NCBI GenBank assembly: GCA_007132725.1
Contig: SLOD01000011.1
Location: 117-64,116, forward strand
DNA from: Candidatus Sumerlaeota bacterium
GTDB taxonomy: Bacteria > UBP6 > UBA1177
Direction: 5' to 3'
DNA: 64,000 bases
Shown here: positions 1 to 64,000 of the stretch, piece by piece
Position numbering within the stretch: position 1 is the first letter of the stretch
How the letters are laid out: each line of letters starts with the position of its first letter
Notes under the pieces: generated by a model
The model's database searches: none
Seen by the model: only the letters and a program-made list of their open reading frames with translations
What the model was told of the DNA's origin: nothing
Program-made: the position numbers and the translations under genes

Positions 1-315
<315 letters not shown>

Positions 316-365
316 TAACGATTCTTTTTTAATTTCAAGATTTCCTATTCCTAAATAAAAGAAGA

Positions 366-1325
366 TCATTCTTTTTCTATCATTGAAAGAGATATCTGAT
401 GGTACCACAGCCATAGAAGACCTAAAATAGTAACGGGAATGATCTGGGACATATGTAAAACAACAGCAACCGCCATTCTCTTTTCATAAAGTATCGCAAA
501 AAATCTTAAAGAATAAACTATAGCTGCCTGAAATACTGCCAGTCCACCCGGTGTAGGTGCCGCAAGCATCCCGAGATTTGCAGCACAAAGCATAAAAATA
601 TAGCCGACAAGAGGAATTTCAACACCAAAAGCTCTGGAAATAAGTATATATACAACAAGCTCCATAGACCAGACAAAAAAACTGAGAAAAGTTACGGCAA
701 AAAACGCTTTAGGAGATTTAATGGAAGATGCCCCGGAAATAAATTTTTCAGCGACATCAACAAAAAAAGAAAGAACTTTAAACTTTTTTCTTATAGAAAA
801 CAGTATCTTTTCCGGTATTTTTGAAAATGTACCAAACATTATAAAAAGAAAAAGGAGCATGAAAAAAGAAAAGGCAAACAAAGCGAGAGTTTTAACATTA
901 GGAGGAAGAGGGTAAATAAAAAGAATAACAAAAAGAAGAAAAGCTATTGTAAGCCCGTCAAACACCCTCTCCACAAATATTGAAGCTAACACTGATGTTT
1001 TACTCACTTTTCTTCTATTTCCAGTCACCCATGCCCTGGCAAACTCACCTATCCTTACCGGCATAATATTGTTTACAGCATATCCGCTGATAGTGAGCAT
1101 CGTCAGTTCTCCGACCTTGAAATCTCCAATATGAGAAGTGAGAAGTTTCCATCTCAACCCCCTTACAGCAAAAGAAAGCAGATAAAAGAATACTCCACTC
1201 AGTATAAGCAGAGATCTTCCTTCAAAGAGGTATTCCCTAAAAAGAACCATATCAAGATCTTTAAGAAGAAAATAGAAAAGAAAAGCTGTGAGAAAGAAAC
1301 TTAAAATTGTCTTATACTTTTTCAT
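366..1325 (-). CDS. UPF0104 / lysylphosphatidylglycerol-synthase-TM-like (flippase-like) integral membrane protein.
   Basis: Polytopic membrane protein of 319 aa with the family-typical C-terminal PTPGGLAVFQ (PGG[LIV]G[VA]xE-like) motif. Confidence 0.55.
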   Translation of the reverse strand: MKKYKTILSFFLTAFLFYFLLKDLDMVLFREYLFEGRSLLILSGVFFYLLSFAVRGLRWKLLTSHIGDFKVGELTMLTISGYAVNNIMPVRIGEFARAWVTGNRRKVSKTSVLASIFVERVFDGLTIAFLLFVILFIYPLPPNVKTLALFAFSFFMLLFLFIMFGTFSKIPEKILFSIRKKFKVLSFFVDVAEKFISGASSIKSPKAFFAVTFLSFFVWSMELVVYILISRAFGVEIPLVGYIFMLCAANLGMLAAPTPGGLAVFQAAIVYSLRFFAILYEKRMAVAVVLHMSQIIPVTILGLLWLWYHQISLSMIEKE

Positions 1326-2068
1326 TAACTTTTATTCCCGCTCTCTATAGAAAACCGGACGACCCTGTTAAACTCAGAAACAAGATCCTTCATACCTGAC
1401 AATACAGAATCAACTCTACCGGTTCTTGAAAAAGATTCAAGGTCTTTCGCTATTTCTGCCAAACTTGTCGCCCCTATACTTGCTGCAGAACTTTTGATCG
1501 TGTGGAAATTTCTCACCATCAGCTCTTTATCGCCTCCTTTTCTAAGGACATCTTCTATCTCTAATATCCTTTTTTGAGTATCAGCAATAAAAAGATCAAA
1601 AAGTTCTTTTGCCCAGCAAGAGTCGCCGTCAGCCGAAACCATAAGTGTTTTAATGTCTACCGGAGAAGTGGAGGGACTATTTTTAAACAGGAGTTTCCTC
1701 AACATTTTTTCCAGAATTTCAACATCAACAGGTTTTGAGATAAACTCGTCCATTCCGGCATCTGTACAAAGCTTTCTGTTTTCTTCAAGATCATCTCCGG
1801 TAACAGCAATGATGCTTGTCTTTTCCAGATCATTTACCCTTTCTATCTGTCTTATTTTTTCAGCAACTTCATACCCATCCATCTCAGGCATTTTGCAGTC
1901 AAGCAAAATTGCAGCAGGCTTTTTTTCATTAAAAACTCTCAAAGCTTCCAACCCGCTCTTTGCTGTTAAAACTTCATAACCGAGCTTTTTAACGATCTTT
2001 GATTCGATCTCGATATTCAGATCGTTGTCATCTACGACAAGAACAATCTTTTTATCCATAACTACCAC
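1325..2068 (-). CDS. Response-regulator receiver domain fused to a C-terminal Hpt (histidine phosphotransfer) domain.
   Basis: N-terminus IVLVVDDN...LLDCKMPEMDG...KP is the CheY-like DD/D/K signature. C-terminus HTIKSSAASIGA matches the Hpt HxxKG/S-S-A-xxGA motif. Confidence 0.7.
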   Translation of the reverse strand: MVVMDKKIVLVVDDNDLNIEIESKIVKKLGYEVLTAKSGLEALRVFNEKKPAAILLDCKMPEMDGYEVAEKIRQIERVNDLEKTSIIAVTGDDLEENRKLCTDAGMDEFISKPVDVEILEKMLRKLLFKNSPSTSPVDIKTLMVSADGDSCWAKELFDLFIADTQKRILEIEDVLRKGGDKELMVRNFHTIKSSAASIGATSLAEIAKDLESFSRTGRVDSVLSGMKDLVSEFNRVVRFSIESGNKS

Positions 2069-2081
2069 CTTCTCTTCCGGC

Positions 2082-3350
2082 TTAATCGTTTTGTGTTTTG
2101 CTATATATCCGTCTCAATTTGTTTTTAAGTCTTTCCATCACTTCAAAGTTAAAAACAGGGCTTCTCCATGAAGAAAGAGAATTGTTTTGGTACATCGGTT
2201 CCTTGTCAAAGTCAAGAAGACTTTCTTTTAAATGTTTGTCATAGAGAACTGTCCCGGGAACAGGAGAAAATTCGCTCAAATAAGGTCTGGCTCCAATGTT
2301 ATCAACAAAATCTATTGTCTCCTCTACCTCCTCTACAGCCTGTCCCGGAATACCGCAAAGAAGATATACCCCTATCTTATCTTTCCCGGATCCTGACATT
2401 TTTAACATCTCAACAACATTTACCAACTGATCCCTGTCTGTTTTTCTGTCAAAGCGGTTAAAAGCTGTTTCAAATCCGAATCTCAGTTGGGGAAAGTCAT
2501 AAAGATTAAAAATTTTGCATAATTCGTTATCCACTTCTTTTAAATGAAGACCGTTGGGGGTGTGAAAACGGTACTTTTCCGGGGGAATATTTTTTAAAAA
2601 TTCTTTTAAATATCTCCCCTTCTCAAGAAGAAGAGCATCATCATAAAAAGCTACATCCGTGAAGCCGGTCCTTTTATTCCATGCTTCAAGGTCATACACC
2701 TGCTTTTCAATGTTTTTTATCTTAACTTCAGGATAAAACAGGGAACTTGAACAGTAGGAACATCTGTTGGGACATCCTTCCACAAGGTTTGCAGGAAAAA
2801 ACTTCAAATGATCAACATATCTTGATCCTGTTCCTGTGATCTCTTCATTCACAGGATATTTTCCAGTCACTGCGTGCACACCCTTAATACCATTAAAAAC
2901 ATTAGGAATAAGTGTTGCCGCTGTTCCCCCAACTTCAATTTCAACCCCGGGGAACACCTTTAAGACAATATCTATTGTTGAGATTACCGATCTGTACCAG
3001 TAGGTCATGCCGGTTGATATTAATATTTTATCAGGGACATCTGTTTCCATAAGGAGTTTTTTGATCTTGTTGTCTGATGCTCCGAAACGGTTGAATTTTC
3101 GTCTTACAAAAAACAGTTCTTCAGGTTTATCCACTTCTTTTTTCCAATAAGAATGTCTTCCCCACGATCTGTAAGCGGGAGGGTAAAAGCCGTTTTCCCC
3201 TATTTCTCTGCCGTCAAGAAAATTTAAATAAGTTACATCATCCCCTCTTTTTTCAAAGTGCTCCATTATCCTTAATAATCCTAACGGAGCTGCCCATAAA
3301 TTATAAGCAGTAAAATCTTCCACAGGAGGATTTATAGTGAGTACCTTCAT
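2082..3350 (-). CDS. B12-binding-domain radical SAM enzyme.
   Basis: CPNRCSYCS (CxxxCxxC) radical SAM cluster motif; N-terminal region resembles a cobalamin-binding Rossmann domain. Ends 14 nt upstream of the REC-Hpt gene. Confidence 0.7.
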   Translation of the reverse strand: MKVLTINPPVEDFTAYNLWAAPLGLLRIMEHFEKRGDDVTYLNFLDGREIGENGFYPPAYRSWGRHSYWKKEVDKPEELFFVRRKFNRFGASDNKIKKLLMETDVPDKILISTGMTYWYRSVISTIDIVLKVFPGVEIEVGGTAATLIPNVFNGIKGVHAVTGKYPVNEEITGTGSRYVDHLKFFPANLVEGCPNRCSYCSSSLFYPEVKIKNIEKQVYDLEAWNKRTGFTDVAFYDDALLLEKGRYLKEFLKNIPPEKYRFHTPNGLHLKEVDNELCKIFNLYDFPQLRFGFETAFNRFDRKTDRDQLVNVVEMLKMSGSGKDKIGVYLLCGIPGQAVEEVEETIDFVDNIGARPYLSEFSPVPGTVLYDKHLKESLLDFDKEPMYQNNSLSSWRSPVFNFEVMERLKNKLRRIYSKTQND

Positions 3351-3360
3351 TTATTTAATG

Positions 3361-3771
3361 TCAGATCTTGAAATTATCGGGAAAAAGTTCACTCAGCAAA
3401 ACCCTTTTTTCGATTTCACCATTATCCGCATTAACAAGAACGATCTCCATGCCGGGATTAAAGTCGGCAAGCACCTGTCTGCAAATTCCACAAGGAAAAA
3501 CAGCTTTCCCGTCCAGAACAGAGGCTATAACTATTGCAATAATAGTTTTATCTCCATTGGTTACAGCATTGAACAATGCCGTTCTTTCAGCACAAACCGT
3601 TGCCCCGAAAGAAGAGTTTTCAACATTAACACCGTCATACATTTGTCCCGATTCTGTTATAATAACAGAGCCAACCTTGAACCCCGAATAAGGAGCATGT
3701 GCATTTTTTCTTATTTCAACAGCCCTTTTAACAGCTTTTTTCAATATGAGATCATCCATCTTTCCGCTCAA
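3361..3771 (-). CDS. cdd: Cytidine deaminase.
   Basis: 136 aa with the zinc-binding CAE...PCGxCRQ motifs (CAERTALFNAV, PCGICRQVL). Confidence 0.85.
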   Translation of the reverse strand: MSGKMDDLILKKAVKRAVEIRKNAHAPYSGFKVGSVIITESGQMYDGVNVENSSFGATVCAERTALFNAVTNGDKTIIAIVIASVLDGKAVFPCGICRQVLADFNPGMEIVLVNADNGEIEKRVLLSELFPDNFKI

Positions 3772-4624
3772 GTAAAAAAGATATGAAACGGGTCATCAGT
3801 TGAGAAAATTTTTCTTCAACAAGAGCTGCATTTTCCGTTACCTCTTCATGTGTGAGAGGATCGGAGGATATTCCCGCAGCTTTATTTGATATAAAACTTA
3901 TACCGGCAACCTCAATTCCCGCATGTTTGGCAGCTATAACTTCCGGAACTGTTGACATTCCAACAGCATCCCCTCCTGTTTTTTCGATCATACGGATCTC
4001 AGCAGGCGTCTCAAAAGAGGGGCCGGTCACTCCAGTATAGATTCCTTCTTTTAAATGGAGAGATATCTCCTGTGCAGCTTTTTTAAGTAAAAGTCCAAGC
4101 TTTTTGCTGTATACATTTGACATATCAGGGAATCTGTCACCAAACTGATCTAAATTTCTGCCTATCAAAGGGTTTGTTCCCATCATATTGATATGATCCC
4201 TTATGATCATAAGATCCCCTGCATTAAAATCCCGGTTTACTCCTCCGGCCGCATTCGTTACTATCAGCTTTTTTATCCCAAGTTTTATCAAAACCCTGAC
4301 AGGAAAAACAACCTCCTCCATTTGATAGCCTTCATAGTAGTGTATTCTTCCCTGCATTATCCAGAAAGTTTCAGAACTATCTCTGAACCTTGCAAGAACA
4401 AGCCTGCCCTTGTGTCCTGTTACTGATGAAACCGGAAAGTCCGGTATATCCCCGTATGATATTTCAAAAACATTTTCTGTTTTTTCAGCAAAATTTCCTA
4501 ATCCGCTTCCCAATATTACAGCAACATCGGGAAGAGAGTATTCATATTGAGCTGTTTTTTGCTTTATGAACTCTACAGCATTTAAAATTTTTTCCATTAT
4601 CCCACCACTGGCATCATATCTCAT
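3752..4624 (-). CDS. punA: Purine nucleoside phosphorylase (PNP/MTAP family I).
   Basis: GSGLG phosphate loop and MSTVPEV...ISNKAAG core. Likely true start at MEKILNAV (about 4597). Confidence 0.75.
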   Translation of the reverse strand: MRYDASGGIMEKILNAVEFIKQKTAQYEYSLPDVAVILGSGLGNFAEKTENVFEISYGDIPDFPVSSVTGHKGRLVLARFRDSSETFWIMQGRIHYYEGYQMEEVVFPVRVLIKLGIKKLIVTNAAGGVNRDFNAGDLMIIRDHINMMGTNPLIGRNLDQFGDRFPDMSNVYSKKLGLLLKKAAQEISLHLKEGIYTGVTGPSFETPAEIRMIEKTGGDAVGMSTVPEVIAAKHAGIEVAGISFISNKAAGISSDPLTHEEVTENAALVEEKFSQLMTRFISFLLERKDG

Positions 4625-6033
4625 TATAAATATCTGTAGAAAGCCCTGTAAGCTTTAAATGTGTGGTAAATATCAGCTTTGGAAGCAACCTCTAATGGAG
4701 CGTGCATTGAAAGAAGAGGAGTGCCGCAGTCAACAACATCCATGCCATATTCAGCAATGAACATCGCGATTGTTCCACCACCACCTTGATCCACTTTACC
4801 AAGTTCAGCTGTCTGCCACTTCACACTGTCCTTATTAAAAGCACTGCGGCATTCTGCAACAAATTCAGCATGAGCCTCATTTGAATTGCTTTTCCCTCTG
4901 ACGCCGGTAAATTTAGTGAGACATACACCCCACCCTATTTTGCCGGAATTCATTTTTTCCATTGTTCCGGCCCATTCAGGGTCTATGCCGGCATTTACAT
5001 CGGCACTGAGAAATTTACTGTCAGCAAGATTGTTTATAAGCGTGTTGTAGTCCCCCTTGCCGTAAAGGTTTATTATTTTATTTACAGCCCGCTCAAGAAT
5101 GTTTGAATTTGCACCCGCATTCCCTTTCGACCCGATCTCTTCTTTATCAAAAAACATTGCGATCTTATTCTTTTTTGATTTTCCACAATCAAAAAGAGCT
5201 TCCATCGCAGCATAGGAACACACTCTGTCATCCTGACCATGTGCTCCGACAAAACTTCTATCAAAACCTATATCTCTTGCCTTGCCTGAAGGAACCAACT
5301 GAAGCTCGGAAGATACAAAATCTTCTTCAGAAAAGCCGTATTTGGAGTTGAGATGATCCAATATAGCCAGTTTTACGGCATCTTTTTCATATTTAAATTT
5401 ATACGGTATGGAGCCGACAAGAATGTTAAGATTTTCACCCTCTATTACTGTTCCGGCTTTTTTCTGCATTTGATCCTGGGCAAGATGAGGAAGAAGATCG
5501 TTTATTGTAAAAACCGGATCTTTATCATCTTCTCCTATACATACATCTATCTTTTTGCCGTTTTCAAGGATAACAACCCCGTGAAGAGCAAGAGGTCTGG
5601 TTACCCACTGATATTTTTTTATTCCACCATAATAATGAGTTTTGAAATAGGCCATATCCTCCGCTTCGTAAAGCGGATAACCCTTAAGATCTATCCTCGG
5701 AGTATCAATATGTGCCCCGACCATTAAAAAACCATCCTTGAATTTTGTATCATTTATTTCAGCAAGAACACATGATACATTGTCAAAGTTGATAAAGAGC
5801 TTTTTATCTTTCGAGGTTGCCTTATCAATATTGACATAACCTTGTTCAGAAGCTTTTTTTTCTATGTACTTGACAGCCTCCCTTTCAGTTTTAGCATTAT
5901 CCAGAAAAGATTTATAGCCTTCAGAAAATTTCATAATTACATTAAGCTCTTTACCGGAGATACCTTCCCATCCCGATTTTTTAGTGTAAGTCAACTTTTT
6001 CGGGTCATTGTTTTTTTCTTTTTTCTTCATCAT
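4624..6033 (-). CDS. M18-family (aspartyl/aminopeptidase 1-like) zinc aminopeptidase.
   Basis: 469 aa with HIDTPR...D...EE...H-type metal ligand spacing typical of the M18/M42 clan. Confidence 0.6.
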   Translation of the reverse strand: MMKKKEKNNDPKKLTYTKKSGWEGISGKELNVIMKFSEGYKSFLDNAKTEREAVKYIEKKASEQGYVNIDKATSKDKKLFINFDNVSCVLAEINDTKFKDGFLMVGAHIDTPRIDLKGYPLYEAEDMAYFKTHYYGGIKKYQWVTRPLALHGVVILENGKKIDVCIGEDDKDPVFTINDLLPHLAQDQMQKKAGTVIEGENLNILVGSIPYKFKYEKDAVKLAILDHLNSKYGFSEEDFVSSELQLVPSGKARDIGFDRSFVGAHGQDDRVCSYAAMEALFDCGKSKKNKIAMFFDKEEIGSKGNAGANSNILERAVNKIINLYGKGDYNTLINNLADSKFLSADVNAGIDPEWAGTMEKMNSGKIGWGVCLTKFTGVRGKSNSNEAHAEFVAECRSAFNKDSVKWQTAELGKVDQGGGGTIAMFIAEYGMDVVDCGTPLLSMHAPLEVASKADIYHTFKAYRAFYRYL

Positions 6034-6158
6034 AGTGACACCTCTTTTAACATTAGCAAATCAAAGAACCAGTAAATGATAACCAATAATGTAAAAATTT
6101 CACTTTTTTATTTTAAATTGCAGTTTTGTTTCAATTTCAGTCGCTATAGAGCTTAATT

Positions 6159-6199
6159 TGTATAATTTTTTTTGACATTGACCAAAAAGCAAATATAAT
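6159..6199 (+). promoter_or_regulatory. Sigma70-like promoter(s) for the downstream wHTH/REC/HD-GYP genes: extended -10 TGTATAAT at about 6159-6166, and TTGACA (6172-6177)-16 nt-TATAAT (6194-6199).
   Basis: Read directly. Followed by a GGAGG RBS at about 6226-6230 and an ATG at 6237. The region is divergent from the aminopeptidase gene. Confidence 0.5.
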
Positions 6200-6203
6200 T
6201 TTT

Positions 6204-6821
6204 TTGTCAATGTTTTTTGCAACTATGGAGGCTGGCATGACTTATTTACCCCTTTCCTATCTTCTGGGATCTAGAGCAAAAGTGGACATTCTCAGAATTT
6301 TGGTTAGCAAGCAGAATTTTACTGGAAGAAAAATCGCAACTCTTAGCAGTACCAACCCTAATTCAAACAAAAAGGCTCTTGATTTTCTTCTTGAAACAGG
6401 GCTGATCAACAGAGAGCATGTCGGAAATGCTTTTCACTACAGTTTAAACGAAAACCATCTTCTTTATGAGCCTGTAATAAATCTTTTTAAAGAAGAGGAA
6501 AAAACCGTCAACAAAATAATGAAAGCGGGTAGTTCTTTTATAGAAGAATATGCCCCTAAAACTTTAGCAGGCTTCATATCGTATCTCAAAAGCGACCTTG
6601 TCCTCACATTGCTTGCCCACTCTTTCCCGAAAGAAGAAATGAAAAACCATATCTTTGAAAAAACCGGGTTTAAAGTTTCTATCGAAGTAATAGATACTTT
6701 GAATTTAAGCGAAAGCGATATTACACGATTTATAGACAGATCTTACTTTTGGAATAATTACAAAACGATCATGAAAATGATCAACTCAAGAGATGTCGTT
6801 AAAAACTTTTTTAACTTTTAA
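6204..6821 (+). CDS. Hypothetical protein with an N-terminal winged-HTH-like region. Likely true start is the ATG at 6237 (MTYLPLSYLL).
   Basis: GGAGG sits 6 nt upstream of 6237. VDILRILVSK...GLINREHVGNAFHYSL resembles an ArsR/MarR-type wHTH. No enzymatic motif seen. Confidence 0.4.
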   Translation: MSMFFATMEAGMTYLPLSYLLGSRAKVDILRILVSKQNFTGRKIATLSSTNPNSNKKALDFLLETGLINREHVGNAFHYSLNENHLLYEPVINLFKEEEKTVNKIMKAGSSFIEEYAPKTLAGFISYLKSDLVLTLLAHSFPKEEMKNHIFEKTGFKVSIEVIDTLNLSESDITRFIDRSYFWNNYKTIMKMINSRDVVKNFFNF

Positions 6822-6836
6822 GACCGGAGGATAATA

Positions 6837-7253
6837 ATGGACAGAAAAAAAATGACCGTACTGGTTCTTGACGATGAGGAAAATATTCTTTCCAGCCTTA
6901 AAAGAATACTTGAAGGATGTGGTTATACTGTCATTACAAAAAGTAAGCCGGAAGAGGCTATTGATTATGTACGGAACAATGTTGTTCATATTGCATTGCT
7001 GGATATCCTTATGCCGAATATGGATGGAATAACAGTCCTCAACATAATTAAAGAGATCAGTGGACTGACTCAGGTTGTAATGATGAGTGCATACAGCACC
7101 GTGGATCGAATAGTATCAGCACTTGAAAACGGAGCCAATGATTTTCTGCTAAAGCCTTTTGATAATATTGATGCTTTTATTTCCATCATAGAAAATTCAG
7201 AAAGCAAACTTTTAAGATGGCAGAAAATATTATCTGAAACCGGAGCAATTTAA
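6837..7253 (+). CDS. Stand-alone response-regulator receiver (CheY-like).
   Basis: VLVLDDEEN...LLDILMPNMDG...S...KPF signature. Strong RBS GGAGGataataATG. Confidence 0.8.
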   Translation: MDRKKMTVLVLDDEENILSSLKRILEGCGYTVITKSKPEEAIDYVRNNVVHIALLDILMPNMDGITVLNIIKEISGLTQVVMMSAYSTVDRIVSALENGANDFLLKPFDNIDAFISIIENSESKLLRWQKILSETGAI

Positions 7254-7254
7254 T

Positions 7255-8526
7255 TTGACGACCCACCCTCAGTCAAGGCTAACCCATTTTCCCATACAGG
7301 ACGTTAATCTGCCCTCTTCTTTTGCGGCAGATTTTTTAAGTGAATTATCAAAAGCCACAGAAAAAGATAAAAACGGAGAAAATTTACATCACAGTTTAAG
7401 AGTCGCTGTCATTGCGCATAAAATAGGGAAAAAAGCCGGTTTAGATAAAAAATCTCTCAAAGAGCTGTTTTTTTCTGCTTTACTCCATGATATAGGCGGA
7501 GTGATCACCACTCAACATGTGATGGAAGATATTGTTCAAACACCCGATATTTTGGGTCAGAAAAATGACTTTTTTATTTTTTCACATCCTCATAGAAGTG
7601 AAACCATGTTACAAAGCTTTCCAACTTTCAGGGCAATTAGTGAAGTTGTAGGATCCCATCACGAATTTTTTGATGGAAGCGGCTTTCCAGCAGGTCTGTC
7701 AGGAAAGAACATCCCTTTTTTATCACGAATTATCAGAATTGCCGATACTGTTGATATATTGTTGAGACTCCACACTTTCAATAAGTCAGATGAACTACTC
7801 GGGCTTCTGAATATCATTGCGGGAGAAGAATTTGATCCTGATATTTATAAAATTTTTGTTGAAATTGTGACCGGAACAAATTTGCTTGAAAAATTAAAAA
7901 CTGCTGAAGTGGTTGAAGCTGAAATCTCTCAAATAAAAAAAACTATGGAAGATGACTATTATTTCTCCTCTCCGGATACAATAAACCGGTTTTTTAAAAC
8001 TGTTGCTATTTTAACAGACAATTTAACATCTTTTGAAGATAATCACTCTTTAAGAGTTGCGGAAATTTCTGTTCAAATAGCTTATCTTCTTGATCTGGAT
8101 CAGGAAGAAGTGCTATCTATAAGGTGGGCTGCATTTCTTCACGATATTGGCAAACTTGTCGGGAATAGAGAAGTATATACTAAAAAAGAGAAGCTATCAG
8201 AAAAAGAGTGGTTAATGATAAGAACCCATTCTCAAAGATCCTACGACATTATTAATAAAATAGGGGGCATGAAAAAAATTGCCTACTATATTTTACACCA
8301 TCATGAAAACTTCGATGGAACAGGATATCCTGAAAATCTTTCCGGAAAAAGAATACCTCTTGCATCAAGGATTCTCAGAGTGGCTGATGCTTTCGATGCC
8401 ATGACATCAAACAGAATATATCATAGAAAGAAAGATTGGCAAAGAGCATTGAAAGAGTTGAGAAAATATTCTGGAACTCAGTTCGATCCGGAAATAGTTG
8501 AAACTTTTTTCGCTAATATTTCGTAG
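7255..8526 (+). CDS. Tandem HD-GYP domain protein (c-di-GMP phosphodiesterase family), TTG start 1 nt after the REC stop.
   Basis: Domain 1: HHSLRVA...LHDIGG...HHEFFDGSGFP (GYP degenerated to GFP). Domain 2: NHSLRVA...LHDIGK...HHHENFDGTGYP...D (canonical). Confidence 0.75.
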   Translation: MTTHPQSRLTHFPIQDVNLPSSFAADFLSELSKATEKDKNGENLHHSLRVAVIAHKIGKKAGLDKKSLKELFFSALLHDIGGVITTQHVMEDIVQTPDILGQKNDFFIFSHPHRSETMLQSFPTFRAISEVVGSHHEFFDGSGFPAGLSGKNIPFLSRIIRIADTVDILLRLHTFNKSDELLGLLNIIAGEEFDPDIYKIFVEIVTGTNLLEKLKTAEVVEAEISQIKKTMEDDYYFSSPDTINRFFKTVAILTDNLTSFEDNHSLRVAEISVQIAYLLDLDQEEVLSIRWAAFLHDIGKLVGNREVYTKKEKLSEKEWLMIRTHSQRSYDIINKIGGMKKIAYYILHHHENFDGTGYPENLSGKRIPLASRILRVADAFDAMTSNRIYHRKKDWQRALKELRKYSGTQFDPEIVETFFANIS

Positions 8527-8568
8527 TAGTAACAAATTACAGGACACTTAAATTAAGAATGAAGAAGT

Positions 8569-10593
8569 TTATCCTTCTTCCTTAGGCTCTTCCTCTTTAG
8601 GTTCTTCTTTAGGTTCCTCTTTAGGTTCCTCTTTAGGTTCCTCTTTAGGTTCCTCTTTAGGTTCCTCTTTAGGTTCTTCTTTAGGTTCCTCTTTAGGTTC
8701 CTCTTTAGGTTCCTCTTTAGGTTCCTCTTTAGGTTCCTCTTCCTCGGGTTCTTTTTTGGGATCCTCCTCAGACTTTACTTGAGGCTCTTCTTCTTCAGAT
8801 TTTTTCTTTTTCTTTGCTTTTGGAGCAGCCTTGGCTTTTTTTTCAGGTTCCGTTTTTTCCACTTTATCTCCATCAGGAGATTCTTTGTCTACTTTTTCCG
8901 GTTGTTCTTCAGGCTGTTCTTCAGCTTCTTCTTTTTCCAGAACTTTGAAACTATCCCCTATAGAACCAAGTTTTTCGGGCACCTTTTCGACTTTTGCAGA
9001 TTCTTCAATATTTTCCTGCAACTCCTTGTCACTTACAGCTTTGATACTCAAAGATACTTTTCTGTCTGCATCGGAAATGGATTTAATTATAACTTCCATT
9101 GTATCTCCGACATTGTATTCCTTATTTTCATCTTCGAATTCCGACCTATGTACAAGACCTTCAATAGTATCAAAAACTTTTACGAAAACTCCAAAATCAG
9201 CTATTTTTACAACTTCAACCTCGATCTTTTCTCCCGCTTCGTGCTGTTCTTTGAATATTTTCCAAGGATCTTCTGTGAGTTGCTTTACTCCAAGAGAGAA
9301 CCTTTGTTTTTCGGAATCTATGTTAAGCACCATAGCTTCAACTTCATCCCCTTTCTTATAGTATTCCGAGGGATGTTTAAGCTTTCTGTCCCATGTTATG
9401 TCCGAAGTTCTGACTAAACCATCGATTCCGTCTTCTACACCTACAAAAATACCAAAATCTGTAATATTCCTTATGGTTCCTTTGACAATGGTGTTTACAG
9501 GGTATTTCTCTTTCAACAGATCCCACGGATTAGGTTCGATCTGTTTCATACCCAAAGATATCCGTCTGTTTTCAACATCAATTTCAAGTATTTTAACTTC
9601 GACTTCGTCCCCTATCGCCACCATTTTTCCAGGATGTTTTATTCTACGGGTCCAAGACATTTCAGAAATATGGATCAGACCTTCAATACCCTTTTCAAGC
9701 TCAACAAAAGCTCCGTAGTCTTCAAGAGAAACAACCTCACCTGTTACAACCGTTCCAACACCGTATTTTTCAGTAGCATACTTCCATGGATCTTCAGTTA
9801 TCTGCTTTATTCCAAGACTTACTCTTTCAGACTCTTTATCAAATTTGAGTATTTTAACATCTACTTCATCTCCGATCTTAAACATTTCTGACGGGTGATT
9901 TACCCTGCCCCAGGACATATCCGTGATGTGGAGTAAGCCGTCAATTCCACCCAAGTCAACAAAAACTCCGTAATAGGTTATATTTTTTACAAGCCCTTTG
10001 ACTATGGTTTCTTCAGCAAGCTTTTCAAGTGTGGAAGCTTTTAAAGATTCTCTTTCTTTTTCAAGAAAATCTCTTCTGCTTATCACAATGTTCCCTTTCT
10101 TTTTGTCACATTTGATAACCTTGAAATCAAAATTTCTCCCTATCAGCTCATCAACATTTTTAATAGGACGGAGAGCAACTTGTGAATTTGGGAGAAAAGC
10201 TTTCACCCCAATATCAACTGCCAATCCGCCATTTACTTTTGCAACAATAGTACCATTTACCAAAGAACCTTCATCATAAGCCTTTTCCACTGTCTCCCAG
10301 ATCTTAAGTTTTTCGGCTTTTTCTTTTGAAAGACAAATGTTCCCCCCTTCATCTTCCCATTTTTCAACGATGACCTCTACCACATCTCCAACTTTGAGAT
10401 TACTGATCTCTTCTGCTGAAAACTCTGAGGCGGAAATCACACCGTCACTCTTTAGACCTACATCCACAAGGATGAAGTCTTTTCTGACAACACGAACCTC
10501 TCCTTTACAAAGTTCTTCGCTTCCCATCTCTCTTTCACCGGGAAGAAATTCTTCAAGCATTTCTTCAAAACTTTTTTTTGTTTCATCCGTCAT
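8569..10593 (-). CDS. rpsA: 30S ribosomal protein S1 (six S1 domains) with a ~120-aa Lys/Glu/Pro-rich C-terminal extension ending in 12 x PKEE(P).
   Basis: Repeated S1-domain signature (G.V.G.V...GaFV.l..g.dGLlHiS.....r) six times. Confidence 0.85.
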   Translation of the reverse strand: MTDETKKSFEEMLEEFLPGEREMGSEELCKGEVRVVRKDFILVDVGLKSDGVISASEFSAEEISNLKVGDVVEVIVEKWEDEGGNICLSKEKAEKLKIWETVEKAYDEGSLVNGTIVAKVNGGLAVDIGVKAFLPNSQVALRPIKNVDELIGRNFDFKVIKCDKKKGNIVISRRDFLEKERESLKASTLEKLAEETIVKGLVKNITYYGVFVDLGGIDGLLHITDMSWGRVNHPSEMFKIGDEVDVKILKFDKESERVSLGIKQITEDPWKYATEKYGVGTVVTGEVVSLEDYGAFVELEKGIEGLIHISEMSWTRRIKHPGKMVAIGDEVEVKILEIDVENRRISLGMKQIEPNPWDLLKEKYPVNTIVKGTIRNITDFGIFVGVEDGIDGLVRTSDITWDRKLKHPSEYYKKGDEVEAMVLNIDSEKQRFSLGVKQLTEDPWKIFKEQHEAGEKIEVEVVKIADFGVFVKVFDTIEGLVHRSEFEDENKEYNVGDTMEVIIKSISDADRKVSLSIKAVSDKELQENIEESAKVEKVPEKLGSIGDSFKVLEKEEAEEQPEEQPEKVDKESPDGDKVEKTEPEKKAKAAPKAKKKKKSEEEEPQVKSEEDPKKEPEEEEPKEEPKEEPKEEPKEEPKEEPKEEPKEEPKEEPKEEPKEEPKEEPKEEEPKEEG
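8584..8750. repeat. Near-perfect 15-bp tandem repeat (ttcctctttaggttc x~11) at the 3' end of rpsA encoding the PKEE repeats. Not a CRISPR array (no spacers).
   Basis: Direct reading. Confidence 0.85.
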
Positions 10594-10729
10594 TTGTAAA
10601 AATACCTCCTGTTAATATATTCGCTGCTCAGAAACGGAACACTGAACAAACGTGAATGGGATTATAAATTCATAAAGTAAGTTGTCAATAAAAAAAATGT
10701 TGACTTAAAGTCTTTAATTGAGTTAGATA

Positions 10730-13700
10730 TTGGGGCTGATGAGAGCTTATGCTCTAAGAAAATTAACTGAATGTTTGGTTAAAATTATTAATATAACTGT
10801 ATTGGAGGCAATCTTGAAAAAGTTCTTCTTCCTCTCTTTAGTTCTCTTTTTATCAATCTTACCGGAATATCTATCGGCAGATAATGTTGCGGTGTTCCCT
10901 ATCGGAGCCAGCCAAAGAAGCGAATGGAGTCTTGCAAAAGATGTTGACAGGATCATTGACAGAGATCTTCATAAAATAAGTGCTGCCAAAGCCTTGTCTT
11001 TTAGAGAAATCCTTTCTGCCGCTAACAGGAAACTTCTTGCAAGCTGCAGAGCTGATCTTAACTGTCAAAGGGAGATTTCCACAAAAGCAGGACGAAGAGA
11101 TATAGACTTTTTCCTTTTCTCAAGGCTCAGATTTGCTGAAAACAGAGATGTAGTTGTACAGACATATCTTTTTGATAGAAGATACAGCCGGCTTGAAACG
11201 GTTACACTTGAGATGGATTACAATATTTTTGCGGATGAAATAGCAGATAAACTTTTCCAAGCATGGAACAACATGCTGTCCAGACATGTTACCAAAGCAG
11301 CCCCTCCACCTCGCCAAAGGTTCGATGATGATTTTGATGATGATTTTGACAGGAGAGACAGGAGAAGAGAGAGAGAAGATTATGGAAGACCCGCCCCCAG
11401 AACATCGGAAGCTATAATTGCAGAAGGTTTCAGAGCTTATGCTGACGGCAATCTAAGACAAGCGAGATCCCTTTTCCAAAAAGCCGCTTCAAGAGATGTT
11501 GTTGCTCAAAGGCTTTTTAACGCTGTCGATGAGATCGGAAAATATTTAGCAAGAGCAAATGCATCCATAAAGGCGAAAAGATATGAAGAAGCTATTCCAA
11601 TTATAGCTAAAGCGGAAAGCCTTGATGAATCAATAAAAACCCTTGGTCAGAAATACGGAGTATTTTATCAGGAACCTGTCGAAAGAAAAACTTACCTTGA
11701 ACCTACACCAAGAGACATGAAGGTTGTAGAGTCTATACATAAAAGATATGCAGGAAAAACTGAAAAAGCAAGGAGAGACAGGGCTGCCGGAATATCGGAG
11801 ATAGACAAGTGGATAAACCAGAGGATCCGGGATAGAGAAGCAAAGATGAAGCAGTTTGTTGTTGATTCCGAAAACGCTGCTGCCCAGGAAAAGAAGGAAC
11901 TTGCTGAACTGAGAAAAGAAATAAAAGAGCTTCGCCACAAATGGGAACAGGAAGATGATGAAATAGAACAGAAAATCGTTGCTCTTGAAAGCAACCTGAC
12001 TTTGCTTGAACAAAGGGTTAAGGGTGTTGTAAAAGTATCAACAGAAAAAGAAGAAAAAGCAAGGAAGGCGGAGCTCGCAGCAGTAGATAAAAAATATAAG
12101 GAGCTTTTGAAAAAACTTCGTGAAGAAAGAAATGCTTTTTATGAAAAGCAAAAAGCGGAACTTGAAGAAGGTTCAAAAAATGTAGAAGCAAAAGTTGCGA
12201 AACTCCAGAAGCAAAAAAGTGAAAATGAGGAAGCTATAAGAAAGATAGATAAAAAGATAGAAGCTGCTACCAGAGAGTTTGAAGAATCAGAAAGAAAATA
12301 CTCAAGAGGAACTGAAGGGGTTAGGCTGAAACAGGAAGACGAAGACAGAAGATTCGCCGTTGAAGTTGAGAAGGAATATCAGGCTAAATTCGATGAATTA
12401 AACGAAAAATTAAGAGCTTATGATAAAAAAGATGCGGAGAGAAGAGAAGCCCTGAAGGTATTTGACAGAGAAATAGAAGACTTCCTTATGAAAAATGTGG
12501 AAATTATGTCTGCGTTTCAGGAAGATGTTGAAAAAGAAAGAACCGTTCTTGATAAAAAGTATAAAGGAAAGAAAGAAACCGCCGCTTCAGATGCTGAAAA
12601 AGAGTGGAACAAAAAACTTGAAGACTTTACTTCAGAAAAAAATGAGATAGAAGCCAAAATAGCAGAAGAAGAAACTCCGGCTTTAAAGAAACAGTTGGCA
12701 CAAATTGAAAAAAAGATATCAGCCCATGAAGAAAACAAAGACTCGTTTATCGCAGAAAAAGTTATGCAGGTGGAAATGGAACATGAGATGAAGTCTGCAG
12801 AACTTGATATGAAGCTTGTAAACAGGAACAACGAGCTTCAAAAAGAAAATAATGCTTTCAGAGATAAAAAACTGGCTGAAAAAAAGAAAGCCGAAGCCGA
12901 CTACAAAAATTTCCTCAAAAGAAAAGAGGATTTTAGAAAAAGCATAGAACGACAGGTAGAAATGGCACAGAAAGACAGAGACAATAAAATCGAAAAACGT
13001 AGAAAAGAAAGAGGTGCTCTTGCCACTACTTGGGAAAAAGAAGCAGAAAAAAGAAAACTTGCTTTTGAAAAGTCTATACAACCTGACAGAAATTTAAGGG
13101 AAAAACTTATTAAAGCAAATGAAAAGATCGACGATGATATTGTAAAAATCAATGATGCCTGGGAAAATCGGAGTCAAGATATAAGAATAGAACACCATAC
13201 CTCCTCAGAAAAATTTGAGGAAAATTGGAAAGAGCGATTCTCAAAAACAGAAGAAGAGTTTAAAGAAGCCAGAGAAGCTGTCGAAGACAAGTATGCTGAT
13301 AAACAACTGCAAGCCAGAGAAGCCCAGAAACGACAGAGAGTTGAATGGGAAGAAGCGATACAGGCTTTAAATGAGAAAAAAGCAAGGAATCAAAAAGAAA
13401 GACAAGCTATACTTGATCAAAAAAGGATGGAATGGGAAGAAAGACAGGCTGAAAGAAAAAGAGAAGAAGAGCAGAGAAAAATTGACAGAGAAAACTTTGC
13501 CGAAGAAATGAAAAGACTGAATACAGAAGATCGGGCTGAAGCAGCTATGAAGCGGAAAGATGTTGAAAGAAGATTCAAAGAAGCCACTGGCGATATATAT
13601 CAAGCTCAAATTGACGAAATCCGCAGCAAATTTCCTGACGATTTCAGATACACCAGAAGAAGAGAAGTTGTAGGAGTAAGAGCAAGCGAAAATATCCAGC

Positions 13701-13993
13701 TATTAAAAGCCAGCGCTCTTGCTCAAAGCGGACTTTTAAAATTACAGGACAGAGATATTCTCAATGCAAAAAGGCTTTTTGCCGAAACTCTGTTCCTTGA
13801 CAGTAACAACAAGATAGCACTGGATGGTATGAGATCCATTGAACTTACTGCGAAATCAATGTACTGGGAAGCTTTCGGAATGAGAGAAACAGACAGGGCC
13901 AAGGCAAGAGAAATATTTTCCTTGCTGGTACAAACACTGATGCCGTCCAGCGAATATTTTGTCAGAGCTAAAATTGCACTCGAAGACTTATAA
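10730..13993 (+). CDS. Large secreted or periplasmic coiled-coil protein of ~1060 aa. Probable true start is TTG 10814 (MKKFFFLSLVLFLSIL signal peptide) with GGAGG at 10804-10808. Architecture: ~130-aa N-domain, DDDFDDDFDRRDRRRERE linker, ~700 aa of E/K/R-rich heptad coil, C-terminal TPR-like helical domain.
   Basis: Signal peptide and extreme charged-coil composition read from the translation. No catalytic motifs. Its 3' end overlaps the dxr 3' end convergently by 6 nt. Confidence 0.55.
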   Translation: MGLMRAYALRKLTECLVKIINITVLEAILKKFFFLSLVLFLSILPEYLSADNVAVFPIGASQRSEWSLAKDVDRIIDRDLHKISAAKALSFREILSAANRKLLASCRADLNCQREISTKAGRRDIDFFLFSRLRFAENRDVVVQTYLFDRRYSRLETVTLEMDYNIFADEIADKLFQAWNNMLSRHVTKAAPPPRQRFDDDFDDDFDRRDRRREREDYGRPAPRTSEAIIAEGFRAYADGNLRQARSLFQKAASRDVVAQRLFNAVDEIGKYLARANASIKAKRYEEAIPIIAKAESLDESIKTLGQKYGVFYQEPVERKTYLEPTPRDMKVVESIHKRYAGKTEKARRDRAAGISEIDKWINQRIRDREAKMKQFVVDSENAAAQEKKELAELRKEIKELRHKWEQEDDEIEQKIVALESNLTLLEQRVKGVVKVSTEKEEKARKAELAAVDKKYKELLKKLREERNAFYEKQKAELEEGSKNVEAKVAKLQKQKSENEEAIRKIDKKIEAATREFEESERKYSRGTEGVRLKQEDEDRRFAVEVEKEYQAKFDELNEKLRAYDKKDAERREALKVFDREIEDFLMKNVEIMSAFQEDVEKERTVLDKKYKGKKETAASDAEKEWNKKLEDFTSEKNEIEAKIAEEETPALKKQLAQIEKKISAHEENKDSFIAEKVMQVEMEHEMKSAELDMKLVNRNNELQKENNAFRDKKLAEKKKAEADYKNFLKRKEDFRKSIERQVEMAQKDRDNKIEKRRKERGALATTWEKEAEKRKLAFEKSIQPDRNLREKLIKANEKIDDDIVKINDAWENRSQDIRIEHHTSSEKFEENWKERFSKTEEEFKEAREAVEDKYADKQLQAREAQKRQRVEWEEAIQALNEKKARNQKERQAILDQKRMEWEERQAERKREEEQRKIDRENFAEEMKRLNTEDRAEAAMKRKDVERRFKEATGDIYQAQIDEIRSKFPDDFRYTRRREVVGVRASENIQLLKASALAQSGLLKLQDRDILNAKRLFAETLFLDSNNKIALDGMRSIELTAKSMYWEAFGMRETDRAKAREIFSLLVQTLMPSSEYFVRAKIALEDL

Positions 13994-15142
13994 TAGAGTT
14001 TTTGAATACTTTTCTATCTTTCTGATCAGTTCTTCTATTTCATAAATATACGTCGGGGAATTGATACCTGAAAACTTTTCAACTGACTTAGAAACTATTT
14101 CGTGAATACCTCTGATCTTTATTTCCTTTTTAATAAATTTGTCAACAGCGATCTCATCTGAAACAGCATAAGCTATCATCCCTGAGTAGTCTTCGTGTTT
14201 AATAAGGTCGAAAGCTATTTTTAAAAGTGGATACTTTTTAAGATCCGGAGAATAAAAAGACATTTTTTTCCCGGAATAAGAAAATAAAACATCAGGAATG
14301 TTCTCTGTCAGAGGAAGCATTTCCGGATATGCAAGAGCAGCGGCAACAGGCCCCAGCATGCTGCTTGGTGCCACCTGTGCTTTGCTGGATCCATCCTTGA
14401 ATAAAATTATCGCATGAACATCCACTTCCGGATGGATCAAGACATCCAGCTTTTCAGGCTGAATTCCAAAAAGCCAGTAGGCCTCTATAAGCTCAAGACC
14501 TTTATTGAGCATTGTTGCACTGTCAATCGTCACCTTCGCACCCATATTCCATACCGGATGATTTAATGCCGCTTGCACATCGCTGTTAAGCATCTCTTCC
14601 AAAGAGATATCTCTGAATGCACCACCAGAGGCAGTTAAATAGACTTTTAGTGAATTTTCAATATCATTTTCCCCAATTATCTGCATTAAAGCAGCATGTT
14701 CACTATCTACCGGAATTATTTTATTTCTGTCTGAAGTAATATTTTTGCCAAGAAGACACCCCGCTATGACAACAGACTCTTTATTTGCAAGACATACAGG
14801 AATGCCCATTTTTACGGCTTCCACTGTTGTTTTCCATCCGGCATTTCCAGCAATTGCCATTACAATTTTGTCAGGATGTAAATTGAGTAATTTTAAAAGC
14901 CCTTCTTCTCCACTAAAGATACTTGTTTTATCAAATTCAACCTCACTTTCTTTATCTTTTTCTTTAACTGAAACTGCCTGCAAAGAAGAACGATGCTTAC
15001 TTATTATGGCGTTAAGCCCGGAAATGTTATCCCCTGCACTGCAGCCTATAAGTTCAAACTTTTCGGGAAATGCTGAAATTATCTTTTCAGCACTTGTACC
15101 GACCGAACCGGTTATCCCTAAAACTACAATTTTACAACGCAT
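13988..15142 (-). CDS. dxr: 1-deoxy-D-xylulose-5-phosphate reductoisomerase.
   Basis: N-terminal KIVVLGITGSVGTS NADPH loop; ~384 aa typical Dxr. Confidence 0.85.
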   Translation of the reverse strand: MRCKIVVLGITGSVGTSAEKIISAFPEKFELIGCSAGDNISGLNAIISKHRSSLQAVSVKEKDKESEVEFDKTSIFSGEEGLLKLLNLHPDKIVMAIAGNAGWKTTVEAVKMGIPVCLANKESVVIAGCLLGKNITSDRNKIIPVDSEHAALMQIIGENDIENSLKVYLTASGGAFRDISLEEMLNSDVQAALNHPVWNMGAKVTIDSATMLNKGLELIEAYWLFGIQPEKLDVLIHPEVDVHAIILFKDGSSKAQVAPSSMLGPVAAALAYPEMLPLTENIPDVLFSYSGKKMSFYSPDLKKYPLLKIAFDLIKHEDYSGMIAYAVSDEIAVDKFIKKEIKIRGIHEIVSKSVEKFSGINSPTYIYEIEELIRKIEKYSKTLL

Positions 15143-15995
15143 AGGACCTTATCAGAAAACCGATAAAAATTATAGCAACAGAAAAAAGAAGGGAATCACA
15201 TCTGTCAAGAATTCCTCCATGACCTGGAAAGAGTTTTCCTGAATCTTTAACCCCGGCATTTCTCTTTATCAAAGATTCAACCAAGTCTCCTGCTTGTCCG
15301 AAAATCCCGATAAAAAGTGAAACAGTGATGACATACCAGGCACTTTCATATTTTAGCAGAGTAAACGCAAAAACTGCACCGGTTATAACTGAAAACAGTG
15401 TTCCGGAGACAGCACCCTCCCAGGTTTTATTAGGACTTATCACAGGTGCAAATTTTCTTTTCCCGAAAAACCTTCCACCATAATATGCTCCGGTATCACA
15501 TATCCAGGGAACAACAAAAGCAAAAGCGAGCCAATGATGACCATCTGTCTGATGTCTGATAGCAGAAAAAAGTCCGAAAGTGAGCCCCAAATAGAAAAAA
15601 CCTGATAGATAAAGCAACATCTTTTTCAACTTCATATCCACACTGTCCTTTCCGATTAACGAAAGAACAGGAATTAAAACAACGGCACCGGTAGCAGTGA
15701 GGAAAAACCGTCTTAACAACGGAAGCATGGTGTAGAAGTCATTTATAGTGATATCCCCTATGCTCCTGATCGCTCCCAGACCATTTATACTGTCTATCAT
15801 AAGCAGCATCAAAACAGATGAAAAGGCAAAAAGGATGTCTTTTTTTAAATTAAAAATGGATATGAATTCCAAATAAGCAAGATAAGCAAATATCATCATC
15901 AGCCAGACAAATATTCTTTCCGGAAGAAGGTATACCGCTGACATAACAACAGGTATTAAAAGAAGTCCCGTTACATATCTTTTCCATTCTTTCAT
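15132..15995 (-). CDS. cdsA: Phosphatidate cytidylyltransferase.
   Basis: Polytopic membrane protein with the CdsA C-terminal signature GHGGILDRxDS. Confidence 0.85.
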   Translation of the reverse strand: MKEWKRYVTGLLLIPVVMSAVYLLPERIFVWLMMIFAYLAYLEFISIFNLKKDILFAFSSVLMLLMIDSINGLGAIRSIGDITINDFYTMLPLLRRFFLTATGAVVLIPVLSLIGKDSVDMKLKKMLLYLSGFFYLGLTFGLFSAIRHQTDGHHWLAFAFVVPWICDTGAYYGGRFFGKRKFAPVISPNKTWEGAVSGTLFSVITGAVFAFTLLKYESAWYVITVSLFIGIFGQAGDLVESLIKRNAGVKDSGKLFPGHGGILDRCDSLLFSVAIIFIGFLIRSYAL

Positions 15996-15996
15996 T

Positions 15997-16833
15997 TCAA
16001 CTCCTTATCTGTTCCGTAGTTTTTCCAAATCGTCTTTCTCTGTTTGAATACTCTTTTATAGCATCTACAAAATTTTCCTTTTTAAAGTCAGGCCACAATA
16101 CATCTGTAAAATAAAGCTCAGAGTAGGCTATCTGCCACAACAGATAGTTACTTATCCTTATTTCACCTGAAGTCCTTAACAATAGATCAGGGTCAGGAAT
16201 ATCATGAGTGTAAAGGTGTTTTTTCATCACTTGGGAGTCAATATCTTCAACTTCCAGGTACCCCTTTTTCACTTGAAGAGCTATCTCTTTTACCGCTTTT
16301 AATATTTCATCCCTTGAACCATAACCCAGAGCAACGGTCAAAGTCATCTCATAACTTTGGCTTGAGGTTTCCTCAGATAAAGCAAGTGCTGCTTCTCTGA
16401 TCTTTTCAGGGACATTGCCCAAATCACCGATGAAATTAAGACGGATATTATTGTCAAGAAGCAAGTCCCGTCTCTTTTTGACACTTTGAGCAAGAAGAGA
16501 CATTAAACCATCCACTTCATCTCTGGGCCTTGACCAGTTCTCAGAAGAAAAAGCGTATAAAGTTAAATACCTTACCCCTATTTCTCTACTGAACCTAACT
16601 ATTTCATCTACCCTTTTTTCACCCTCAGCATGTCCTTTTAATCTGTTCCAAAATCTTTTTTTCGCCCATCTTCCATTCCCATCCATTATAACGGCTACAT
16701 GAGAAGGTATTTTATAGCCATTAAGTCCATATTTTTCTAGTCTTTCTTTCGTCATTTTACACCGAGATATTTGACTGGATTCACCCCTGTTTTCCTTCCA
16801 GAGCCTTATTAGCTTTTTCTGTGAGTTTCGCAA
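15997..16833 (-). CDS. uppS: Undecaprenyl-diphosphate synthase (isoprenyl transferase). Likely true start MTKERLEKYG at about 16755.
   Basis: HVAVIMDGNGRWAKKR and ...SxxNWxRP... motifs. Confidence 0.85.
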   Translation of the reverse strand: MRNSQKKLIRLWKENRGESSQISRCKMTKERLEKYGLNGYKIPSHVAVIMDGNGRWAKKRFWNRLKGHAEGEKRVDEIVRFSREIGVRYLTLYAFSSENWSRPRDEVDGLMSLLAQSVKKRRDLLLDNNIRLNFIGDLGNVPEKIREAALALSEETSSQSYEMTLTVALGYGSRDEILKAVKEIALQVKKGYLEVEDIDSQVMKKHLYTHDIPDPDLLLRTSGEIRISNYLLWQIAYSELYFTDVLWPDFKKENFVDAIKEYSNRERRFGKTTEQIRS

Positions 16834-17704
16834 TATAAGAATTGTTCTTTTCCATTGAAGCAGCCATTTTGAGCTGCGTTAAAGCAGATTTATAGTCCTT
16901 TTGATCCATTGCTTTACATGCCAGCCGGGCAAATCTTCTGGCTTGCGGGTTTTCAATAGTATCTTCCAGATTTTCCTCGTATGCCACTTTCATCCTGAAA
17001 TCGAATCTTTTAAGTTCAGGATTTTCAGAAAGCATTCTGTCATATATAGCTCTCCTGTTGGGGTGACTGAGGACAGAGTACGCTTCATTTGCTCTTTTCG
17101 TTATTTCATATGTCATATTCCGTATGTCAGAAGGAACATTCCTGAATTTATCAGGATGATATTTTCTTGCTAAAGAAACATACTTTTTTTTGATCTCTTC
17201 ACTTGCCGCCTTGGAAGATAGGTTGAAAAACTGATAATAATTCAGGTTATCCATCGAAGAAAAAAAGTTTTTGATCGTCTCGATGAAATCCTTGGTCATT
17301 ATGTCCGGCACCTTAACATTTCTCTCTATCTTCTCTATCACATTTTTTACAGCAGTGAGCAAAGTCTCACTGTTGACCGGGAGTTTAAAAAATGCTGCTG
17401 CTCCGTATTTGTCAGCGATCCCTTGGGAAACTTCCGGACCTTCAGGCACACCAAGCAAAATAAAGCTTTTAGCTTTACTGATAACAGGTAAAGCTTTTAA
17501 CCAGACACCTTCTTTTAAAAGAGACGAAACTATGACCGTAGAATATTCAGACAAGGGAAGTTTTGAAAGAGATTTTATTTCAGATACAGTATCCACCTCG
17601 CTTTCACTGATCTTATTGACTAAAAACAGTTTAAGGGATTGTAGATACTTTTCATCTTTCATCAGTATAAGGATTTTCGGTTTCATATCACTACTCCAAA
17701 CCAA
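16781..17704 (-). CDS. J-domain protein with an N-terminal degenerate (pseudo-)receiver domain and a C-terminal TPR-like helical region.
   Basis: J domain: [16 protein letters not shown]-terminus: MKPKILIL...VIVSSLL (no phospho-acceptor Asp)...FFKLP (REC-like K-P). Confidence 0.6.
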
Positions 17705-19232
17705 GAATGTTTAATGAAATTTTCTGGATTTTACCTGTTTCCTGATCGACTGCGCTTACATTCAGCACACCGTTAGTGTCAATCTCAAATTTAACTTCTA
17801 TTTTCAGCTCACCTCTCAGGGCTTTTCTTAAATTGGAAAGAGTCAGCTCCCCCATCAGGTGCGATTCGCTTTTTTTCTTTCCATCCCCCTGATATATCTC
17901 GATTCTAACAGCGTCCTGATTGTCTCTGGCATTTGTAAAAATGTTGGTCCTTTCAATGGGTAGAGGAGAATTTTTATCAACAAGTATTTCAATATAATCT
18001 CCTACTGACCCGACCCCTAAAGAAAGAGGTATGACATCAAGTAAAACAGGCGAAGCTTCACTGTAATCACTGACAAGAGTTTGGCCTAAAATACTGGCAC
18101 CCATTGAAATAACAAGAACAGATTCTATTCCGTAAAAAGGCGACTGTTGAAAAAACCGGGCTACTTTCTGCTGGACATAAGGAATTTTAGTTGATCCGCC
18201 GACAAGTATCACAGCATCAATATCTTCGGGTTTAAGGTGAGCATTTTCCATTGCTTTGTCACAGATATCAAATGTCTGTGATATAATAGGATCTATTATT
18301 TCATGATAAAGCCTTCTGTCAATAACTCTTTCATAGTCTTTTCTTGAACCGTCAGCCATAGGAACGATCCCTTTTATAAGCACTTTTATTTTTTCTTCTG
18401 TACTTAAAGATATTTTGATCCTTTCTGCTTCAGACAGAAGAATAGTTTGCATTTCGTTGTTCACAGGCAGTTCTGTATCAAAAGTTGTCTCTATATCAAC
18501 GACCATGAATTGAACAAGAGCTGCATCTATATCGTCTCCTCCAAGGAAACTGTCTCCTGCGGTTGAAAGCACCTCAAAAAAATTGTCCTTGACTTCAAGT
18601 ATGGTTACATCAAAAGTGCCTCCTCCAAAATCAAAAACAACGATTTTTTCGTTTAGATTGTTCCCGAAACCATACGCCAGTGCTGCTGCTGTGGGTTCGT
18701 TTATTATTCTTAAAACATTAAGTCCTGCAAGTTTTCCGGCATCCTGGGTTGCTCTTCTTTGAGCTTCATTATAATTTGCTGGAACAGTTATAACAGCATC
18801 GGTAACTTCAAAGCCAAGGTAATCCTGAGCCGCTTTTTTAGCTTTTTTTAAAACTAACGATGAAATAACTTGAGGTGTTATCCTTTTACCGAATATTTCT
18901 ATTTCAATTGAATCATTTTTACCGCCAACAACCTTGTAAGGAAACTTACTTGCAAACTTTCTTGTATCGGAGTGAGAATACTTTCTCCCTATTATCCTTT
19001 TTATACTGTAAATAGTGTTTATCGGATTTAAATGTCTTCGTTCTTTAGCTTTTTTCCCTACTATCACATTTTTTCCTTCATTTAAAAACGAAACAACAGA
19101 GGGCATTATTTTGTCGTCTTCCTCTCCTTTTATAGGAATGATCTGAGGCATTCCATCTCTGACGATAGAAACAGTAGTGGTAGAAGTACCGAGGTCTATG
19201 CCAAGTACAAAATTTGCAAATTTGTTAACCAT
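17691..19232 (-). CDS. Hsp70-family ATPase lacking the C-terminal alpha-helical lid (nucleotide-binding domain + beta-sandwich substrate-binding domain only, 513 aa).
   Basis: [12 protein letters not shown] (phosphate 1), [12 protein letters not shown] (phosphate 2), [12 protein letters not shown] (adenosine). Ends at a beta-SBD-like ...[13 protein letters not shown]... with no lid. Confidence 0.75.
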
Positions 19233-19244
19233 TCAAGATACCTT

Positions 19245-19808
19245 TTAAATTTCCATAACATCATTTTCTTTAGCTTTTGCACAATCTTCAAGTTTTTTGA
19301 TGAAATCATTAAGCTCTTTCTGCACTTTTTCTGAAAACTTTTTTTCTTCATCTTCTGTTATTTCTTTATTTTTCTGAGCCTGTTTTATTTCTGCCAAAGC
19401 ATCCCTTCTGAAGTTTCTCATGCTTACTCTGTATTTTTCGGTAAGTTGGCTCAACTGTTTTACCAGTTCTTTTCTCCTTTCTTCAGTTAAAGAAGGCACC
19501 GGAACTTTAATGTTCGAACCGTCATTGATAGGATTAAACCCGATATTAGCATTTCTGATAGCACCTTCTATCTCTTTGAGAACATTTCTGTCAAAAGGCT
19601 GTACCAGTAAAAGTCTGGGATCGGGAGAGGAAATGGACGCTAACTGATTAAGAGGAGTTTTAACCCCGTAGTAATCAACAAAAATGTTTTCCAGAAGCTT
19701 TGGCGATGCTTTCCCTGTGCGATATTGAGTCGTTTCAGTTTTGTAAGCATCAAGGGATTTTTCAAATTTTTCTTTCAGTTCAGTAAAAAAAAGTTCCTGC
19801 TCCAACAT
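19245..19808 (-). CDS. frr: Ribosome recycling factor.
   Basis: 187 aa with a typical RRF N-terminus and overall pattern. Confidence 0.85.
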   Translation of the reverse strand: MLEQELFFTELKEKFEKSLDAYKTETTQYRTGKASPKLLENIFVDYYGVKTPLNQLASISSPDPRLLLVQPFDRNVLKEIEGAIRNANIGFNPINDGSNIKVPVPSLTEERRKELVKQLSQLTEKYRVSMRNFRRDALAEIKQAQKNKEITEDEEKKFSEKVQKELNDFIKKLEDCAKAKENDVMEI

Positions 19809-19837
19809 TCTTTCCTCCTAAAATATAAAAATACTTA

Positions 19838-20572
19838 TCAACTGTCAAAATCTTTCAGGTCCCGGTGTGAAACCAGACTCCCTACAGCATCCCCTCTTAT
19901 AGCGGCAAGGATGTTTCCTTTTTTAAAGATATTTACGATTTTTACCGGCAACCTGTTTTCTTCACACAAAGACATTGCCGTCATGTCCATTACTCGGAGC
20001 TTTTTTTCCATGGCTTCATTAAATGTTGTTCTTTTTATAAAAACGGCATCGCTGTGCTCATGGGGATCTTTATCATAAAGTCCATCAACCTTTGTTGCTT
20101 TAACAAGCAGTTCTGCCTTGATCTCTGCCGCTCTTAAAGCTGCGGCAGTATCTGTGGTAAAAAAAGGATTCCCGGTTCCTGCAGCAAAAATTACGACTCT
20201 TTTTTTCTCAAGATGTCTCAAAGCCTTTTCAAGAATAAAAGGTTCAGCTACTTTGTTTATTTCTATTGCTGTCATTGCTCTGGACGGTATACCGTTAGCT
20301 TGAAAAGCAGACTTCAAAGCGAGACTGTTGATGACAGTTGCGAGCATTCCCATGAAGTCACCGGTAACTCTATCCAGACCCGTATCTTTATTAGCCGTCA
20401 GTCCTCTGAATATATTGCCTCCGCCTATAACGATTGCAACCTCAATGCCTTCTTTGTGCAAGGATCTTATTTCTCCTGAAAGGTAGTCAAGGAAATCTTG
20501 ATCTATCGGCTTTCCATTTTCACTTAATAACGCTTCCCCGCTTATTTTTATAAGAACTCTTTTATACATCAC
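19838..20572 (-). CDS. pyrH: UMP kinase.
   Basis: KRVLIKISGEAL amino-acid-kinase fold; 244 aa. Confidence 0.85.
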   Translation of the reverse strand: MMYKRVLIKISGEALLSENGKPIDQDFLDYLSGEIRSLHKEGIEVAIVIGGGNIFRGLTANKDTGLDRVTGDFMGMLATVINSLALKSAFQANGIPSRAMTAIEINKVAEPFILEKALRHLEKKRVVIFAAGTGNPFFTTDTAAALRAAEIKAELLVKATKVDGLYDKDPHEHSDAVFIKRTTFNEAMEKKLRVMDMTAMSLCEENRLPVKIVNIFKKGNILAAIRGDAVGSLVSHRDLKDFDS

Positions 20573-20753
20573 CGATGCCTCTCAAAATTACGCTATCGAA
20601 CATTATAGTATTGGAACAAAGTTTTCAAGTTTATCTCACAAGAAAATGTAAAAAAACAGCGACATCCACTCATTATTTCCATTTCTTTAACTTGAAAGAA
20701 CCTAAAATGTATGGTAATAGGTGGTCAACTGTTATTTAAGTTAACGGAGTGTT

Positions 20754-21818
20754 TTGATGAAAACAGATACTCATTTTTGTTTTACAGTCATTTTTTTACT
20801 TCTTCTGGGATTCCCTTACTTTATTACAGGGATCTCTGCAAAAGAAATTCTTTTCAAAGATGTAAACTTTGAATTATGTGTCAAAGAACATATTGATGAT
20901 AACTCCAACACAATCACAACCGGGCATCTTGAAAACATTGAAAAGCTTGAGTGCAACAACAGAGAGATATTTGTTATTGAGGGGATAGAATACATGTCCG
21001 GACTTAAGAAAGTCTCTTTCAGAAACAACTCCATAAGTGACATATCTCCCCTTAGAGTACTTACAAAACTTAATGAGCTTTGGCTTACCGGTAATTTTAT
21101 TGAAAATACCGACCCTCTTGCAGAGCTAACCGCTCTTTTGGTACTTGGGCTGGGGAACAATAAAATAAAAGAAGTAAAATCTATTTCACAACTTAAAAAT
21201 TTAACCCGGCTTGGAATAGAAAACAATATGGTTACCGACATATCTCCACTTTCGAACCTGCAAAACCTTCAGGCACTTGCAATGAGCGGAAATAAGGTCA
21301 AAGACATAAAGCCATTAAGCAAGATGAAAAAACTTTCCTGGATATGGGCTGATTCAAATAATATATCAGATATTTCTCCATTATCGTCAATGCACTGGAT
21401 AACACATGTAGAGCTTGGAAACAACAACATATCCTCTGTTTTACCAATTAAAAACCTTAAGAACATTGTAAGGCTCGGACTTGACTCAAACAGTATAAAA
21501 GATGCTACTCCACTGAAAAATATGTCTGCACTTAAAAGTCTCGCTATTTCTAAAAACAGGCTTTCTGAAATAAGTTTTATAAAGCAACTTCACAACCTTA
21601 CCTGGCTTGGGGCTTCACATAATAATATTTCTAACATAGAACCGTTAACATCTCTAACAAAGTTAAAACATCTTCTTTTAAGCAACAACGCTATAAAAGA
21701 TGTCAACCCCCTTTTAAACTTAAAAAATCTCAAACATGTTGACTTGTCTAATAATCCTGTTTCCGATTTTTCTGTGCTTGATCCTTTAACTGACTCCGGA
21801 GCTGTCGTCATAAAATAA
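20754..21818 (+). CDS. Secreted leucine-rich-repeat protein (internalin-like 22-residue LRRs, ~13 repeats) with an N-terminal signal peptide.
   Basis: Repeats of LxxLxxLxxLxLxxNxIxDIxPL, e.g. NISDISPLSS..., MVTDISPLSNLQNLQAL. Confidence 0.75.
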   Translation: MMKTDTHFCFTVIFLLLLGFPYFITGISAKEILFKDVNFELCVKEHIDDNSNTITTGHLENIEKLECNNREIFVIEGIEYMSGLKKVSFRNNSISDISPLRVLTKLNELWLTGNFIENTDPLAELTALLVLGLGNNKIKEVKSISQLKNLTRLGIENNMVTDISPLSNLQNLQALAMSGNKVKDIKPLSKMKKLSWIWADSNNISDISPLSSMHWITHVELGNNNISSVLPIKNLKNIVRLGLDSNSIKDATPLKNMSALKSLAISKNRLSEISFIKQLHNLTWLGASHNNISNIEPLTSLTKLKHLLLSNNAIKDVNPLLNLKNLKHVDLSNNPVSDFSVLDPLTDSGAVVIK

Positions 21819-21946
21819 GTTTGTAAATAAATTTTACATCTATTTGTTAAATTTTTAACAATGTAAATACTGTTAAAGCAACAGGGCGGGAAAAAGCATG
21901 TTTTTTCAGCCTATTACCAGGGCACACTTTTTGCTACATCATCCTG

Positions 21947-23113
21947 TTGTTGTTTGAACTAGCGAGTGAGTGTATTGAAATGTCTTTAAAAGAAAATGCT
22001 ACCTGCTTTAACTCTCAAACTTTGGTAAGTAATTTTGCACAAGATGTCCAGACTTATTCTCCGGCAAGCTCCAGAGATAAAGTTACATCAAAGCCTAAAA
22101 ACGAAAACCTTTACCCTTTAAAACTGGATTGGAATGAATCCACTGTCCCCCCCTCTCCTCTCGTTAAAGAAGCTTTGAAAAATGCTCTTGAAAAAGAGAT
22201 AAATCTTCTCAACTGGTACCCTGAACTTTACAGCAAAAAGTTGGTATCAAAACTTACTGAATATACTAACAGATCTGCAGATGAAATTCTTGTTACAAAC
22301 GGCAGTGATGACGCATTGGAGCTTATATGTAAAATTTTCCTTGATCCAGGAGACCATGTTCTTGTACCTTTCCCTACATACACTCACTTTATAACATATG
22401 TTCAATCAAGAGGGGCAGTATTGAAAAAAGTGGAAACCCCGGACCCGTTTTCCCCGGATATAACTTCAATAATCAATAACGTTACCAAGGATACGAAGTT
22501 GATATATATTGTTAATCCCAATAATCCAACAGGAGTTCTTCTTTCAAAAAAACAGATTTCAACAGTCTGTTCCGTCGCAAAAAACAGTGTGATACTTGTT
22601 GATGAAGCTTATTTTGAGTTTTCCGGAGAAAGTGTGAGCGATCTTGTTGAAACATATCCTAATTTGATAGTGACACGAACTCTCTCTAAGGCATGGGCTC
22701 TTGCAGGTTTAAGAGTTGGATATATCCTCACAAATCCACTTACCATCAAGGACCTTGCCCGAGTTTTGAATCCAAAGAGCGTAAGTGCTCTTGCTCAGGT
22801 TGCAGCCTATGCAGCATTATCTGATCCACAATATATGAACCGTTTTGTAAGAGAAGTTGAAGCAAGCAAAATGCTTCTATTGGATTTTTTCAAAAAAAAC
22901 AACATCAACGCTTATGACAGTGCTGCAAACTATATAATGGTGCAACACCCTAAGCTGGAGCGATTACTCTACGAAATGGAGAATGAAAATATTTTTGTGA
23001 GAGACAGGAGCTTTTTTAAAAATCTGCCAGGTTTTTTTAGAATAACACTCGGTAATCATTTGCAAACTGATGAACTCTTAACAAGACTCGAAAGGGTTCT
23101 TTCAAGAATTTAA
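21947..23113 (+). CDS. Class I/II PLP-dependent aminotransferase, histidinol-phosphate aminotransferase (HisC/CobD) family.
   Basis: ...NPNNPTG...VDEAY.EF... and SKAWALAGLRVGY (PLP-lysine SKxxxxxGxRxGY). Confidence 0.65.
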   Translation: MLFELASECIEMSLKENATCFNSQTLVSNFAQDVQTYSPASSRDKVTSKPKNENLYPLKLDWNESTVPPSPLVKEALKNALEKEINLLNWYPELYSKKLVSKLTEYTNRSADEILVTNGSDDALELICKIFLDPGDHVLVPFPTYTHFITYVQSRGAVLKKVETPDPFSPDITSIINNVTKDTKLIYIVNPNNPTGVLLSKKQISTVCSVAKNSVILVDEAYFEFSGESVSDLVETYPNLIVTRTLSKAWALAGLRVGYILTNPLTIKDLARVLNPKSVSALAQVAAYAALSDPQYMNRFVREVEASKMLLLDFFKKNNINAYDSAANYIMVQHPKLERLLYEMENENIFVRDRSFFKNLPGFFRITLGNHLQTDELLTRLERVLSRI

Positions 23114-23151
23114 AACTTTTCTTCATTTTTTCAGGAATATAGAGCATAATT

Positions 23152-23778
23152 TTGTTGTTTGTCTTTTGTCAGAGCTTGGGCTTTGCGTTTTGTTTAGGAG
23201 AGGAAGCAAAGTTGGAAGAACTTATCAAAGAAAACCTTGATGTTATCTTCAGTTACTCATTATTTATCACGGGTAACAGGGAAAAAGCTCTTGACCTTAT
23301 GCAGGATACAATAATTACCGTCTTACGAAAAAAACACCTCTATAAAGAACAGACCTATTTCAAGTCATGGATATTTAAGGTTCTAAAAAACAACTTTATC
23401 AACACTTTAAAAAAAGAAAGTATCCGTAATGAAATAAATTTAACTGACATTTCCAATGAAGGAGAGGAAACACCTGTTTTTTTAAATCGGGACAATGCGG
23501 GAATTGAATATCTAAACGACCCGATCCTTAGAAGTAAAATATATGAGGTGTTCTCTGATATGCCACAGGAATATAAAGATGTCGTTACATTAGTTGAAAT
23601 AAGTGAAATGTCGTATGAAGAAGTTTCTCAGGCACTTGATATTCCATTGGGAACAGTAATGAGCAGACTTCACAGAGGACGGATGTATCTTAGAAAAATG
23701 CTTCGTAAAGAAGCTGGTGAGTTAAAAATAATTTCAAAAAAAGGACAGGAAAAATGCACGACAAAAAATGCGATTTAA
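23152..23778 (+). CDS. ECF-type RNA polymerase sigma factor. A plausible alternative start is TTG 23212 with RBS AGGAGAGG.
   Basis: Region 2 (...DLMQDTIITV...) and region 4 HTH (DIPLGTVMSRLHRGR). Confidence 0.75.
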   Translation: MLFVFCQSLGFAFCLGEEAKLEELIKENLDVIFSYSLFITGNREKALDLMQDTIITVLRKKHLYKEQTYFKSWIFKVLKNNFINTLKKESIRNEINLTDISNEGEETPVFLNRDNAGIEYLNDPILRSKIYEVFSDMPQEYKDVVTLVEISEMSYEEVSQALDIPLGTVMSRLHRGRMYLRKMLRKEAGELKIISKKGQEKCTTKNAI

Positions 23779-24575
23779 ACGAACTTTTTATTGAACAACT
23801 CATTGACAGTGAGTTGGATTTTAGTGAAAGTTCTGAAGTTTCACTTCACATTGAAAGCTGTGCCAACTGTAAAAAAATATATGATGAACTGAAATTTGTC
23901 CGCGTCATCATGAAAGATGTTGAAAAAAGAGAAACGCTCTCCCCAATTGAAAAAGAAGGTTTCTATAATATGATCGAAAAACATGCTGCCAAACTCTCAG
24001 TATGGGGGAAAATAAAAACTTTTCTAAATACAAAAAGCCATTTTATATTTGCTTTCACCTCTATGTCTTTTATTTTACTGACAGCTTTTTTTATTTTTTC
24101 AATTTTAAACATTGACAGCAGCAGGGACCTTATAATACAGGAAATAATTTCTGCCCATGACAACAATTTTCCGGAAGAATTCAGTATGACTGCCAGCGAA
24201 GAATCTCTCAAGAATGTTAACCTGAAACAGCTGAAAGTCGATCCTGTAGTAATAAGAGAACTGGCTAAGATATCCCCTGTATTAAAAGGGCGTCATACAT
24301 CTATTGCCGCTCAACCCATGGCTAAAATAAAACTGAAAGATAAAAATTCTACCGGAACTCTTTTAATGAGCAGAAAAAACGACACTATAAAAAATGTATT
24401 TCAAAATGCAAACTGTGTAGTGAGATATCCTGATGGAAAAACTTGCAAAGCTACATCATACGAACAGGACGGCAAAGAAATAGTTTACTGGGCATCAAAA
24501 GAGAATGAATATGTTTTTGTGTCGGACAACAGAGATTTGAGTTCAAGAATGATACGCCTTATTGGTTCCCATTAA
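23754..24575 (+). CDS. Anti-sigma factor (zinc-finger type, single TM) cognate to the upstream ECF sigma.
   Basis: N-terminal HxxxCxxC (HIESCANCKK) zinc-finger anti-sigma motif; one TM (FIFAFTSMSFILLTAFFIF). Overlaps the sigma gene 3' end. Confidence 0.65.
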   Translation: MHDKKCDLNELFIEQLIDSELDFSESSEVSLHIESCANCKKIYDELKFVRVIMKDVEKRETLSPIEKEGFYNMIEKHAAKLSVWGKIKTFLNTKSHFIFAFTSMSFILLTAFFIFSILNIDSSRDLIIQEIISAHDNNFPEEFSMTASEESLKNVNLKQLKVDPVVIRELAKISPVLKGRHTSIAAQPMAKIKLKDKNSTGTLLMSRKNDTIKNVFQNANCVVRYPDGKTCKATSYEQDGKEIVYWASKENEYVFVSDNRDLSSRMIRLIGSH

Positions 24576-24586
24576 AGTTTAACCGT

Positions 24587-27500
24587 TCAACTATTATCAA
24601 CATCTTTTATTTTTGAAACCTCTTTTTTTAATTTAGAAGTTTCGGTATTAAGTTTTTTGGAAACCTGATAAATGCTGTCAACCATCCCGGTATTTTCCTG
24701 AGTTATCTTTCTGATATCACTTAAAGAAATATCAACCGAGCGCACCTCGTCAGTATGGTCTTCGATTATTTTTCTTACATCGTTCATTTGTCTTGAAATG
24801 GTCTTGAACTGACCTATTATTTCACTGATAAATTTTACCGTATTGTTAACGGATGACCTTCCTGAAACAACTTTTTCAGAAGTATCATCTATCAGTTTTT
24901 TTATTGTCACGACAGCATTGGAAGTTTGTAAAGAAAGTTCTCTGACAGAATCTGCCACAACAGCAAAGCCTTTTCCGGCATCACCTGCTCTGGCTGCTTC
25001 AATAGCGGCATTAAGAGAAAGGAGGTTTGTCTGGAAAGCAATATCATCTACAACTTCAACTATGTTTGAAACCTCTAAAGCACTGTATTCTATCCTTTCT
25101 ATTGATTCCACAGCTTCGCTGAGGACGGAAGTGGAGAGATCGGCTTTTTTTGAAATATCAGAAACCGTTTCATGCATGACCTGTACTTCATCTTTTGTTT
25201 CCTCAAGCTTGCCTGTTATATCAGACAATGTAGAAGATGCTGTATCTATCATTGCATAAGTTGCATTAAATTTTTCAGCGGTCATACCCGTATTCGATGA
25301 TATTACTTTAGATATATCTCCGAGAGTATCAGAAAGTTTTTGAACATGCAGTATTATGTCTTTAAGATTTTTCGTTCTGGTCGCAATTGTGCTGCTCATA
25401 GTAGTTTCTCTATCCTTTATCTCAGCACTTTTCTTTCTGATATAGGACACTGCCATGTATCCGGCAGCAAGAAGAATAATAAGCCTAAACCACCATGTCT
25501 GCCAGAAAAAAGGTTTAATGACGATAATGAGAGATACCCCCTCATTATTCCACACATTATCATTGTTGGCTGCAAGCACCTTGAATTCATACTCTCCGGG
25601 ACCTAAATTAGTATAGAAAGCATTTCTCTGTGTGCCGACATTTCTCCATCTGTCATCAAAACCCTTCAATTTATATTTAAATGTCACCTGATCAGGAAAA
25701 AGTAAGCTCAGCCCGGTATATTCAAAAGAAACCATCGTTGTACCCGGTTCGAAAGAAAACCTCTTTCTGCCATGGACAGGATAAGTGACATCATCTATAG
25801 TTACAGATGTAATATGAACAGGAGGCACCACAGAGTTGTGTCTCATATCTCCCGGATCAGCAACAACCAAGCCTTCTGCAGTAGGCACCCATATTCTGCC
25901 ATCTCTGCTCCTCCAGATGTTAGGCTGTGTTCCTCCGTTACACTCAGGAGTTAAAAGACCATCTTTAAACCCGAAAGTTCTGGGTTCGACAGTAGAAGTC
26001 CTTCCACTAAGAAAAGAGTCAAGGTCACTTTTCTCTATAAATTTTATCCCCTTGTTGGATGTCAACCATAAGTTACCGTTGAAATCCTCAGTAACATCGA
26101 AAATAGTTCTTGTATCCAATCCCCTGCTTCTGTCAATTGTTACTGCCCCCAGCTCTTTGTCATAAATAGTGAGTCCATTTTCCGAGGCAAAAAACAGTCT
26201 TCCGTCAAAAGCGGAGTAAATAGACAAGGTCCCAATATTCTCAAGATTTGTAAATTCAGTGATCAGTTTTTCACCTTGAACTCTAAACGGTCCTAACTTC
26301 GTTGCAATCCATATTGAACCCGATCTGTCTTCTGTAATACCCGACAGACCTATATTATCAGTCCCGGGCAAGGTAATAATTTTGTCTCCTTTCATATAAG
26401 CAAGGCCACCTGTAAGCATCCCTATCCAAAGAGTACCTCTTGAATCTTTGAACAGGGCAGAAATGTCTTTGCCCGGCAAACCATCAAACTCATCATATAA
26501 TCTGGCTACTCCGTCTTTCAGCCTTAGGAGTCCTTTTCCATAGACTCCGGCCCACAAAACTCTGTCATTATCTTCAAACAAAGAGAGCACAGTATCATAA
26601 GATTCCAACTTTCCCCTGAAAGTGTATCTTGTCAACTTGTTATCCCTCAACCGGTACAATGCACCCGCCCAGGTTCCAAGCCACATTGAACCATCATGAC
26701 TCTCAAAAACAGGAAAAACTACAGGCTGATCTAAGCCGCTATGTCTTCCATAAGTTATAAACTTCCCCTCCTTGAACCGGTAAAGACCGTAACCGCTGGT
26801 ACCGACCCAGACACTCCCTTCTCTATCCTCAAGGATACTGAAAACATAATTTTTACCTATAGAGCTGACATAGTTATCATCATCGGAACATATTCTGAAG
26901 AGTCCATCGTTGTATGTCCCCACAAAAACACATTCATGGTTATCAACATACAGCCCGCTTATCATTCTGTTAGCAAAAAACTCAGGTCTATATGAGCGGG
27001 ATCTACCAGAGACAGTATCAAACAAATATACTCCGGCACCTCTTGTTCCAAGCAGAAAACTTCTCTCGTCTATAGCCACAGCTTTGGTTATTTCGCGTGG
27101 AAATTTAAGTTCTTTTGTGGCTCTTGTTCCCTGGAGCCTTGAAAAGTAACTTTCTGTTCCAACCCATATTGTCCCGTCACCGCCTTTAATAACTTCTCCT
27201 ACGTTATCTGATGGAAGCCCGGACGATTTATTGATTACTGCTTCAACGCCGTTTTCTCCTAACACAACAAGACCATTTCTCCTTGTTCCAAAATAAAAAG
27301 TTCCATTGTTATCTTCAGCACCGGAAGTGATATTGTTGCTTGGAAGACCTTTTTGAGTATCAAAAATTTCATAGGTTTCATCTATATAGTTAAATTTTAT
27401 AATTCCTCCGCCATCTGTCCCTATCCACAGATAAGGTTTGGTCGAATCTTCCAGAATAAGTTCTGTTTTGTGGTTATCAACAGGAAAAAAGGAGTCGTCG

Positions 27501-27724
27501 TAAACATCCATTTTTATTCCGTCAAATTTAACAAAACCCTCTTCCGTTCCAAGCCACATAAAACCATCTCTTGCCTGAACCATTGTTCTCACAGAGTTTT
27601 GGGGAAGTCCGGACAAAATATCGTAGCTGTCGATCATAAATTGATCAAGGGAAATATCTCTGGATAAACCATCAAGCACCATCATAGAAATAAAAACCAA
27701 AAAATAAACAACTGTTTTTTTCAT
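24587..27724 (-). CDS. Methyl-accepting chemotaxis protein with a large periplasmic two-component-regulator-propeller + Y_Y_Y sensor module, one TM, and a cytoplasmic MCP signalling domain.
   Basis: Signal peptide and repeated Reg_prop-like blades (GLPxNxVxxxxxDxxGxxWxGT). Y_Y_Y-like [18 protein letters not shown], then [20 protein letters not shown]-terminal highly conserved MCP core [31 protein letters not shown]. Confidence 0.7.
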
Positions 27725-27791
27725 GTTTGTTTTCCCGTTCAGTCAATCTCCTGCTACAGTAAGGATATTTAATTAAGACAAAAATCTCAAG

Positions 27792-28706
27792 TTATTTGTT
27801 ATTAAGTAATAAAAAGAAAGGGAGCTTTATTAACTTTTCCCATACTATCAGCAAGGTGCCCAAACTGATAGATAAAAGACCGATATAAAAACCATGTTCC
27901 GGCTTTTCATATAGGAGCACAAAAGCCATTAAAGTTGTAACGGCAGGCTTTAACATAAATATCAAGGAAGCACTGACAGCGGAAAAGCGTTTTATCGTTT
28001 CGAAAAATGTAACATACCCTATTCCGGTAACAACAAAACCAAGGTAAAAAAAGGCAATGATATTTTCAGGAACTCCAAAAAACTCCAAGGGAAGCGAAAG
28101 TTTTTTACCGGACAGTGCTATAAAAATTCCACTTGCTGCCAATCCTAAAGGAAACGCAACCATATTCAATGTTAATGGCTGTATCTTTGAAACCATTTTT
28201 TTGCTCAACAAAGTATATGAAGCAAAAGCAATCGCAGAGAAAACCGCAAAAACAACACCAGTGCCCGCAACAAAATTTTCTCCCTGCATTATAATGAAAA
28301 TGCCCGTTATCCCGATAAAAAAACCCACCACCTTTTTTAAAGAGAACTTTTCATAACCAAGAATAACTGCAAAAATAAAAACAAAGCCGGGATTTGAACA
28401 GAATATTGTTGCCGCAGTTGATGCAGAGCTGTATTTTACTGCAACTTGAAGAAAACTCATTGCAAGGAATGTATTCAAAAAGCCAAGCATAGATACAGCT
28501 AACCAGTCTTTTTTACTAAGTGATCTTATTTCCAAAAATCTTTTCTTCGTCCCGGGATAAAAAAAGAAAAACAATGCTCCTGCGGTAAATCTCCAGAAAG
28601 TAAGGGCGTATGGGTCTATCGTATCCATAAGCGGTTTTGAAACAACTTCCATAGATGAAAAAATAAACAGTGTGAGAAGAAAGTAAACCACATCGCCTCC
28701 TGCCAA
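27792..28706 (-). CDS. EamA/DMT-superfamily transporter (10 TM).
   Basis: Two EamA-like halves and overall hydropathy. Confidence 0.6.
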   Translation of the reverse strand: MAGGDVVYFLLTLFIFSSMEVVSKPLMDTIDPYALTFWRFTAGALFFFFYPGTKKRFLEIRSLSKKDWLAVSMLGFLNTFLAMSFLQVAVKYSSASTAATIFCSNPGFVFIFAVILGYEKFSLKKVVGFFIGITGIFIIMQGENFVAGTGVVFAVFSAIAFASYTLLSKKMVSKIQPLTLNMVAFPLGLAASGIFIALSGKKLSLPLEFFGVPENIIAFFYLGFVVTGIGYVTFFETIKRFSAVSASLIFMLKPAVTTLMAFVLLYEKPEHGFYIGLLSISLGTLLIVWEKLIKLPFFLLLNNK

Positions 28707-28753
28707 CGATCAGACCGATGTAATCTCAATTGTTTTAAAAAGTCAATTTTAGC

Positions 28754-30241
28754 TTAATTTATAAAAAACTTAAAGACCTTTGAGGCGAAAGTAATTTCTT
28801 TGATAACATTCAAAAAATCTATGAAATCCCGTGGCATGGAACGAACCAAGAAGTATTTAAAAGAAACCGCATAAAGGATCAGGGTGACTGTGCCAGTGAT
28901 GATCAGTCTTACAACAGGATATGAAAAATCGGTTAACATGAGTCCGACAAAATAGACAACCGTACCTATCGGAGCAGTTACAAGAAAAACAGGGGCCAAA
29001 TAAGTTATAAGCTCTGTCGTTTTTAAGTTGACCTGCAGTTTTAATAAAAAAGTTACCATAACATAGCTTAAAAATATGGCAATTGATGTAGAAACTGCTA
29101 CCCCGCTTACGCCCCACTCTTTACCGATGTAAGCTCCACCGATTACCAGCGTGGCATAAATAACTTGGAGCCAGGTTCTTTTATAAACAGCTCCCAGAGA
29201 CTTTACTAAAGCGTCACTAATTTTATATGCTGTCCTGAAAAATAAACTTATTATCAAAACCTTAAATAAAACTTCTACATCATCCCAGTTAGGGCCCAAA
29301 ACCGTCCTGATCAGGTCCCCCCCCATAACCAGAGAAAAAACGGTTATAGGAAGTGCCATCAATGCAACAAAAGCTGTTATGTTGAGGAAAACATATTTAA
29401 TTTTTTCATGCTTATCCTGATATTTTGCAAACAGAGGAAAAAGCACTTTGTCTAAGACAGACCCTATTAAATTGGTTGGAACCAACAACAATTGATATGC
29501 CCGATTATAGAAACCAAGACTGAAGCTGCCTAAAGCTCTGCTCACAACAAAGTTGTCTCCCTGAAGAGCAAAATTGTTGACTACTCTTGATAATGTAAAA
29601 CCTGTGCCAAGAAACAAAAGATCTTTAACAGATGACATTGTTACATTTAAAGACAGAGGGATTCTTTTTATAATAAGTAATGATATCGTTTTAACTGCCG
29701 CCTGTGCTATATGGGCAAAAACCAGAGACCACGCCCCCAGTCCTGCCAAAGCAAAAAATATAGCAAAACCGCCATATAAAAACAGAGAAAAGATATTTAT
29801 CAAGCTTAGTTGTTTGAATTTCATATCCCTTTGCAGTAAAGACTGGGGTACTCCGGATATACTGTGAATAATAAAAATTAGAGAAAAAACTCTAAGCATA
29901 GGTATATTTTCTATACCGACAAATCCGGCAATTGCGGAGGCGAAAATATAAATAACCAGATAAATTATCAACCCGAATAATATGTTTAGAATATTTCCTG
30001 TAACTATATCACTTTCAGTTAAAGTCTTTTTCTGAATAATTGCCGGACCTATACCCATCATCCAGAATATTTCAGCAAAACTGACAACAACATAAACTGC
30101 GGCAACAGCACCGAATTCCACGGGAAGTAAAAGTCGGGACAATATTGTCATGATCAAAAGCTTCATCATGACAGTCCCCACACTCATAAAGCTCATCCAG
30201 TAAACACCCAAAACCGCTTTTTTACGATCACTACCGGACAA
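28754..30241 (-). CDS. wzx: Polysaccharide/O-unit flippase (Wzx, MOP superfamily).
   Basis: ~12-14 TM protein of 495 aa with polysaccharide-biosynthesis-protein family pattern. Confidence 0.6.
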   Translation of the reverse strand: MSGSDRKKAVLGVYWMSFMSVGTVMMKLLIMTILSRLLLPVEFGAVAAVYVVVSFAEIFWMMGIGPAIIQKKTLTESDIVTGNILNILFGLIIYLVIYIFASAIAGFVGIENIPMLRVFSLIFIIHSISGVPQSLLQRDMKFKQLSLINIFSLFLYGGFAIFFALAGLGAWSLVFAHIAQAAVKTISLLIIKRIPLSLNVTMSSVKDLLFLGTGFTLSRVVNNFALQGDNFVVSRALGSFSLGFYNRAYQLLLVPTNLIGSVLDKVLFPLFAKYQDKHEKIKYVFLNITAFVALMALPITVFSLVMGGDLIRTVLGPNWDDVEVLFKVLIISLFFRTAYKISDALVKSLGAVYKRTWLQVIYATLVIGGAYIGKEWGVSGVAVSTSIAIFLSYVMVTFLLKLQVNLKTTELITYLAPVFLVTAPIGTVVYFVGLMLTDFSYPVVRLIITGTVTLILYAVSFKYFLVRSMPRDFIDFLNVIKEITFASKVFKFFIN

Positions 30242-30276
30242 TTCAAATCCCCTCTAAAAAACAACAGACCAAATCT

Positions 30277-30936
30277 TCATTTATAGTTTTCTTCATACCA
30301 TTTTCCATGGATACAAGCTACAATAACAGGAACCGTTTTTATTTTCAATATCTTGGCAATAGTTAAACGATGTCTTCCGTCTACAAAATAAAAATCTCCG
30401 TTCCGCCCTATACAGACTCTTATTTCGTCCCATGGTCTGTAAGATCCCAATTCTTCTTGGCTCTTATAACCGTTCCTTTTAATTTCTTCATAGAGTTCAT
30501 CATCTTGTTTTAACCTGGCATCCCATGATTCTATGCTATCACATCCAAATCGTGGAGTTCCCCCCTTTATCTGTTCACAGACACGATGATAAAAATCTGT
30601 TTTATTCCAAGGAACCCCAAGAGCATAGTGTTGGTAGCTCGATGAAAAAAAATCTATCTCACCAAGCTCGACGATGTTGTTGTCCCAATCCCCATAAATT
30701 ATTTTGCCAATTTGGAAGGGCGACTTTCTGCCCTCTACAAGTCGGTCTTTTACTGCATATTTTATTTTTTCAGTAGGAATCCAAAGCAGTTTCTTCAAGG
30801 GTCTGGTTCTATTGGGTAAAAACTTTTCAACCACTAAAAACAAATTCCAAAGATAAAAAATAAAAAGCTTTTTGATTTTTCTAAGAAACAGATATTTTTT
30901 TATGAAGCTGTATGCCGAACTGTTTTTAAAGCTCAT
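30277..30936 (-). CDS. Hypothetical protein; C-terminal FVDGRHRLTIAKIL motif reminiscent of the ParB/sulfiredoxin-fold DGxHR motif.
   Basis: Translation only; no confident family assignment. Confidence 0.3.
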   Translation of the reverse strand: MSFKNSSAYSFIKKYLFLRKIKKLFIFYLWNLFLVVEKFLPNRTRPLKKLLWIPTEKIKYAVKDRLVEGRKSPFQIGKIIYGDWDNNIVELGEIDFFSSSYQHYALGVPWNKTDFYHRVCEQIKGGTPRFGCDSIESWDARLKQDDELYEEIKRNGYKSQEELGSYRPWDEIRVCIGRNGDFYFVDGRHRLTIAKILKIKTVPVIVACIHGKWYEENYK

Positions 30937-32152
30937 TCTTCTTTTTCCGACTCATTATTAACTCTGTTCCGTACAGAGATGTGAAAACTATTAAATATGA
31001 ATTTTTTTCCAAATCCCCACTAAAAAATGCTGTTATCAATGCAAAAAGTGCATACCAGAAAAAAACTCCTTTACAATTGAATCTTTTTTTCGATATTACC
31101 GGGTAAAAAAGAGGATACATGGCAAAAACAAATAAGATCAAGCCTATGAGTCCTGTTTCTGCAAGCAGTTCCAGAATAATGTTATGCGGATAGGTATGAA
31201 CAGAGTACTTATAGCTGCCAACACCTTTCCCCAGTACCGGGTTTTTGACAAAATCATCCCAGGCTGTGGTGTACAAAGATATTCTGGATTGTATATTTCT
31301 TTCTTCCCAAACAGTAGCTCCTCCTCTTGTAATATAGTCATCAAGCCCTAAATTTAGGAGTCCTGCAAATAAAAACAGCAACATAATAATCACATGGGGA
31401 GTCAACAACCAATACTTCTTGTTTCTAAACAGTACCTTTGAATATTTAAAAAGAAGTATCATTATCAGTCCCAAAAGAGGTGCTCTTGAACCGCTAAGGA
31501 CAATTGAAAAGATAAATATGGCAACGAGCAAGTATTTAAGTACCGGTTTTTTTAAAACATTTAAAGATGCTATCAAACTTAAACCGGCTTCTCTGGCAAC
31601 CCATATAGGGTTTAGACCAAAAAATCTTATCCTTCCGACAAGCCCTTCTGTCAACCATGTTTTTGCAATAAAAAAACTCTGGAATACTCCTATGAAAAGT
31701 ATAGCTTTTTCTATTTTTTCCTTAGTGTTATTTTTTCCTAATAACAGCCATGCAGAAAGCAGAAACCCGGAAAAAACACCTTTTAGCATAAACAAATTAA
31801 TTTTTTCCAAAGCATAAGACTGATGATATGTATTACGGGATTGTACAAAATAGTTAATATAGAGATAGATCAAAAAAATTAACCACGGACCAAAAACTTT
31901 AAACAAAGTGGTAAAAGGCTCTATATCAATTTTAGGCTTCAAACTTAATTTTTTAAGCATAAATCCTAAAACAAGCAGACATGAAAGCAGAAACCAGATC
32001 AGCAGTGCCCCGCCATCTTCTCTCAACACACCTATATCTTTTAAGAACAAACCCCAGACTGTCAAACCTATTGACGGCAGCAAAAACAATACAGGGGCAG
32101 CTCCCACCAAAAAGACAATTATTATCAAGGGGAGATAAAATAGTATGTTCAT
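30926..32152 (-). CDS. wzy: O-antigen polymerase/ligase family membrane protein (Wzy-like).
   Basis: Polytopic, with a large periplasmic loop near the C-terminus; position in the glycan locus. Confidence 0.5.
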   Translation of the reverse strand: MNILFYLPLIIIVFLVGAAPVLFLLPSIGLTVWGLFLKDIGVLREDGGALLIWFLLSCLLVLGFMLKKLSLKPKIDIEPFTTLFKVFGPWLIFLIYLYINYFVQSRNTYHQSYALEKINLFMLKGVFSGFLLSAWLLLGKNNTKEKIEKAILFIGVFQSFFIAKTWLTEGLVGRIRFFGLNPIWVAREAGLSLIASLNVLKKPVLKYLLVAIFIFSIVLSGSRAPLLGLIMILLFKYSKVLFRNKKYWLLTPHVIIMLLFLFAGLLNLGLDDYITRGGATVWEERNIQSRISLYTTAWDDFVKNPVLGKGVGSYKYSVHTYPHNIILELLAETGLIGLILFVFAMYPLFYPVISKKRFNCKGVFFWYALFALITAFFSGDLEKNSYLIVFTSLYGTELIMSRKKKNEL

Positions 32153-32182
32153 TCCTGTTAAACCCCTCTTTTTATTTAAATA

Positions 32183-33085
32183 TCAGAAGCGGTTTTCTTT
32201 TATATTTTTTCTATAGCTCAAAAAAGATATAAAAAGTTTTTTTAAAGCAGTAAAAGGAGTACCCGTTTTAAAAATATACTTTATACACTTCAATAAATTT
32301 TTCTGCTTGAAGTATCTTTTAGCTATTTCTATATTTTGAGCAGTGTAAATTGCTTTTTGCTTCTCTTTATCAAAAGAATTGATTATCGGAGCTACTTTTA
32401 AAATATAGTGTTTTCTAAACTCCACTCCTCTCTCTACATCAGATGGAGTATTTCTTTTTAGAACATATCTGGTCATGCAGACTTGAGGAACTGCAACAGC
32501 TTTATACTTCTGAGATAGCCGGACACAAAATTCTATGTCCTGGTCTCTTTTCATAGTAGTATCAAAACCTCCTGTTTCAAGCCAAGCATCCTTGCTGACC
32601 AAAAGAACACTTGAAAGTAAGCTCACTTGCATAGACAGCAGACCGAAACAGATGTCCCCTTCTTTTTCAGCCATTATCACTCGACGCCTTCCATCAAAAA
32701 ATATATTTTCATAAGAAGTGTAACAAAAAGCGTGGTCTTTGCTTTTACCGGATAGTCTTTCGATCTGAATACGGATTTTGGATGGATGAAAAATATCGTC
32801 ATCATCCAGTAAGGCTATATATTTACCTTCTGCATTAGATACTCCAGTGTTGCGAGCTGCCGAACCATTAAGATTTTTTTCATGCTTAATATATTTCACT
32901 TTCGGGTTGTCTTTATATTTTTGAAGCTTACCTTCTGTTTCAAGCTGAAAATGTGTTCCTAAACCATTATCATCTACAACAATAACTTCTATATTTTCAT
33001 AATCCTGTCCCAATGCACTGTCTACAGCCCTGCAAATAATATCAGAACCTTTGTGCGTGGGGATGACAATGGAAACCATATCCAT
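32183..33085 (-). CDS. Family 2 glycosyltransferase.
   Basis: VSIVIPTHK...VIVVDDNG and DDDD motifs. Confidence 0.75.
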   Translation of the reverse strand: MDMVSIVIPTHKGSDIICRAVDSALGQDYENIEVIVVDDNGLGTHFQLETEGKLQKYKDNPKVKYIKHEKNLNGSAARNTGVSNAEGKYIALLDDDDIFHPSKIRIQIERLSGKSKDHAFCYTSYENIFFDGRRRVIMAEKEGDICFGLLSMQVSLLSSVLLVSKDAWLETGGFDTTMKRDQDIEFCVRLSQKYKAVAVPQVCMTRYVLKRNTPSDVERGVEFRKHYILKVAPIINSFDKEKQKAIYTAQNIEIAKRYFKQKNLLKCIKYIFKTGTPFTALKKLFISFLSYRKNIKENRF

Positions 33086-33106
33086 GTTGCTATACTCGCC
33101 TCCGCT

Positions 33107-34228
33107 CTATATTTTGCCTGTTAAAATGGTTCTATATATTTTTAAATATTCTTCTGACATTTTTTTTATGTCGTACTTCTTTGATCTTTCTATACACCTT
33201 TTCGCAACCTTTTCATATTCTTTTTCCCGATCAAGCAGCCACTTGATCTTGTCTGCCAGATCCTTCTCATTCTCCTTTTCAAACAGAATGCCAGCCCCAG
33301 AGACAATCTCAGACAAACCGCTGATATTACTTGCAACAACAGGTTTGCCTGCTGCCATACCCTCAATAGCGACCAGTCCAAAACCTTCCCAGTGGGAAGA
33401 AACTACTATTAAGTCAGATGTTTTAAGTATTTCAGGGATATCCTTTCTTATACCTAAAAACTTCACTCTCTGAGAAACACCCGAAATGTCTGCTAATTTT
33501 TCATTTTCTTCTTTGAGGGGTCCGTCCCCTGCCAACAGTAAAAAAACATTTTCAGGCAAATACTTCATAGCTTTTATCACTGTGGCCTGATCTTTTTGTT
33601 TAGAAAACCTTCCCACCATGCACAATAATTTAGTGTTTTCTGTTAAAGTACTGTCTATTTCCGATTTAGAACACGGGACAGCTTTGCTAAAACTGGCAAG
33701 ATCAACTCCATTATAGACAACTTTAAACTTGTCTCTGTTTTTCCTTGAGATTTTTATCCAATCCATAAGGTTTTTCTGTGTCCCGTCACTTATGGAAATA
33801 ACCGTATCATAAGCACTGTACATGAACTGTTCCAGTATTCTAAAATAAAATCTTCCCCGTCTCCTGTTGTGGGTGCTGTGTTCCGTGGTGATAAATTTTG
33901 GTCTGTACTTTTTCATAAACGATCTGGAAACCAATGAAACCCAGTAATTACAAGGGAATAAATGACTATGGACAATGTCATACTTTCCTTTTAAAATATG
34001 TTTTTTTATATAAATTACATTCATAGGACAATATATTTTTCTTCTTGGGACGACATCCACCTGAATATTATTTTTCTTAAGCTTTTCACCAAAGAATTTT
34101 TTTTTGTCACTTAAAATAAGGACGTGAGCTTCAACATTTTCATCTCTGTTCATATACAAAGCAGACTCTTCAACAAGTTTTTCAGCCCCCCCTGCACTTA
34201 AAGAGTTGATAATATGGAGAATTTTCAT
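33107..34228 (-). CDS. Family 4 (GT-B) glycosyltransferase.
   Basis: C-terminal EGFGLVAIEGMAAGKPVVAS (E-x7-E motif). Confidence 0.75.
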   Translation of the reverse strand: MKILHIINSLSAGGAEKLVEESALYMNRDENVEAHVLILSDKKKFFGEKLKKNNIQVDVVPRRKIYCPMNVIYIKKHILKGKYDIVHSHLFPCNYWVSLVSRSFMKKYRPKFITTEHSTHNRRRGRFYFRILEQFMYSAYDTVISISDGTQKNLMDWIKISRKNRDKFKVVYNGVDLASFSKAVPCSKSEIDSTLTENTKLLCMVGRFSKQKDQATVIKAMKYLPENVFLLLAGDGPLKEENEKLADISGVSQRVKFLGIRKDIPEILKTSDLIVVSSHWEGFGLVAIEGMAAGKPVVASNISGLSEIVSGAGILFEKENEKDLADKIKWLLDREKEYEKVAKRCIERSKKYDIKKMSEEYLKIYRTILTGKI

Positions 34229-35367
34229 TCGCCATCCTTTAAATCTTTGTTTTTAAACTGTAAAATTTTTTTTACTTCTTCCATATAAGCGTCAACAACG
34301 ACTTTTCTATTAAATTCTCTTTCCATCTTTTTCCTTCCTTCAAGACCCATTTCCCTTTTTTTATCATAAGGAATATTAATAAATTTTATGATCGTATCAA
34401 CTAAACTTTCAACACTTTTAACTCTAAACCCTAAACCACTCACTCCTTCATCAAAAGTTTCAATGCAACCGGGTACTTTTGATGCAAGAAGAGGTCTTCC
34501 TGTTGAAGCCGCTTCAAGAAGAACATTACAGATTCCTTCATGATAAGAAGGAATCACTATCGCATGGCTTTGCTTGTACAACTTATGCATATCCTCTTTA
34601 CTCAAGACTCCATCATAAATTACTGTTTTATTTTCAATGTATGGTTTTAAAATATTTTCATATTTCTTTTCCGCTCTTCCCGCAACATGAAATTCCGTAT
34701 AAGGATATCTGTCTCTAATTTTTTTTGCTGCTTCAAGATACTCAAAAACACCCTTTTCTTTCATTATTCTTCCTGCAAAGAAAAATCTTAATCTTCCATC
34801 ATCTTCCGGATATTTCTCAAAGTTATGATGATCAGTATTGACTCCTGAGCCTGGAATTATTTTTGCTTTACCCTCTTTTACAATGTTGTTTCCGGTCATA
34901 AAATCTTTTATTGAACTGTTTTGAAAAAATACCCTGCTTGCTCCTTTCAGCCCTGACTTATAGAGCAACAACGATATCTTCGCCAGCAATCCTTTTCCCT
35001 CTATAGATGTCCCTAGTCCGGTAATATTAGAAATATATGGAACACCCGTTATTCTGCATGCGATACCACCGAAAACATTTGGCTTTATTGTGTAGGTAAA
35101 AACCACATCCGGTTTTATATCCTTCATTATCTTTATGTATTTAACAAGAAGAAGAATGTCCTTCAAGGGATTTATTCCCCTTCTGTTAACAGGAGCTAAA
35201 ACAATTTTGCAGCCTAAACTCCTGAAATAATGTGTTCTTTCACCATCAGGAGTTGCAATTGCCACACTATACCCCTCTTTTATTATGGTGTCTATCAATT
35301 CAACTCTGAAGCTATATAAACCGCTTATGGAGTTCGTTATAACCACAACTTTTTTATCATAAACCAT
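34225..35367 (-). CDS. Family 4 (GT-B) glycosyltransferase.
   Basis: HEGICNVLLEAASTGRPLLAS. Confidence 0.75.
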   Translation of the reverse strand: MVYDKKVVVITNSISGLYSFRVELIDTIIKEGYSVAIATPDGERTHYFRSLGCKIVLAPVNRRGINPLKDILLLVKYIKIMKDIKPDVVFTYTIKPNVFGGIACRITGVPYISNITGLGTSIEGKGLLAKISLLLYKSGLKGASRVFFQNSSIKDFMTGNNIVKEGKAKIIPGSGVNTDHHNFEKYPEDDGRLRFFFAGRIMKEKGVFEYLEAAKKIRDRYPYTEFHVAGRAEKKYENILKPYIENKTVIYDGVLSKEDMHKLYKQSHAIVIPSYHEGICNVLLEAASTGRPLLASKVPGCIETFDEGVSGLGFRVKSVESLVDTIIKFINIPYDKKREMGLEGRKKMEREFNRKVVVDAYMEEVKKILQFKNKDLKDGE

Positions 35368-36001
35368 TGTTGTTTTCCAAACTGTTTACTTTTAAATATT
35401 CCAACAGCAGATATCCATTATCAAGTTTTTCCCTTACAACAACTTCACTAATTGCTTTATGAGAAAAAATGGAAGCAAAGTTTTCACTTGAAACTGTTGA
35501 AAAAATTCTTAATTTTGAACTCCAAGCTGAAATGTGCATTATTTTAGCCATTGTTTTTGCTATCCCTTTTCCCTGATATCTTCCATCCACTACTCTCCCT
35601 ACAAATACTTTTGAGTTTATGAAACATCTCAAGAAAAAATATCCGGCAATCTTATCCCCGTCAAAAACTCCCATCATTATGAATGAGGGGTTTTTAAGCA
35701 GCCTTTTCAGAGTCTTGACATCAAAAGAGTGGGGTTTAAAAAACTTAAACTGTTCCTGATCCTGCTCTTTAAAAAAAGCTTCAAGGTATTTCAGGTCATC
35801 AAATTTTATAAATCTGTAAACCAATTGACCATCATTTTGTTTTTCCATATTTTCAACAAGATTTTTTGTCAGTTTTTTAGAGTGAAGAAATGAAAAGATC
35901 AAGCCATTGACACTTTCAGCAATTATCCATATAGAAGGGAACTTTCGTTTAAACCATATCAGGAACTTTATCATTCCCACAGTCCTTTTATTATCAGGCA
36001 A
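35357..36001 (-). CDS. GNAT-family N-acetyltransferase. Likely start MIKFLIW at about 35974.
   Basis: RVVDGRYQGKGIAKTM = acetyl-CoA-binding R/Q-x-x-G-x-G/A motif. Confidence 0.55.
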   Translation of the reverse strand: MPDNKRTVGMIKFLIWFKRKFPSIWIIAESVNGLIFSFLHSKKLTKNLVENMEKQNDGQLVYRFIKFDDLKYLEAFFKEQDQEQFKFFKPHSFDVKTLKRLLKNPSFIMMGVFDGDKIAGYFFLRCFINSKVFVGRVVDGRYQGKGIAKTMAKIMHISAWSSKLRIFSTVSSENFASIFSHKAISEVVVREKLDNGYLLLEYLKVNSLENNNGL

Positions 36002-37083
36002 ATCCTTTTTAGATCTTCGTCTGTCATCTTTGTGTCACTTGGAAGACAGACTCCGTTTTCAAATAAACTTTCTGCAACTGTTCCCGCTATGTGATCATAT
36101 TTTTTAAAGAATGGTTGGAGGTGCATCGGTTTCCATATAGGTCTTGCTTCGATATTATCTTTTTCAAGTGCTTCCATTATGTCGATTGGTTTTATTTTGC
36201 CGTTTAACTGGATACAGGTTAGCCAGAAGTTTGGTTCATTCCAACTATTTTCAGGCATAAATTCAAGTCCTTGAAGATTTGAAAGTTCTTTTTTATAGAA
36301 TTCAAAGATGTATTTTTTCTTTGCAACTCTTCTATCAAGAACTTTTAGCTGACCTCTCCCTATTCCTGCAAGAATATTACTCATTCTGTAATTAAATCCT
36401 ATCTCGCTGTGCTGGTAGTGTCTCGCCTCGTCCTTGCTTTGTGTTGACCAGAACCTTACTTTTTCTATTTTTCCTTTGTCTTGAGATACAAGCATACCCC
36501 CCCCTGAAGTGGTTATTATCTTGTTCCCGTTAAAGGAAAAAACACCATAATCTCCAAAGGTACCAGTATGTTTTCCTTTGTAGTATGATCCTAAAGACTC
36601 AGCCGCGTCTTCAATGAGGACAGCATTGTGTTCCTTGCATATTTTAACAATTTCGTCCATATCTGTACTGAGTCCGTAAAGATGGACTACTATAACTGCT
36701 TTTGCATGAGGATACCTTTCAAACGCTTTTTCAAGTGCTAAAGGACACATGTTCCATGTTTTAAGATCACTGTCTATAAAAACCGGGGTCGCATTTTGAT
36801 AGATTATCGGATTGGCCGTTGCAGAAAAAGTTAAAGATTGACAAAAAACAATATCGTCTTTTTCCACACCTGCCGCTTTCAAAGCAAGATGAATTGCAGC
36901 GGTTCCGGTTATCAATGCAGCAGCGTGCTTACTTTCCGTTTTAAGAGCAAATTCTTTTTCAAATTCATCTACATTCTTCCCAAGAGATGTTATCCAGTTG
37001 GAATCAAAAGCCTCTTTCACAAAATCCTGTTCAAACCCTTCTTCGCTCATATGCGGAGATACAAGTAATATTTGCTTTCCCAT
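35971..37083 (-). CDS. DegT/DnrJ/EryC1/StrS-family sugar aminotransferase (PglE-like).
   Basis: Fold-type I PLP enzyme pattern with ...FSFNGNKIITTSGGGM... (PLP lysine). Confidence 0.75.
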   Translation of the reverse strand: MGKQILLVSPHMSEEGFEQDFVKEAFDSNWITSLGKNVDEFEKEFALKTESKHAAALITGTAAIHLALKAAGVEKDDIVFCQSLTFSATANPIIYQNATPVFIDSDLKTWNMCPLALEKAFERYPHAKAVIVVHLYGLSTDMDEIVKICKEHNAVLIEDAAESLGSYYKGKHTGTFGDYGVFSFNGNKIITTSGGGMLVSQDKGKIEKVRFWSTQSKDEARHYQHSEIGFNYRMSNILAGIGRGQLKVLDRRVAKKKYIFEFYKKELSNLQGLEFMPENSWNEPNFWLTCIQLNGKIKPIDIMEALEKDNIEARPIWKPMHLQPFFKKYDHIAGTVAESLFENGVCLPSDTKMTDEDLKRICLIIKGLWE

Positions 37084-37111
37084 GTGTCCGATCCTTTTTA
37101 TGTTTATTCTT

Positions 37112-37801
37112 TTACAGGTTTTTCTCCAACAGCTTTTTGCTGAATTTTATTTTTTCATCATATTCACCTTTGTCAATTTTTCCAGTTCTAAGCAGATAAT
37201 CTCCAAAATCTTCAGCTGTATCCATTCCCTTTGTAACTACATCATCACGTTTAAAAACTTTGGCAAGTGTCATCAGAATAATTTTACAATCTTTCAGGAA
37301 AGAAATATCTTTAACATATTGAAGATCCAAAGAAAGCTTTTCTTCCCAGGAAATATTGTTTCTTCCGTTAACTTGTGCCCACCCTGTAATTCCAGGCAGA
37401 ACACTATGTCTTTTTTTTTGCTCGTCCGTCATAAAAACCATATCTTTAACAAGTTGAGGCCTTGGACCTACAATGCTCATATCTCCCCTGATAACATTAA
37501 TAAATTCCGGAAGCTCATCAAGACTCGTTGACCTTAAAAATTTTCCGAACCCTGTAAGCCTTTTATTGTCGGGGAGCAACTCCCCATTGTCATCTTTTTC
37601 ATTTGTCATTGTCCTGAATTTATTCATGGTAAAAATTCTTTCATTAAGTCCCGGTCTTTTCTGGGTAAAAAATACCGGACTTCCAAGCTTAACCTTAACC
37701 ATAAAAGACAAAGCTAAAAAAAGAGGAAAAAAAACGATCAGGGCTATAAATGAAAGTACAAGATCAAAGATCCTTTTGAAGAACCCTCTGTAGACCATCA
37801 C
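37112..37801 (-). CDS. Bacterial sugar transferase (small monotopic phosphoglycosyltransferase, PglC/WbaP-C-like).
   Basis: N-terminal re-entrant helix, KRPGLNERIF...NKFRTM and ...DELP motif. Confidence 0.75.
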   Translation of the reverse strand: MMVYRGFFKRIFDLVLSFIALIVFFPLFLALSFMVKVKLGSPVFFTQKRPGLNERIFTMNKFRTMTNEKDDNGELLPDNKRLTGFGKFLRSTSLDELPEFINVIRGDMSIVGPRPQLVKDMVFMTDEQKKRHSVLPGITGWAQVNGRNNISWEEKLSLDLQYVKDISFLKDCKIILMTLAKVFKRDDVVTKGMDTAEDFGDYLLRTGKIDKGEYDEKIKFSKKLLEKNL

Positions 37802-37855
37802 TTTATTTTGTCATAGTTGATATCGTTATTAAATTTACCAAAAACCTTTTCATCT

Positions 37856-39055
37856 TTACATCTTGCTGTCAAGATACTTGTTTTTTTCAATATGACCAAA
37901 ATCAGGAATAAGTTTAAAAAACTCGGAAAGTATCTCCTCCTTAGTCCAGATACCGTTATTTTTCAGTTTTTGCATATTGAGAACAAATTTATCAAGAAGA
38001 GTTCGGTCTATGTTTATTTCATTTCTGACTATCCCTATATCTTTGAATCTGATAATATTAACCTCTTCGCTTTTCATGTAAAACTCTTCGTAACTTTTTT
38101 CTCCGGCAGTGTCACTTTGAAAAAAGAAACAGGGCCACTTCCCGTTTTTTATCAATTCATCAGATCTTTTTCGGGCTTCATCCTCCGTTTCGCACAAAAA
38201 AGGAGTATAATTATTTGCTTCAAGAAACTTTACAGCTATATCTGAAAATTTCATCATATTTAACTTTTCGCTGAGCTTTGGAAAAAAAATATCTCTGTTC
38301 TTACCCGTCAATGCAGACATTAAACAAAGTTCCCCACCTTCCTGTTGTGTAACAAAATATCTTTTTACATCGTCAGGTGCAGAGATCGGCTCTCTTTTCA
38401 TAAGTCTATTTTGAAAGCTGTGAAGAAGACTTCCATCTGAAAAAGCTACATTGGCAAACCTCGCAGTAGAAATAGCGATATCTCCACCTTCTTTTATAAG
38501 AAACATCTCCATTATCCTTTTAGAAGCTCCCATCATATTAACAGGGTTGGCAGCTTTATCTGTTGACACACAGAAATATTTTTTGGGACTGCCCGTGCCC
38601 GAAGATCTTAAAAACCGGAGATTCTTTATTGTGTTTAAAACATTTACTTCAACAAGCCTCATAAGAGTGTAGGGATCTTTTTCGCTTCGTACATGTTTCA
38701 ATGCGGAAAGGTTTAAAATATAGTCATAATTCCTCTGGTTTTTTAAGAAGGCATCAAAGATATCGCTGCCGCAATCTATAGCAAATGTTTTGAACTCCCC
38801 TTCGATGTAGCCTAACGAACTCCTGACATGCCTGACAAGTTCTACAAGATTGTTCTCACTTATGTCAACGACATGCAGCAGTTTGGGGTTTCTCCTGAAA
38901 ATTTCAAAAACCACGGACTGCCCTATTGAGCCTGCTCCACCCACAACAAGAAAGGATGATCCGGATATTTCCTCTTTCAAAAAACAATCGTTTTCGTTTA
39001 TATCTTCTGTAAAAAGTTTTTCTTTTCTTCCGATCAGCGAAACAACATCCATCAT
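37856..39055 (-). CDS. Nucleoside-diphosphate-sugar 4,6-dehydratase/epimerase (CapD/PglF-like, soluble form).
   Basis: VVGGAGSIGQS NAD(P) loop, SxxK ...YxxxK short-chain dehydrogenase/reductase (SDR) features. Confidence 0.65.
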   Translation of the reverse strand: MMDVVSLIGRKEKLFTEDINENDCFLKEEISGSSFLVVGGAGSIGQSVVFEIFRRNPKLLHVVDISENNLVELVRHVRSSLGYIEGEFKTFAIDCGSDIFDAFLKNQRNYDYILNLSALKHVRSEKDPYTLMRLVEVNVLNTIKNLRFLRSSGTGSPKKYFCVSTDKAANPVNMMGASKRIMEMFLIKEGGDIAISTARFANVAFSDGSLLHSFQNRLMKREPISAPDDVKRYFVTQQEGGELCLMSALTGKNRDIFFPKLSEKLNMMKFSDIAVKFLEANNYTPFLCETEDEARKRSDELIKNGKWPCFFFQSDTAGEKSYEEFYMKSEEVNIIRFKDIGIVRNEINIDRTLLDKFVLNMQKLKNNGIWTKEEILSEFFKLIPDFGHIEKNKYLDSKM

Positions 39056-39102
39056 TTACCCTCAAGACAATGAAGCTTGATCAATGTCTAAATAAAAACT
39101 TG

Positions 39103-40698
39103 TCAAACCTTACTTTTCCCGATACGGGTTGCATCTTTATAAGATTTCAGCATAACCATAAAAAACTCTTTTGAAAAAACAACTGTGATCCCTAAAAATA
39201 GAGAAAGAAAAATAATCATGAACCCTGTAAATTTTATTTGGGGGGAACTTCTCAAAACATGGGCATCAGGAACATCTATTACTCGCACAGGAGGAAGACC
39301 GAAGCGGGCATCTATTGCAGTCTCATAAAGTTTTGAGGATAAAGCCAGTATCATCTTTTCAGAAATTTCCACATCTCTTTTAAGTTTTGAAAATGTAAAA
39401 AAAAGTTCCGGAGCTTTTTTCTGCTCCATATCAACTTCAGACAAAAGGGATCCTATATTTCTTATGGTTCTGTCAAACTGTGAAATATTATCTTGCAACA
39501 TTCTTTTTAAGAGGTCGGCACTGCTGGATATCTCTTTTTTTACAGCGATCATTGCAGGATGGTCATGAGTCAGTTTTTGTGAAAGATCGTTTTTTTTAAA
39601 TATCAAGTTGTTATGATGTTTCAAAGTATCCTGGGCAGCTAAATCTCCAGGTAAAGCAGGAACAACTACCGGCGTATCGGGGGAAATTTGAATGCTTTCG
39701 ATTATTCCGGAAATAACATCTCTTTTAAGACGAACATCCTCCATTTCCTGACGAAGAGATGAATGTTTTCTTAAAAGTTCTGATATTTGTACTTCCGGAA
39801 CAAGCGCTTTTTCCTTTTCCTGAAACTGTATCAGCAAATCACTTTTTTCATCCAGATCAGCTATCAAATCATCCAGTATGCCGGCAACATAGGATGTCTT
39901 GGACTGGGAATCTTCTTGAGACCATTTTTCTTTAAGGTCAATGTATTCGCCTATCAGGTCATTAACTATCTGAGCTGCCATGAAAGGACTTTCGTGAGCA
40001 AAGTTGAGAATCAGCATTCCCGACTCTTCGCGCATTTGAACATTCAAGTTATCGCTGAAAAATTTTCTGGTGTCAATAATGTTTTGAGATTCAAAACGGA
40101 ATGTTTCCGGAACATCAAACCCTCCAACTTTGGATATACTGAACAACTCTTTTTCTAAAGAACAATCTTCATCCCATTTGCATGTGGCTGTATTTCCATC
40201 GCAACTTATTGTATAGGTCAGTTTCTGTGCAATTATTTCACCCTCACAGTATTTAAGTTCATCGGGAACTGAGTTAAATAACAAAAAACCGTTTCCTGAC
40301 GGGGTGCCAAACAAAACTCTCATAACATGGTTGAAAACATTGTTGTTTTTACGCTCAATTTTCATAAAGAGATTATTTTTTTCTATGACAGCATCCCGTA
40401 GTCTTCTGCTTCCAAAAACTTCATATTCTATAGATCTGCCTTGACTTTTACCCATTCCCATAACCATAGTTAAGGGAGAATGTAAACCTGTAGATGGCTC
40501 GGGACTTACAATCTCCATGGACGAGTAAACATTGTAAACGGGTGTGATAAAAAATAGAAAGTAGAAAATCGATATGACAAAAACTATAGCGGAAGATAGA
40601 GCAAAAAGTTTTTTATTTCTTAAAAAAACAATAAGTATCTCTCCGATAGATATTTCTTTTTCTTCACTCTCACTGTTTTTGCTAAACCTTTCTGTCAT
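39103..40698 (-). CDS. Polysaccharide chain-length determinant (Wzz/PCP-family) protein.
   Basis: N- and C-terminal TM helices flanking a long coiled periplasmic region. Confidence 0.55.
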   Translation of the reverse strand: MTERFSKNSESEEKEISIGEILIVFLRNKKLFALSSAIVFVISIFYFLFFITPVYNVYSSMEIVSPEPSTGLHSPLTMVMGMGKSQGRSIEYEVFGSRRLRDAVIEKNNLFMKIERKNNNVFNHVMRVLFGTPSGNGFLLFNSVPDELKYCEGEIIAQKLTYTISCDGNTATCKWDEDCSLEKELFSISKVGGFDVPETFRFESQNIIDTRKFFSDNLNVQMREESGMLILNFAHESPFMAAQIVNDLIGEYIDLKEKWSQEDSQSKTSYVAGILDDLIADLDEKSDLLIQFQEKEKALVPEVQISELLRKHSSLRQEMEDVRLKRDVISGIIESIQISPDTPVVVPALPGDLAAQDTLKHHNNLIFKKNDLSQKLTHDHPAMIAVKKEISSSADLLKRMLQDNISQFDRTIRNIGSLLSEVDMEQKKAPELFFTFSKLKRDVEISEKMILALSSKLYETAIDARFGLPPVRVIDVPDAHVLRSSPQIKFTGFMIIFLSLFLGITVVFSKEFFMVMLKSYKDATRIGKSKV

Positions 40699-40847
40699 TT
40701 CCTCTATCCTCTACTCTTTGCAGAAAAAATGCAAATTCAACAACTAGCAGAATACTACTAAAAAAAACATACAAATCAAGAAAACGCATGTTTAAAGACA
40801 ACACTTGTGCAGCAAAAAACGATAAAATCATTAAAAATATTATCTAG

Positions 40848-42158
40848 CTACAAAGAACCTCTCGCTATCAGTTTTATGAAATCTTCTCCTTTCGCTTTTC
40901 CAAAAGTTTCATCCAGCTTACTTTCTTTATAGGGAAAAAAATCTATCTTTATCCCTTTTGATATTTCTGCCACTTTCTTTTTGAGTGTGTGAATATATTT
41001 TTTATATTCCTTTTTCTCCATCATCTCAAATCGGGCATAGGGAGTCAATGGCTTGGGTGAGAATGGGGTGACAGAAAGAGAAACTTCACCCAAAGCTTTT
41101 TTATCTTTGACCGATCTTAAAAGTGTGGCAACGCCTTCGGCTTCTTCTACGGGATCTGTCCCCGGCAAACCGGCTATGAAGTATATCTTTGTTTTTATTC
41201 CGAAATTTCTTAAGATTTTTAATGCATCAAATATTGTGTCGTCTTTTACAGATTTCAACACCGCTTTTCTTGTCTCATAGCAACCACTTTCTATAGCAAC
41301 AGAAACACTTTTAACCCCGCACTTTTTTAGTATTTCAACCCTCTTCTCTGTTATATCGGAGATTCTTATCGAACTGAGAGAAAGAGAAATATTGTAAAAA
41401 GATGCTTTCTCAAGAACGAGATCAAAACAGCTGACATTTGCAAGAGAAGTCCCCATTAAAGCAAGACCGTCTTTAATGACAAAAGGCTTTTCTATAAAAT
41501 CAGAAACTTTGTTACAATTCGTTTCCCTGAAATTTTTATAGGCATATGATGCTGCACAGAATTTGCATTTCAAAGAGCATCCTCTGTTCAGCTCAATGAT
41601 CACTCTGTTGTTGAAGTCATTCCCCATTTTATGTAACAGAGGGTTGGAACAAACAAAAAATTCACAGGACTCGGTTCTCGTTGGAAATGCTCCTGATTTT
41701 TGAGAAGTGACACAGTAAGGAAGGACATTAAAATAGTTAAGAAGCTCTTCTCTCGCATTGAAGCTGAGAAGCTTTCGGATGTCTTCTTCCATACATTCTC
41801 CTTCTCCGATAAAAACCGCATCAAATATTTGAGTTAAAGGTTCCGGATTAAGTGTCGCTGCTATTCCTCCACATATAAATATAGGAAACAAACCTCTGTC
41901 TCTATCTCTCTTTAACAAAGGAACACCGCTCTCTTTCATGATTTGAGCAAAATTGATCATATCAGGGGCGTAAGAAAGCGACACAAATACTACCGGTCTG
42001 TCTGTAAGTTTCGTGCCATTAAATATGCCTGCCTTCGAGTCCGAAACTATCAAATCCGGAAATATATCGGAAAAAGCATTAAAAAACCAATGTACTGCTA
42101 AATTAGACAAAGCAAAAGAACGCTTCTGCGGATATAAAAAAACAGGAGAAGTTAACAC
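40848..42158 (-). CDS. B12-binding-domain radical SAM enzyme; starts 4 nt after the ftsZ stop.
   Basis: B12-domain-like N-terminus (...FICGGIAATLNP...FIGEGE) and CSLKCKFCAAS radical SAM motif. Confidence 0.65.
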   Translation of the reverse strand: MLTSPVFLYPQKRSFALSNLAVHWFFNAFSDIFPDLIVSDSKAGIFNGTKLTDRPVVFVSLSYAPDMINFAQIMKESGVPLLKRDRDRGLFPIFICGGIAATLNPEPLTQIFDAVFIGEGECMEEDIRKLLSFNAREELLNYFNVLPYCVTSQKSGAFPTRTESCEFFVCSNPLLHKMGNDFNNRVIIELNRGCSLKCKFCAASYAYKNFRETNCNKVSDFIEKPFVIKDGLALMGTSLANVSCFDLVLEKASFYNISLSLSSIRISDITEKRVEILKKCGVKSVSVAIESGCYETRKAVLKSVKDDTIFDALKILRNFGIKTKIYFIAGLPGTDPVEEAEGVATLLRSVKDKKALGEVSLSVTPFSPKPLTPYARFEMMEKKEYKKYIHTLKKKVAEISKGIKIDFFPYKESKLDETFGKAKGEDFIKLIARGSL

Positions 42159-42162
42159 TGTT

Positions 42163-43557
42163 CTATCTTTTCTTTTCTATGGTAATTTTTTCGTCATAGA
42201 CCTTGTGCTTCTCTGTTTGATAGACCTGGGCATTAATTTTTTTCATTCTTAAAAATGCAGGGATATCTTTGTTTTCCGGATCAAAGTCCATGTTTTCAGG
42301 AATCTCTATCTCTTCATCAAAATCCTCTGTTGAAGAAACATTTACATCTTCAATTAAAATCTCATCTTCCATACGGATATTATTTTCATCATTATCCAAT
42401 GCCGCCGCCGGGGCTAATTCATCAAACTCGGTATCAGTATCTCCATAGTCATATTCTTCAGCTTTAACCTCATCAAAACTTTGTGTTTCCTTTGTTTCTG
42501 TTTCAAAAAGTTTCTCCTGAGCATTGATATCAACTTTTTTAAAGTTTTTAGAGAGTTCTCCGAATTCAACAACATCTTCTGTTGCTTCAGCAACTATTAA
42601 TGCATGAACTTTATCACAGTTGTCATTGACAGATGCACCCCATATCAAGTCTCCATCTTCATGAAGCTTATTGCTTAAATAGGAAGCCGCTTCAACAAAT
42701 TCAGTCAGAGGAACTGATGCTCCACCAAAGTGAAGAAGCATTTTTTTAGAATTGGACACCGCAAAATCTGCAAGCAAAGGATTGTTCAAAGCCTCTTTTA
42801 CGGCATTAACTGCCGCAGATTCACCCGTTGCACTGCCAAATCCAAACATTGCAAGGCCCATATTGGTCATGGTTGATTTAACATCGGCAAAGTCAACATT
42901 TATATAAGATTTATTACTTATAAGTTCAGAAATATTTCGAACAGCATACATCAACACTTCGTTGGGCTTTTTAAACATGTCCATAGCCATGTCATTCTGA
43001 TCTGCAATGGCCAGCAATCTCTGATTAGGAACAACGACCATCGTATCTACAAACTTACTTAAAGCTTCCATTCCTTCTTTAGCATACCTGTGTTTTTTCT
43101 TTGCTTCAAAGTCAAAAGGCTTGGTAACTATTCCCACAGTAAGGATACCTGCATCTTTTGCGATCTGTGCAATAACAGGAGCTGCTCCAGTTCCAGTGCC
43201 ACCACCCATTCCTGCAGTAATAAACAGCATATCCAGTCCTTCAATTACTGTGGCTATCTCTATTTTGCTTTCTTCTGCGGCGAGTCGTCCTACTTCAGGG
43301 ACACCCCCAGCTCCTTGTCCTTTGGTAAGTTCAGGACCAAGCTGCACTTTAAGCTCTGATTTTGAACCATCAAGAGCCTGAACATCGGTATTTACCGCTG
43401 CTATCAATACTTCGTTGAAAACTGTATAGCTGTTTTCTGATTGACGGCTATTGATCTCATTTCTCTCTTCACAGATCATATCAATAGCATTACATCCTCC
43501 TCCTCCGACACCCATAACTCCAATTTTTACTACCGTGTTTTTAGGAATTGCGGTCAT
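42163..43557 (-). CDS. ftsZ: Cell division GTPase FtsZ, with a long acidic linker, conserved C-terminal peptide DIPAFLR, and an unusually long (~27 aa) Lys-rich C-terminal variable tail.
   Basis: GVGGGGCNAI, GGGTGTGAAPVIA tubulin signature. Confidence 0.9.
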   Translation of the reverse strand: MTAIPKNTVVKIGVMGVGGGGCNAIDMICEERNEINSRQSENSYTVFNEVLIAAVNTDVQALDGSKSELKVQLGPELTKGQGAGGVPEVGRLAAEESKIEIATVIEGLDMLFITAGMGGGTGTGAAPVIAQIAKDAGILTVGIVTKPFDFEAKKKHRYAKEGMEALSKFVDTMVVVPNQRLLAIADQNDMAMDMFKKPNEVLMYAVRNISELISNKSYINVDFADVKSTMTNMGLAMFGFGSATGESAAVNAVKEALNNPLLADFAVSNSKKMLLHFGGASVPLTEFVEAASYLSNKLHEDGDLIWGASVNDNCDKVHALIVAEATEDVVEFGELSKNFKKVDINAQEKLFETETKETQSFDEVKAEEYDYGDTDTEFDELAPAAALDNDENNIRMEDEILIEDVNVSSTEDFDEEIEIPENMDFDPENKDIPAFLRMKKINAQVYQTEKHKVYDEKITIEKKR

Positions 43558-43602
43558 AATCTCCTCCTTTTAATATATCTATTTTCAAACATTCAAAAAC
43601 AG

Positions 43603-44835
43603 CTATTCAAAAAATTTCCTGAAAAAATCTCCAAGCTTCATAAAAAAACCTGTCCCTTTATCTCTAAATTTCATTTTTTCGTGCTGAGCAAAGTAATTCA
43701 CTATCCCCACCGATGTTGAAAAAGAGGGGGAACTCAATACATCTTTAAAGCCACTGCTGGCTTCATTTATTTTAGGTCGCCCTACTCTTACAGGTTGCTC
43801 AAAGACATCCTTGGCCAAAGACTGAATATCCTTTAATTCAGCAGTGCCTCCTGTGAGAACAATATTAGTCTGAATAAGGCTTTCTTTCATTTCATCATTA
43901 AGTCGCTTTCTAGCGGCCATAAGTATTTCTTCCACTCTGGGAGACAGAACACTGGCGAGGAAGTGCACTTTTTTTACTTTCTTTTCATCTGTTCCTATAA
44001 TACTTACTTCTATTTCTTCATCACTTGAAACAAAGTCCGGACGTGCACTTCCATATCTGCATTTTATCCTTTCAGCTTCAACAGGTGGAATTCTCATAGC
44101 ATAGCTGATGTCCGTGGTAATATACCTGCCACCCATGGGTATGACGCTCGTATAAACAGGATCTCCATTATGGTACACAGCTATATCAGTCGTCCCTTCT
44201 CCTATGTCCACCAAAGCCACACCCAGCTGTTTTTCATCTTCTTCCAGAACAGCCCAGCTGCCGGCTATTCCGTTTGCAAGGACATCTTCCACCATCAGAC
44301 CTGCGTCTTCAACAGATTTAGCCAGGTTCCGGAGCATAGCACTTGAAGCTGTTATAATATGGACTTTCCCTTCCAGTCTTCTGCCAGCCATTCCTTTAGG
44401 ATTTCTTATCCCCGCCTGATCATCAACAACAAACTCCCCTATCTCTACATTTATTATCTGTCTATCACTCGGCAGACTAATATTTCTTGCCTGCTCTATG
44501 ACCCGATCTATATCGGTCTGTGAAACTTCTTTTCCTCTTACTGTTACAACACCATGACTGTTCATAGAAGAAACATGTTCTCCTGAAAGACCGATATAGG
44601 CAGACTTTATGTGTATGTCTGCTATTTTTTCCGCTTCCATAACAGATTCCTGAATGGCTCTTGTAGTTGCCTCCATATTCACCACACTGCCAGCTATAAT
44701 GCCGTTTTCATTATACGCAACACCTTTTCCGATAAACTGCAACTTCTTTTCCGACTCGATTTTTGCAACAAGAGTGGCAACCTTTTTGGTGCCGACATCC
44801 AGAGCAACGATAACATTATCATTTTTAGGCATCAC
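43603..44835 (-). CDS. ftsA: Cell division protein FtsA.
   Basis: Actin-fold ATPase; position between ftsQ and ftsZ. Confidence 0.85.
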   Translation of the reverse strand: MMPKNDNVIVALDVGTKKVATLVAKIESEKKLQFIGKGVAYNENGIIAGSVVNMEATTRAIQESVMEAEKIADIHIKSAYIGLSGEHVSSMNSHGVVTVRGKEVSQTDIDRVIEQARNISLPSDRQIINVEIGEFVVDDQAGIRNPKGMAGRRLEGKVHIITASSAMLRNLAKSVEDAGLMVEDVLANGIAGSWAVLEEDEKQLGVALVDIGEGTTDIAVYHNGDPVYTSVIPMGGRYITTDISYAMRIPPVEAERIKCRYGSARPDFVSSDEEIEVSIIGTDEKKVKKVHFLASVLSPRVEEILMAARKRLNDEMKESLIQTNIVLTGGTAELKDIQSLAKDVFEQPVRVGRPKINEASSGFKDVLSSPSFSTSVGIVNYFAQHEKMKFRDKGTGFFMKLGDFFRKFFE

Positions 44836-45673
44836 TCCCCCTCTTTATTTTTTCAGTAACTTTCCCGACAATTATTCTTTTGTTCTTACCCTTCCCTTCA
44901 AAAATATATTCTCCTGCCCATATATTTTTCTGAGTAAGCTTTCCAGCTGTATCAAAAAAACGGACAGCCATATTTATAACTTCATCTTCTCCTTCAAAGC
45001 GACCTAAATGAATTACAGTTACTTTTTTGTCATCTGTTTCACAATCCAAGGTGTAATGTCCCGACCTGTCATACCGCATACTTCTTATCGAGCAAAGATC
45101 GCCTGCGTTTCTCCAACTATCTGAAATAGTAACAGCCTCTCTTATCTTCTTTCCCCTTTCCCAGCCATCTCCAACAGCATTATTATCAATGTGGAAGAAC
45201 GGAATATCGTCATCTATTTCTCCGGGAAAAGTCTTTTTAAAAACCACTCCCTCTTCATCTGCAAACCACATAGTATATACCGCATCTTCTTCTTTATTTT
45301 GCCTTACATTGCTTACAACTACAGCCGGGACAAACTCTTCGATAACGATTCTTACAGCATCAGGAAACATTTTCTTTACTGTACATCTTTTTACCCATCC
45401 TGTAGAATAAAGATATTTTTCAAGAGACCTTTCGTCAACATCAAACCAGCTTACACTTTCATTCAGACCTGTTAATAGTAATACGGCATCTCTATTCAAT
45501 CTCCCAAGCCCTTCTATTTCGATCTTTTCGGGATGAATAATGACAGCCTCGCTTCCTTTCCATACTTCGATAATATCATTTGCATAAATAAAGCCGGCAA
45601 TGTATATGAAAACAAAAACATATATTGCAGTAAAAATTAAAAAGTACTTTAGAGTTTTTACTACTTTTCTCAT
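44825..45673 (-). CDS. ftsQ: Cell division protein FtsQ/DivIB (single TM + POTRA).
   Basis: N-terminal TM, size and position. Confidence 0.7.
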   Translation of the reverse strand: MRKVVKTLKYFLIFTAIYVFVFIYIAGFIYANDIIEVWKGSEAVIIHPEKIEIEGLGRLNRDAVLLLTGLNESVSWFDVDERSLEKYLYSTGWVKRCTVKKMFPDAVRIVIEEFVPAVVVSNVRQNKEEDAVYTMWFADEEGVVFKKTFPGEIDDDIPFFHIDNNAVGDGWERGKKIREAVTISDSWRNAGDLCSIRSMRYDRSGHYTLDCETDDKKVTVIHLGRFEGEDEVINMAVRFFDTAGKLTQKNIWAGEYIFEGKGKNKRIIVGKVTEKIKRGSDA

Positions 45674-46614
45674 TCTGTCAAAGCCTCTTCAATTAACAGT
45701 TCCATCAATTTTAAAAAGCTTATTCCACGCTTTTTTGCTATCATGGGAACTAAAGAATGGGCGGTCATCCCGGGCAGAGTATTTATCTCAAGCATCACAT
45801 ACTCCTCGGCATTAACCATAAAGTCGCTTCTTGTGACACCTTTGCAGCCTATAAACTGATGCATCTCCAAAGAAGCCTTCCATATTTCTTTAGAAACTTT
45901 ATCACTATAATCCGGATCCACAATATATTTCGTTTTATCTGTCAGGTATTTGGATTCATAGTCATAAAACTCATTTGCCGGAACAATTTCAACATCACCT
46001 ATCACTTCCCCTCTTAAAACAGAAACATTGATTTCTCTTCCTTTAAAATATTTTTCACACAGAAACAATGCTCCGTGTTTTAGATTTTCGACTCTGTTTT
46101 TCCACTCTTGTTCAGATCTTATAATATAAACCCCCCTGCTTGAACCATTAAAAGGATCTTTAAGAACAACTGGAAATTCGTATGGAGGATCAAGGTTTTT
46201 AGAGATATTTACAGTACATCCATCGGCAATTTTTATTTTCAGATATTTCATTACAGCTCTGGAAATGATCTTATCCATACTGACAGCACTGGCAGTCACA
46301 CCTGATCCTGTATAAGCAATGCTCATCATTTCAAGTAGCCCCTGTACTGCACCGTCCTCTCCATAGGTACCGTGTAAGCCGTTTACCACCACATCCGGTT
46401 TTATTTTTCTCAGTTTTCTGTCAAGGTTGTGATCGACATCAACAAAAACCGTATTACTGTAACCCCCGTCAAGAAGAACTTTTTTTATTACTCCGCCTGT
46501 TTCAAGACTCACCTCTCTTTCATCGGACATCCCTCCGGCAAGTACGGCGATCTTCATTTTTTTATGAAGCATTGTATTATTCATCCCAAAAACTAACCTC
46601 TGGCTCAAGATCAA
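45670..46614 (-). CDS. ddl: D-alanine--D-alanine ligase. Likely start MKIAVLAGGMS at about 46557.
   Basis: ATP-grasp motifs. Confidence 0.85.
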   Translation of the reverse strand: MILSQRLVFGMNNTMLHKKMKIAVLAGGMSDEREVSLETGGVIKKVLLDGGYSNTVFVDVDHNLDRKLRKIKPDVVVNGLHGTYGEDGAVQGLLEMMSIAYTGSGVTASAVSMDKIISRAVMKYLKIKIADGCTVNISKNLDPPYEFPVVLKDPFNGSSRGVYIIRSEQEWKNRVENLKHGALFLCEKYFKGREINVSVLRGEVIGDVEIVPANEFYDYESKYLTDKTKYIVDPDYSDKVSKEIWKASLEMHQFIGCKGVTRSDFMVNAEEYVMLEINTLPGMTAHSLVPMIAKKRGISFLKLMELLIEEALTE

Positions 46615-47419
46615 TATTAAAAGTTTCTTTAACTTTATTTTTAGCTATATTTTTCAAATCACAAAAATCGCGGTAAAGGGCTGCTCCTTTGTTTAGAACA
46701 ATATTGGCGTGGTCTTCGCTTAAAGCTGCATCATTAACCCTGAAACCCTTCATTCCGGCTTTATCAAGCAAATATCCGGCACTCTCATTTTCTGGATTTT
46801 TAAAAAACGAGCCCGCACTTGGTTCATTTATTTTAAGTCTTTTAGAGAGATAGTACATTACTCTCTGTCTGACATTTTCCTGTGTATCTTTGACAAGTAT
46901 AAGATCTGCCCCGTAAATAACAAAAGATTTCGCCGGAGCATTTTCCAATTTTCTGTAACTGTATCGGGGAATATTCATGGAAACAGTCCCTTCAAAAATG
47001 ATATAAAGTGCTCCTGTCACATCGTCCCATGAATTTTCTGAAGGAGCAGAATTACCATAGAGTGCACCTCCCACCGTTCCCGGGATTCCCGCCATAAATT
47101 CAACTCCGGAAAGACCATTTTTTATAGAATAATCAAGAAGCTTACTGATAGAAACTCCGGCAGGCATAAAAACTTTCACAGCATTTTCACTGATATCTTC
47201 CGTGTTGCTTGTACCGATCATATCTGCCATATACAGGACAGGTTTGTTAACTTTTCCGGCAACGATGTTGCTGCCTCCTGCAAGTACATAAAAATCTTTA
47301 TTGTCCATAGTAAATCTGATTATATCGTCAACTGTCTCCGGAAAGTAGAGATCACATTCCGAATCTTTAATATTTAAAGTAAGAAGTTTCTCCATCGAGG
47401 CTTTCTTTTTCAGTTTCAT
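46577..47419 (-). CDS. murB: UDP-N-acetylenolpyruvoylglucosamine reductase.
   Basis: FAD-binding GGSN and C-terminal MurB pattern. Confidence 0.8.
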   Translation of the reverse strand: MKLKKKASMEKLLTLNIKDSECDLYFPETVDDIIRFTMDNKDFYVLAGGSNIVAGKVNKPVLYMADMIGTSNTEDISENAVKVFMPAGVSISKLLDYSIKNGLSGVEFMAGIPGTVGGALYGNSAPSENSWDDVTGALYIIFEGTVSMNIPRYSYRKLENAPAKSFVIYGADLILVKDTQENVRQRVMYYLSKRLKINEPSAGSFFKNPENESAGYLLDKAGMKGFRVNDAALSEDHANIVLNKGAALYRDFCDLKNIAKNKVKETFNIDLEPEVSFWDE

Positions 47420-47432
47420 ATCACTACCACAC

Positions 47433-48782
47433 TCAAACTAAGTGCTTAAATATATTATTTAAATCCCCTGCACCAACACAAATAAGAGCTGACACCCTTA
47501 ATTTCTCGATATCGTTTTTTAAAAACGAACCTGCTTCTTCTATGGAGGAAAAGTAATAAACATCTGAACATCCACTTTTTAAAAGATCATTATAAAGGTT
47601 CAGGGAGGTCAGTCCCTCTTCTTTTCCTTCCGGATTAAAAACAGGAAGAATTATCAAAGGACCCACTATAGTAACAGCTTTTTTAAACTGTTCATAAAAC
47701 GCATTAAAACGACTTGTTCTGTGTGGCTGAAAGATCAGTCCGAAATTTTTATATTTAATTTCAGCCTGCTCAACAACGGCCGTTATTTCAGTTGGATGGT
47801 GAGCATAGTCATCTATGAGTATAACTTTTCTGTAAACTCCTGCAATTTGGAATCTTCTCTCTACAGGGGGAAGTAAATCCCAGAAAGTTTCATCCAGGAC
47901 AGGCATTTCAATACCGGTACTGTCAAGATATTTTTTTGCAGCAAGCATCGAAGAAAACCTGTTCTGCAACATGTGAGGGGCGTCTTTGGCAGTCCCTGCA
48001 AAATATTCTCTGCCACTATCAGTTAAACACCATTTTCCGTCATTGAACAGAAAGTCTCCTGTCGATATGTTTTCATAACCTTCCCTGCTTTTTATCTCGG
48101 AGGTACTGGGAAAAGAATGTGCCTGAAAAAGTGAACAAAGAGAATCGCTCATTTCGTAGCCTCTCCCTATGATGAGATCTTTTCCTTTTCTCCTGATCAG
48201 ATACCTTTCAAACATTGCAAGCATATTTTCCCCTGTCTTAAAGAACTCCATGTGTTCCAATTCAAGGTTGTTTATCAACAATATTTCAGGGTCAACTTCA
48301 AAAATGGTTCCATCACTTTCATCCAGTTCCACTATGATGGGAGTATCACCATTTATATTAGATGCTCCATCACTTTTGCCGCCCGCATATATCGAAGGCT
48401 TCAAGCCTGCTTTCTTTAAAACATGATATATCATCCATGCGGTTGTAGTTTTTCCATGACTTCCTGCAACGCCTATCACAGGTTTTTCATTTAGAAGTGT
48501 AGCAAGGAAAGAACCTCTTGTATAAACCTTGATACCTTCTTCTTTCGCTTTAAATACTTCAACATTATCATCAGGAACAGCACTTGATCTAACAAGAACA
48601 TCAACACCGTTAAGGTGATCCACAGAATGACCGATATAACAATCCACTCCATTATCTTCAACCATTTTGTAATAGGGGCTGCTCAAAATATCACAACCCG
48701 AAACTGCATAACCGAGAGATTTAGTCATAAGAGCCAATCCACTTACTCCACAACCGCCTACTCCCATAAAATGAATATGCAT
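47433..48782 (-). CDS. murC: UDP-N-acetylmuramate--L-alanine ligase.
   Basis: IHFMGVGGCGVSGLA, GSHGKTTT. Confidence 0.85.
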   Translation of the reverse strand: MHIHFMGVGGCGVSGLALMTKSLGYAVSGCDILSSPYYKMVEDNGVDCYIGHSVDHLNGVDVLVRSSAVPDDNVEVFKAKEEGIKVYTRGSFLATLLNEKPVIGVAGSHGKTTTAWMIYHVLKKAGLKPSIYAGGKSDGASNINGDTPIIVELDESDGTIFEVDPEILLINNLELEHMEFFKTGENMLAMFERYLIRRKGKDLIIGRGYEMSDSLCSLFQAHSFPSTSEIKSREGYENISTGDFLFNDGKWCLTDSGREYFAGTAKDAPHMLQNRFSSMLAAKKYLDSTGIEMPVLDETFWDLLPPVERRFQIAGVYRKVILIDDYAHHPTEITAVVEQAEIKYKNFGLIFQPHRTSRFNAFYEQFKKAVTIVGPLIILPVFNPEGKEEGLTSLNLYNDLLKSGCSDVYYFSSIEEAGSFLKNDIEKLRVSALICVGAGDLNNIFKHLV

Positions 48783-48783
48783 T

Positions 48784-49884
48784 TCACCTCCCTGAAGCTC
48801 CTGTGAGGATCCTTTCTATATCGTTACATATTTTCCTGACAGCTACTGGAAATTGGAGGTTCATAACATTCCGCTTGATCCTGTCGGGATTTCGGAGGAA
48901 ATCCGATACCGCAGAATAAAGCTTTTTCACCTTTCCATGCATGCTTCCGGAATCTTCAACAATATATCCACAACCTTTCCTCGTTAACACTACTGCATTG
49001 CTCGTATGATGAGGTTCAATATTTGGCGGCAGAGCAACAAAAACAGCAGTACTTCCGGTACCCATAGTTTCAGACACGACATCAGAAGAAGGACGACATA
49101 TGAGCAGATCCGCGGTTTTGTAGTATTTTCCTCTCCCTTCATAGTGCATATAGCACAAAGACTCTATACCGTTTTTATCATAAAATATTTGCAGGTCTGC
49201 AACATCTTTTTCTCCTGTCTCATGAATCACAAAAAATTCTTTCCTCATTTCCGGATAGCGGAGAAAAAAACTCTTTACCAGTTCATTGATCGAATATGAA
49301 TTCTTTTTACAGGTAAATATCGTCATCAACTTTTTATCCGTAGGGATGTTTCGTGGAGCAGCGTCTAATATCTCTCTTCTGACAGGAACTCCCGAGGCAA
49401 GAAACTTTGAAGGATTCAAACCCGAAGCAGTCTCTTCAAACGGAACATAAGCTTTTGTGACATATGACGATATTTCTTTGTTGGCGGGAGAAAAAACACA
49501 GTTCTGCTCCATTATCAAAACGGGAATGTTTTTCTCTTTTGCAGCCTCTGCAACTGGAATAGCAGAAAAACCGCCTAAACATAGTACAGCATTCACCGAT
49601 TTCATTTCAATAACTTTCCCGGCATGATCCACAGCCGATTTTTTCTTTATTTTTTGCAGAAAACTTTTAAAGAAGCCTTTTTCTCCAGAGTAGGGGTTTA
49701 TTTTAACAACCTCGTATCCTGTTTCTCCCAGCAGCTTGTATTCAATACCGCCGGGTTCTCCTCCAAATATAAGCATAATCCCTTTTTGCCTAAGGCTTTC
49801 TGCCAGTACCATTGCCGGAATGAGTCTTTCTTTAGTTCCACCGCCGACGACTAGAACAGAAAATTTTGTTATTACTTTTTCCAT
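48784..49884 (-). CDS. murG: Undecaprenyl-PP-MurNAc-pentapeptide GlcNAc transferase.
   Basis: GT28 fold; GGGTKER-like N-terminal G-loop; position. Confidence 0.8.
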   Translation of the reverse strand: MEKVITKFSVLVVGGGTKERLIPAMVLAESLRQKGIMLIFGGEPGGIEYKLLGETGYEVVKINPYSGEKGFFKSFLQKIKKKSAVDHAGKVIEMKSVNAVLCLGGFSAIPVAEAAKEKNIPVLIMEQNCVFSPANKEISSYVTKAYVPFEETASGLNPSKFLASGVPVRREILDAAPRNIPTDKKLMTIFTCKKNSYSINELVKSFFLRYPEMRKEFFVIHETGEKDVADLQIFYDKNGIESLCYMHYEGRGKYYKTADLLICRPSSDVVSETMGTGSTAVFVALPPNIEPHHTSNAVVLTRKGCGYIVEDSGSMHGKVKKLYSAVSDFLRNPDRIKRNVMNLQFPVAVRKICNDIERILTGASGR

Positions 49885-49898
49885 TTTCCACCTCCCGG

Positions 49899-50987
49899 TT
49901 AAAAATTGTTAAAACGGTTATCCGTGGTTACCGCATTTAAAATAAATCCGACCATCACGGAATAGGACATAAGTGCACTTCCACCATAGCTGATAAATGG
50001 CAAAGGTACCCCTTTATTCGGTAACGAAGAGGTAACGACACCTAAATTAATAAGCGTCTGCACAGCAAGCATAATAACAAAACCCGATATGAGGTAGAAT
50101 CCGAATCTGCTGTAAACTGATAGAGCAAAGTAACTGCCGATCATAAACATTAATACAAAAAGAGAAATTAAAACCAAAGATCCTGCGAAACCAAACTCTT
50201 CGCCAATAATTGAATATATAAAATCGGTATGCGCCTCCGGCAGATACCTCATTTTCTTTTGACTGTTCCCAAACCCCACCCCGGTTTTCCCTCCTCTACC
50301 TAAAGCGATTTCGCTTTGAACCTGCTGATATCCGGAAGACTGTCTGTATTGCCAGGGATCAAGAAACGACCTGATCCTTTCTACCCTATACGGCTTCATA
50401 AGTATCAGAAAAGAAAACCCTATCACAGCTAGAACTCCGAGAACGACTATATATTTGAACCTCATACCGCCCATTAAAAGAAGAAACAAAGCTACAGAAA
50501 AAATTATGAGTCCTGTTCCCAGATCTTCAAAAGCAATAAGAGACACTATTATCAATACAACAAAGAACGGATATATCAATTCCTTTAAAAGTCCGATCCT
50601 CTCTCTTTTATTACAAATCACCTCCGCCATATAAAAAACTACTACTATTTTTGCAAACTCAGAAGGTTGTACCATCATAAAACCAAGATTGATCCATCTC
50701 TTTGAGCCGTTAACCTCAGTCCCTACAAGGTAAGTGGCTATCAATACAAGTATAATGAGTACAACAGCGTATTTTATCCAGGTCCTGACAGCATCTATAT
50801 TCACAATGTAGCACAAAGCCATTGCAGACAAAGCCATCATAAGGTTTATTATCAACGATCTGAGAATGGGAAAGACAGACTCGTTAACAGGATGAACATT
50901 GAAAACCCTTATATTAAACACCATAACTGTTCCGAAGATCACCAAAAGGAAGAAAATGGAAAAATAAAGTTTCAATGCTTTAGTCAT
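49899..50987 (-). CDS. ftsW: SEDS-family peptidoglycan glycosyltransferase FtsW.
   Basis: 10-TM; C-terminal LPFISYGGSA. Confidence 0.85.
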   Translation of the reverse strand: MTKALKLYFSIFFLLVIFGTVMVFNIRVFNVHPVNESVFPILRSLIINLMMALSAMALCYIVNIDAVRTWIKYAVVLIILVLIATYLVGTEVNGSKRWINLGFMMVQPSEFAKIVVVFYMAEVICNKRERIGLLKELIYPFFVVLIIVSLIAFEDLGTGLIIFSVALFLLLMGGMRFKYIVVLGVLAVIGFSFLILMKPYRVERIRSFLDPWQYRQSSGYQQVQSEIALGRGGKTGVGFGNSQKKMRYLPEAHTDFIYSIIGEEFGFAGSLVLISLFVLMFMIGSYFALSVYSRFGFYLISGFVIMLAVQTLINLGVVTSSLPNKGVPLPFISYGGSALMSYSVMVGFILNAVTTDNRFNNF

Positions 50988-52282
50988 TCAGACATCTCTT
51001 TTTTTAACCCGAAAACTTTGTTTTTAAAATCATTGCCTCTTTCAATATAGTTTTTATACCAGTCAAAACTGGAACATGCCGGAGAAAAAAGAACAACACC
51101 GCGGTTTTCAGACAATTTGAAAGATATTTCAACAGCTTCCTGCATAGACTCGGCTTCAACAAGTGGAAAAAAGTCTTCAAAACAGGGCTTTATTCTACTT
51201 TTAGCTTCTCCGATAAGAACAACTCCTTTGCACCTTGTTTCTGCAAGTTCTCGAAGAACCTCATAACTCCCTCCTTTGTCAACACCGCCAAGTATAAGAA
51301 CAACCTCTTTGTCAGAGTATCCCGACAAAGATTTTTCGGTTGCAGCGACATTAGTCCCTTTTGAATCATTGATAAACACTACATCGCCAATTTTATCTAC
51401 AAACTCCATCCTATGGGGAAGTGGGGTAAAATTGTTAACAGCCTTTCTTATGATCTCAAAATCCTTAACCCACTCGGAAACAGCAAGAACAGAAGCCATT
51501 ATGTTTTCAACATTATGAACTCCTTCAAGTTTTGTCTCTTTCACAAAAATTTCATCGTTTCCGAGATAGATCACTCCATCCCTGTAACCAATTTCCCCTG
51601 TAAAGTCTAAAGAAAAGAATTTCTTTTCAACAGGAATCGCCCTGCAACCGGCAACTAATGCTTCGTCTCTGCCGTTCAGGACAAGAATTCCATCCGGACG
51701 AGTAAGTTTAGCCAACTTGACTTTCGTCATCACATATTCTTCGTAAGTTACATATCTGTCGAGATGATCAGGACTTACATTCAGGATCACAGAAACATCA
51801 GGGTTTACACTTGACAATGTTTCAAGTTGAAAAGAACTGATCTCTATTACAAGAAATTCATAGTTTTTACCTATTGCCTGAAATACGGGAGTTCCAATAT
51901 TTCCACAGAGGAAAGTGGAAAATCCTGCCTCTTTGAGAAGAGATGAAATAATGGAAACCGTAGTACTTTTTCCGTTTGTTCCTGTGACAGCAATAATTTT
52001 TTCATTTTTAAGATAACGACCTGCAAACTCGATATCACCTATCACTTCCACACCTTTTTCTCTTACACTGGCAACGGCAGGATGATCCGGAGAAAAGCCG
52101 GGGCTCACAATAGCAAGATCATAAACCGTATCCGGATCATAACGGTTCAGTTTTCCGTACAATATATTTCCATCTATAGCAGCAGGATTATCATCATAAA
52201 CAAATACAGAAAAACCCTTTTCTATAAGAAATTCAGCCACAGACGAACCGGAAACTCCCATTCCGAACACGACAGCTTTCAA
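50984..52282 (-). CDS. murD: UDP-N-acetylmuramoylalanine--D-glutamate ligase.
   Basis: Mur ligase P-loop GTNGKSTT; N-terminal Rossmann fold GMGVSG. Confidence 0.85.
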   Translation of the reverse strand: MKAVVFGMGVSGSSVAEFLIEKGFSVFVYDDNPAAIDGNILYGKLNRYDPDTVYDLAIVSPGFSPDHPAVASVREKGVEVIGDIEFAGRYLKNEKIIAVTGTNGKSTTVSIISSLLKEAGFSTFLCGNIGTPVFQAIGKNYEFLVIEISSFQLETLSSVNPDVSVILNVSPDHLDRYVTYEEYVMTKVKLAKLTRPDGILVLNGRDEALVAGCRAIPVEKKFFSLDFTGEIGYRDGVIYLGNDEIFVKETKLEGVHNVENIMASVLAVSEWVKDFEIIRKAVNNFTPLPHRMEFVDKIGDVVFINDSKGTNVAATEKSLSGYSDKEVVLILGGVDKGGSYEVLRELAETRCKGVVLIGEAKSRIKPCFEDFFPLVEAESMQEAVEISFKLSENRGVVLFSPACSSFDWYKNYIERGNDFKNKVFGLKKEMSE

Positions 52283-52291
52283 GCGAACCTC

Positions 52292-53572
52292 CTATTCAAG
52301 AAGTTCAAAGATTTCTTCCAACCTGTTACTCCTTGAACCTTTTAAGAGAAAAAGTCCTGTCTCAGGCAACAAAGGAACGACATCCTTGATATTGCCGAGA
52401 AAGACCACCCTTTTCTCATTCAAAAAACAGTGCTTAATTTTTTCGAACTCGCTTCCTATCAAAAAAGCCCTCTTTAACAATTTAAGAGTTTTTAAATAAT
52501 TTACAAGTTCTTGGTGCATTTTTTTTGATAATTCACCTAATTCGAACATACTTCCCAAAACCATACATATATTTTCATCCCCTTCTTCAATTGCTTTTTT
52601 ATAAAATCCGGCTATAGATCTCAGCATGGAATCCGGGTTGGCATTATAACAGTCAACTATAAATTTTCTTTCACCAACTTGTTTCGTTTCCCCCCTCATT
52701 TCAGGAATTTTGCTTTTTTTCAGCACTTCATTTAACTTTTCAGCTTTTCCTTCAACAACTTTAACAACTTCGGCTGCCGTCAAAAGATTGTCCACTAAAT
52801 ATTCCGGATATTCTTTAAATTCATTATAGCGGGATTTAAAACTATCCTGTTGATAAACTGCTATCTTATTAGAGCGTTCCTTATTTTTATCGATCCATTC
52901 TTTTACATATCTGTTGCTTATATCAGCAACAATAACTCCCCCGGTACCTTCAAAAAGCTCTAGTTTAGCATCGGCTAAATCCTGTTGTGACTTGAAGTTG
53001 CCTATATGAGCACTGCCTATGTTCGTGATCACAGAGTAATCAGGGTGAGCAATCTCGGAAAGTTTTTTTATCTCTCCTTTATGGTTCATTCCCATTTCAA
53101 GAACCATGTAATCGATGTTCATAGGGAGATTAAGTATAACCAGTGGAAGACCGATATGGTTATTCAGGTTACTCCAGGACCGGTAAACAGTTTTCCCGGA
53201 CAAAGAAAGAAATGTGGTAAGAAATTCTCTTGTAGTTGTTTTTCCATTGGAGCCAGTTAAAGCAATGACCTTTCCTCTGTACAAACTTCTCCTTTTTTTT
53301 GCCAATAGCGATAAAAATTCCAAAACATCGGGAACCTTTATAAACATTTCACTATCATGATCCCCTTCGTCCCCGACACAATAAACACCTTTTTCAAGGA
53401 GTTCTCCTATGTAACGGTGTCCATCATCATTTTCTCCCCTGAATGCAAAAAACAGAGATCCCTTTACCGCTTTCCTTGAATCAATGACAACACTTGATAT
53501 GAGTCCGCAGGGAATATCTTTTATATCAGCTACCTCTTGCAGGGTTGTTTTAAGTAATTCTGTGTCAAACAT
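52292..53572 (-). CDS. murF: UDP-MurNAc-tripeptide--D-alanyl-D-alanine ligase.
   Basis: GSNGKTTT; C-terminal LLKGSRS. Confidence 0.8.
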   Translation of the reverse strand: MFDTELLKTTLQEVADIKDIPCGLISSVVIDSRKAVKGSLFFAFRGENDDGHRYIGELLEKGVYCVGDEGDHDSEMFIKVPDVLEFLSLLAKKRRSLYRGKVIALTGSNGKTTTREFLTTFLSLSGKTVYRSWSNLNNHIGLPLVILNLPMNIDYMVLEMGMNHKGEIKKLSEIAHPDYSVITNIGSAHIGNFKSQQDLADAKLELFEGTGGVIVADISNRYVKEWIDKNKERSNKIAVYQQDSFKSRYNEFKEYPEYLVDNLLTAAEVVKVVEGKAEKLNEVLKKSKIPEMRGETKQVGERKFIVDCYNANPDSMLRSIAGFYKKAIEEGDENICMVLGSMFELGELSKKMHQELVNYLKTLKLLKRAFLIGSEFEKIKHCFLNEKRVVFLGNIKDVVPLLPETGLFLLKGSRSNRLEEIFELLE

Positions 53573-53574
53573 TT

Positions 53575-55026
53575 TTATCTCTCAAAATATTTTTCAACTT
53601 CAAGTTTATCAGAGAAAAACTTTTTCCCGTGTTTCGTAATTTGATAGTTTTCCGCACCTTTTCCTGCTATTATGACCACATCATCTCTTCTTTTAAGGTC
53701 TATCGCTTTTTTTATCGCTTCAGATCTGTCATGAATTACATGGATATCACAAAGATGTTGTGAACAACCGCTTTTTATATCTGTCACGATCGCTGAGGGG
53801 TCTTCATTTCTCGGGTTGTCATCAGTTATGAACACTATATCTGCATATTTGCAGACAACTCTCCCCATTTCCGGCCTTTTTCCCTTATCTCTATTGCCTC
53901 CCGCACCGAAAACCACAATTATCCGACCGCTTCCTGCAACTTCTTTTATTGTTGAGAGTATGTTTTCCAAAGCATCCGGAGTATGTGCGTAATCAATATA
54001 TACCGATTCGTTCTTTATCTCTTCCATCCTTCCCGGAACGGATATTTTTTTACAAATATTGGCAACCGAAAGTTCGAACCCGGTAAATCTTTCACAAGCC
54101 ATGATCGAACATGCTGCGTTGTAAACATTAAAACGACCTGCCATAGGGATTAGTTTTTTCAGGCTCTTATCTTTATATTTGAAAATGACCACAGAGCCAT
54201 TCAATGTCTGTTCTTTTACATCTACATACAGGTCGACACCCTTCTTTTTTAAAGAAACCGCCACCTTGTTTGCTTTGTCAGACAATTCCGAGTAGAGCCG
54301 CTCCCCATATATATCATCAACATTTATAACTGCGACACCCTCTTCCTTCAGGTGTTCTTCAAATAATTTTTTTTTTGCACGATAGTAGGATTCCATATCG
54401 AAGTGGTAGTCCATATGATCTCTTGAAAGATTGGTAAAAACCGCCACATCGAATTTTGTTCCCGCTACTCTCTCCTGTTCAAGACCGTGACTGCTTATTT
54501 CAGATACAACAACTTCAAACTTATCCAAAACCATTTTGTTTAGAAGTTCATACCACTTCCAAATAAAGGGAGTAGTATTTCTGGCCTCAAGAACTTTATC
54601 AGAAAATTTGTACCCCAGTGTACCTATAACACCACATTTCAGCCTGTTTTCAAGGCCACTTTCTATCATGTGTGTTATCGTGGTTTTACCATTAGTTCCA
54701 GTTACACCTATCATTTTTAATTTGTTTTGGGGGTTGTCATAAAAAATTGCTGAAACTTCTTTTAAAACAGAGAGAGCAGATTCGACCCTTATATAATTTT
54801 CACGATCAACACTGTTTTCTCCTACAGCAAGAAATGCTCCGTTTTTAAAAGCTTGGTCTACAAAGTCATGTCCATCGGCATTTTCACCTCTGATACAGAA
54901 AAACACACTTCCCAAGAGAGCTTCTCTGGAGTCTGCGGTGATATTTGTCAAAACAACATCTTTGAGCACAACTTTTTCTGAAATAATATATTTTGAAATA
55001 AGCTTAATGAATTTATTCAACTTCAT
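53575..55026 (-). CDS. murE: UDP-MurNAc-L-Ala-D-Glu--2,6-diaminopimelate ligase.
   Basis: GTNGKTT and the meso-DAP-specific DNPR motif (DDNPRNEDP). Confidence 0.85.
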   Translation of the reverse strand: MKLNKFIKLISKYIISEKVVLKDVVLTNITADSREALLGSVFFCIRGENADGHDFVDQAFKNGAFLAVGENSVDRENYIRVESALSVLKEVSAIFYDNPQNKLKMIGVTGTNGKTTITHMIESGLENRLKCGVIGTLGYKFSDKVLEARNTTPFIWKWYELLNKMVLDKFEVVVSEISSHGLEQERVAGTKFDVAVFTNLSRDHMDYHFDMESYYRAKKKLFEEHLKEEGVAVINVDDIYGERLYSELSDKANKVAVSLKKKGVDLYVDVKEQTLNGSVVIFKYKDKSLKKLIPMAGRFNVYNAACSIMACERFTGFELSVANICKKISVPGRMEEIKNESVYIDYAHTPDALENILSTIKEVAGSGRIIVVFGAGGNRDKGKRPEMGRVVCKYADIVFITDDNPRNEDPSAIVTDIKSGCSQHLCDIHVIHDRSEAIKKAIDLKRRDDVVIIAGKGAENYQITKHGKKFFSDKLEVEKYFER

Positions 55027-57088
55027 CAGCTACCTCTTCTGTCTGAACAGTCAGAACCGTTCCAAAAGGAACTGTTTCCCCGTCTTCAGGATACTGGCTT
55101 ACTATTCTCCCTGAGGGACTTCCTGAAACAACAAGATTCAGCCCCATTCTATTTGCAGTCTGAAGGGCAGAAGCAGCATTCATCTTTCTAAGATCTGGAA
55201 CTTTTATAAAGCTGAAAGCCGTTATTTTTTCATCTCTATCTTCACTTACTATACCTGAAGTAATATCTTTTTCAACCGATTCCATTGTCACAGCTTTTTT
55301 TTCCATCTCGTGGGAACTGCTATCAACCATTATACCTTGCAAAGGCAACACTCTGGCCGCTATATTTCTAAAAACAGGAGCAGCCACTGTACCTCCATAT
55401 TCTTTACCTTCCGGCTCATCTATCACCACCATCATAACCATAGAAGGATCATTACTTGGAACAGCACCGATAAAAGAGCATACGACCTTTGTAAAAGAGT
55501 ATCTGTTAGTCTCAAAATCAAATTTCTGAGAGGTTCCGGTCTTTCCCCCTACTCTAATTCCCGGGATTTGTGCTCTTCTTGCTGTACCCTCATCTACTAC
55601 ACCCTCAAGCATTCTAACCATGTTCCTGTCAGAATTATAGTTAAAAGCAAGTCTTTTCGGTTCAGGAACAGTCTGAAAAATTATTTTCCCAGTCGAAGGG
55701 TCCTCTATCCTGTCAACGATAGTAGGCTGCCACAAAACTCCTCCATTGTATATGGAAGCATACGCCCTTACCATCTGTACCATATTGGTAGCTAATCCTT
55801 GACCGAAAGAAATATTTGCCTTGTCTATCGGGTACCACTTACTATAGTGTCTTAACTGGGGAAAAGATTCTCCAGGAAGATTCAGCCCTGTTCTTTGTCC
55901 AAACCCAAAAAGATTTAAATAGTTATACAACTGCTTATTTTCGAGTCTATCTACAAGTTTTACCGTACCTATATTACTGGAGTATATTATTGTGTCCCTC
56001 AAAGTTAACCACTGATGCGGGCGAGTATCTCTGATCCACCTCCTTCCATACATAAATCTTCCATTTTCACCAGAGATCTTTTCTCCCGGTTTTACGAGAT
56101 TTTCATTCATTACCGCCATAATAGAAAAAACTTTGAAAGTAGATCCCGGCTCAAAAAGGTTTGCAACAACAAAATTCCTTCTTTCTCTCGGAGTATATTT
56201 GTAATATTTTTCGGGATCATAGGTTGGATAGTTTGCCATTGCAAGAATTTTTCCTGAAGCAGGATCCATTATCACTACTCCACCCCACTTTGCATTGACT
56301 TCATTCATCATTGACGACAGCTCTTCTTCTGCAATAAACTGAATTCTACTGTCAATTGTGAGATACAGATTTGCTCCGGGGGAAGAAGCCATTTCTTTCT
56401 CTATCTCTATTGAAACCTCTCCGGTTCCCGGGACAGTCAGCCTTCTGATACTTCTTTCTTTTCCTGTTAAATAGCGGTTATAGCTCATCTCGATCCCTTC
56501 CAGACCGACATCTTCATTTCTCTGGACGAAACCAATGACATTGGCAAGCATCTTACCCTGAGGATAAACTCTTTTATAACCATCATGAAAAATTATAAAT
56601 CTGAAGTCTGAAATCATTCTTGTAAGCAATCTTATTTCTTCGGGATTTACATTTTCTGTTTTATTGAGCTCTCTTAGTCTTTCCCGGAGTTTAATATTTT
56701 CTTCCTTCAATGCTCTTACTGTTTTAAATTCAGCATTACGCTGGAGATAATAAAAGTGTCCTTTTCTTTCTAAGATCTGAAGGATCCTTTGGGGACTGGT
56801 GTCCAGAACCTTAGCCAGAATGACAGCCATCCCGTTTTTTTCTCTAATCCCTGCAGAGTCAACTGCAATATCAACCTTTGGCTCACTCAAAGCTAAAAAC
56901 TCACCGTTCCTATCAAAAATAGAGCCTCTTTTACTTTTAATGGTTTTTATAACTTCATCGTATTTTGAATATTGGTGCAACACTTCATGCCTTACGATCT
57001 GGATCTGGTATGTCTTTAATAAAATTAGAATAAAAGAGAGGAAAATTACAAAGGAGATAAACAGAAAAAGTTTGTTTTCTCTGGACAT
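55013..57088 (-). CDS. ftsI: Class B penicillin-binding protein FtsI/PBP with a C-terminal PASTA domain.
   Basis: N-terminal TM, transpeptidase STFK, SSN, KTGT motifs; C-terminal PASTA-like FIKVPDL...LVVSGSPSGRIVSQ. Confidence 0.85.
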   Translation of the reverse strand: MSRENKLFLFISFVIFLSFILILLKTYQIQIVRHEVLHQYSKYDEVIKTIKSKRGSIFDRNGEFLALSEPKVDIAVDSAGIREKNGMAVILAKVLDTSPQRILQILERKGHFYYLQRNAEFKTVRALKEENIKLRERLRELNKTENVNPEEIRLLTRMISDFRFIIFHDGYKRVYPQGKMLANVIGFVQRNEDVGLEGIEMSYNRYLTGKERSIRRLTVPGTGEVSIEIEKEMASSPGANLYLTIDSRIQFIAEEELSSMMNEVNAKWGGVVIMDPASGKILAMANYPTYDPEKYYKYTPRERRNFVVANLFEPGSTFKVFSIMAVMNENLVKPGEKISGENGRFMYGRRWIRDTRPHQWLTLRDTIIYSSNIGTVKLVDRLENKQLYNYLNLFGFGQRTGLNLPGESFPQLRHYSKWYPIDKANISFGQGLATNMVQMVRAYASIYNGGVLWQPTIVDRIEDPSTGKIIFQTVPEPKRLAFNYNSDRNMVRMLEGVVDEGTARRAQIPGIRVGGKTGTSQKFDFETNRYSFTKVVCSFIGAVPSNDPSMVMMVVIDEPEGKEYGGTVAAPVFRNIAARVLPLQGIMVDSSSHEMEKKAVTMESVEKDITSGIVSEDRDEKITAFSFIKVPDLRKMNAASALQTANRMGLNLVVSGSPSGRIVSQYPEDGETVPFGTVLTVQTEEVADEVE

Positions 57089-57104
57089 AAACTGTCGCTC
57101 CGGT

Positions 57105-57461
57105 TCATCTTAAATCCAACACCTTATCTGATGTGGCAACCTTCAGTTCCAACTCTCCCGCTTTTCTCATAAGCTCTCTGGAAGATATCATCCTAAGGTA
57201 GTTGTTTTCAATTTCATTCTTTTTAAAAGCAAGTTCTCTTTTTCTGTCGATCTGTCTACCAATTTCAAACTGTTGCCTGTTTTTATAGGCTTTAAGATAG
57301 GAGTTAAAAATCAACATCGAACCCAAAATAAGTACCATCGCCATAAATAATACAACTTTGCAATTAAAAAGCATCATTTTTGTTCTTATTTTTCTAGGAA
57401 CAAAAAGTGCTTTAACGGACTTGTCTAAATTCTCCTCATTTACGTGTACGAACTCAGTCAT
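57105..57461 (-). CDS. ftsL: FtsL-like small bitopic cell-division protein.
   Basis: 118 aa, single TM followed by a coiled coil; position between rsmH and ftsI. Confidence 0.6.
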   Translation of the reverse strand: MTEFVHVNEENLDKSVKALFVPRKIRTKMMLFNCKVVLFMAMVLILGSMLIFNSYLKAYKNRQQFEIGRQIDRKRELAFKKNEIENNYLRMISSRELMRKAGELELKVATSDKVLDLR

Positions 57462-57481
57462 AATCCACCTCTTTATAAAGA

Positions 57482-58399
57482 TCAGTAATTTTTTTCCAGT
57501 ATCCTGAGTTTTGCACTCCTTGACCTTGGATTTTTTTCAATCTCCTTTTCTGAAGGCAAAACCGGTTTGTATACCTTAACTTTTCCGGCAGGAACTATAT
57601 TGTCTACTTTATCCTCGATGTAATAAGGAAGAAGATCTTTTCTGTCTTTAAAAAAGTTTTTGACGACCCTGTCCTCAGTAGAATGAAATGTAATAACCCC
57701 CATTTTTCCGTTTTCGGACAAAGTAGCAAAAGATCTTTCAAGCATCTTTTTAAGTTCTGTCATCTCATTATTTACGGCCATCCTTATCGCCATAAAAACT
57801 TGAGTAGCAGGATCTATCCCTCTGGGAAAAAACCGTTTGGTATTTTTGACGATCTCAGCTAACTCAAGAGTCGTCTTTTTTCCTTCTGATACAGCCTTTT
57901 TCAATGCCCTGGCAACTCTGCCGGATTCTCTTTCCTGAGCATATTCACTTAAAATCTTTTTAAGTTCTTTTTCAGACACTTTTTTTAAAAAATCAAGGGC
58001 CGTAGTCGTTTCTTCAATATCCATTCTCATATCAAGCAATCCATCATGTTTAACGGAAAAACCTCTTGAAGGGGTATCAAGTTGATGACTGCTTACCCCA
58101 AGATCGGCAAGAATTATATCAGCTCTATTAATTTTAAGGAGAAAAAGTATTTTATCCAAAGCTCCTGCATTGGATTTTACAACCTTTACATTACTGCAGT
58201 CCTTGAATTTATTTTTCAAAAAGTCTACTGCCGTGAGGTCCCTGTCAATAAGAACCGCTTTGATCTTTGGGTAACGACTGATGAACAACTCGGCATGCCC
58301 TCCGCCTCCTGATGTAAGATCAATGTACACCTGAGGATCTTTCACCGCCAAATGCTCAACCACTTCTGAGCTTAAAACTGGACGGTGAGTAAAATTCAT
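57482..58399 (-). CDS. rsmH: 16S rRNA (cytosine1402-N4)-methyltransferase.
   Basis: HxPVL...DxTxGxGGH SAM motifs. Confidence 0.85.
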   Translation of the reverse strand: MNFTHRPVLSSEVVEHLAVKDPQVYIDLTSGGGGHAELFISRYPKIKAVLIDRDLTAVDFLKNKFKDCSNVKVVKSNAGALDKILFLLKINRADIILADLGVSSHQLDTPSRGFSVKHDGLLDMRMDIEETTTALDFLKKVSEKELKKILSEYAQERESGRVARALKKAVSEGKKTTLELAEIVKNTKRFFPRGIDPATQVFMAIRMAVNNEMTELKKMLERSFATLSENGKMGVITFHSTEDRVVKNFFKDRKDLLPYYIEDKVDNIVPAGKVKVYKPVLPSEKEIEKNPRSRSAKLRILEKNY

Positions 58400-58400
58400 C

Positions 58401-58880
58401 TTAATCCCCTTTCATATTTTTCCTTACAGAATTCATGTATCCAAAAACCATATCGAAATCTGAGTCATCAACAGCTTCTGCACTTTCCAGACATTCTTTT
58501 GACCATATCTGAAGAGTTTCTATACTGCCCAGCAAAACAACATCTTTTTTTATTTCGCTATAATCTATCAGAGTTTTGGGCAATCTGAGTCTATTATGGT
58601 TGTCCAGTTCTATTGTTTCCGCTGCAGCAACATACCACCTTATAAACCTGTTTCTTATCCTTCCCTCGGGAAATTCATAAATTGTTTTCATTCTATCTTT
58701 CCACCCTTCGTTGGAAAAAACTTCCAGGTACTTCTCTTCTGAAGATAGTCCTCTGGACACCACTACTCTGTTACTTTCTCCAAGGCCCAAGGGCTCATAC
58801 CATACTGCAGGAAACGGAATTCTTCCCTTTGCATCCAGCTTATAGTCCTTTCTACCATGGAAAAGAGACTCTGAAAACAT
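58401..58880 (-). CDS. mraZ: Transcriptional regulator MraZ.
   Basis: Duplicated DxxGRxxxP motif (LDAKGRIPFP; second half similar). Confidence 0.8.
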   Translation of the reverse strand: MFSESLFHGRKDYKLDAKGRIPFPAVWYEPLGLGESNRVVVSRGLSSEEKYLEVFSNEGWKDRMKTIYEFPEGRIRNRFIRWYVAAAETIELDNHNRLRLPKTLIDYSEIKKDVVLLGSIETLQIWSKECLESAEAVDDSDFDMVFGYMNSVRKNMKGD

Positions 58881-58947
58881 TTGTCACCACTCTCTAGCCA
58901 TTTGATTACACCTTTTACCACAAAAAGTTTATGAAATCAATTTTTTT

Positions 58948-60726
58948 TTGTTTTTTTTAATTTATTTTTCCATATTCCATCTAAAATTTGATTTCGTATG
59001 TTTATTGACATATATTTATTATGTAGAAGAGAGTTTTAAATTGTTTTATGCGGGAGTGTTTATGGGAATTAAGGTAGGTGAATATTTTTTAAAAAAAGGG
59101 ATTATAACTGAAAACGATCTTAAAGAAGCTCTTGATTACCAGAAAAAAAGCAAAGGATACCTCGGTGAGATTCTTATGAAGCTGGAACATGTCAGTGAAA
59201 TGGATCTACTACAGTATCTTTCCAAACGGTTTAATGTTCAGTTTATTTCCACAGAAAAAATGGAAAAGATGGCTGTCCAAAAACCTTCTGACATAATCCC
59301 GGAAAAACTGGCTATTGAAAAGAACATCTTTCCTTTGAAATATTCATTCAACAGCTTCAGACTCACTCTTATTACCCATGAGCCCCAAAATATAGCTCTT
59401 TTTGATGAACTGAAAATCATTCTTACCGGTGTAAACACGATCATTCCTGTAGTCGCTGTTTCAAACGCAGTTAAAGCTTTAATTTACAAACAGTACCGCA
59501 GTGATCTTCAAGCTTTTGACAGACTGGTAAAAAAAGGCGTTGACCTCAACCTTATGACTCCGGGCAACGAAAAAGTCCTTGGGTATGACGATGCTGTCAC
59601 CGATGTCGGAAGTGTGATAGACGATATACAATCCGGAAGCGACGAAAAAAATGAAGAAAACTACAAAGACACTTTCTCAATGATAGTAAATCAAGGAGAA
59701 ATTCTAAGTATGACCGAAGGTTCTTCGGTAACTGCATCTATGGTCAGCCACATGCCAAGCTGGGTAAAAGAACAGCGGGGACAAATGATGGAGCTGCTCC
59801 GCATATTTGCCAACCTTCTTGACAGTTACAGGGAACGATCGTTTTTCGGACATACTCAGAGGGTTGCTGTCTTGTCTCAGGAACTTGGCAAAGAGCTGAA
59901 TCTATCAGAAGTTGAATTACATGACCTCCTTATTGCATCTTATCTCCATGATGTTGGGAAAAAACACCATCTTACGGCAATAAATATTCCTGAAAAAGTT
60001 AACTTGGAAAGGTTTATAAGATATTCAGAGATCGCAGCTAAAATTTTTGCATCTGTAGATTTTTCAAGACTGACAATGAGCTATCTGGCAAACATGTATG
60101 AAACTTACAATGGACGCGGACTGCCACATGGCTTGAGACTGGATGAAGTTCCCACAGGGTCTCAGGTTCTGCTATTAAGCGATTCTTTTGACTACATGAC
60201 AAGAGTATCAAAAATTCCGGTGCCGACTGCTTTTAATCAGTTGGCCGAGCTGAGATTTTTCTCAGAACGACTTATAGAAGCATTAAAAAAAGTTCAACAG
60301 ATCGATGCTATGCCATCATCTTCAAACAATCTTCCACATCTTGAAGCACTCATTATCAGCAGAAAAAGATTTGACCTTGATGATATAGCTGAAAAGCTCA
60401 ATCGCCTGAATGTAAAAACATACAGGGCAGAGCAAGTAGAAATAGCCGCTCAAATAATAAAAGAAAAAAAGGGGGCTTTAAACTTTATTATCTGTGATTT
60501 GGATATGCCGGAATCCGCCATTTCTCCTTTGAAACTTCTTGCTGCCATGAAACGAAAAGAAGATATTTCTGAAATTCCATTTTATTTCTTTTCACAACAT
60601 AACATTGAAAAAAATATTATAACTACAGCAAAAGCATTAAAAGCTTCCGGAGTATTTCCTAACTATCATCCCATTGAAATGACAAGAAAGATCGTTGAAG
60701 AAATTGTCAGACTTAAAAAATCTTAA
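58948..60726 (+). CDS. MshEN-like (T2SS-E N-terminal, candidate c-di-GMP-binding) domain + degenerate HD-GYP-like HD domain + C-terminal REC-like domain. Likely true start is ATG 59062 (MGIKVGEYF) with RBS GGGAG.
   Basis: KVGEYFLKKGIITENDLKEALDYQ fits the MshEN c-di-GMP motif RLGxxLLxxGxIxxxxLxxALxxQ. HD: HTQRVAV...YLHDVGKKHH...YNGRGLP...SDSFD. C-terminus: FIICDLDMPES... Confidence 0.6.
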   Translation: MFFLIYFSIFHLKFDFVCLLTYIYYVEESFKLFYAGVFMGIKVGEYFLKKGIITENDLKEALDYQKKSKGYLGEILMKLEHVSEMDLLQYLSKRFNVQFISTEKMEKMAVQKPSDIIPEKLAIEKNIFPLKYSFNSFRLTLITHEPQNIALFDELKIILTGVNTIIPVVAVSNAVKALIYKQYRSDLQAFDRLVKKGVDLNLMTPGNEKVLGYDDAVTDVGSVIDDIQSGSDEKNEENYKDTFSMIVNQGEILSMTEGSSVTASMVSHMPSWVKEQRGQMMELLRIFANLLDSYRERSFFGHTQRVAVLSQELGKELNLSEVELHDLLIASYLHDVGKKHHLTAINIPEKVNLERFIRYSEIAAKIFASVDFSRLTMSYLANMYETYNGRGLPHGLRLDEVPTGSQVLLLSDSFDYMTRVSKIPVPTAFNQLAELRFFSERLIEALKKVQQIDAMPSSSNNLPHLEALIISRKRFDLDDIAEKLNRLNVKTYRAEQVEIAAQIIKEKKGALNFIICDLDMPESAISPLKLLAAMKRKEDISEIPFYFFSQHNIEKNIITTAKALKASGVFPNYHPIEMTRKIVEEIVRLKKS

Positions 60727-60729
60727 AAC

Positions 60730-63099
60730 CTAAAAAAGTATAACGGAGCACCCTGAAGAGGTTTTCTGCTTATCATCATCTTCATGTAGCTGACAATTAC
60801 CATAGTGGCAGTACCCTTCTTTTCCATCATCTCTGATACATTTATTCCAGTTCTGGGAACTGTCTATCAAATATAAAAAGTCTTTACGGTTGTTATCGCA
60901 GACAACTTTATTGCAGGGAAGCTCTTCCGGCAACTCTCTATCGTTTCCGGCACAAACTCCATTTGAACATTTAGTGTCAACAGTACAAAAAAGATTGTCT
61001 TCACAAGTTACACCTTCATTTGCCGGCTCTTTTTTGCAGAGTCCAGTTTCATCATCACAAAAACCTGAAGAACAAAAATCATCAAGATGCGAGCAGTCAG
61101 TTTCCCCCCACTCCACACATTCTCCGGCTAAACATTTCATCCCCTCATAACATTTAGATCCAGGTTCTCCGCAATATGTTCCATCGGCTCTGGGCTCTTC
61201 TACACAACTTTTTGTTTCTTCATCACACAAACTGACAGTACATGGATTGCCTGTATCCGACTGACATGGCAAAGCATCAAACTCTCTTTCACAGTAACCA
61301 TTTACACAGCTTCCTTTACCACTACAAAAGTTCCCATCGTCACATTCGGTATCACTCGAACACTTGATCATATTTAAATTAAGAGAAGGGTCTCCCAGAT
61401 AATTGATACCGTACTTCATGGTCAGCAAAACAGAGCTGTTTGACCAATTTTCTTTGTTTTCCTGAAGGACTACAGCAGGATAAAGGTTGTTTGTGAGAGC
61501 GTTAACAAATTCAACCCCATAAGAAAAAAGATCCTGAGAAGAAAGGCTGTAGTTTTCCCATATAGATCCGTAAGCTACCTGCGTAGATGTTATAACACCT
61601 ACTGCCGAATTCAACAGAGTAGTATGTCCAAGATTTCTCCTGTTTTCAACTCTTCCGTTCAAGCAACTTCCTTGAAAAACAAAGGGTGAAGTATGGTCGC
61701 CAAAGCCCCGGGTCATATCAGAATCAACAAAAGTTTCACTCTTCATGTCCCACGAGCTGGGGTACCCAACCCCCTTTCTATCTCCCAGCCATATCGTCCT
61801 GACAGTATAAGATGACATTCCATGACCCATCCAGTAAACGATCCCATAGCTATCATTCCACGATTTCAGCATAGAATCATAGTTCAGCCCCTCTTTAGTG
61901 TCGGCATAAATTGATGGAGATGCCCCTTCGGTCTCAACAAGTATCTTTGTTTTAAAACCTGGAGGCAGGATATAGTTTTCGATGAACTTTGCAACATATG
62001 CCCCATCCATTTTAGGTGTAAAAGGTTGTCCGTCCTGATTTTCATAATAAGCAATAGAGGTGGGGAAAAGCAACTCTCTTCTGTATTCTGCCAAAGAAGG
62101 ACTTTCTTTTATATATCTTATCGTTCTGGCAAGAACCTTATCAACATTTTCGACTTCATCGTTATAAAAAGGAATGCGTCCGACTACCAACTCAAAAGCC
62201 AGAGTTATATCATCAGCACGTTCTCCGGGGATACCATTATTGTTTTTGTCTATATCTTCCGTTATTTCACCATAGAAAACATCGGTAGCTGTTTCCTCAT
62301 AAGCTTCTATCACTTCTCCTCTGTTAGGTCTGGCAACTATCATGGGAATATCGCTTCCCTCAGGGGAGGGGTCTCCGATGATCAGAAGAAAGTAGTAGTC
62401 TTTATAAACGGACCTCAACCATGCTCTTATTGCCTCAGCTCTTTCAAGTCCGGTCAAGTCCCCTGCTTTATAATCGCTTTCTGTCGCAACATCAACTCTG
62501 AAACCCTGTCCCCTTTTTGTGCCGATAAAGTTTACCAGTTCTCTTGATTCTCTTACAACCAGATCAGAGGTTAAAATTAAGAGAGAGTTTTTCTTTTCAA
62601 CGGGAGAAAGGGGTTGCATTGTCCTTTGCTCAAAATGCAACCTTATCTTTCTGATAAAGACAATTTCATCATCTGCTGTAGGGATCACAGGGTATAAAGT
62701 TAACGGGAACTCTTTACGGTCTCTTCTTAAAGTAGGAGGTCTTAAAAAATAAAAGTTTTTGACAGAAGGGAGTAGGTCCCCTTTGGTGGAAACAGGCATT
62801 ACTCTTTTCATACTGCTCAGTCTATAGAGCGGACGACCTCTTTTGAGATTTCCGGGAGCTTTGATATTTTCTTTTTCAAGAATTTCAACCTTTACAACCT
62901 TGGAGGGAAAAGAAAATCGTTTGTACGGCAATATTATTTTTTCGCCTGTACCATCAAGCAGATAGCCATCAATAAAAGGAATGACTTCCCCCCCTTTTGC
63001 CTGAAAAACAGGCTCGGGGATCTCAATATCCAGAGTAAAGCTGTAAAGAGAAGAAAAGCAAAAGAAAGTCAAAATAATAAAAATAATTTTCATAAACAT
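60730..63099 (-). CDS. Secreted peptidase C25 (gingipain/caspase-like fold) family protein with a C-terminal cysteine-rich repeat region.
   Basis: Signal peptide; ILTSDLV...YYFLLIIGD...WMGHGMSS...FVFQGSC consistent with a His/Cys dyad. The last ~200 aa carry >35 Cys in CxxGxC-type repeats. Confidence 0.45.
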   Translation of the reverse strand: MFMKIIFIILTFFCFSSLYSFTLDIEIPEPVFQAKGGEVIPFIDGYLLDGTGEKIILPYKRFSFPSKVVKVEILEKENIKAPGNLKRGRPLYRLSSMKRVMPVSTKGDLLPSVKNFYFLRPPTLRRDRKEFPLTLYPVIPTADDEIVFIRKIRLHFEQRTMQPLSPVEKKNSLLILTSDLVVRESRELVNFIGTKRGQGFRVDVATESDYKAGDLTGLERAEAIRAWLRSVYKDYYFLLIIGDPSPEGSDIPMIVARPNRGEVIEAYEETATDVFYGEITEDIDKNNNGIPGERADDITLAFELVVGRIPFYNDEVENVDKVLARTIRYIKESPSLAEYRRELLFPTSIAYYENQDGQPFTPKMDGAYVAKFIENYILPPGFKTKILVETEGASPSIYADTKEGLNYDSMLKSWNDSYGIVYWMGHGMSSYTVRTIWLGDRKGVGYPSSWDMKSETFVDSDMTRGFGDHTSPFVFQGSCLNGRVENRRNLGHTTLLNSAVGVITSTQVAYGSIWENYSLSSQDLFSYGVEFVNALTNNLYPAVVLQENKENWSNSSVLLTMKYGINYLGDPSLNLNMIKCSSDTECDDGNFCSGKGSCVNGYCEREFDALPCQSDTGNPCTVSLCDEETKSCVEEPRADGTYCGEPGSKCYEGMKCLAGECVEWGETDCSHLDDFCSSGFCDDETGLCKKEPANEGVTCEDNLFCTVDTKCSNGVCAGNDRELPEELPCNKVVCDNNRKDFLYLIDSSQNWNKCIRDDGKEGYCHYGNCQLHEDDDKQKTSSGCSVILF

Positions 63100-63177
63100 T
63101 AGCTCCTATTCAAAAAAACTGGATTGTACCTGCAATTTTAATACCAAAGAAAAAAGATAAAACAATTCAATTGATTA

Positions 63178-63876
63178 TCATAGATTTCTAAGAGCTTCTA
63201 CCAATTCTGTTTTTGAACGGGTCTTGTCATCAACTTTTTTTATTATTTTTGCCGGGACTCCCGCTACCACAGAGTAAGGCGGGATATCAGCCGTTACAAC
63301 AGCTCCGGCAGCGACAACAGAGCCTTTTCCTATCTTTACACCTTCCAAAACAACGGCATTCGCCCCCGTCAGTACATTATCTTCAATAACAACCGGGGTT
63401 GCACTTGGAGGTTCTATAACACCGGCTATCACTGTTCCGGCACCGATATGACAGTTTTTGCCGATCAAAGCTCTTCCTCCTACAACAGCATTCATGTCTA
63501 TCATTGTCCCTGCCCCTATTTCTGCACCGATATTTATAACTGCCCCCATCATTATAACGCACCTCTCTCCCACATCGACCTTGTCTCTGATAACGGCCCC
63601 GGGCTCTATTCGCGCATTGAATTTTGAGATATCTGCAAGAGGGACAGCAGAGTTATTTCTATCCACCTCTATTCTTCCAACCTCAATTTCCGGGTGTTTT
63701 TCTATGAATGCTCTGATTTTAACAAGTTCATCATACACCTCTACAAAGTCAATTCCGGCATAAAACTCATCGAAGCATGAAAAATCAACCGAAGAGACAG
63801 CTCCTTTAAAAAGAACCCTTGCCGGAGTTCTTTTTTTCGACTCACTGATAAATTTTATAATTTCACTGGCATCCAT
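63178..63876 (-). CDS. dapH: 2,3,4,5-tetrahydropyridine-2,6-dicarboxylate N-acetyltransferase (DapH, hexapeptide-repeat).
   Basis: N-terminal [21 protein letters not shown] resembles the DapH N-domain, followed by left-handed beta-helix hexapeptide repeats. Confidence 0.7.
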
Positions 63877-64000
63877 TGTTATCTCCCGATGTAAAAAAAC
63901 TACCTTTGCGAATAATAGGGAGTTTTTTTACCAACACAATTTTTTTCTCTTTTTCTTTATTTTTGCTCTTACAGTAATATGGTTTATAATTGAATTGTTT

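Follow-up and report, generated by a model that had tools for sequence, protein, structure and literature searches.

A conserved radical SAM, receiver-Hpt and flippase-like gene cassette from uncultured anaerobic bacteria with a possible role at the cell envelope

Three minus-strand genes lie side by side in the window, the 64-kb stretch of DNA analysed here, and encode a radical SAM (rSAM) enzyme, a protein joining a receiver (REC) to an Hpt domain, and a flippase-like membrane protein (Table 1). The first-pass annotation had placed three open reading frames with these domains between positions 366 and 3350, and an ORF check and Pfam searches recovered all of them there. Two of the products are identical to public gene calls (P0001, 422 aa, for the rSAM enzyme and P0121, 319 aa, for the membrane protein). 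A third call, P0359 (244 aa), covers residues 4-247 of the window REC-Hpt protein, which places its start at an ATG; a Shine-Dalgarno-like AAGGTGG is found 5 nt upstream of this codon. Direct reading of the junctions confirmed the annotated 1-nt overlap between the REC-Hpt stop and the flippase-like start (TAATG) and corrected the gap after the rSAM gene from 14 nt to either 13 nt (GTG at 2068) or 22 nt (ATG at 2059).

The minus strand runs on upstream through genes for a cytidine deaminase (CDA), a purine nucleoside phosphorylase (PNP) and an M18 aminopeptidase, with gaps of at most 10 nt, as between the CDA and rSAM genes, or overlaps, and is therefore probably transcribed as a six-gene unit in the order M18-PNP-CDA-rSAM-REC-Hpt-flippase-like. 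The tight packing behind the three-gene operon originally proposed is real, but the three genes are probably only the tail of this longer operon. A divergent intergenic region of 170 bp lies upstream of the M18 gene, and promoter and terminator scans gave background levels that do not define the operon boundaries. A receiver gene, followed after 2 nt by an HD-GYP gene, is found 5 kb upstream of the cassette. An Rfam scan of the whole window found no RNA family, and PADLOC, run on the three proteins, returned no defence match, giving only weak receiver- or rSAM-domain-level matches (E>=9e-5).

Table 1. Genes, domains and sites at the locus, in window coordinates
Feature	Position	Strand	Description
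Flippase-like membrane protein gene (LPG_synthase_TM / UPF0104 / TIGR00374)	366..1325	(-)	319 aa; MprF-membrane-domain-like fold; no synthase domain
REC-Hpt phosphorelay gene	1325..2068	(-)	247 aa from GTG; likely true start ATG at 2059, giving 244 aa
Hpt domain, residues 155-226	1391..1606	(-)	PF01627 E=6.9e-12, 45.9 bits (cut-off 24.6)
Predicted phospho-His H189 in HTIKSSAASIGA	1502-1504	(-)	HTIKSS; invariant in 9/9 sequences of alignment A3
Receiver domain, residues 9-123	1700..2044	(-)	PF00072 E=1.2e-24, 87.1 bits
Predicted receiver phospho-acceptor D57 (LLDCKMP)	1898-1900	(-)	read from translation
rSAM gene	2082..3350	(-)	422 aa; N-terminal Rossmann-type (B12-binding-like) domain and rSAM barrel; family uncharacterised
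CxxxCxxC [4Fe-4S]/SAM motif, C193-x3-C197-x2-C200	2751..2774	(-)	invariant columns, 22-sequence alignment A1
Cytidine deaminase (CDA)	3361..3771	(-)	TIGR01354 123.8 bits; outside conserved cassette
Purine nucleoside phosphorylase (PNP)	3752..4624	(-)	NF006054 363.9 bits; 20-nt overlap with CDA
M18 aminopeptidase, probable first operon gene	4624..6033	(-)	NF002600 658.8 bits; 1-nt overlap with PNP
Stand-alone receiver	6837..7253	(+)	PF00072 E=4.4e-25
Tandem HD-GYP-type (HD_5) protein	7255..8526	(+)	PF13487 E=8.3e-65, two stretches

The direct fusion of a receiver to an Hpt domain described earlier, with its quoted motif, was borne out by both Pfam models. To judge from its sequence, the protein is a canonical receiver-Hpt with both phospho-sites intact. 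The receiver carries the acidic pair D13-D14, the T of AVTGD and the K of SKPV, all kept in the REC-bearing orthologues, and H189, T190, K192, S194, G199 and A200 of the Hpt domain are invariant in 9 orthologues of the window's clade (A3). Its best NCBIfam matches are to ArcB, BarA and TorS, over the REC-Hpt part at their C termini, and a search of 1.84 billion representatives likewise found its best relatives at the C termini of hybrid kinases, which are 800-1700 aa long. Among the 150 top-scoring representatives only 2 stand alone at about 250 aa, making the suggestion that such proteins are uncommon a plausible one. A profile search for proteins that fuse the Hpt domain to PF03706 or PF04055 gave 120 listed matches, all to Hpt alone. 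Within the 64-kb window no histidine kinase was found, either as HisKA/HATPase by tblastn or by Pfam in ten large ORFs.

The membrane protein belongs to the UPF0104 / LPG_synthase_TM family, as first annotated: the PTPGGLAVFQ motif is present, the Pfam match (E=7.5e-42) spans its full length, and its fold resembles the MprF membrane domain. Membrane helices run throughout its 319 aa and no second Pfam domain is present. MprF proper was rejected as an identity, and the protein cannot itself make lysyl-phosphatidylglycerol, because the C-terminal cytoplasmic aminoacyl-PG synthase domain is absent. HpnL (TIGR03476) was also rejected, TIGR00374 being the only model reported for the protein at E<=0.01, and no hopanoid-associated gene was found in the six-gene operon, the divergent operon at 6204-8526 or ten further large ORFs of the window. 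None of 118 flippase-like homologues fuses PF03706 to a signalling domain or an rSAM domain. To our knowledge, stand-alone UPF0104 "flippase-like" proteins, hopanoid-associated HpnL included, have no known function. A literature search for UPF0104 together with radical SAM found nothing, and one for PF03706 or flippase-like proteins found nothing relevant.

Membership of the rSAM enzyme in its superfamily is clear from PF04055 (E=4.3e-11, 43.7 bits against a cut-off of 29.5) and from a barrel that matches many rSAM structures. C193, C197 and C200 are the only invariant cysteines in alignment A1, so no auxiliary cluster is indicated. The enzyme had been called a cobalamin (B12) rSAM enzyme, and the second half of that label stands while the first is not established. 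The B12-binding model PF02310 scores 13 bits (E=0.09) on the window protein, below its cut-off of 32.1, and AprD4 has the same two-domain fold with no cobalamin bound (PMC12931638). Within the family 21 of 22 members match this model at E<=0.01, with close relatives at 21-25 bits and the distant relative P0110 at 48 bits. Every match of the window enzyme to the curated NCBIfam models lies far below its cut-off, leaving it assigned to no known pathway, lipid or non-lipid. The lipid models are among these (HpnJ TIGR03471, 21.1 against 577.6; ladderane TIGR04072, 24.6 against 360), and Tes gave no match at E<=0.01; nothing links the enzyme to lipids, the role first proposed for it. MiaB/RimO methylthiotransferases carry three conserved cysteines for an auxiliary cluster in their N-terminal domain. 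These are missing from A1 and TIGR00089 scores 19.6 against 251, so this identity was rejected. The family has thousands of members, all uncharacterised, and no fusion among the three families occurs among the listed rSAM homologues. A metagenome scan with the single rSAM protein as query gave no matches and was repeated with the alignment as query.

Comparison across genomes shows that the three families co-occur in the same order; the lack of co-occurrence in related genomes that the first-pass annotation had named as a refutation is not what is seen. The rSAM gene is followed by an Hpt-containing gene and then an LPG_synthase_TM gene in the window, L085/L005/L092, L087-L090, L091/L118 and L128, and by a REC-Hpt gene at L095, where the contig ends. 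The order is found in at least four complete lineages and one cut contig, with mutual rSAM identity of 60-68% and with differing flanks. Upstream stand M18-PNP-CDA in most lineages and pilin-like genes with a glycosyltransferase cluster in L085; downstream stand a lipoprotein, GreA, an Lcl_C protein or an MFS transporter. Several uncultured anaerobic bacteria thus keep the three genes together, as a conserved cassette that is lineage-specific. Its phosphorelay member varies between REC-Hpt, Hpt alone (about 120 aa) and, in L086, PAS-HisKA-HATPase-REC-Hpt. In the window's clade, every one of the seven distinct loci with both an Hpt and a flippase-like gene has the two overlapping, by 1, 4, 4, 4, 4, 14 and 14 nt.

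The link to the rSAM gene is less uniform. Gaps between the rSAM and Hpt genes are loose in some loci (9 to 287 nt), which counts against the cassette reading, and most rSAM relatives lack both partners, among them the rumen clade, L001, L129 and about 75 loci of the clade at 30-35% identity. The neighbourhoods of 66 loci of that last clade hold only housekeeping genes (for example M16 and M20 peptidases, Dtd, IMPDH, DnaE and PhoH) and give no functional clue. In other relatives the rSAM gene is preceded by an aminotransferase (rumen clade) or by GT2-GT2-GT4, the last overlapping it (L001), or is followed by a GT2 and a polysaccharide deacetylase (L003). A full relay of hybrid kinase, Hpt and REC-GGDEF runs into a distant rSAM relative in L035 with an 8-nt overlap. 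Two further apparent associations were discarded: the supposed REC-Hpt beside the rSAM gene in L021 is a REC-SpoIIE phosphatase, and a link to GH13, which follows the rSAM gene in L127 and precedes the flippase-like gene in L132, rests on generic alpha-amylase homology.

The flippase-like gene also occurs in other settings. In the distant locus L131 it is paired with a PAS-REC-Hpt gene across a 4-nt gap, with no B12-like rSAM gene within the locus's 12.9 kb; the rSAM gene beside it is a lipoyl synthase on the opposite strand. The L131 Hpt domain, alone among the relatives compared, carries Asp in place of the phospho-His, which fits poorly with a simple phosphotransfer role there. In L086 the rSAM gene retains its Hpt-bearing kinase, and the genome's flippase-like orthologue has a separate location, where it overlaps with a radical SAM gene other than this one. 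The gene that overlaps the flippase-like orthologue in L130 encodes a small radical SAM enzyme that recurs in no other locus.

Counted for the cassette reading were the kept gene order with its changes of flank, the variation of the phosphorelay partner, the Hpt/flippase-like overlaps, the persistence of that pair in L131, the rSAM gene and Hpt-bearing kinase kept together in L086, the glycosyltransferase, deacetylase and aminotransferase contexts, the L035 relay and the hpnJ/hpnL precedent discussed below. Counted against it were the lack of any lipid-biosynthetic or glycosyltransferase gene in the window operon (Pfam, NCBIfam), the failed lipid rSAM models, the many relatives without partners, the CDA link, the absence of domain fusions, the lack of a kinase in the 64-kb window and the Asp of L131. 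The reading judged most likely, with a probability of roughly 40%, is that the conserved cassette works at the cell envelope and is controlled by a phosphorelay. Of the signal-controlled membrane-lipid module first proposed, the co-occurrence of the parts holds up but the lipid link is not supported, every lipid rSAM model having failed; a signal-linked envelope-modification module is plausible.

A rather doubtful alternative is co-transcription without shared function. The operon would be historical, the REC-Hpt protein, split off from the C terminus of an unorthodox hybrid kinase, would serve a c-di-GMP relay of the type in which the hybrid kinase RpfC feeds the REC-HD-GYP protein RpfG, and the rSAM and flippase-like proteins would be unrelated. 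In the window, L086, L128 and L129 the receiver/HD-GYP pair and the M18 operon are syntenic, and this alternative also draws on the hybrid-kinase C termini that are the best REC-Hpt relatives and on the REC-GGDEF end of the L035 relay. L129, moreover, keeps M18-PNP-CDA-rSAM without the Hpt and flippase-like genes, and the rumen clade has its rSAM and flippase-like genes apart. The L085 cassette, however, survives with both flanks changed and with no HD-GYP gene within 8 kb. The Hpt/flippase-like overlap in seven of seven distinct window-clade loci and the return of the pair in distant L131 also argue for a functional tie, as does the L086 rSAM gene, which keeps its Hpt-bearing neighbour though the flippase-like gene has moved.

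It is quite unlikely that the Hpt and flippase-like pair alone is the real signalling unit, the membrane protein being a membrane or lipid sensor or a phosphorelay anchor and the rSAM enzyme a bystander. No link is tighter or more widely kept than the Hpt/flippase-like junction, which is found without the rSAM enzyme in L131, where loss of the phospho-His suggests a role based on binding, and the rumen flippase-like orthologue lies two genes from a PAS histidine kinase. Against this, none of the 118 homologues joins PF03706 to a signalling domain, the L130 orthologue has another radical SAM enzyme, not a signalling gene, as its coupled partner, and the rSAM gene precedes the pair in at least four complete lineages as well as on the cut contig.

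The spacing of the CDA and rSAM genes is 2-12 nt in the window, L087, L089, L091, L100, L118 and L129 and a 4-nt overlap in L128, with an amidohydrolase between them in L086. This link is at least as persistent as that of the rSAM gene to the two downstream genes, and some of the synteny may therefore simply be inherited. That the rSAM enzyme belongs with the PNP and CDA salvage genes and modifies a nucleoside or nucleotide, as the cobalamin rSAM enzyme OxsB modifies deoxyadenosine phosphates, gains from this spacing and yet is very unlikely: no PNP or CDA gene lies beside the rSAM gene in L085, L001, L003, L127, the rumen clade or the 30-35% clade, all PNP-CDA loci are one syntenic lineage that also keeps S1, HD-GYP and M18, which inheritance explains equally well, and in structure OxsB matches the enzyme far less well than AprD4, MgmA or TsrM do.

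If the cassette does act on the envelope under phosphorelay control, an unlinked histidine kinase would phosphorylate D57 of the receiver, and the phosphoryl group would pass to H189 of the Hpt domain, which would then act on or with the flippase-like protein. The Hpt domain may also feed the receiver/HD-GYP pair, with the receiver as candidate acceptor of its phosphoryl group and the HD-GYP protein as candidate c-di-GMP output of the relay, which would tie the cassette to c-di-GMP turnover. At the cytoplasmic face the rSAM enzyme would carry out a radical transformation of a polar, probably sugar-type group on an envelope precursor anchored in the membrane, and the flippase-like protein would move the product across the membrane. 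A fuller version is improbable: the flippase-like protein would be a direct partner of the Hpt protein, a new rSAM family would remodel the head group of an envelope lipid, and a phosphorelay branch would control or read out the translocation of that lipid.

The conserved, translationally coupled Hpt pairing offers a concrete, testable handle on UPF0104 proteins and on an uncharacterised rSAM family. If the fuller version is true, UPF0104 proteins (HpnL, YbhN and others) would for the first time have a regulatory and biochemical setting, and a real link would tie two-component or c-di-GMP signalling to the way uncultured digester and sludge anaerobes handle envelope lipids. If the link is not real, the operon is an ordinary one and its genes are unrelated.

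Set beside known systems, the locus is a new combination of known parts. The closest solved relative of the rSAM enzyme is the aminoglycoside sugar dehydratase AprD4 (PDB 6FD2), the apramycin radical SAM 1,2-diol dehydratase. Identity is about 14% and the match by sequence spans the rSAM core only; the window contains no AprD3-like reductase or aminoglycoside genes. Class B rSAM enzymes (TsrM, MgmA/QCMT, CysS, TokK) differ in that the window protein falls short on PF02310, has a conserved insertion of about 60 residues between Rossmann strands 2 and 3, and matches none of the methyltransferase family models above cut-off.

A gene-level precedent comes from a lipid head-group pathway. The hpnI-hpnJ-hpnK-hpnL genes encode the B12-type rSAM enzyme HpnJ, proposed to act in ring contraction of the glucosamine head group, together with HpnL, a UPF0104/AglD-family membrane protein of no known function, so that in both cases an rSAM enzyme and a UPF0104 protein are encoded together. 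The L003 relative, like the hpn genes, adjoins a GT2 and a deacetylase, while the window operon, unlike them, has no GT2, deacetylase or hopanoid gene. At the protein level the window rSAM enzyme reaches 21 bits on the HpnJ model (cut-off 577.6) and the membrane protein gives no HpnL match, and no Hpt protein is reported with the hpn genes. With MprF, the lysyl-phosphatidylglycerol synthase/flippase, the membrane protein shares the membrane-domain fold without the synthase domain.

The phosphorelay protein aligns to the C-terminal REC-Hpt modules of the hybrid kinases ArcB, BarA and TorS. It differs from them in that the kinase core is missing from both the protein and the window, and in being encoded between an rSAM gene and a flippase-like gene. 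The receiver and HD-GYP pair at 5 kb from the REC-Hpt gene recalls RpfC/RpfG, and the L086 orthologue, a fused PAS-HisKA-HATPase-REC-Hpt protein, resembles the unorthodox hybrid kinases.

The order of the cassette, a radical SAM enzyme (rSAM) followed by a receiver-Hpt phosphorelay protein (REC-Hpt) and a flippase-like membrane protein of the LPG_synthase_TM/UPF0104 family, is conserved to a degree that shared flanks do not account for. The three minus-strand ORFs proposed by the first-pass annotation are present, Pfam bears out their domain calls, and identical gene products are found in public collections (P0001, P0121, and P0359). The junctions, read directly, show one base common to the stop of REC-Hpt and the start of the membrane protein (TAATG), and 13 nt between the rSAM stop and a GTG at 2068 or 22 nt to an ATG at 2059. 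This ATG is the likelier REC-Hpt start because an AAGGTGG box lies 5 nt upstream; P0359, 244 aa long and aligned to query residues 4-247, starts there. The proposed operon holds for its three genes but not for its limit at 3350, as the same strand runs on upstream unbroken. A 170-bp divergent intergenic region lies beyond the M18 aminopeptidase gene. Scans for consensus promoters and terminators gave background levels, which do not fix the boundaries; read most economically, the cassette is the tail of a six-gene operon.

Features of the window in and around the cassette
Feature	Coordinates	Strand	Description
Lipoprotein gene	1-255	minus	starts at 255, downstream of the cassette; extends past window start; tandem repeat at 68-192
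Flippase-like membrane protein	366-1325	minus	ORF, 319 aa; LPG_synthase_TM E=7.5e-42, full length (Pfam)
REC-Hpt protein	1325-2068	minus	ORF, 247 aa; Response_reg E=1.2e-24, Hpt E=6.9e-12 (Pfam)
rSAM	2082-3350	minus	ORF, 422 aa; Radical_SAM E=4.3e-11 (Pfam)
Cytidine deaminase (CDA)	3361-3771	minus	ends 10 nt ahead of rSAM
Purine nucleoside phosphorylase (PNP)	3752-4624	minus	20-nt overlap with CDA
M18 aminopeptidase	4624-6033	minus	1-nt overlap with PNP
Divergent operon	6204-8526	plus	205-aa protein (weak DUF7342 match), stand-alone receiver, tandem HD-GYP-type protein
Stand-alone receiver	6837-7253	plus	within divergent operon
Tandem HD-GYP-type protein	7255-8526	plus	two HD_5 domains; within divergent operon
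674-aa ORF	8569-10593	minus	repeat at 8590-8741
1087-aa ORF	10730-13993	plus	no Pfam match
1045-aa protein	24587-27724	minus	Reg_prop beta-propeller repeats, Y_Y_Y domain, MCP signalling domain

Several neighbours have unusual compositions. The lipoprotein opens with [18 protein letters not shown], after which a 9-bp unit encoding (Asp-Thr-Gly)n is repeated about 13 times; an 80-aa plus-strand ORF (76-318, PVS repeats) is an antisense artefact of this gene. By eye, S1-type repeats abound in the 674-aa ORF, and its syntenic counterparts in the related loci L128 and L129 match PF00575 (S1). In its unusual acidic/basic tail, a 12-bp unit encoding (Pro-Lys-Glu-Glu)n recurs in 12.7 near-perfect copies. 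The 1087-aa ORF has an N-terminal hydrophobic segment, then a very long Lys/Glu-rich stretch, probably a coiled coil, and the local purine skew there is strong (GC skew +0.25, AT skew +0.40). The Reg_prop/Y_Y_Y sensor module of the 1045-aa protein is usually carried by hybrid kinases.

Conservation was assessed in 132 loci fetched around relatives, using tblastn and HMMs of the Hpt and flippase-like proteins. The three families co-occur in related genomes, the point on which the proposed grouping had been staked, and do so in the same order: rSAM, Hpt-containing gene, and flippase-like gene in the window, L085/L005/L092, L087-L090, L091/L118, and L128. At least four complete lineages are represented, with mutual rSAM identities of 60-68%, and L095 adds a cut contig ending after rSAM and REC-Hpt. 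Further homologues of all three on equal-sized contigs (97,171, 71,682, 20,875, 11,881, and 4,913 bp) indirectly suggest additional cases. The flanks vary independently of the cassette. Upstream, most lineages carry M18-PNP-CDA and L085 a glycosyltransferase cluster, then two pilin-like genes; downstream lies a lipoprotein, GreA-RecG, an Lcl_C protein, or an MFS transporter. In position and motif the phosphorelay partner is constant; its architecture takes the form of REC-Hpt (window, L085, L092, and L095), a lone Hpt of ~120 aa (L087, L091, L118, and L128), or a 926-aa PAS-HisKA-HATPase-REC-Hpt kinase (L086).

A shared envelope function for the three genes ranks first, with a rough probability of 0.4, because the cassette outlasts rearrangement of both flanks, because the rSAM/Hpt, Hpt/flippase-like, and flippase-like/an-rSAM links each recur alone, because relatives of the rSAM repeatedly adjoin glycosyltransferases, a deacetylase, and an aminotransferase, and because its nearest solved enzyme acts on a sugar ring. 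In L001 a GT2-GT2-GT4 run overlaps rSAM through its last gene; rSAM precedes GT2 and polysaccharide deacetylase genes in L003, follows an aminotransferase in a rumen clade, and has a 2-hydroxyacid dehydrogenase on one side and a GH13 enzyme on the other in L127. The flippase-like orthologue of the rumen clade lies away from rSAM, two genes from a histidine kinase.

The main rival, a somewhat unlikely one, holds that the genes are merely co-transcribed and that REC-Hpt would work in a relay leading to the receiver/HD-GYP pair close by, much as RpfC feeds RpfG. The divergent operon is kept beside the M18 operon in L086, L128, and L129 and is a possible c-di-GMP output of the Hpt relay; against this stands the persistence of cassette order in L085, where both flanks are replaced. 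REC-Hpt itself has the acidic pair D13-D14, acceptor D57, and conserved Thr and Lys of a receiver, and H189 in an HTIKSS motif, the Hpt motif being invariant in 9/9 aligned orthologues. Among curated families, it is closest to the REC-Hpt modules at the C-termini of ArcB, BarA, and TorS. A search of 1.84 billion representatives gave, as its 150 best matches, almost exclusively hybrid kinases that measure 800-1700 aa and end in REC-Hpt, with just two stand-alone proteins of ~250 aa. By sequence, REC-Hpt therefore resembles a C-terminal half split off from an unorthodox kinase. The 64-kb window contains no HisKA/HATPase sequence, so its kinase is encoded elsewhere.

Pairwise links bear on a second rival, improbable, in which the Hpt and flippase-like pair is a signalling unit and rSAM a bystander. 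In seven distinct loci of the window's clade, these two genes overlap by 1, 4, 4, 4, 4, 14, and 14 nt, and the rSAM-to-Hpt gap ranges from 9 to 287 nt. L131, from a genome of the 45% rSAM clade, has a PAS-REC-Hpt gene (4578-5996) 4 nt from a flippase-like orthologue, with no B12-like rSAM within 12.9 kb; Asp replaces the phospho-His (READAIKG versus xFHTIKS), so its sequence may represent a pseudo-Hpt or phosphomimetic variant. On the other side, L086 retains rSAM beside its Hpt-bearing kinase with the flippase-like orthologue ~950 kb away on the same contig. There (L130, 6001-7900), a different 312-aa radical SAM gene, which fits no curated family, overlaps that orthologue by 11 nt, a second, independent flippase-like/rSAM pairing. 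In the 30-35% rSAM clade (Syntrophales, Desulfobacterales, and others), ~75 loci have housekeeping neighbours. The sole Hpt case, L035 of Syntrophaceae (3848-9338), runs PAS-HisKA-HATPase-REC-REC, Hpt, and REC-GGDEF together as a complete relay, which overlaps by 8 nt an rSAM 32% identical to the window's. L129, which keeps M18-PNP-CDA-rSAM followed by an ABC transporter, has lost the three-gene arrangement or never possessed it, as have L001, L003, L127, and the rumen clade. A tie of rSAM to the upstream nucleoside-salvage genes is the least probable rival; PNP and CDA are absent beside rSAM in L085.

The rSAM belongs to a large uncharacterised family of 2683 detected homologues, mostly labelled just B12-binding radical SAM. 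Its AlphaFold model is confident (pLDDT 90.5) and predicts a five-stranded Rossmann-type N-domain with a conserved ~60-residue insertion, then the rSAM barrel. Across a 22-sequence alignment, C193, C197, and C200 are the sole invariant cysteines; nothing therefore points to an auxiliary cluster, and a methylthiotransferase is excluded. Structural comparison of the rSAM gave AprD4 24.7, MgmA 23.6, TsrM 23.3, CysS 23.0, and RimO 22.8, and AprD4 was the sole clear match of the family profile to PDB sequences (E=2e-6). PF02310 is matched at E<=0.01 by 21/22 aligned members, so the N-domain is homologous to B12-binding domains and diverged in the window's clade: 13 bits in the window against a cut-off of 32.1, 21-25 in close relatives, and 48 in a distant deltaproteobacterial relative. 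Pfam upholds radical SAM; cobalamin is a question rather than a finding because AprD4, of the same architecture, binds none (PMC12931638). All NCBIfam matches fall far under their cut-offs: ApyD (41.7 versus 750), PhpK family (35.7 versus 600), ladderane lipid rSAM (24.6 versus 360), and HpnJ (21.1 versus 577.6).

Each protein of the cassette falls in a known superfamily; uncharacterised groups among these are the rSAM subfamily and the stand-alone flippase-like proteins, and no description of the three-gene combination was found in the literature. The cassette is a handle on UPF0104 function, reason for a targeted experiment rather than startling. Of the proposed envelope mechanism, domain identity and gene order are what is shown, and the first-pass proposal of membrane-lipid modification lacks direct support. 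The flippase-like protein has no synthase domain, ruling out MprF, and does not match the HpnL model; the cassette falls outside the hopanoid (hpnJ/hpnL) and calditol synthase families. The hopanoid genes are nonetheless a precedent for the rSAM/UPF0104 pairing: the rSAM encoded by hpnJ is proposed to contract the ring of a glucosamine head group, and hpnL encodes a UPF0104 protein of unknown function. Archaeal calditol synthase is another rSAM that acts on a lipid head group.

Follow-up and report, generated by a model that had tools for sequence, protein, structure and literature searches.

A bacterium known mainly from metagenomes carries, beside rpsA, a gene for a long, strongly charged and largely helical protein, which raises the question of what such a protein might do and where in the cell it might act. 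The window analysed here is a stretch of 64,000 nucleotides from contig SLOD01000011.1 of a Candidatus Sumerlaeota bacterium. The gene most likely encodes an exported, non-enzymatic structural protein, a cell-envelope scaffold of an undescribed kind.

The gene lies in a single uninterrupted frame of 1087 codons in the list of open reading frames (10730..13993, plus strand), which answers the concern in the first-pass annotation that a frameshift might hide two genes. Translation probably begins at TTG 10814, the start proposed in that annotation together with the ribosome-binding site GGAGG. Most full-length homologues start at the same M/L-K-K position of the signal peptide, and the longer form from TTG 10730 is probably not translated. 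The gene is transcribed divergently from rpsA (8569-10593, minus strand), as described before, while the case for a TTGACT-type promoter of its own turns out to be weak, with no acceptable -10 element accompanying the TTGACT at 10700. The best plus-strand candidate (10682-10711) is a 9/12 match, and such matches are no commoner here than in shuffled sequence. A perfect sigma-70 consensus occurs just once in the spacer, at 10688..10661 of the minus strand, where it serves rpsA.

The N-terminus is composed of MKK, FFFLSLVLFLSIL and PEYLSA, followed by DN, and displays the n, h and c regions of a signal peptide. Checked by hand against the SPase I rules, it has a small residue (A) at -1 and a permitted residue (L) at -3. 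It is the sole Kyte-Doolittle window above 1.6 in the whole protein, and the n-h-c signal peptide is kept in all homologues. No hydrophobic (membrane) segment follows the signal peptide, and neither a lipobox cysteine nor an LPXTG motif is present in the protein sequence. These features agree with the secreted protein described earlier, and we are fairly confident that it is exported and extracytoplasmic. After Sec export, the precursor would be cleaved between A22 and D23, as judged from the sequence. A search for an outer membrane through the flanking genes of relatives gave only a sub-threshold DcaP-porin-like match (E 0.0018) in one relative. A 495-aa neighbour in these flanks ends in ...VKLNF. 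The only hints at an outer membrane are this porin-like match and the likeness of the N-domain to folds typical of the periplasm.

The full protein matches no family in Pfam and NCBIfam at E<=1, a phmmer search of the PDB yields only noise, and Walker A is absent. The earlier description of an uncharacterised protein with no strong homology to a known family and no enzymatic motifs is in line with these results. A word-indexed search of 5.8 billion proteins recovered 11 homologues, all unnamed, which are 47-68% identical to the window protein; the 10 complete ones span 1052-1078 aa. An exhaustive profile search of 1.84 billion representative proteins returned only 23 matches, and thus offers no bridge to any characterised family. 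The family, which occurs in 31 MAG assemblies including three with the label UBP6, was seen only in a little-known uncultured lineage that includes this candidate phylum. In the literature we found UBP6 (proposed name 'Ca. Asafiota') in MAG surveys only, and nothing on its envelope or on the protein.

Table 1 Features of the gene and its product, with positions in the window and residue numbers counted from TTG 10814
Feature	Residues	Position	Strand	Basis
Shine-Dalgarno GGAGG		10804..10808	+	5 nt ahead of TTG start; read from sequence
CDS, 1059 aa and stop	1-1059	10814..13993	+	ORF list; homologue starts
Signal peptide, SPase I type, non-lipoprotein	1-22	10814..10879	+	Hydrophobicity; conservation
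N-domain, predicted alpha/beta fold (TolB-N / PelC / CsgG / LpoB / LptE type)	23-160	10880..11293	+	
C78-x5-C84, presumed disulfide	78-84	11045..11065	+	Invariance
Disordered acidic/basic linker (predicted)	165-197	11306..11404	+	pLDDT <50; no conserved columns; indel hot spot
Base, N-terminal half: four helices and strand 286-294 (predicted)	198-298	11405..11707	+	
Outgoing arm (predicted)	299-618	11708..12667	+	Helical in AF2; almost indel-free
Elbow 1, outgoing side (KGVVKVSTEKEE loop)	401-412	12014..12049	+	Low-pLDDT break, mirrored by 828-841
Elbow 2, outgoing side (497-504), and signature motif	497-533	12302..12412	+	AF2 break; conservation
Apex turn (predicted)	619-623	12668..12682	+	AF2 helix break; length variation concentrated there
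Returning arm (predicted)	624-939	12683..13630	+	AF2; antidiagonal covariation; charge complementarity
Returning-arm break	734-739	13013-13030	+	AF2
Returning-arm break	828-841	13295-13336	+	AF2
Base, C-terminal half: strand 944-952 and five helices (predicted)	940-1059	13631..13990	+	

The N-domain is predicted to have the alpha/beta fold of the TolB N-terminal domain, and its closest fold relatives are periplasmic components of diderm envelopes. Pfam TolB_N is undetected even at E<=1, and a profile of residues 23-345 finds only noise in the PDB. C78 and C84 are the only cysteines of the protein and the sole two invariant columns across 17 diverse N-domains, and both are kept in the long paralog described below. 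Because the two cysteines are invariant, they probably form a disulfide that staples the N-domain. The acidic DDDFDDDFD-RRDRRRERE segment, noted before as a hinge, is present at residues ~171-188 and is predicted to be disordered (pLDDT <50 over 165-195). Its DNA contains a 12-bp x2.2 tandem repeat (11324-11349), and the linker is, besides the N-terminal signal-peptide region and the apex, the only part whose length varies among homologues. In the mature protein, the TolB-N-like knob with its C78-C84 staple would hang from the base by a disordered charged tether of ~33 residues.

Residues 198-296 and 944-1059 are predicted to build jointly one TPR-like base, from which the coil is an excursion. 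Both the helix-turn-helix repeats of the TPR fold and the TPR sequence motif are recognised in the base, and its two TPR-like halves would be joined through a strand pair, an arrangement that is predicted and covariation-supported. The linear layout given earlier (N-domain, coil and TPR C-domain) does not agree with this predicted shared base.

Between the two halves of the base, an all-helical region with ~50% charged residues is predicted over residues 299-939 (640 aa). Its hydrophobic periodicity of 3.5-3.7 residues is clear at 337-616 and weak at 617-950. The first-pass annotation had taken this region as a continuous coil of ~700 residues spanning ~100 nm. The helical, charged and in part heptad-like character of the coil is retained; its continuity is not. 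Four independent lines of evidence, namely symmetry, indels, covariation and Foldseek matches, support a predicted antiparallel hairpin that turns at E620-T621-P622, with ~320 residues in each arm and a length of ~47 nm. In the AF2 model, built from only 12 sequences (pTM 0.32), residues 619-621 are the centre of a mirror symmetry in which breaks and strands form the pairs 286-294/944-952, 399-414/828-841 and 497-504/734-739; the rod as a whole may be straight or elbow-folded. Among 21 relatives, nearly all rod indels are located at residue 617 (+37, +42 and +113 aa). Elsewhere in the rod, the 401-412 loop takes up 3 extra aa (residue 410), one relative lacks 4 aa at 644, and one divergent paralog differs by 7 aa at 599. 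E620-T621-P622 is invariant in 12 close orthologues. In the MI-APC analysis, 12 of the top 100 covarying pairs fall within 8 of i+j=1240, against a background of 2% (binomial P 7.6e-7), and the charge anticorrelation between the arms peaks at offset 1241 among 281 offsets. Moreover, the whole-length Foldseek matches are MukB (E 1.5e-6; 7nyx_A with probability 0.90), condensin, Smc5/6, JetC and Rad50. Because the coil folds back, the expected span is ~47 nm, not ~100 nm.

The chain leaving one half of the base would thus run out and back to the other half as a two-helix antiparallel coiled coil, forming a ~47-nm rod with two conserved discontinuities, which corresponds to the topology of an SMC arm minus the ATPase head and hinge. 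The overall architecture of knob, base and hairpin rod is very probably right. In the returning arm, the hydrophobic fraction is low, at 16-23%, so the hairpin may need partners for its stability. Two other readings of the helical region were rejected. As the main model, a single alpha-helix of the ER/K type for the weakly amphipathic residues 785-940 is at odds with the covariation and indels that couple this arm to its partner arm, and an apolipoprotein-like reading finds no proline-punctuated 11/22-mers in a rod that has two prolines only (622 and 757).

Conservation gives further information about the rod. Its mean pairwise identity is 0.32-0.48, compared with 0.27 for the N-domain, and 56 of its 81 family-conserved positions are polar or charged and cluster at the elbows. 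Since identity exceeds that of the N-domain and conserved polar residues cluster in this way, the rod is, judging from its sequence, more than a passive spacer. The outgoing arm has the top density of family-conserved polar residues, and elbow 1 is flanked by a conservation peak at 371-411. Nowhere in the protein is conservation higher than at the signature motif KxEDEDRKF..EKEYQxKFDxLNxKL (residues 503-533), which is kept in the long paralog; its EDED (508-511) is positioned opposite a basic stretch at 728-733 in the returning arm.

No second family member is found within the window. The long paralog (~1715 aa) found among relatives is composed of query residues 1-664, ~620 further helical residues and query residues 620-1059; it has the same ends as the window protein and about double the rod length (~93 nm). 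Both length classes are present in 25 of the 31 assemblies. The paralog is located in a conserved operon that also encodes an M23 DD-endopeptidase resembling MepM and ShyA, a glycosyltransferase of the GT-C type and three further proteins of 301, 285 and 215 aa, which are exported or membrane-anchored. The neighbours of the window gene are rpsA and dxr, and adjacency to rpsA is observed in many genomes of relatives, not all. Because the downstream genes vary among relatives (dxr, OsmC and others), the window gene carries no operon signal, and a search across relatives gave no conserved functional neighbours for it. The link to peptidoglycan therefore comes solely through the paralog and is less likely than not.

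As a whole, these observations are best explained by a folded-back rod protein acting as an extracytoplasmic scaffold or tether, a reading to which we assign a probability of about 0.5. The specific role, extracytoplasmic scaffolding or distance-setting tethering, carries about even odds as well. Protein partners would find docking sites on the knob and the TPR base, and more partners, or other copies of the protein itself, would attach to the conserved polar patches of the elbows and the apex-proximal arm. Cell-wall or envelope remodelling would be the likely process, as suggested by the operon of the long paralog. A simple spacer standing perpendicular to the membrane does not fit, because the 47-nm rod (93 nm in the paralog) exceeds the typical width of the periplasm.

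Instead of tethering discrete partners, the rods, which come in two set lengths (~47 and ~93 nm), could self-assemble laterally or end to end. The product would be a lattice or filament in the periplasm or on the surface, a sheath or cytoskeleton-like layer that determines the shape of the cell or the geometry of its envelope. The conserved polar residues along the rod, unusual in spacers, are consistent with this idea, as are the strictly constant rod length within each class and the joint occurrence of the two classes in 25 of 31 assemblies. In addition, the M23 peptidase encoded beside the paralog is similar to the helical-shape peptidases Pgp3, ShyA and MepM. However, the hydrophobic content suffices for one seam only, and we regard self-assembly as unlikely. 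A related and similarly speculative proposal is that the window protein and its double-length paralog form a new periplasmic skeleton or ruler with two quantised rod lengths, positioning peptidoglycan-remodelling enzymes, with rods that either lie flat within the envelope or bend at the elbows. If true, the cell shape or envelope spacing of an entire uncultured lineage would depend on it, and it would represent an ATP-independent, extracytoplasmic use of SMC architecture. Another reading is a dedicated regulator of a cell-wall hydrolase, comparable to EnvC (a coiled-coil hairpin coupling FtsEX to amidases) or ActH (a TPR activator of LytH), in which a conformational change of the hairpin or base switches a peptidase on. 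The window gene has no hydrolase neighbour, LytM and amidase domains are missing from the protein, the rods exceed the EnvC hairpin 5-10-fold in length and the TPR match is generic, which makes such a regulator quite doubtful.

The remaining readings place the protein elsewhere or give it another shape. A surface fibril or adhesin like PrgA is conceivable if the cell is monoderm or the protein is secreted past an outer membrane: PrgA (6z9l_A) is among the Foldseek matches, and the signal peptide is accompanied by no retention signal. Yet the distal tip, a 3-residue turn, bears no functional domain, a wall anchor of the LPXTG or SLH type is missing, and the folds nearest to that of the N-domain belong to periplasmic parts of diderm envelopes. 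The protein is also strongly conserved and single-copy, unlike fast-evolving adhesins, so that this role appears improbable. The earlier picture of a continuous, probably parallel-dimeric coil of ~700 residues (~100 nm), serving as periplasmic spacer, sheath component or S-layer anchor, accounts for the long charged helical region and its partly heptad-like periodicity. Against it stand the mirrored breaks, the confinement of nearly all length variation to the apex, the antidiagonal covariation and the Foldseek matches to SMC arms, as well as the absence of an SLH or other anchor domain; it is very improbable. The whole-length likeness to MukB, SMC and Rad50 could also indicate a cytoplasmic SMC-like or nucleoid-associated coiled coil whose N-terminal hydrophobic stretch is no signal peptide. 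This reading is scarcely credible for a protein with no Walker A, ABC head, hinge or zinc hook, with an n-h-c signal peptide in all homologues, and with an invariant cysteine pair and an N-domain fold common to periplasmic proteins. The earlier annotation used the signal peptide to exclude SMC-like cytoplasmic roles, yet the Foldseek matches give the fold the topology of an SMC/MukB/Rad50 arm. We retain the extracytoplasmic scaffold or tether as the preferred reading.

Two fixed length classes, conserved in most of the sampled genomes of the lineage, would point to an unrecognised organisation of the bacterial envelope. The family may also be useful as a lineage marker, and protein engineers could find in it a rigid module of defined length. 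With soluble domains only and an easily synthesised gene, its key predictions are approachable without culturing the organism.

Each part of the protein has counterparts in known systems. TolB-N relatives of the knob include PelC, CsgG, LpoB, PqiC, LptE, FlgT-type flagellar ring proteins and HpaA. The window protein differs from them in being a non-lipoprotein with its own invariant CxxxxxC pair, and from TolB in lacking the C-terminal six-bladed beta-propeller, the rest of the chain being helical. CpoB (YbgF) of the Tol-Pal system is a periplasmic protein of ~260 aa that combines a coiled coil with TPRs and coordinates envelope and peptidoglycan machines. Its short coiled coil is a parallel trimer, and it has neither the hairpin topology nor the TolB-N-like knob; moreover, Pfam and NCBIfam give no YbgF/CpoB match, and no tol-pal cluster surrounds the window gene, which is flanked by rpsA and dxr. 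EnvC and the alpha-hairpins of the adaptors AcrA, MacA, HlyD and EmrA are periplasmic intramolecular antiparallel coiled-coil hairpins, roughly 5-20 nm long and joined to LytM, lipoyl or beta-barrel domains. In contrast, the rod proposed here measures 47 nm, or 93 nm for the paralog, and none of these domains accompanies it; Pfam detects no LytM/Peptidase_M23 domain in the window protein, M23 being a separate gene beside the paralog only.

Long fibrous extracytoplasmic coiled coils are also formed by enterococcal PrgA and by the Thermotoga Omp-alpha and OmpM-type spacers. PrgA has an antiparallel coiled-coil stalk (Foldseek E 2.3e-3), bears a functional domain distally and is anchored through LPXTG, and the spacers are parallel oligomers whose anchoring combines SLH domains with a membrane segment or barrel. 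The window protein lacks the tip domain, LPXTG, SLH and membrane anchor: Pfam finds no SLH domain as in Omp-alpha, OmpM and SlpA, and there is no membrane or lipid anchor.

The closest architectural parallel is the SMC superfamily (SMC, MukB, Rad50 and JetC). As in SMC, MukB and Rad50, the terminal segments are predicted to meet in one globular end, from which a long intramolecular antiparallel coil with elbows projects, and the arm of ~320 residues (~47 nm) is close to SMC arms in length. The ABC ATPase head with its Walker A is absent, and the TPR-like base takes its place; at the apex, a 3-residue ETP turn without CxxC is present instead of a hinge or zinc hook. SMC, MukB and Rad50 are cytoplasmic, whereas the window protein, which shares no detectable sequence homology with them, appears to be exported. 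It is mainly from these cytoplasmic, ATP-driven machines that long coiled coils with a fold-back and elbows are known. Our analysis points to an SMC-like architecture outside the cytoplasm, in which the ATPase head would give way to a TPR base and a docking knob of the TolB-N type.

The plus-strand open reading frame 10730..13993 is unbroken over 1087 codons counted from its first TTG, in agreement with the coordinates and description in the first-pass annotation. A GGAGG motif at 10804-10808 lies 5 bases 5' of the TTG at 10814, and most full-length homologues start at the equivalent position with M/L-K-K; we therefore take the gene as 10814-13993, encoding 1059 aa. The N-terminus reads MKK-FFFLSLVLFLSIL-PEYLSA, followed after the cleavage point by DN. 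By manual reading it combines a positively charged n-region with an h-region of 13 residues and a cleavage site of the L-x-A type, in line with the signal peptide previously assigned to this start, and it forms the single hydrophobic window of the whole protein. The sequence contains no lipobox cysteine, LPXTG, Walker A or CxxC motif. Charged residues make up 50% of the segment 331-940 (E 19%, K 16%, R 9%), which has two prolines only; the acidic/basic hinge DDDFDDDFD-RRDRRRERE noted earlier is present and is overlapped by a 12-bp x2.2 tandem repeat.

A full-length AlphaFold2 model was obtained from a shallow 12-sequence alignment (mean pLDDT 73.6). In this model, all irregular features have a mirror partner about residue ~620: the two strands share the midpoint 619, the breaks 399-414/828-841 the midpoint 620-621, and the breaks 497-504/734-739 the midpoint 618-619. 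The helix is broken at 619-621, and E620-T621-P622 is invariant in 12/12 aligned sequences. The predicted mirror symmetry is the signature of a self-folding chain running out and back.

Predicted structural elements of the 1059-aa protein (AlphaFold2)
Element	Residues	Remark
Alpha/beta domain	24-156	
Disorder	165-195	
Four short helices	198-280	pLDDT >90
Strand	286-294	
Very long helices	299-401, 412-618, 622-734, 741-840, 842-939	
Strand	944-952	
Five short helices	956-1058	

With the whole model as query, Foldseek returns MukB (E 1.5e-6; 7nyx_A, probability 0.90), together with condensin, Smc5/6, JetC and Rad50, all proteins with intramolecular antiparallel arms. Length variation of the rod lies almost entirely at the predicted tip. 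An alignment of 21 diverse relatives (23-69% identical) shows a 640-residue rod nearly free of indels outside the apex, with three exceptions: the 401-412 loop gains 3 aa, one relative loses 4 aa at residue 644, and one divergent paralog gains 7 aa at residue 599. Residue 617, by contrast, is the site of insertions of 37, 42 and 113 aa; those of 37 aa have a new helix-breaking motif, NK(P)GD/NKADD, in their middle. Other length variation concerns the disordered linker, a few short N-domain deletions and differing ORF start calls. Moreover, 28/31 assemblies encode a long paralog (~1711-1755 aa), whose first ~660 residues align with residues 1-664 and last ~440 with residues 620-1059 of the window protein, flanking ~620 extra K/A/E-rich, presumably helical residues with very few prolines. 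Judged by this alignment, the long paralog is this protein with a hairpin extended at the tip.

Covariation agrees with this arrangement. Mutual information with APC correction was computed for 47 non-redundant sequences. Of the 100 best-scoring long-range pairs, 12 lie no more than 8 from i+j=1240, a zone that holds 2% of all pairs (binomial P 7.6e-7); 413/834, 493/747, 471/769, 316/929 and 602/638 are examples. The two halves of the base are joined by 268/965, 275/958 and 262/958. In addition, among 281 offsets, anticorrelation between the family-mean charge profiles of the arms is strongest at 1241, and the invariant EDED 508-511 lies opposite the basic stretch K728-R733 (KRRKER). We consider the hairpin established at the level computation allows. 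The continuous ~100 nm coil of the first-pass annotation gives way to a hairpin on the mirror breaks, the apex indels, the antidiagonal covariation and the SMC-type matches. At ~0.148 nm per residue, arms of ~320 residues give a predicted rod of ~47 nm, not ~100 nm; in the long paralog, arms of ~625 residues would reach ~93 nm.

The rod is better conserved than the N-domain or the linker: mean pairwise identities are 0.32-0.48 across its segments, 0.27 for the N-domain and 0.20 for the linker. Charged or polar residues account for 56 of the 81 rod positions conserved in >=85% of sequences, and conserved positions peak beside both breaks, at residues 371-411 and 501-540. The latter stretch contains the family signature KxEDEDRKF..EKEYQxKFDxLNxKL, which is intact in the long paralog too. 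A polar surface that is conserved at breaks which are themselves conserved points to defined elbows or putative binding sites, not a featureless strut.

At the ends of the chain, the N-domain compares in fold with TolB (9.8 and 9.7), HpaA (9.7), CT253 (9.5), a Vibrio-type flagellar LPHT-ring protein (9.3), PelC (9.0), CsgG (8.2), PqiC and LpoB (7.6 each) and LptE (6.6). We take this fold to be a docking/ring-forming module common to periplasmic and outer-membrane-associated machines. C78 and C84, the sole cysteines of the protein, are the only invariant residues in 17 diverse N-domains, paralogs included; this invariance and the absence of other cysteines are consistent with a structural disulfide in an oxidising environment outside the cytoplasm. 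The base is a divergent TPR, its 940-1059 profile matching consensus-TPR designs (E 1.4e-5). The TPR-like C-domain proposed earlier is thus real but incomplete, as residues 198-296 supply the other half of the bundle.

The window gene is flanked by divergent rpsA and convergent dxr-cdsA-uppS, and overlaps dxr tail-to-tail (stop-to-stop) by 6 bp (13988-13993), with no terminator-like hairpin between them. The TTGACT-type promoter previously ascribed to the gene finds no support: the best plus-strand candidate scores 9/12, and such matches are at least as common in shuffled sequence. The sole perfect TTGACA-16-TATAAT in the spacer, a 12/12 sigma-70 consensus on the minus strand (10688..10661), lies upstream of rpsA and serves that gene. 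It overlaps the weak plus-strand candidates, and the divergent genes may share or compete for the spacer. At its 3' end, rpsA (8569-10593, minus) contains a 12-bp x 12.7 tandem repeat (8590-8741) encoding a charged (PKEE)n tail at the C-terminal end of ribosomal protein S1; S1 measures 674 aa here versus 558-648 aa for orthologues at related loci, so the tail varies in length among relatives. Because rpsA adjoins only about half of the relatives and downstream genes vary, this context says nothing about function.

The long paralog lies in a conserved gene string, whole or partial at most of 29 loci (L029-L057, e.g. L055 6131-15991). Besides the paralog, the string encodes a 301-aa protein with a membrane anchor, a GT-C glycosyltransferase of the PMT_2 type, an M23 peptidase that is likewise membrane-anchored and most resembles the DD-endopeptidases MepM, ShyA and Pgp3, a 285-aa secreted protein, and a coiled-coil protein of 215 aa with a membrane anchor; the 301-, 285- and 215-aa proteins have no Pfam/NCBIfam match. 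All these products are predicted envelope proteins, one a probable peptidoglycan endopeptidase, and the putative link to peptidoglycan remodelling comes only from this operon.

The family is uncharacterised and lineage-restricted. The full protein has zero Pfam or NCBIfam matches at E<=1, and PDB sequence searches return noise only, leaving no strong match to a characterised family. A search of 5.8 billion proteins yields 11 unnamed homologues (47-68% identical, ~1055-1078 aa), and the profile of residues 23-345 just 23 matches (E<=1e-3) among all 1.84 billion representative proteins. GTDB species-representative genomes contain 57 family loci in 31 MAG assemblies. Three of the 31 are explicitly labelled UBP6; the others, labelled 'bacterium', 'uncultured Spirochaetales' or 'Ca. 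Sumerlaeota', share the family and many share gene order. UBP6, with the proposed name 'Ca. Asafiota', is represented by MAGs alone; these come from habitats such as rumen, anaerobic digesters and hypersaline sediments (PMC11382960; PMC7382037). The window's closest relative, MAG SLGQ01, has the same gene order and 60-90% protein identity. A third, more divergent subfamily (~1058-1066 aa; L011 2466-5642, minus; P0022-P0025, P0029) is 23% identical to the window protein over residues 4-657, so some genomes carry at least three paralogs. MAG UBA1196 has two different rpsA-linked ~1055-aa copies (L010, L026), suggesting a bin composed of two related genomes.

Several other genes touch on the envelope and physiology. 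An FtsI-type transpeptidase with a C-terminal PASTA domain (55013-57088, minus) lies in a division/cell-wall cluster, and this domain bears on the envelope type of the lineage. Convergent neighbours of the orthologue at two related loci (L018 13547-14992, L017 13692-15182) encode ~480-495-aa proteins with an N-terminal coiled coil; a sub-threshold DcaP outer-membrane-porin match in one (E 0.0018) and a C-terminal ...VKLNF resembling an outer-membrane beta-signal in the other point weakly to a diderm lineage. A 1045-aa methyl-accepting chemotaxis protein with a Reg_prop/Y_Y_Y beta-propeller sensor domain (24587-27724, minus) implies a motile, chemotactic organism. The window also encodes a 789-aa protein with a Peptidase_C25 (gingipain-like) domain (60730-63099, minus). 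In pyrH-frr-uppS-cdsA-dxr, a truncated 512-aa Hsp70 without its C-terminal lid and a DnaJ-domain protein of 306 aa (16781-19232, minus) are inserted between frr and uppS, as in L014 and L015.

Taken together, an exported, non-enzymatic, fold-back rod with two elbows is strongly supported, as are a TPR base built by both chain ends and a TolB-N-like knob on a ~33-residue flexible tether. We infer that, in the periplasm or wall zone, the protein would serve as a scaffold or as a tether that sets distances, with knob and base binding protein partners and the conserved rod patches possibly binding further partners or other rods. Since ~47 nm (93 nm in the paralog) exceeds the conventional periplasm width, the rod should run obliquely to the membranes or parallel with them, or else bend at the elbows in the manner of SMC/MukB arms.

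Rival readings, the continuous coil of the first-pass annotation among them, are considered less likely. A self-assembling lattice would fit the conserved polar residues along the rod. A surface fibril of the PrgA kind would fit the appearance of PrgA among the Foldseek matches; the protein has neither SLH nor LPXTG. An EnvC/ActH-like hydrolase regulator would suit the M23 peptidase of the paralog operon; LytM is absent. A cytoplasmic SMC-like protein would account for the Foldseek matches to SMC-type arms; the signal peptide and the C78/C84 pair argue against it. Compared with these, the extracytoplasmic scaffold or tether remains our working proposal.

No description of this domain combination, length or two quantised length classes was found in the literature. 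Periplasmic alpha-hairpins are already known from EnvC and AcrA/HlyD-type adaptors, and extracytoplasmic stalks from PrgA and Omp-alpha/OmpM. The protein resembles TPR modules in docking, and TolB in the docking of its TolB-N-like domain, although without the TolB_N sequence signature or propeller. In topology it resembles an SMC arm, but without the ATPase head or hinge of SMC.

Follow-up and report, generated by a model that had tools for sequence, protein, structure and literature searches.

A lid-less Hsp70 and a J-protein with a predicted pseudo-receiver domain form a conserved gene pair ahead of uppS in candidate phylum UBP6

RESULTS

Organization of the locus

In the window analyzed here (the whole 64-kb stretch of DNA), pyrH, frr, an Hsp70 gene, a J-protein gene, uppS, cdsA, and dxr formed one tight string on the minus strand. 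The string opened with pyrH (UMP kinase; 19838 to 20572), identified by its open reading frame (ORF) and by a public gene call with AA_kinase, and continued with frr (ribosome recycling factor, 187 aa; 19245 to 19808; Pfam RRF, E = 2e-61), whose stop lay 12 nt ahead of the Hsp70 start. There followed the gene for a lid-less Hsp70 (513 aa; 17691 to 19232, stop codon counted; Pfam HSP70) and that for a J-protein (301 aa; 16781 to 17686). Downstream of this pair were uppS (undecaprenyl-diphosphate synthase, which makes the lipid carrier for the cell wall; 252 aa; 15997 to 16755; Pfam Prenyltransf, E = 1e-83), cdsA (CDP-diglyceride synthase; 15132 to 15995), recognized by its ORF and by homologues in related loci, and, as the last gene, dxr (13988 to 15142), an ORF conserved in related loci. 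Public gene calls made independently for this contig gave the same products. The initial annotation had placed an Hsp70/J pair between frr and uppS in the pyrH-dxr string, and the ORFs were found exactly there, all on the minus strand.

Distances between genes were 29 nt (pyrH-frr), 12 nt (frr-Hsp70), 4 nt (Hsp70-J), 25 nt (J-uppS), and 1 nt (uppS-cdsA), and cdsA and dxr overlapped by 11 nt. The program-made ORF starts of the J-protein (TTG 17704) and of uppS (TTG 16833) were over-extended, and ATG 17686 and ATG 16755, respectively, were the starts that fitted the homologues; for the J-protein, the homologues share this Met and the public gene call likewise gave 301 aa. A J start at about 17686, tightly behind the Hsp70 stop at 17691, was thereby confirmed as ATG 17686, 4 nt past that stop and with GGAG 8 nt upstream of the ATG. 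Such spacing would fit both the co-transcription suggested earlier and a translational coupling of the Hsp70 and J genes. The GC content of the pair (0.37 to 0.38) matched that of the flanks, and no other Hsp70 or J domain was found elsewhere in the 64-kb window.

The Hsp70 retains its catalytic residues and linker and ends before the lid

The Hsp70 matched Pfam HSP70 (PF00012; E = 1.4e-148) over profile positions 1 to 496 of 599, and its residues 9 to 508 aligned to residues 4 to 502 of Escherichia coli DnaK (2KHO). The ORF stopped 5 residues after the end of this alignment, and its C-terminus (...LNILGLE) fell where lid helix A of DnaK begins. The AlphaFold2 model (pLDDT 87.5) had eight beta strands at residues 396 to 508 and was without a helix beyond residue 387. 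When the DnaK lid (residues 503 to 638) was searched for by tblastn in all frames of the whole 64-kb window, no match was obtained (best E = 2.2, elsewhere); the DNA directly downstream of the Hsp70 was the conserved J-protein ORF. The absence of the lid, as first noticed from the sequence, was upheld by the end of the DnaK alignment, the model, and the tblastn search.

The nucleotide-binding domain (residues 9 to 387; 18072 to 19208, minus strand) contained D13, K78, E179, D201, G203 to T206, and D208, all invariant in 36 relatives and equivalent to D8, K70, E171, D194, T199, and D201 of DnaK. The interdomain linker PVLLDV and the beta-sandwich substrate-binding domain (residues 388 to 508; 17709 to 18071) were delimited by the DnaK alignment, AlphaFold2, and tblastn. 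Linker residues were as invariant as the catalytic ones (36 relatives), and the peptide cleft kept a generic hydrophobic pocket in which the equivalents of F426, V436, I438, and A429 were retained in the DnaK alignment. The protein therefore has the ATPase domain, linker, and beta-sandwich of the Hsp70 family and lacks the alpha-helical lid (SBD-alpha). Its scores lay below the cut-offs of the NCBIfam DnaK models (PRK00290 and TIGR02350 equivalogs; 510 versus 648 and 497.3 versus 822.55).

The J-protein combines a predicted pseudo-receiver, a J domain, and a helical tail

All three parts of the J-protein kept invariant residues. The J domain (residues 149 to 216; 17039 to 17242, minus strand; HPD triad at 17150 to 17158) was matched by Pfam DnaJ (PF00226; E = 9e-15), with H177, P178, and D179 invariant in 59 sequences. 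PF00226 was the only match in the J-protein, in which no G/F region, zinc finger, or DnaJ_C was found, and TIGR02349 scored 54.8 (cut-off, 377). With PF00226 only and without the domains of classes A and B, the protein therefore belongs to class C. The J domain alone, together with the DnaK scores below cut-off, bears out the earlier view that the pair differs from canonical DnaK/DnaJ.

The best-conserved segment of the J-protein, by column conservation, was formed by residues 222 to 246 (16949 to 17023, minus strand; KRFDFRxKVxYEE...EDTIxNxQARRF); the value of 0.79 was the highest among J-protein segments. DSSP assigned these residues to coil on the predicted model (block pLDDT, 91 and 72). 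Three helices predicted at residues 247 to 299 (16790 to 16948, minus strand), with an invariant QLKMA motif, would form a TPR-like hairpin. These three predicted helices make up the TPR-like tail of the initial annotation; no Pfam TPR threshold was reached, and only weak TPR_19/TPR_18 matches occurred, in 3 of 59 members.

The N-terminal part (residues 1 to 122; 17321 to 17686, minus strand) was predicted to be a pseudo-receiver. In the AlphaFold2 model (pLDDT 88.5; pTM 0.52, with the relative orientation of the three parts unreliable), residues 4 to 122 had a b1a1b2a2b3a3b4a4b5a5 topology, and Foldseek against the PDB returned isolated receiver domains with probability 1.00 (TM of ~0.8, target-normalized; rmsd, 2.2 to 2.6 Å) and also CpaE-type domains. 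Mapping to CheY, with CheY, PhoB, and Spo0F as reference sequences, placed S54 at D57, K10 at D12, G80 at T87, and L102 at K109; four of the five signature residues were gone, and the CheY-type residues that survived were only D11 (CheY D13) and P103, the cis-Pro. The predicted fold and S54 at the D57 position agree with the receiver-like N-domain without a phospho-acceptor Asp described in the initial annotation. Its statement that the KP motif is retained did not hold, as only the Pro (P103, invariant) is conserved; the K109 position is Leu, Val, or Ala in the family, and the Lys one residue before it varies (K/R/N/T/Q). Pfam Response_reg (PF00072) had no match at E ≤ 1 in any of the 59 family members, and the closest Pfam signal was the TadZ-like atypical receiver (TadZ-like_ARD), with weak matches, below threshold, in 17 of 59. 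Conservation within the domain was highest on the former active-site face (MKDEKYL, IVSS, WLKALP, FFKLP). Judged by these residues, a domain with the predicted receiver fold and no acceptor Asp would be incapable of being phosphorylated.

The pair is conserved throughout UBP6 together with uppS

Hsp70-J was present in 30 of 30 related species (uncultivated candidate phylum UBP6), and uppS came directly after J in every related locus with enough sequence (29 of 29). The order Hsp70-J-uppS was kept where divergently oriented genes replace frr upstream and also where mraZ-rsmH-ftsI or opposite-strand genes replace cdsA downstream. The pair comes after frr in non-rumen UBP6 loci, and the Hsp70 and J genes overlap by 4 nt in the rumen relatives. 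The DnaK alignment of the J-adjacent Hsp70 ended near residue 501 in 30 of 30 related loci, and the end point LNILGL(E/G) was common to ~45 clusters of relatives. Across the phylum, identity was 53 to 84% for Hsp70, 64 to 77% for pyrH, 60 to 79% for frr, and 40 to 73% for the J-protein. By these comparisons, Hsp70 and the J-protein appear to be under purifying selection, Hsp70 being as conserved as pyrH and frr. No conserved kinase or regulator adjoined the pair in UBP6 loci. The module had been described as inserted into the pyrH-dxr cluster; it does sit there, but it is no local insertion. The comparisons show a unit maintained vertically throughout the phylum, with uppS, not the whole pyrH-dxr string, as its constant neighbor.

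Related cassettes occur outside UBP6

The nearest relatives outside the phylum were lid-truncated Hsp70s (515 to 586 aa; 42 to 48% identity), the lid being reduced to about helix A in those of Myxococcota. A J-protein of ~160 to 180 aa with the same tail lay directly after Hsp70 in all 11 examined loci holding both genes. Myxococcota, relatives of Bradymonas, and further deltaproteobacterial lineages carried this cassette of lid-truncated Hsp70 and tail J-protein, which is older and more widespread than UBP6. The small outgroup J-proteins share the J domain, linker, and TPR-like tail with the J-protein of the window, and the KRFDFRxKVxY motif is only partly conserved in them. Outgroup cassettes are not beside uppS and have varying neighbors (lytic transglycosylase, amidase, CvpA, Ser/Thr kinase, BipA); another lineage has bipA downstream of the pair. 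Receiver-like J-proteins were encountered in Bradymonas sediminis and relatives (24 to 30% identity to that of the window, 52 to 74% among themselves), with the order J-cdsA-rseP-tsaB in 5 of 5 examined Bradymonas-type loci. No lid-less Hsp70 was found beside the receiver-like J gene in Bradymonas.

Comparison with known systems

Lid-truncated Hsp70 and J pairs are a known, little-studied kind, of which the UBP6 version is a new variation. By published description, the pair resembles the Myxococcota Hsp70 paralogues classed as "cl35085 but not PRK00290" (MXAN_2747, MXAN_3016, MXAN_5323, and StkA/MXAN_3474), among which MXAN_2747 has a very short SBD-alpha and MXAN_5323 is a 925-aa form (PMC8265645). 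Complementation of an E. coli dnaK mutant by these paralogues failed, their specific functions are described as unknown, and the organisms that carry them also have canonical DnaK (PMC8265645). The J-proteins MXAN_3015 and MXAN_2745 are numbered beside two of these Hsp70s (PMC11019930), and StkA of Myxococcus xanthus, an Hsp70 of ~540 aa, controls or represses exopolysaccharide (PMC4319316). In contrast to the Myxococcota pairs, the UBP6 Hsp70 is without even helix A, its J-protein has gained an N-terminal pseudo-receiver, and the pair is fixed ahead of uppS.

HscA-HscB, which serves Fe-S clusters, is the model of a dedicated bacterial Hsp70/J pair, with genes side by side in the operon of the pathway served and with a non-J domain of HscB that delivers one client, but HscA has a full lid. 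Identity with HscA/HscB was rejected (HscA, 456.8 versus a cut-off of 708.55; HscB models, 20.9 to 35.7 bits versus 46.75 to 198), and no isc genes were found near the pair. Ssz1-Zuo1, the fungal ribosome-associated complex (RAC), also pairs a natural lid-less Hsp70 with a J-protein; the cleft of Ssz1 is filled by the LP motif of its J-protein partner as a pseudo-substrate, and it binds substrate only transiently and with low affinity (PMC7083937). However, Ssz1 binds ATP without hydrolysis and has an atypical linker, whereas catalytic residues and linker are invariant in the UBP6 Hsp70, and sequence kinship with this eukaryotic complex is limited to the Hsp70 and J-domain families. In E. coli, the class-C J-protein DjlA uses its non-J part to localize the action of DnaK to an envelope-related regulatory complex, IgaA-RcsD of Rcs envelope signaling, with an effect on capsule synthesis (PMC11709261). 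Unlike the UBP6 J-protein, DjlA is membrane anchored, has a TerB-like domain, and works with canonical DnaK; identity with DjlA was rejected (NCBIfam DjlA model, 19.7 versus a cut-off of 162). In HscC-DjlC/DjlB of E. coli, the specialized Hsp70 has a shortened C-terminal region, and its gene lies near those of its own J-proteins; this identity was rejected as well (31% for HscC versus 39% for DnaK, and no significant alignment for DjlC). The pseudo-receivers of FrzS and of TadZ/CpaE (ARD) similarly have a receiver fold without a phosphorylatable Asp and serve as interaction or localization modules. No description of a fusion of a pseudo-receiver with a J domain was found in the literature searched.

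DISCUSSION

We consider it very probable that the two genes encode a functional Hsp70/J pair and, with less assurance, probable that this is a dedicated rather than a general Hsp70 system. The best explanation overall, to which we would give about half of our confidence, is a dedicated Hsp70/J machine co-transcribed with the housekeeping string. As read from the sequence, the Hsp70 would combine a competent ATPase domain, an allosteric linker, and a beta-sandwich that binds peptides hydrophobically, without a lid. The HPD-intact J domain of the class-C J-protein would trigger ATP hydrolysis by this Hsp70, and the pseudo-receiver, the conserved linker motif, and the TPR-like hairpin may act as an adaptor that picks the partner or site. 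In engineered lid-less DnaK, peptide binding and release are 10 to 100 times faster and affinity is lower (as cited in PMC7083937), and transient remodeling is therefore to be expected of the UBP6 pair, not bulk folding of proteins. The clients or complexes of such a fast-cycling pair would be specific, probably folded, and limited to one or a few.

Could the lid-less Hsp70 and its J-protein instead be the main or only Hsp70 system of the phylum, placed in a constitutive housekeeping operon for that reason and linked to uppS by history? The UBP6 proteome could then be served wholly by a lid-less Hsp70, without canonical DnaK. Conservation of Hsp70 equal to that of pyrH and frr, the generic pocket in the cleft, the placement among translation genes, and the lack of a second Hsp70 or J domain within the 64-kb window are in keeping with this general replacement. 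It is nevertheless rather unlikely, since the nearest relatives are accessory, non-complementing Myxococcota paralogues that occur beside canonical DnaK (PMC8265645), the J-protein lacks every known unfolded-protein-binding domain (G/F, zinc finger, DnaJ_C), and removal of the lid lowers the substrate affinity of DnaK (as cited in PMC7083937).

We judged it quite unlikely that the two proteins form a stable 1:1 heterodimer like the RAC, with a J segment as pseudo-substrate in the cleft and the J domain activating another, canonical Hsp70. Ssz1, too, is without a lid and is held by the LP motif of its J-protein (PMC7083937), the Hsp70 and J genes appear translationally coupled, the best-conserved J segment is predicted to be unstructured and is rich in basic and aromatic residues, and the neighbors include the ribosome-linked frr (non-rumen UBP6) and bipA (another lineage). 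Unlike Ssz1, however, the UBP6 Hsp70 keeps all its catalytic residues and a canonical linker, all of them invariant, and the small outgroup J-proteins preserve the KRFDFRxKVxY motif only in part. The conserved KRFDFRxKVxY motif would be the candidate pseudo-substrate segment of such a heterodimer.

A further account, improbable as a distinct one, has the pair modulate not an enzyme but a protein that regulates envelope or polysaccharide synthesis. It would draw on the nature of pseudo-receivers, which are typically protein-interaction modules (here with TadZ-like and CpaE-type resemblance), on the conservation of the former active-site face, and on two precedents, DjlA/DnaK loosening IgaA-RcsD (PMC11709261) and StkA (PMC4319316); but no kinase or regulator is conserved beside the pair in UBP6, and the account overlaps the best explanation, from which sequence alone cannot separate it. 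The pseudo-receiver might in such a case dock on a two-component or related partner.

That the gene is a frameshifted or truncated dnaK, or the pair a recent mobile or defense module, is refuted, since against the one supporting point, an ORF short for an Hsp70, stand the lack of lid-like sequence in any frame of the window, the end point shared by ~45 clusters with the DnaK alignment ending near 501 in 30 of 30 loci, GC content equal to that of the flanks, synteny held phylum-wide, and no PADLOC match at E ≤ 0.01 for either protein as anti-phage defense.

For the dedicated machine, the field of action may lie in making envelope lipids and lipid carrier (undecaprenyl phosphate, CDP-diacylglycerol) or in coordinating this synthesis with growth. 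Because uppS comes after the pair without exception in UBP6, and cdsA-rseP after the distantly related receiver-like J gene of another phylum (Bradymonas type), envelope lipids would be the most likely field; a client in envelope-lipid synthesis is a tentative suggestion, possible rather than probable. A further step, which we hold to be doubtful, would make the pair a chaperone system dedicated to the control or assembly of UppS, CdsA, and perhaps RseP, an envelope-lipid checkpoint kept in two phyla, with the once-catalytic receiver face re-used for sensing a ligand or partner.

Some features of the gene neighborhoods touch on these proposals. Linkage to uppS may mean no more than that uppS depends on a promoter ahead of the pair (operon inertia), which would count against a uppS-linked role. 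The position of the outgroup cassettes away from uppS, among varied neighbors, and the Bradymonas J gene, without an adjoining lid-less Hsp70, also count against the best explanation.

In studies of the Hsp70 mechanism, the lid is viewed as a core element of substrate trapping. The UBP6 Hsp70 is natural and strongly conserved and shares its exact end point with engineered lid-less DnaK constructs; with the full ATPase domain and linker kept, it therefore provides a ready-made system for asking what a lid-less Hsp70 does. The combination of pseudo-receiver and J domain offers a clear case for client choice by class-C J-proteins. Were the pair only a generic accessory chaperone, its significance would be modest. 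Capsule synthesis depends on undecaprenyl phosphate, and the regulation of undecaprenyl phosphate and CDP-diacylglycerol supply is poorly understood; the positions beside uppS (UBP6) and cdsA-rseP (Bradymonas) give a lead that may tie a chaperone to this supply. Bradymonas sediminis has been cultured, and the envelope-lipid idea is therefore genetically testable.

Results

Seven genes lie head-to-tail on the minus strand of the window, in the order pyrH (20572-19838), frr (19808-19245; 187 aa), an Hsp70 homologue (19232-17691; 513 aa), a J-domain protein (17686-16781; 301 aa), uppS (16755-15997; 252 aa), cdsA (15995-15132), and dxr (15142-13988). The intergenic gaps from pyrH to cdsA are 29, 12, 4, 25, and 1 nt, and cdsA and dxr overlap by 11 nt. 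The Hsp70 stop codon is thus followed after 4 nt by the ATG of the J gene, with a GGAG sequence 8 nt 5' of that ATG. Independent public gene calls on the same contig agreed (products of 187, 513, 301, and 252 aa). The TTG starts obtained by mechanical ORF calling were too long for uppS (by 16756-16833, giving a 53-nt overlap with the J gene) and for the J gene (by 17687-17704); the ATG codons at 16755 and 17686 were preferred because homologues and the public gene calls support both. In a consensus scan of 13.5 to 21 kb, promoter-like sites were about as frequent as in shuffled sequence (19 versus 17.8 expected); terminator-like sites exceeded the shuffled level (10 versus 5.6 ± 2.6) but lay inside coding sequence or on the opposite strand. 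Neither result was informative. A second Hsp70 or J domain was not found in the 64-kb window.

Convergent with dxr, and overlapping its end by 6 nt (13988-13993), is an ORF on the plus strand (10730-13993) for a Lys/Glu-rich, coiled-coil-like protein of 1,087 aa with a hydrophobic N terminus and no Pfam match. The region 5' of pyrH (20754-27724) carries on the opposite strand genes for an LRR protein (20754-21818) and an aminotransferase as well as for an ECF sigma factor and its probable anti-sigma partner (23152-24575), and on the minus strand (24587-27724) a gene for a chemoreceptor-type protein of 1,045 aa with Reg_prop/Y_Y_Y and MCP signaling domains.

The Hsp70 matched Pfam HSP70 with an E value of 1.4e-148, profile coverage being limited to positions 1-496 of 599. 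When it was aligned to Escherichia coli DnaK (2KHO), residues 9-508 corresponded to DnaK 4-502, and the ORF ended 5 residues further on (C terminus LNILGLE), at the position where lid helix A starts in DnaK (SSGLNEDEI). In the AlphaFold2 model (36 relatives, pLDDT 87.5), the nucleotide-binding domain was followed by eight beta strands, with no helix after residue 387. A tblastn search of all frames of the window with the DnaK lid (residues 503-638) gave no match (best E=2.2, elsewhere in the window), and the DNA 3' of the Hsp70 gene is taken up by the conserved J-protein ORF. Alignment, model, and lid search agreed with the initial annotation that the protein ends after the beta-sandwich and has no lid. 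A frameshifted dnaK with the lid encoded in another frame was ruled out, since no frame of the window held lid-like sequence, the J ORF fills the 3' space, and the end point is identical in all relatives.

Equivalents of DnaK D8, K70, E171, D194, T199, and D201 are kept in the Hsp70 and invariant in 36 relatives, as are the VLLDV linker and a 14-residue J-binding segment; the window protein likewise keeps the residues of the hydrophobic pocket. Because the catalytic, J-binding, linker, and pocket residues are all kept, the Hsp70, judged by its sequence, looks like an active, allosterically coupled, lid-free protein rather than a dead relic. An origin of the pair by decay was excluded. The Hsp70 scored below the curated cutoffs for DnaK (510 versus 648 and 497 versus 822), in keeping with its proposed distinction from canonical DnaK, and below that for HscA (457 versus 709); identity was higher to E. 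coli DnaK (39%) than to E. coli HscC (31%). Membership of the HscC/DjlC, HscA/HscB, or DjlA systems was ruled out by model scores and pairwise comparison.

In the J-protein, only the J domain was recognized by Pfam (E=9e-15), and its HPD triad (H177, P178, D179) is invariant in 59 relatives. The AlphaFold2 model (59 sequences, pLDDT 88.5, pTM 0.52) comprised four parts: a b1a1b2a2b3a3b4a4b5a5 domain (residues 4-122), a helix (132-147), a four-helix J domain (approximately 150-221), and a coil (222-239) leading to three helices (247-299). Foldseek comparison of the N-terminal domain with the PDB returned the receiver domains of BfmR, RstA, VicR, PhoP, KdpE, MtrA, DesR, and PorX and CpaE-type domains (probability 1.00, target-normalized TM of approximately 0.8, rmsd of 2.2 to 2.6 Å), and topology and matches together support the predicted receiver-like fold. 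Pfam Response_reg was reached at E≤1 by none of the 59 members, and a TadZ-like atypical receiver domain was weakly matched in 17 of them. In an alignment with CheY, PhoB, and Spo0F, CheY D57 corresponded to S54, D12 to K10, T87 to G80, and K109 to L102; D13 was kept as D11 and P110 as the invariant P103. VIVSS had accordingly been read correctly as replacing the acceptor Asp. A retained KP motif had been read in error: the Lys sits one position early and varies in the family (K/R/N/T/Q). Apart from this motif and the start codons, the original observation was confirmed. Column conservation was 0.79 in the coil region (222-246; KRFDFRxKVxYEE..EDTIxNxQARRF), 0.76 in the J domain, 0.71 in the helical tail (with an invariant QLKMA), and 0.64 in the receiver-like domain, in which the best-kept stretches (MKDEKYL, IVSS, WLKALP, and FFKLP) line the former active-site face.

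The full-length J-protein formed approximately 95 clusters at 90% identity and just four at 50% identity in a search of 1.84 billion representatives, and it was present at 30 loci in the species-representative genome collection. The source genomes, from rumen, digester, and sediment, include UBA1177, UBA1196, and UBA1209 of the candidate phylum UBP6; NCBI places them in unclassified candidate phyla, with some records labeled "Spirochaetales" or "Sumerlaeota." Public labels for the lineage disagree ("Candidatus Sumerlaeota," "uncultured Spirochaetales," "bacterium UBP6"); the loci concerned (L001, L004, L007, L010, L016, and others) belong together on the grounds of synteny and sequence identity. 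The Hsp70 gene was directly 5' of the J gene at 30/30 loci, and uppS directly 3' at all 29 with sufficient downstream sequence. pyrH-frr preceded the pair at 13 of the 30, and cdsA came next after uppS in at least 11. Both of these links are lost in a rumen clade, in which divergent genes (RecX-like, HD, zinc-finger) lie upstream, the Hsp70 gene overlaps the J gene by 4 nt, and uppS begins 3 to 11 nt after the J gene. There, uppS is followed directly by mraZ-rsmH-ftsI at four loci (L013-L015 and L029, at approximately 7.8 to 11.8 kb) and elsewhere by unrelated or opposite-strand genes. Since the pyrH-frr and cdsA links are broken in this clade, the conserved unit is Hsp70-J-uppS, and the interpretation of the initial annotation stands only in part: an insertion into a pyrH-dxr string was not borne out. 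The window has its own division and cell wall cluster on the minus strand (55013-58880; mraZ, 58880-58401; rsmH, 58399-57482; ftsI, 57088-55013), approximately 38 kb from the pair.

Across the phylum, the Hsp70 was 53 to 84% identical to that of the window, the J-protein 40 to 73%, pyrH 64 to 77%, frr 60 to 79%, and uppS 54 to 89%, and the pair is under strong purifying selection. A mobile or defense module was ruled out by the absence of PADLOC matches, a GC content (0.37 to 0.38) like that of the flanks, and the phylum-wide synteny. At five loci (L023-L026 and L030), two lid-less Hsp70 genes stand in tandem before the J gene (in L024, 2862-4385 and 4470-5990). The upstream copy (523 to 534 aa) keeps an acidic, helix A-like tail of approximately 20 residues, and the tandem copies suggest that the lid was lost in steps following duplication.

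Beyond the phylum, the best Hsp70 matches were all short (515 to 586 aa, 42 to 48% identity), several being labeled Myxococcales or Deltaproteobacteria. They stop 15 to 40 residues past the beta-sandwich and therefore carry helix A at most. A short Hsp70 was directly followed by a J-protein at 11 loci examined (L080-L083, L032-L035, L041, L063, and L085), the latter being 160 to 180 aa long in 10 of the 11. These small J-proteins are made up of a helix, a J domain, a basic/aromatic linker, and the TPR-like tail seen in the window protein, at approximately 30% identity. The J-plus-tail module recurred in more than 140 clusters with varied N-terminal additions in an exhaustive representative search, and another subgroup has the order lid-truncated Hsp70 (565 aa)-J-bipA. 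One protein from the representative-cluster search (P0243, 679 aa) contains six tandem J domains (six stretches matching Pfam DnaJ, E=1e-121). An Oligoflexia locus (L065), suspected of encoding a receiver-J protein as its match starts at residue 83, differs in architecture: its 393-aa J-protein has an extended TPR region, and the next gene encodes an Hsp70 of 595 aa.

One group of J-proteins within these J-plus-tail clusters (291 to 297 aa), in which Bradymonas sediminis is represented, is colinear with the window J-protein, receiver-like domain included; one member had a weak Response_reg match (E=6e-4), and His or Tyr occupies the acceptor position (AIVHE/AVIYE). The order J-cdsA-rseP-tsaB was found in 5/5 Bradymonas-type loci examined (L084, L086, L087, L091, and L092), with varying upstream genes and 52 to 74% identity among the J-proteins. 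Neither uppS nor a lid-less Hsp70 gene adjoins the J gene at these five loci; B. sediminis has a 607-aa Hsp70 approximately 7 kb away.

Discussion

The pair consists of a lid-less Hsp70 with its catalytic residues intact and a tightly coupled class C J-protein that bears a pseudo-receiver as well as a conserved tail. We propose that the J domain would drive the adjoining Hsp70. As summarized in PMC7083937, lid-less DnaK has lower affinity and 10- to 100-fold faster on and off rates; absence of the lid would likewise permit fast, low-affinity cycling suited to remodeling folded partners, which the non-J domains would select. The partner might lie in envelope-lipid or lipid carrier synthesis, the weakest step of the proposal. 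uppS is the constant neighbor in UBP6, and the related receiver-like J gene constantly precedes cdsA-rseP in Bradymonas relatives. This linkage may be operon inertia; outgroup cassettes adjoin other genes (lytic transglycosylase, amidase, CvpA, kinase, BipA), which also speaks against an envelope-lipid partner.

The pair may instead be a signaling regulator in the style of DjlA, which acts with DnaK to loosen the IgaA-RcsD complex and switch on capsule synthesis (PMC11709261), or of StkA (approximately 540 aa), an exopolysaccharide repressor (PMC4319316). It may also be a housekeeping replacement for DnaK. A stable heterodimer serving another Hsp70 may be considered on the model of the yeast ribosome-associated complex, in which Ssz1, a natural lid-less Hsp70, is held by the J-protein Zuo1 with the Zuo1 LP motif in the Ssz1 cleft (PMC7083937), but the conserved ATPase residues and linker speak against it. 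The lid-less Hsp70 and its J-protein, with their putative function, offer chaperone and envelope biologists a testable lead.

The cassette of lid-truncated Hsp70 and tail-J-protein is already known, if little characterized; new in the window pair are the complete loss of the lid, the pseudo-receiver fused to the J-protein, and the fixed place before uppS. In the literature searched, from which the main bacterial J-protein review was absent, we found neither a receiver-J fusion nor a bacterial Hsp70 that naturally stops at the beta-sandwich, which is absence of evidence only. Myxococcus xanthus has nine "cl35085" Hsp70s, two of them true DnaKs; the others, among them the 925-aa MXAN_5323 and MXAN_2747, whose SBD-alpha is very short, are weakly expressed and dispensable, fail to complement E. 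coli dnaK, and are assigned "unknown specific functions" (PMC8265645). The J-proteins MXAN_3015 and MXAN_2745 are numbered adjacent to two of these non-DnaK Hsp70s (PMC11019930). In the Myxococcota Hsp70 genes of L032-L035, L041, and L063, an insertion of 0.55 to 1.3 kb separates the ATPase domain from the beta-sandwich. In L033 (3203-6001), the insertion of approximately 1 kb gives an Hsp70 of 932 aa, which resembles MXAN_5323 (PMC8265645) and is followed by the genes for a J-protein of 163 aa and for a Ser/Thr kinase.

Follow-up and report, generated by a model that had tools for sequence, protein, structure and literature searches.

The open reading frame at 24587..27724 on the reverse strand of the window, the whole 64,000-nucleotide stretch of DNA analysed here, is a real and conserved gene for a membrane transducer of the MCP type whose sensor is of the kind found in hybrid two-component systems (HTCS). 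This receptor design is rare, belongs to an uncultured bacterial lineage and represents a variant that had not been described before; the limited collection of literature searched contained no relevant report of Reg_prop or Y_Y_Y chemoreceptors. The favoured reading, which we regard as fairly probable, is that a propeller sensor cassette has been grafted onto a Tsr-like 36-heptad MCP hairpin and that the product signals as a chemoreceptor with CheA and CheW. The features on which this reading is built are as follows.

24587..27724, reverse strand: complete CDS of 1045 aa, with 14 Reg_prop blades, Y_Y_Y, transmembrane segment (TM), S-helix and MCP signalling hairpin (ORF list, Pfam)
27662..27724, reverse strand: residues 1-21, N-terminal hydrophobic segment, putative signal peptide (hydropathy)
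26735..27643, reverse strand: residues ~28-330, first seven-bladed beta-propeller, Reg_prop repeats (AF2, Foldseek match to BT4663)
25850..26734, reverse strand: residues ~331-625, second seven-bladed beta-propeller (AF2, invariant columns)
25514..25825, reverse strand: residues ~634-737, Y_Y_Y Ig-like beta-sandwich, membrane-proximal (Pfam; AF2 strands 636-736)
25439..25510, reverse strand: residues 739-762, transmembrane helix with entry motif P-F-F-W-Q-T-W-W-F (hydropathy; AF2 helix 744-774)
25358..25438, reverse strand: residues 763-789, juxtamembrane S-helix-like segment with T782-R783-T784 (heptad register, alignment of relatives)
24599..25357, reverse strand: residues 790-1042, MCP antiparallel coiled-coil hairpin (alignment to Tsr and 1QU7, AF2 helix 790-1042)
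24932..25048, reverse strand: residues 893-931, hairpin tip, predicted CheA/CheW-binding and trimer-contact region (identity to Tsr, conservation)
27762..27790, reverse strand: weak sigma-70-like promoter match TTGAGA-17-TATCCT, 9/12 (consensus scan alone)

Architecture and integrity of the gene

The reading frame is unbroken and opens with an ATG. The three domain types proposed by the sequence-only reading were each significant in the Pfam scan, namely Reg_prop (E=9.4e-38), Y_Y_Y (residues 677-737, E=1.6e-16) and MCPsignal (residues 854-1007, E=1.4e-32, 113 bits against a cutoff of 34.6 bits). Hydropathy reveals two hydrophobic segments, at residues 3-21 and ~739-762. The latter follows the Y_Y_Y domain and fits the single TM that the same reading had placed at a junction near 25400-25500. 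The N-terminus is composed of MKK, 14 hydrophobic residues and D-G-L-S|R-D, and the N-termini of the family share a K/R n-region, an h-region of 12-15 residues and small residues at -3 and -1. By these features residues 1-21 most likely constitute a cleavable signal peptide, giving a single-pass topology with probably one TM per receptor subunit.

The sequence-only reading had itself considered that a sequencing error at about 25400-25500 might have fused two genes. Such an artefact, in which a faulty read or assembly would have linked a propeller sensor gene to the neighbouring gene of a soluble MCP, is exceedingly improbable. The identical protein (P0001) is present in NCBI, ENA and Logan assemblies, and about 20 collinear orthologs (1015-1049 aa, 41-73% identity) were found in independent metagenome assemblies of genomes ranging from 37 to 60% GC. 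The 20 full-length orthologs show no indel at the TM/MCP junction, and R783, T784, L787 and H793, which span it, are invariant. An exhaustive search with a junction-spanning fragment returned six 50%-identity representatives at 441-706 bits, the next match falling to 232 bits; five of the six match end to end and one is truncated near query residue 392. All domains are conserved between clades that differ by 23 points of genome GC, and the family is monophyletic on a neighbour-joining sensor tree, which carries no support values. A syntenic ortholog locus, 71% identical and with a GC content of 0.381, lies on a contig labelled Ca. Sumerlaeota (L001). The sequence is consequently that of one real gene under selection. 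Some database members of the family are truncated fragments located on short contigs.

The sensor

The likeness of the sensor half to those of HTCSs, also suggested by the sequence-only reading, holds at the levels of both sequence and fold. The solved HTCS sensors were matched by sequence at E=1.8e-44 (4A2L/4A2M, BT4663 of Bacteroides thetaiotaomicron) and 4.6e-44 (3V9F, BT3049). The AF2 sensor model (pLDDT 94.2, pTM 0.87) contains a first propeller of 28 strands arranged in 7 four-stranded blades over residues 47-325, and a second propeller carrying the motif ECNGGxQP (residues 594-601), which is kept family-wide. With Foldseek the model has TM-scores of 0.80 to 4A2L and 0.78 to 3V9F over ~770 columns, the next unrelated fold scoring 0.28, even though sequence identity to these sensors is just 21-22%. 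Like the Pfam E-values, these matches are much stronger than chance would give. The model is closer to the 4A2L chains (0.79-0.80) than to the 4A2M chains (0.70-0.73), which we take to be the apo and ligand-bound forms, respectively. The two Bacteroides proteins likewise combine two seven-bladed Reg_prop propellers and a Y_Y_Y domain followed by a single TM. Their output, however, is HisKA/HATPase+REC+AraC whereas that of the receptor is an MCP hairpin, and Bacteroides HTCSs adjoin PULs whereas the receptor gene has no PUL context. No Pfam or NCBIfam match to HisKA, HATPase_c, REC or an AraC-type HTH was found in the receptor, which is therefore not an HTCS and shares with these systems only the sensor.

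An S-helix in the place of HAMP

HAMP, a four-helix module of ~50 residues whose absence had already been suspected, gave no Pfam match in the receptor even at E<=1. The same method detected this domain in P0125, P0129 and P0131, other Reg_prop/Y_Y_Y-MCP fusions that differ from the receptor in this respect. The spacing is also short: the C-arm of the hairpin comprises 127-130 residues (~18 heptads), which places the start of its pairing only ~27 residues after the end of the TM (915-127=788).

The S-helix has been defined (Anantharaman, Balaji & Aravind 2006, PMC1592074) as a parallel coiled coil of ~40-45 residues placed between an input and an output module. Its heptads are continuous, and the central one bears a signature 'ERT' at c-d-e. 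In the receptor family the averaged hydrophobic a/d register is unbroken and of constant phase over 47 residues (762-808), with T782-R783-T784 at c-d-e. No family member departs from R783 (d) and T784 (e), which align to the ERT of relatives; position c is T, S, A or N rather than E, and the window protein reads A781-T782-R783-T784. The TM-entry motif is present in 120 sensor relatives regardless of output domain. In the relatives linked to histidine kinase (HK), GGDEF or Ser/Thr kinase (STK) domains, the distance from the TM motif to the ERT is fixed at 42 residues in a gap-free alignment. On these sequence grounds, what comes after the TM helix is the S-helix proper to the sensor family and not HAMP, an arrangement which indicates that sensor, TM and S-helix were grafted as one cassette onto the MCP bundle. 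The geometry of the S-helix would be that of a parallel dimer. The full-length AF2 monomer is of low confidence (<50) at residues 770-793, so that the continuity of the junction helix rests on sequence periodicity and not on the model. The original survey reported S-helices to be 'typically avoided' beside MCP domains (PMC1592074).

The same input cassette is found whole in Reg_prop/Y_Y_Y/S-helix kinases, diguanylate cyclases and Ser/Thr kinases of Acidobacteriota, Verrucomicrobiota and other groups (P0021-P0120). These proteins have the TM-entry motif PxFxQTxWF and, 42 residues on, the S-helix (E)RT, as in the receptor, to which they are 30-36% identical over ~75% of the query. Their output domain is different, and divergence sets in straight after residue ~790.

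The signalling hairpin

The cytoplasmic domain is collinear with E. coli Tsr/Tar (36H) over at least 213 residues. Indeed, residues 825-1037 align to 1QU7 without gaps, a single 1-residue gap is needed against full-length Tsr, and positions 248-513 of the NCBIfam Tar model align to residues 774-1039; by comparison, TM1143, Tm14 and PcaY require length differences of ~14-17 residues. The hairpin can accordingly be classified as '36H-like', an assignment made by alignment to Tsr rather than with class HMMs. AF2 predicts a helix at 790-1042 with moderate confidence.

The tip is the most conserved part of the protein. The motif quoted by the sequence-only reading as canonical for MCPs (residues 901-931) falls within it, and 28 of the 39 residues at 893-931 are identical to Tsr 369-407. 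Mean identity between the 37%-GC and 60%-GC clades reaches 93% in the tip as against 36-50% in the other domains. The receptor keeps F897, L901, L904, N905, I908, E909, R912 and F920, which we take to be the trimer-contact and U-turn positions of Tsr.

The resemblance to Tsr/Tar does not extend to the remainder of the molecule. Their sensor is a four-helix bundle of ~150 aa as opposed to a double propeller of ~720 aa, they have HAMP where the receptor has an S-helix, and they possess two TMs per subunit where the receptor probably has one. The conserved methylation pairs, the C-terminal linker and the NWETF pentapeptide of Tsr/Tar are also missing, the hairpin of the receptor ending without tail or pentapeptide. 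The methylation consensus [ASTG][ASTG]xx[EQ][EQ]xx[ASTG][ASTG] is strictly matched by none of 20 family members; the equivalents of the Tsr sites read F-N, I-D, S-D, D-S and N-T in the window protein, and EE and QQ seven residues apart are retained by the 60%-GC clade only. Since many MCPs are devoid of methylation sites, this absence weakens the description 'methyl-accepting' but not that of 'MCP-type transducer'. The S-helix, the missing methylation sites and the likely signal peptide do not figure in the sequence-only reading.

No close paralogs came out of a search limited to the cytoplasmic domain. Apart from fragments of the family itself, the best relative is a short MCP at 44% identity, followed by generic 36H-type alphaproteobacterial MCPs at 30-40%.

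Genomic context, ligand and output

In the window, the MCP gene is surrounded by genes for an EamA transporter, polysaccharide biosynthesis, an ECF sigma/anti-sigma pair and an aminotransferase. The promoter match lies in the 67 nt that separate the upstream EamA gene from the start of the MCP gene, and an own promoter and co-transcription with EamA and the polysaccharide cluster are equally possible. A lipoprotein of 291-295 aa, encoded by a conserved gene downstream of the MCP gene in the 60%-GC clade, is unrelated to the anti-sigma-like neighbour of the window and has no homolog there, so there is no family-wide partner gene.

The sequence-only reading took the gene as a sign of a motile and chemotactic organism, a claim that the genomic context does not sustain. 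No cheA/W/Y/R/B, flagellar or type IV pilus genes were found in the 64 kb of the window and ~4 kb of flanking sequence of the 74.9 kb contig; che, flagellar and pilus genes are likewise missing beside every ortholog locus, and che and motility genes around the 44%-identical MCP. As no che genes occur in the DNA reached, the proposed Che coupling is deduced from the conserved CheA/CheW-binding tip only.

The same protein might instead feed a Che-like pathway that acts not on flagella but on type IV pilus motility or on exopolysaccharide or biofilm control. The Dif pathway of Myxococcus is a Che-like pathway with such an 'alternative cellular function'. This output is possible, though clearly less probable than the favoured reading. 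It is in keeping with the absence of canonical methylation sites and with the position of the gene in the low-GC clade, where it immediately follows EamA transporter and glycosyltransferase or Wzx/Wzy polysaccharide genes on the same strand; the 60%-GC clade, however, does not have this neighbourhood. Published Sumerlaeota MAGs all carry type IV pilus genes, with flagella and chemotaxis confined to some subgroups (PMC8092238), and the nearest genome bears this label. The label is nevertheless doubtful, these MAGs having 53-65% GC against 37.5% for the window and the FtsZ relatives being all unclassified. Nothing speaks directly against a non-flagellar output.

As for the ligand, an oligosaccharide was evoked as a possibility by the sequence-only reading, and the context does not support this idea. 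It is unlikely that an oligosaccharide or a piece of glycan is what the propeller module binds and that the cell swims up gradients of glycan. The only homologs with a defined ligand are indeed Bacteroides HTCS sensors such as BT4663, which senses heparin/heparan sulphate, and one ortholog locus (L088) has CBM9-domain and FGE-sulfatase-domain proteins ~5-9 kb away. Identity to the HTCS sensors is nevertheless only 21-22%, and no SusC/SusD, glycoside hydrolase, CAZyme or PUL-like genes were found beside the MCP gene in the window or at most ortholog loci. Documented cases of glycan sensing are limited to Bacteroides HTCSs that adjoin PULs. The sensor family as a whole spans Acidobacteriota, Verrucomicrobiota and many other phyla, with HK, GGDEF and STK outputs and no ligand assigned.

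Proposed mechanism

In the favoured reading, that of a grafted cassette signalling through CheA and CheW, the input side would consist of the signal peptide, two seven-bladed propellers, the Y_Y_Y Ig domain, one TM and the S-helix, and the receptor would act as a homodimer. Binding of a periplasmic ligand to the propeller module would alter how far apart, or at what angle, the two Y_Y_Y domains next to the membrane stand, according to the scissor-blade model proposed for the homologous BT4663 sensor (Lowe et al. 2012, as cited in PMC11253607), from which the ideas of a dimer and of a scissor motion are taken. The TM helices, one from each subunit, would then move relative to each other, and the signal would reach the four-helix bundle directly through the parallel two-helix coiled coil of the S-helix (763 to ~790-808), without an intervening HAMP. 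The bundle would in turn modulate a kinase of the CheA type, bound together with CheW by the conserved tip of the hairpin. If the receptor adapts at all, adaptation in its clade would proceed without canonical Glu/Gln methylation pairs. The behavioural output could be taxis driven by flagella or by pili, or could run through another Che-like pathway.

A broader proposition, rather doubtful at this stage, is that the receptor embodies a distinct form of transmembrane signalling: a single-pass, HAMP-less and methylation-independent MCP dimer in which a sensor of ~720 residues, far larger than that of Tsr/Tar, would govern CheA through a scissor-like motion of two lone TMs acting on an S-helix, and which would guide the cells of an uncultured lineage of phylum rank towards a ligand that is large or derived from a polymer. 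Chemoreceptor models come mostly from two-TM, HAMP-containing receptors with small sensors, in which the input is accepted to be a piston-like shift of TM2. A propeller sensor, proposed to scissor, that acts through one TM and an S-helix on a Tsr-like bundle would test this picture and would reveal if the MCP bundle is able to respond to another kind of mechanical input. It would also show whether sensor, TM and S-helix form an input module that is freely portable between kinases, cyclases, Ser/Thr kinases and MCPs. Because the cytoplasmic part is collinear with Tsr, chimeras should be feasible in E. coli, and their read-out, behavioural or by FRET, could help to de-orphan the Reg_prop/Y_Y_Y family, which is very large and has hardly been characterised. 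The finding of the receptor establishes nothing about the lifestyle of the organism.

Other Reg_prop/Y_Y_Y-MCP fusions

Three Verrucomicrobiota loci (L010, L017 and L047), which looked like candidate MCP fusions from tblastn matches extending as far as query residues 970-1009, were discarded when their translation revealed HisKA_3/HATPase kinases, the long matches being coiled-coil noise. Fusions of the same Pfam architecture class as the receptor do occur in metagenomes (P0127/P0128; P0125, P0129, P0131, P0158), together with three recognised by motif only (P0126, P0143, P0148). On the neighbour-joining tree, devoid of support values, their sensors fall among those linked to kinases or cyclases and not within the receptor's family, and these fusions look to have arisen independently. 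Their MCPsignal stretches are longer than that of the receptor, and the tip is divergent in P0127 and P0128 (AIEAKKAGKAGIGF, SIEAASAGEYGAGF).

Architecture and integrity of the chemoreceptor gene

The chemoreceptor is encoded by an uninterrupted minus-strand ORF of 1045 aa, extending from its ATG start at 27724 to 24587. Pfam detects Reg_prop repeats (E=9.4e-38), a Y_Y_Y domain (residues 677-737, 1.6e-16) and an MCPsignal domain (residues 854-1007, 1.4e-32), while hydropathy delimits two hydrophobic segments, residues 3-21 and ~739-762 (DNA 25439-25510). NCBIfam matches only Tar, Trg, Tsr and Aer2-type MCPs, in each case through their cytoplasmic portion, over residues ~774-1039. The ORF and Pfam results agree with the coordinates and the succession of Reg_prop, Y_Y_Y, TM and MCP signalling domain proposed by an earlier sequence-only reading. 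Its tip motif was located at residues 901-931, and its remark that no HAMP was obvious holds even at a Pfam threshold of E<=1. The feature is real and its architecture was correctly read.

That reading had also considered that two genes might have been joined by a sequencing error. Such a fusion artefact is rejected, since an identical protein is present in the NCBI, ENA and Logan assemblies and collinear orthologs come from genomes differing widely in GC (window 37.5%, loci L001 and L085 on other metagenome contigs 38.1% and 39.6%, those of the homologous protein P0016 60-61%). Nineteen more proteins of 1014-1049 aa, with 41-73% identity, share all three Pfam domains. The family alignment is collinear, has no indel at the TM/junction, and keeps K765, E773, I780, R783, T784, L787 and H793 invariant across it. 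Every domain is conserved across the family; when the low-GC clade is compared with the high-GC one, identity reaches 93% in the hairpin tip and 36-50% in the other domains. Residues 560-1045, which span the junction, served as the HMMER query in an exhaustive scan of 1.84 billion cluster representatives: six score 441-706 bits, of which five match over the full length of the query, and the next one drops to 232 bits.

A sensor of the HTCS type

The sensor was modelled with AlphaFold2 (residues 1-775, 120 homologs) very confidently (pLDDT 94.2, pTM 0.87), with ~55 strands arranged as follows.

Residues ~47-325: first seven-bladed propeller
Residues ~336-622: second seven-bladed propeller
Residues 636-736: Ig-like sandwich
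From residue 744: TM helix

The top PDB matches found by Foldseek are sensors of hybrid two-component systems (HTCS) of B. thetaiotaomicron: BT4663 (4A2L, TM 0.80, E ~1e-44; 4A2M, 0.70-0.73), BT3049 (3V9F, 0.78) and BT4673 (3OTT/3VA6, 0.45), PorZ being the next fold at 0.28. HTCS sensors are also recovered by sequence search, with an identity of just 21-22%. This distant homology to Bacteroides sensors is the sole support for the oligosaccharide or glycan ligand suggested earlier. The N-terminus (MKK followed by 14 hydrophobic residues and D-G-L-S|R-D; family consensus ..L-S-G-L-S|K-D) resembles a cleavable signal peptide, not a TM1, in which case the mature protein would be single-pass. The motif E-C-N-G-G-x-Q-P (residues 594-601, window ~25922-25945), situated in the last propeller blades, is invariant in the family and nearly invariant among 120 sensor relatives, irrespective of their output. 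It may serve a structural or signalling function throughout the sensor family.

Coupling of the sensor to the signalling bundle

With only ~27 residues between the TM and residue 788 (915-127=788), where pairing of the N-arm with the C-terminus must begin, there is too little room for a HAMP (~50 residues). On the basis of family-averaged hydrophobicity, an a/d heptad register runs continuously and with constant phase over residues 762-808, shifting at ~809-816, and places T782-R783-T784 at positions c-d-e. The published definition of the S-helix is a 40-45-residue parallel coiled coil whose central heptad carries 'ERT' at c-d-e (PMC1592074). In the sensor relatives linked to kinase, cyclase or Ser/Thr kinase outputs, [E/D][R/K]T lies a modal 42 residues past the TM-entry motif PxFxQTxWF, exactly the distance of T-R-T in the chemoreceptor, where the E of ERT is lost. 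All output types align without gaps from the TM entry to ~residue 790 and diverge by output beyond it, which designates sensor, TM and S-helix as the portable unit. From these alignments, the MCP bundle is predicted to be joined immediately past the RT heptad, with an S-helix in place of HAMP. The S-helix 'typically avoids' fusion to MCP domains (PMC1592074), which makes this junction mildly unusual. In the full-length AlphaFold2 monomer, built on only 20 sequences, residues 770-793 have a pLDDT <50.

Residues 825-1037 align gap-free with the Tsr fragment 1QU7, and residues 805-1037 align with Tsr 282-513 with a single 1-residue gap; against TM1143, Tm14 and PcaY, the length differs by ~14-17 residues. 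The U-turn D915 is equivalent to Tsr E391 and the C-arm counts 127-130 residues, or ~18 heptads, so the bundle is predicted to be Tsr-like ('36H-like'). The protein ends with the bundle, with neither a flexible tail nor a pentapeptide behind it. Of the 39 residues of the tip, 28 are identical to Tsr. At the equivalents of the Tsr methylation pairs the chemoreceptor has F-N, I-D, S-D, D-S and N-T, and the strict methylation consensus is absent from every member of the family alignment. Only the 60%-GC clade has retained an EE and a QQ pair, spaced by seven residues (LVEEVHRAAQQL), in the Tsr E492/E493 region.

The best-supported interpretation is an MCP-type transducer whose Tsr-like bundle is under the control of an HTCS-type sensor cassette and an S-helix. 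The near-invariant hairpin tip argues for a CheA/CheW-type partner; both this partner and a behavioural output are inferences.

Distribution and origin

A rapid neighbour-joining analysis covering the last blades, Y_Y_Y and TM, drawn without support values and indicative only, recovers the family as one pure clade, with the other MCP-linked sensors scattered singly among kinase- and cyclase-linked ones. Six of these homologous proteins are Pfam-verified (P0125, P0127, P0128, P0129, P0131, P0158); three were called from the tip motif only (P0126, P0143, P0148). Unlike the family, P0125, P0129 and P0131 have a HAMP, and P0127 and P0128 have divergent tips. This scatter and these differing designs indicate that the Reg_prop/Y_Y_Y-MCP architecture is rare but recurrent, probably with more than one origin. 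A search with the cytoplasmic domain identified no donor of the MCP half, the best matches outside the family reaching 44% identity, then 30-40%. Public annotation of the family is automatic ('methyl-accepting chemotaxis protein' or 'two-component regulator propeller domain-containing protein'), and no description of such receptors was found in the literature searched. The MCP kind itself is known; the novelty lies in a hitherto undescribed sensor and coupling design.

Gene neighbourhood

27792-40698, minus strand: EamA transporter and Wzx/Wzy-dependent polysaccharide biosynthesis cluster, directly upstream of the chemoreceptor gene
23152-24575, plus strand: ECF sigma factor gene (208 aa) overlapping that of a 273-aa anti-sigma-like membrane protein
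L082 13171-14058 and L087 13159-14034 (loci of the 60%-GC clade), plus strand: conserved 291-295 aa lipoprotein gene, lipobox LVSC/ILSC

The chemoreceptor gene lies downstream of the polysaccharide cluster (flippase, Wzy_C, GT2, two GT4, DegT aminotransferase, Polysacc_synt_2, Wzz) on the same strand, and is convergent with the sigma/anti-sigma-like pair, their stop codons being 11 nt apart. Loci L001, L085, L088 and L089 of the low-GC clade share the order EamA > MCP < anti-sigma < sigma < aminotransferase, which the 60%-GC clade does not keep. In the latter, the lipoprotein gene (76% identity between loci, no Pfam match) lies 18-24 nt 3' of the ortholog and is probably cotranscribed with it as one operon; the window has no homolog.

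The organism had been described as motile and chemotactic, with cheA/W/Y to be looked for elsewhere. This description is not supported: neither the window, nor ~4 kb of contig beyond its ends, nor the ortholog loci contain any che, flagellar or pilus genes.

Other features of the window

1325-2068, minus strand: REC-Hpt fusion protein
6837-8526, plus strand: stand-alone REC, then HDOD/HD-GYP protein
10730-13993, plus strand: 1087-aa ORF, no Pfam match
20754-21818, plus strand: leucine-rich-repeat protein, 354 aa (LRR_4, LRR_8), between pyrH and the aminotransferase gene
42163-58880, minus strand: dcw cluster (mraZ, rsmH, PASTA-containing PBP, mur ligases ... ftsA, ftsZ)
58948-60726, plus strand: second HD-GYP-like protein, 592 aa
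60730-63099, minus strand: Peptidase_C25 (gingipain-like cysteine protease) homolog, 789 aa

None of the REC-Hpt, REC, HDOD/HD-GYP and HD-GYP-like genes is Che-specific. Besides the dcw cluster with ftsA/ftsZ, housekeeping genes include dxr, cdsA, uppS, frr, pyrH and S1; no tRNA gene or Rfam family (gathering threshold) was found in the 64 kb. Every FtsZ relative with at least ~45% identity belongs to an unclassified MAG, which indicates a deep uncultured lineage. Published Sumerlaeota MAGs are far more GC-rich than this 37.5%-GC window (PMC8092238). L001 and L088 each have, at the equivalent position, a protein similar in size to the leucine-rich-repeat one. The 1087-aa ORF comprises an N-terminal hydrophobic segment and ~900 residues of extremely K/E/R-rich predicted coiled coil; this ORF is responsible for the strong purine skew at 12-14 kb (GC skew +0.25, AT skew +0.40).
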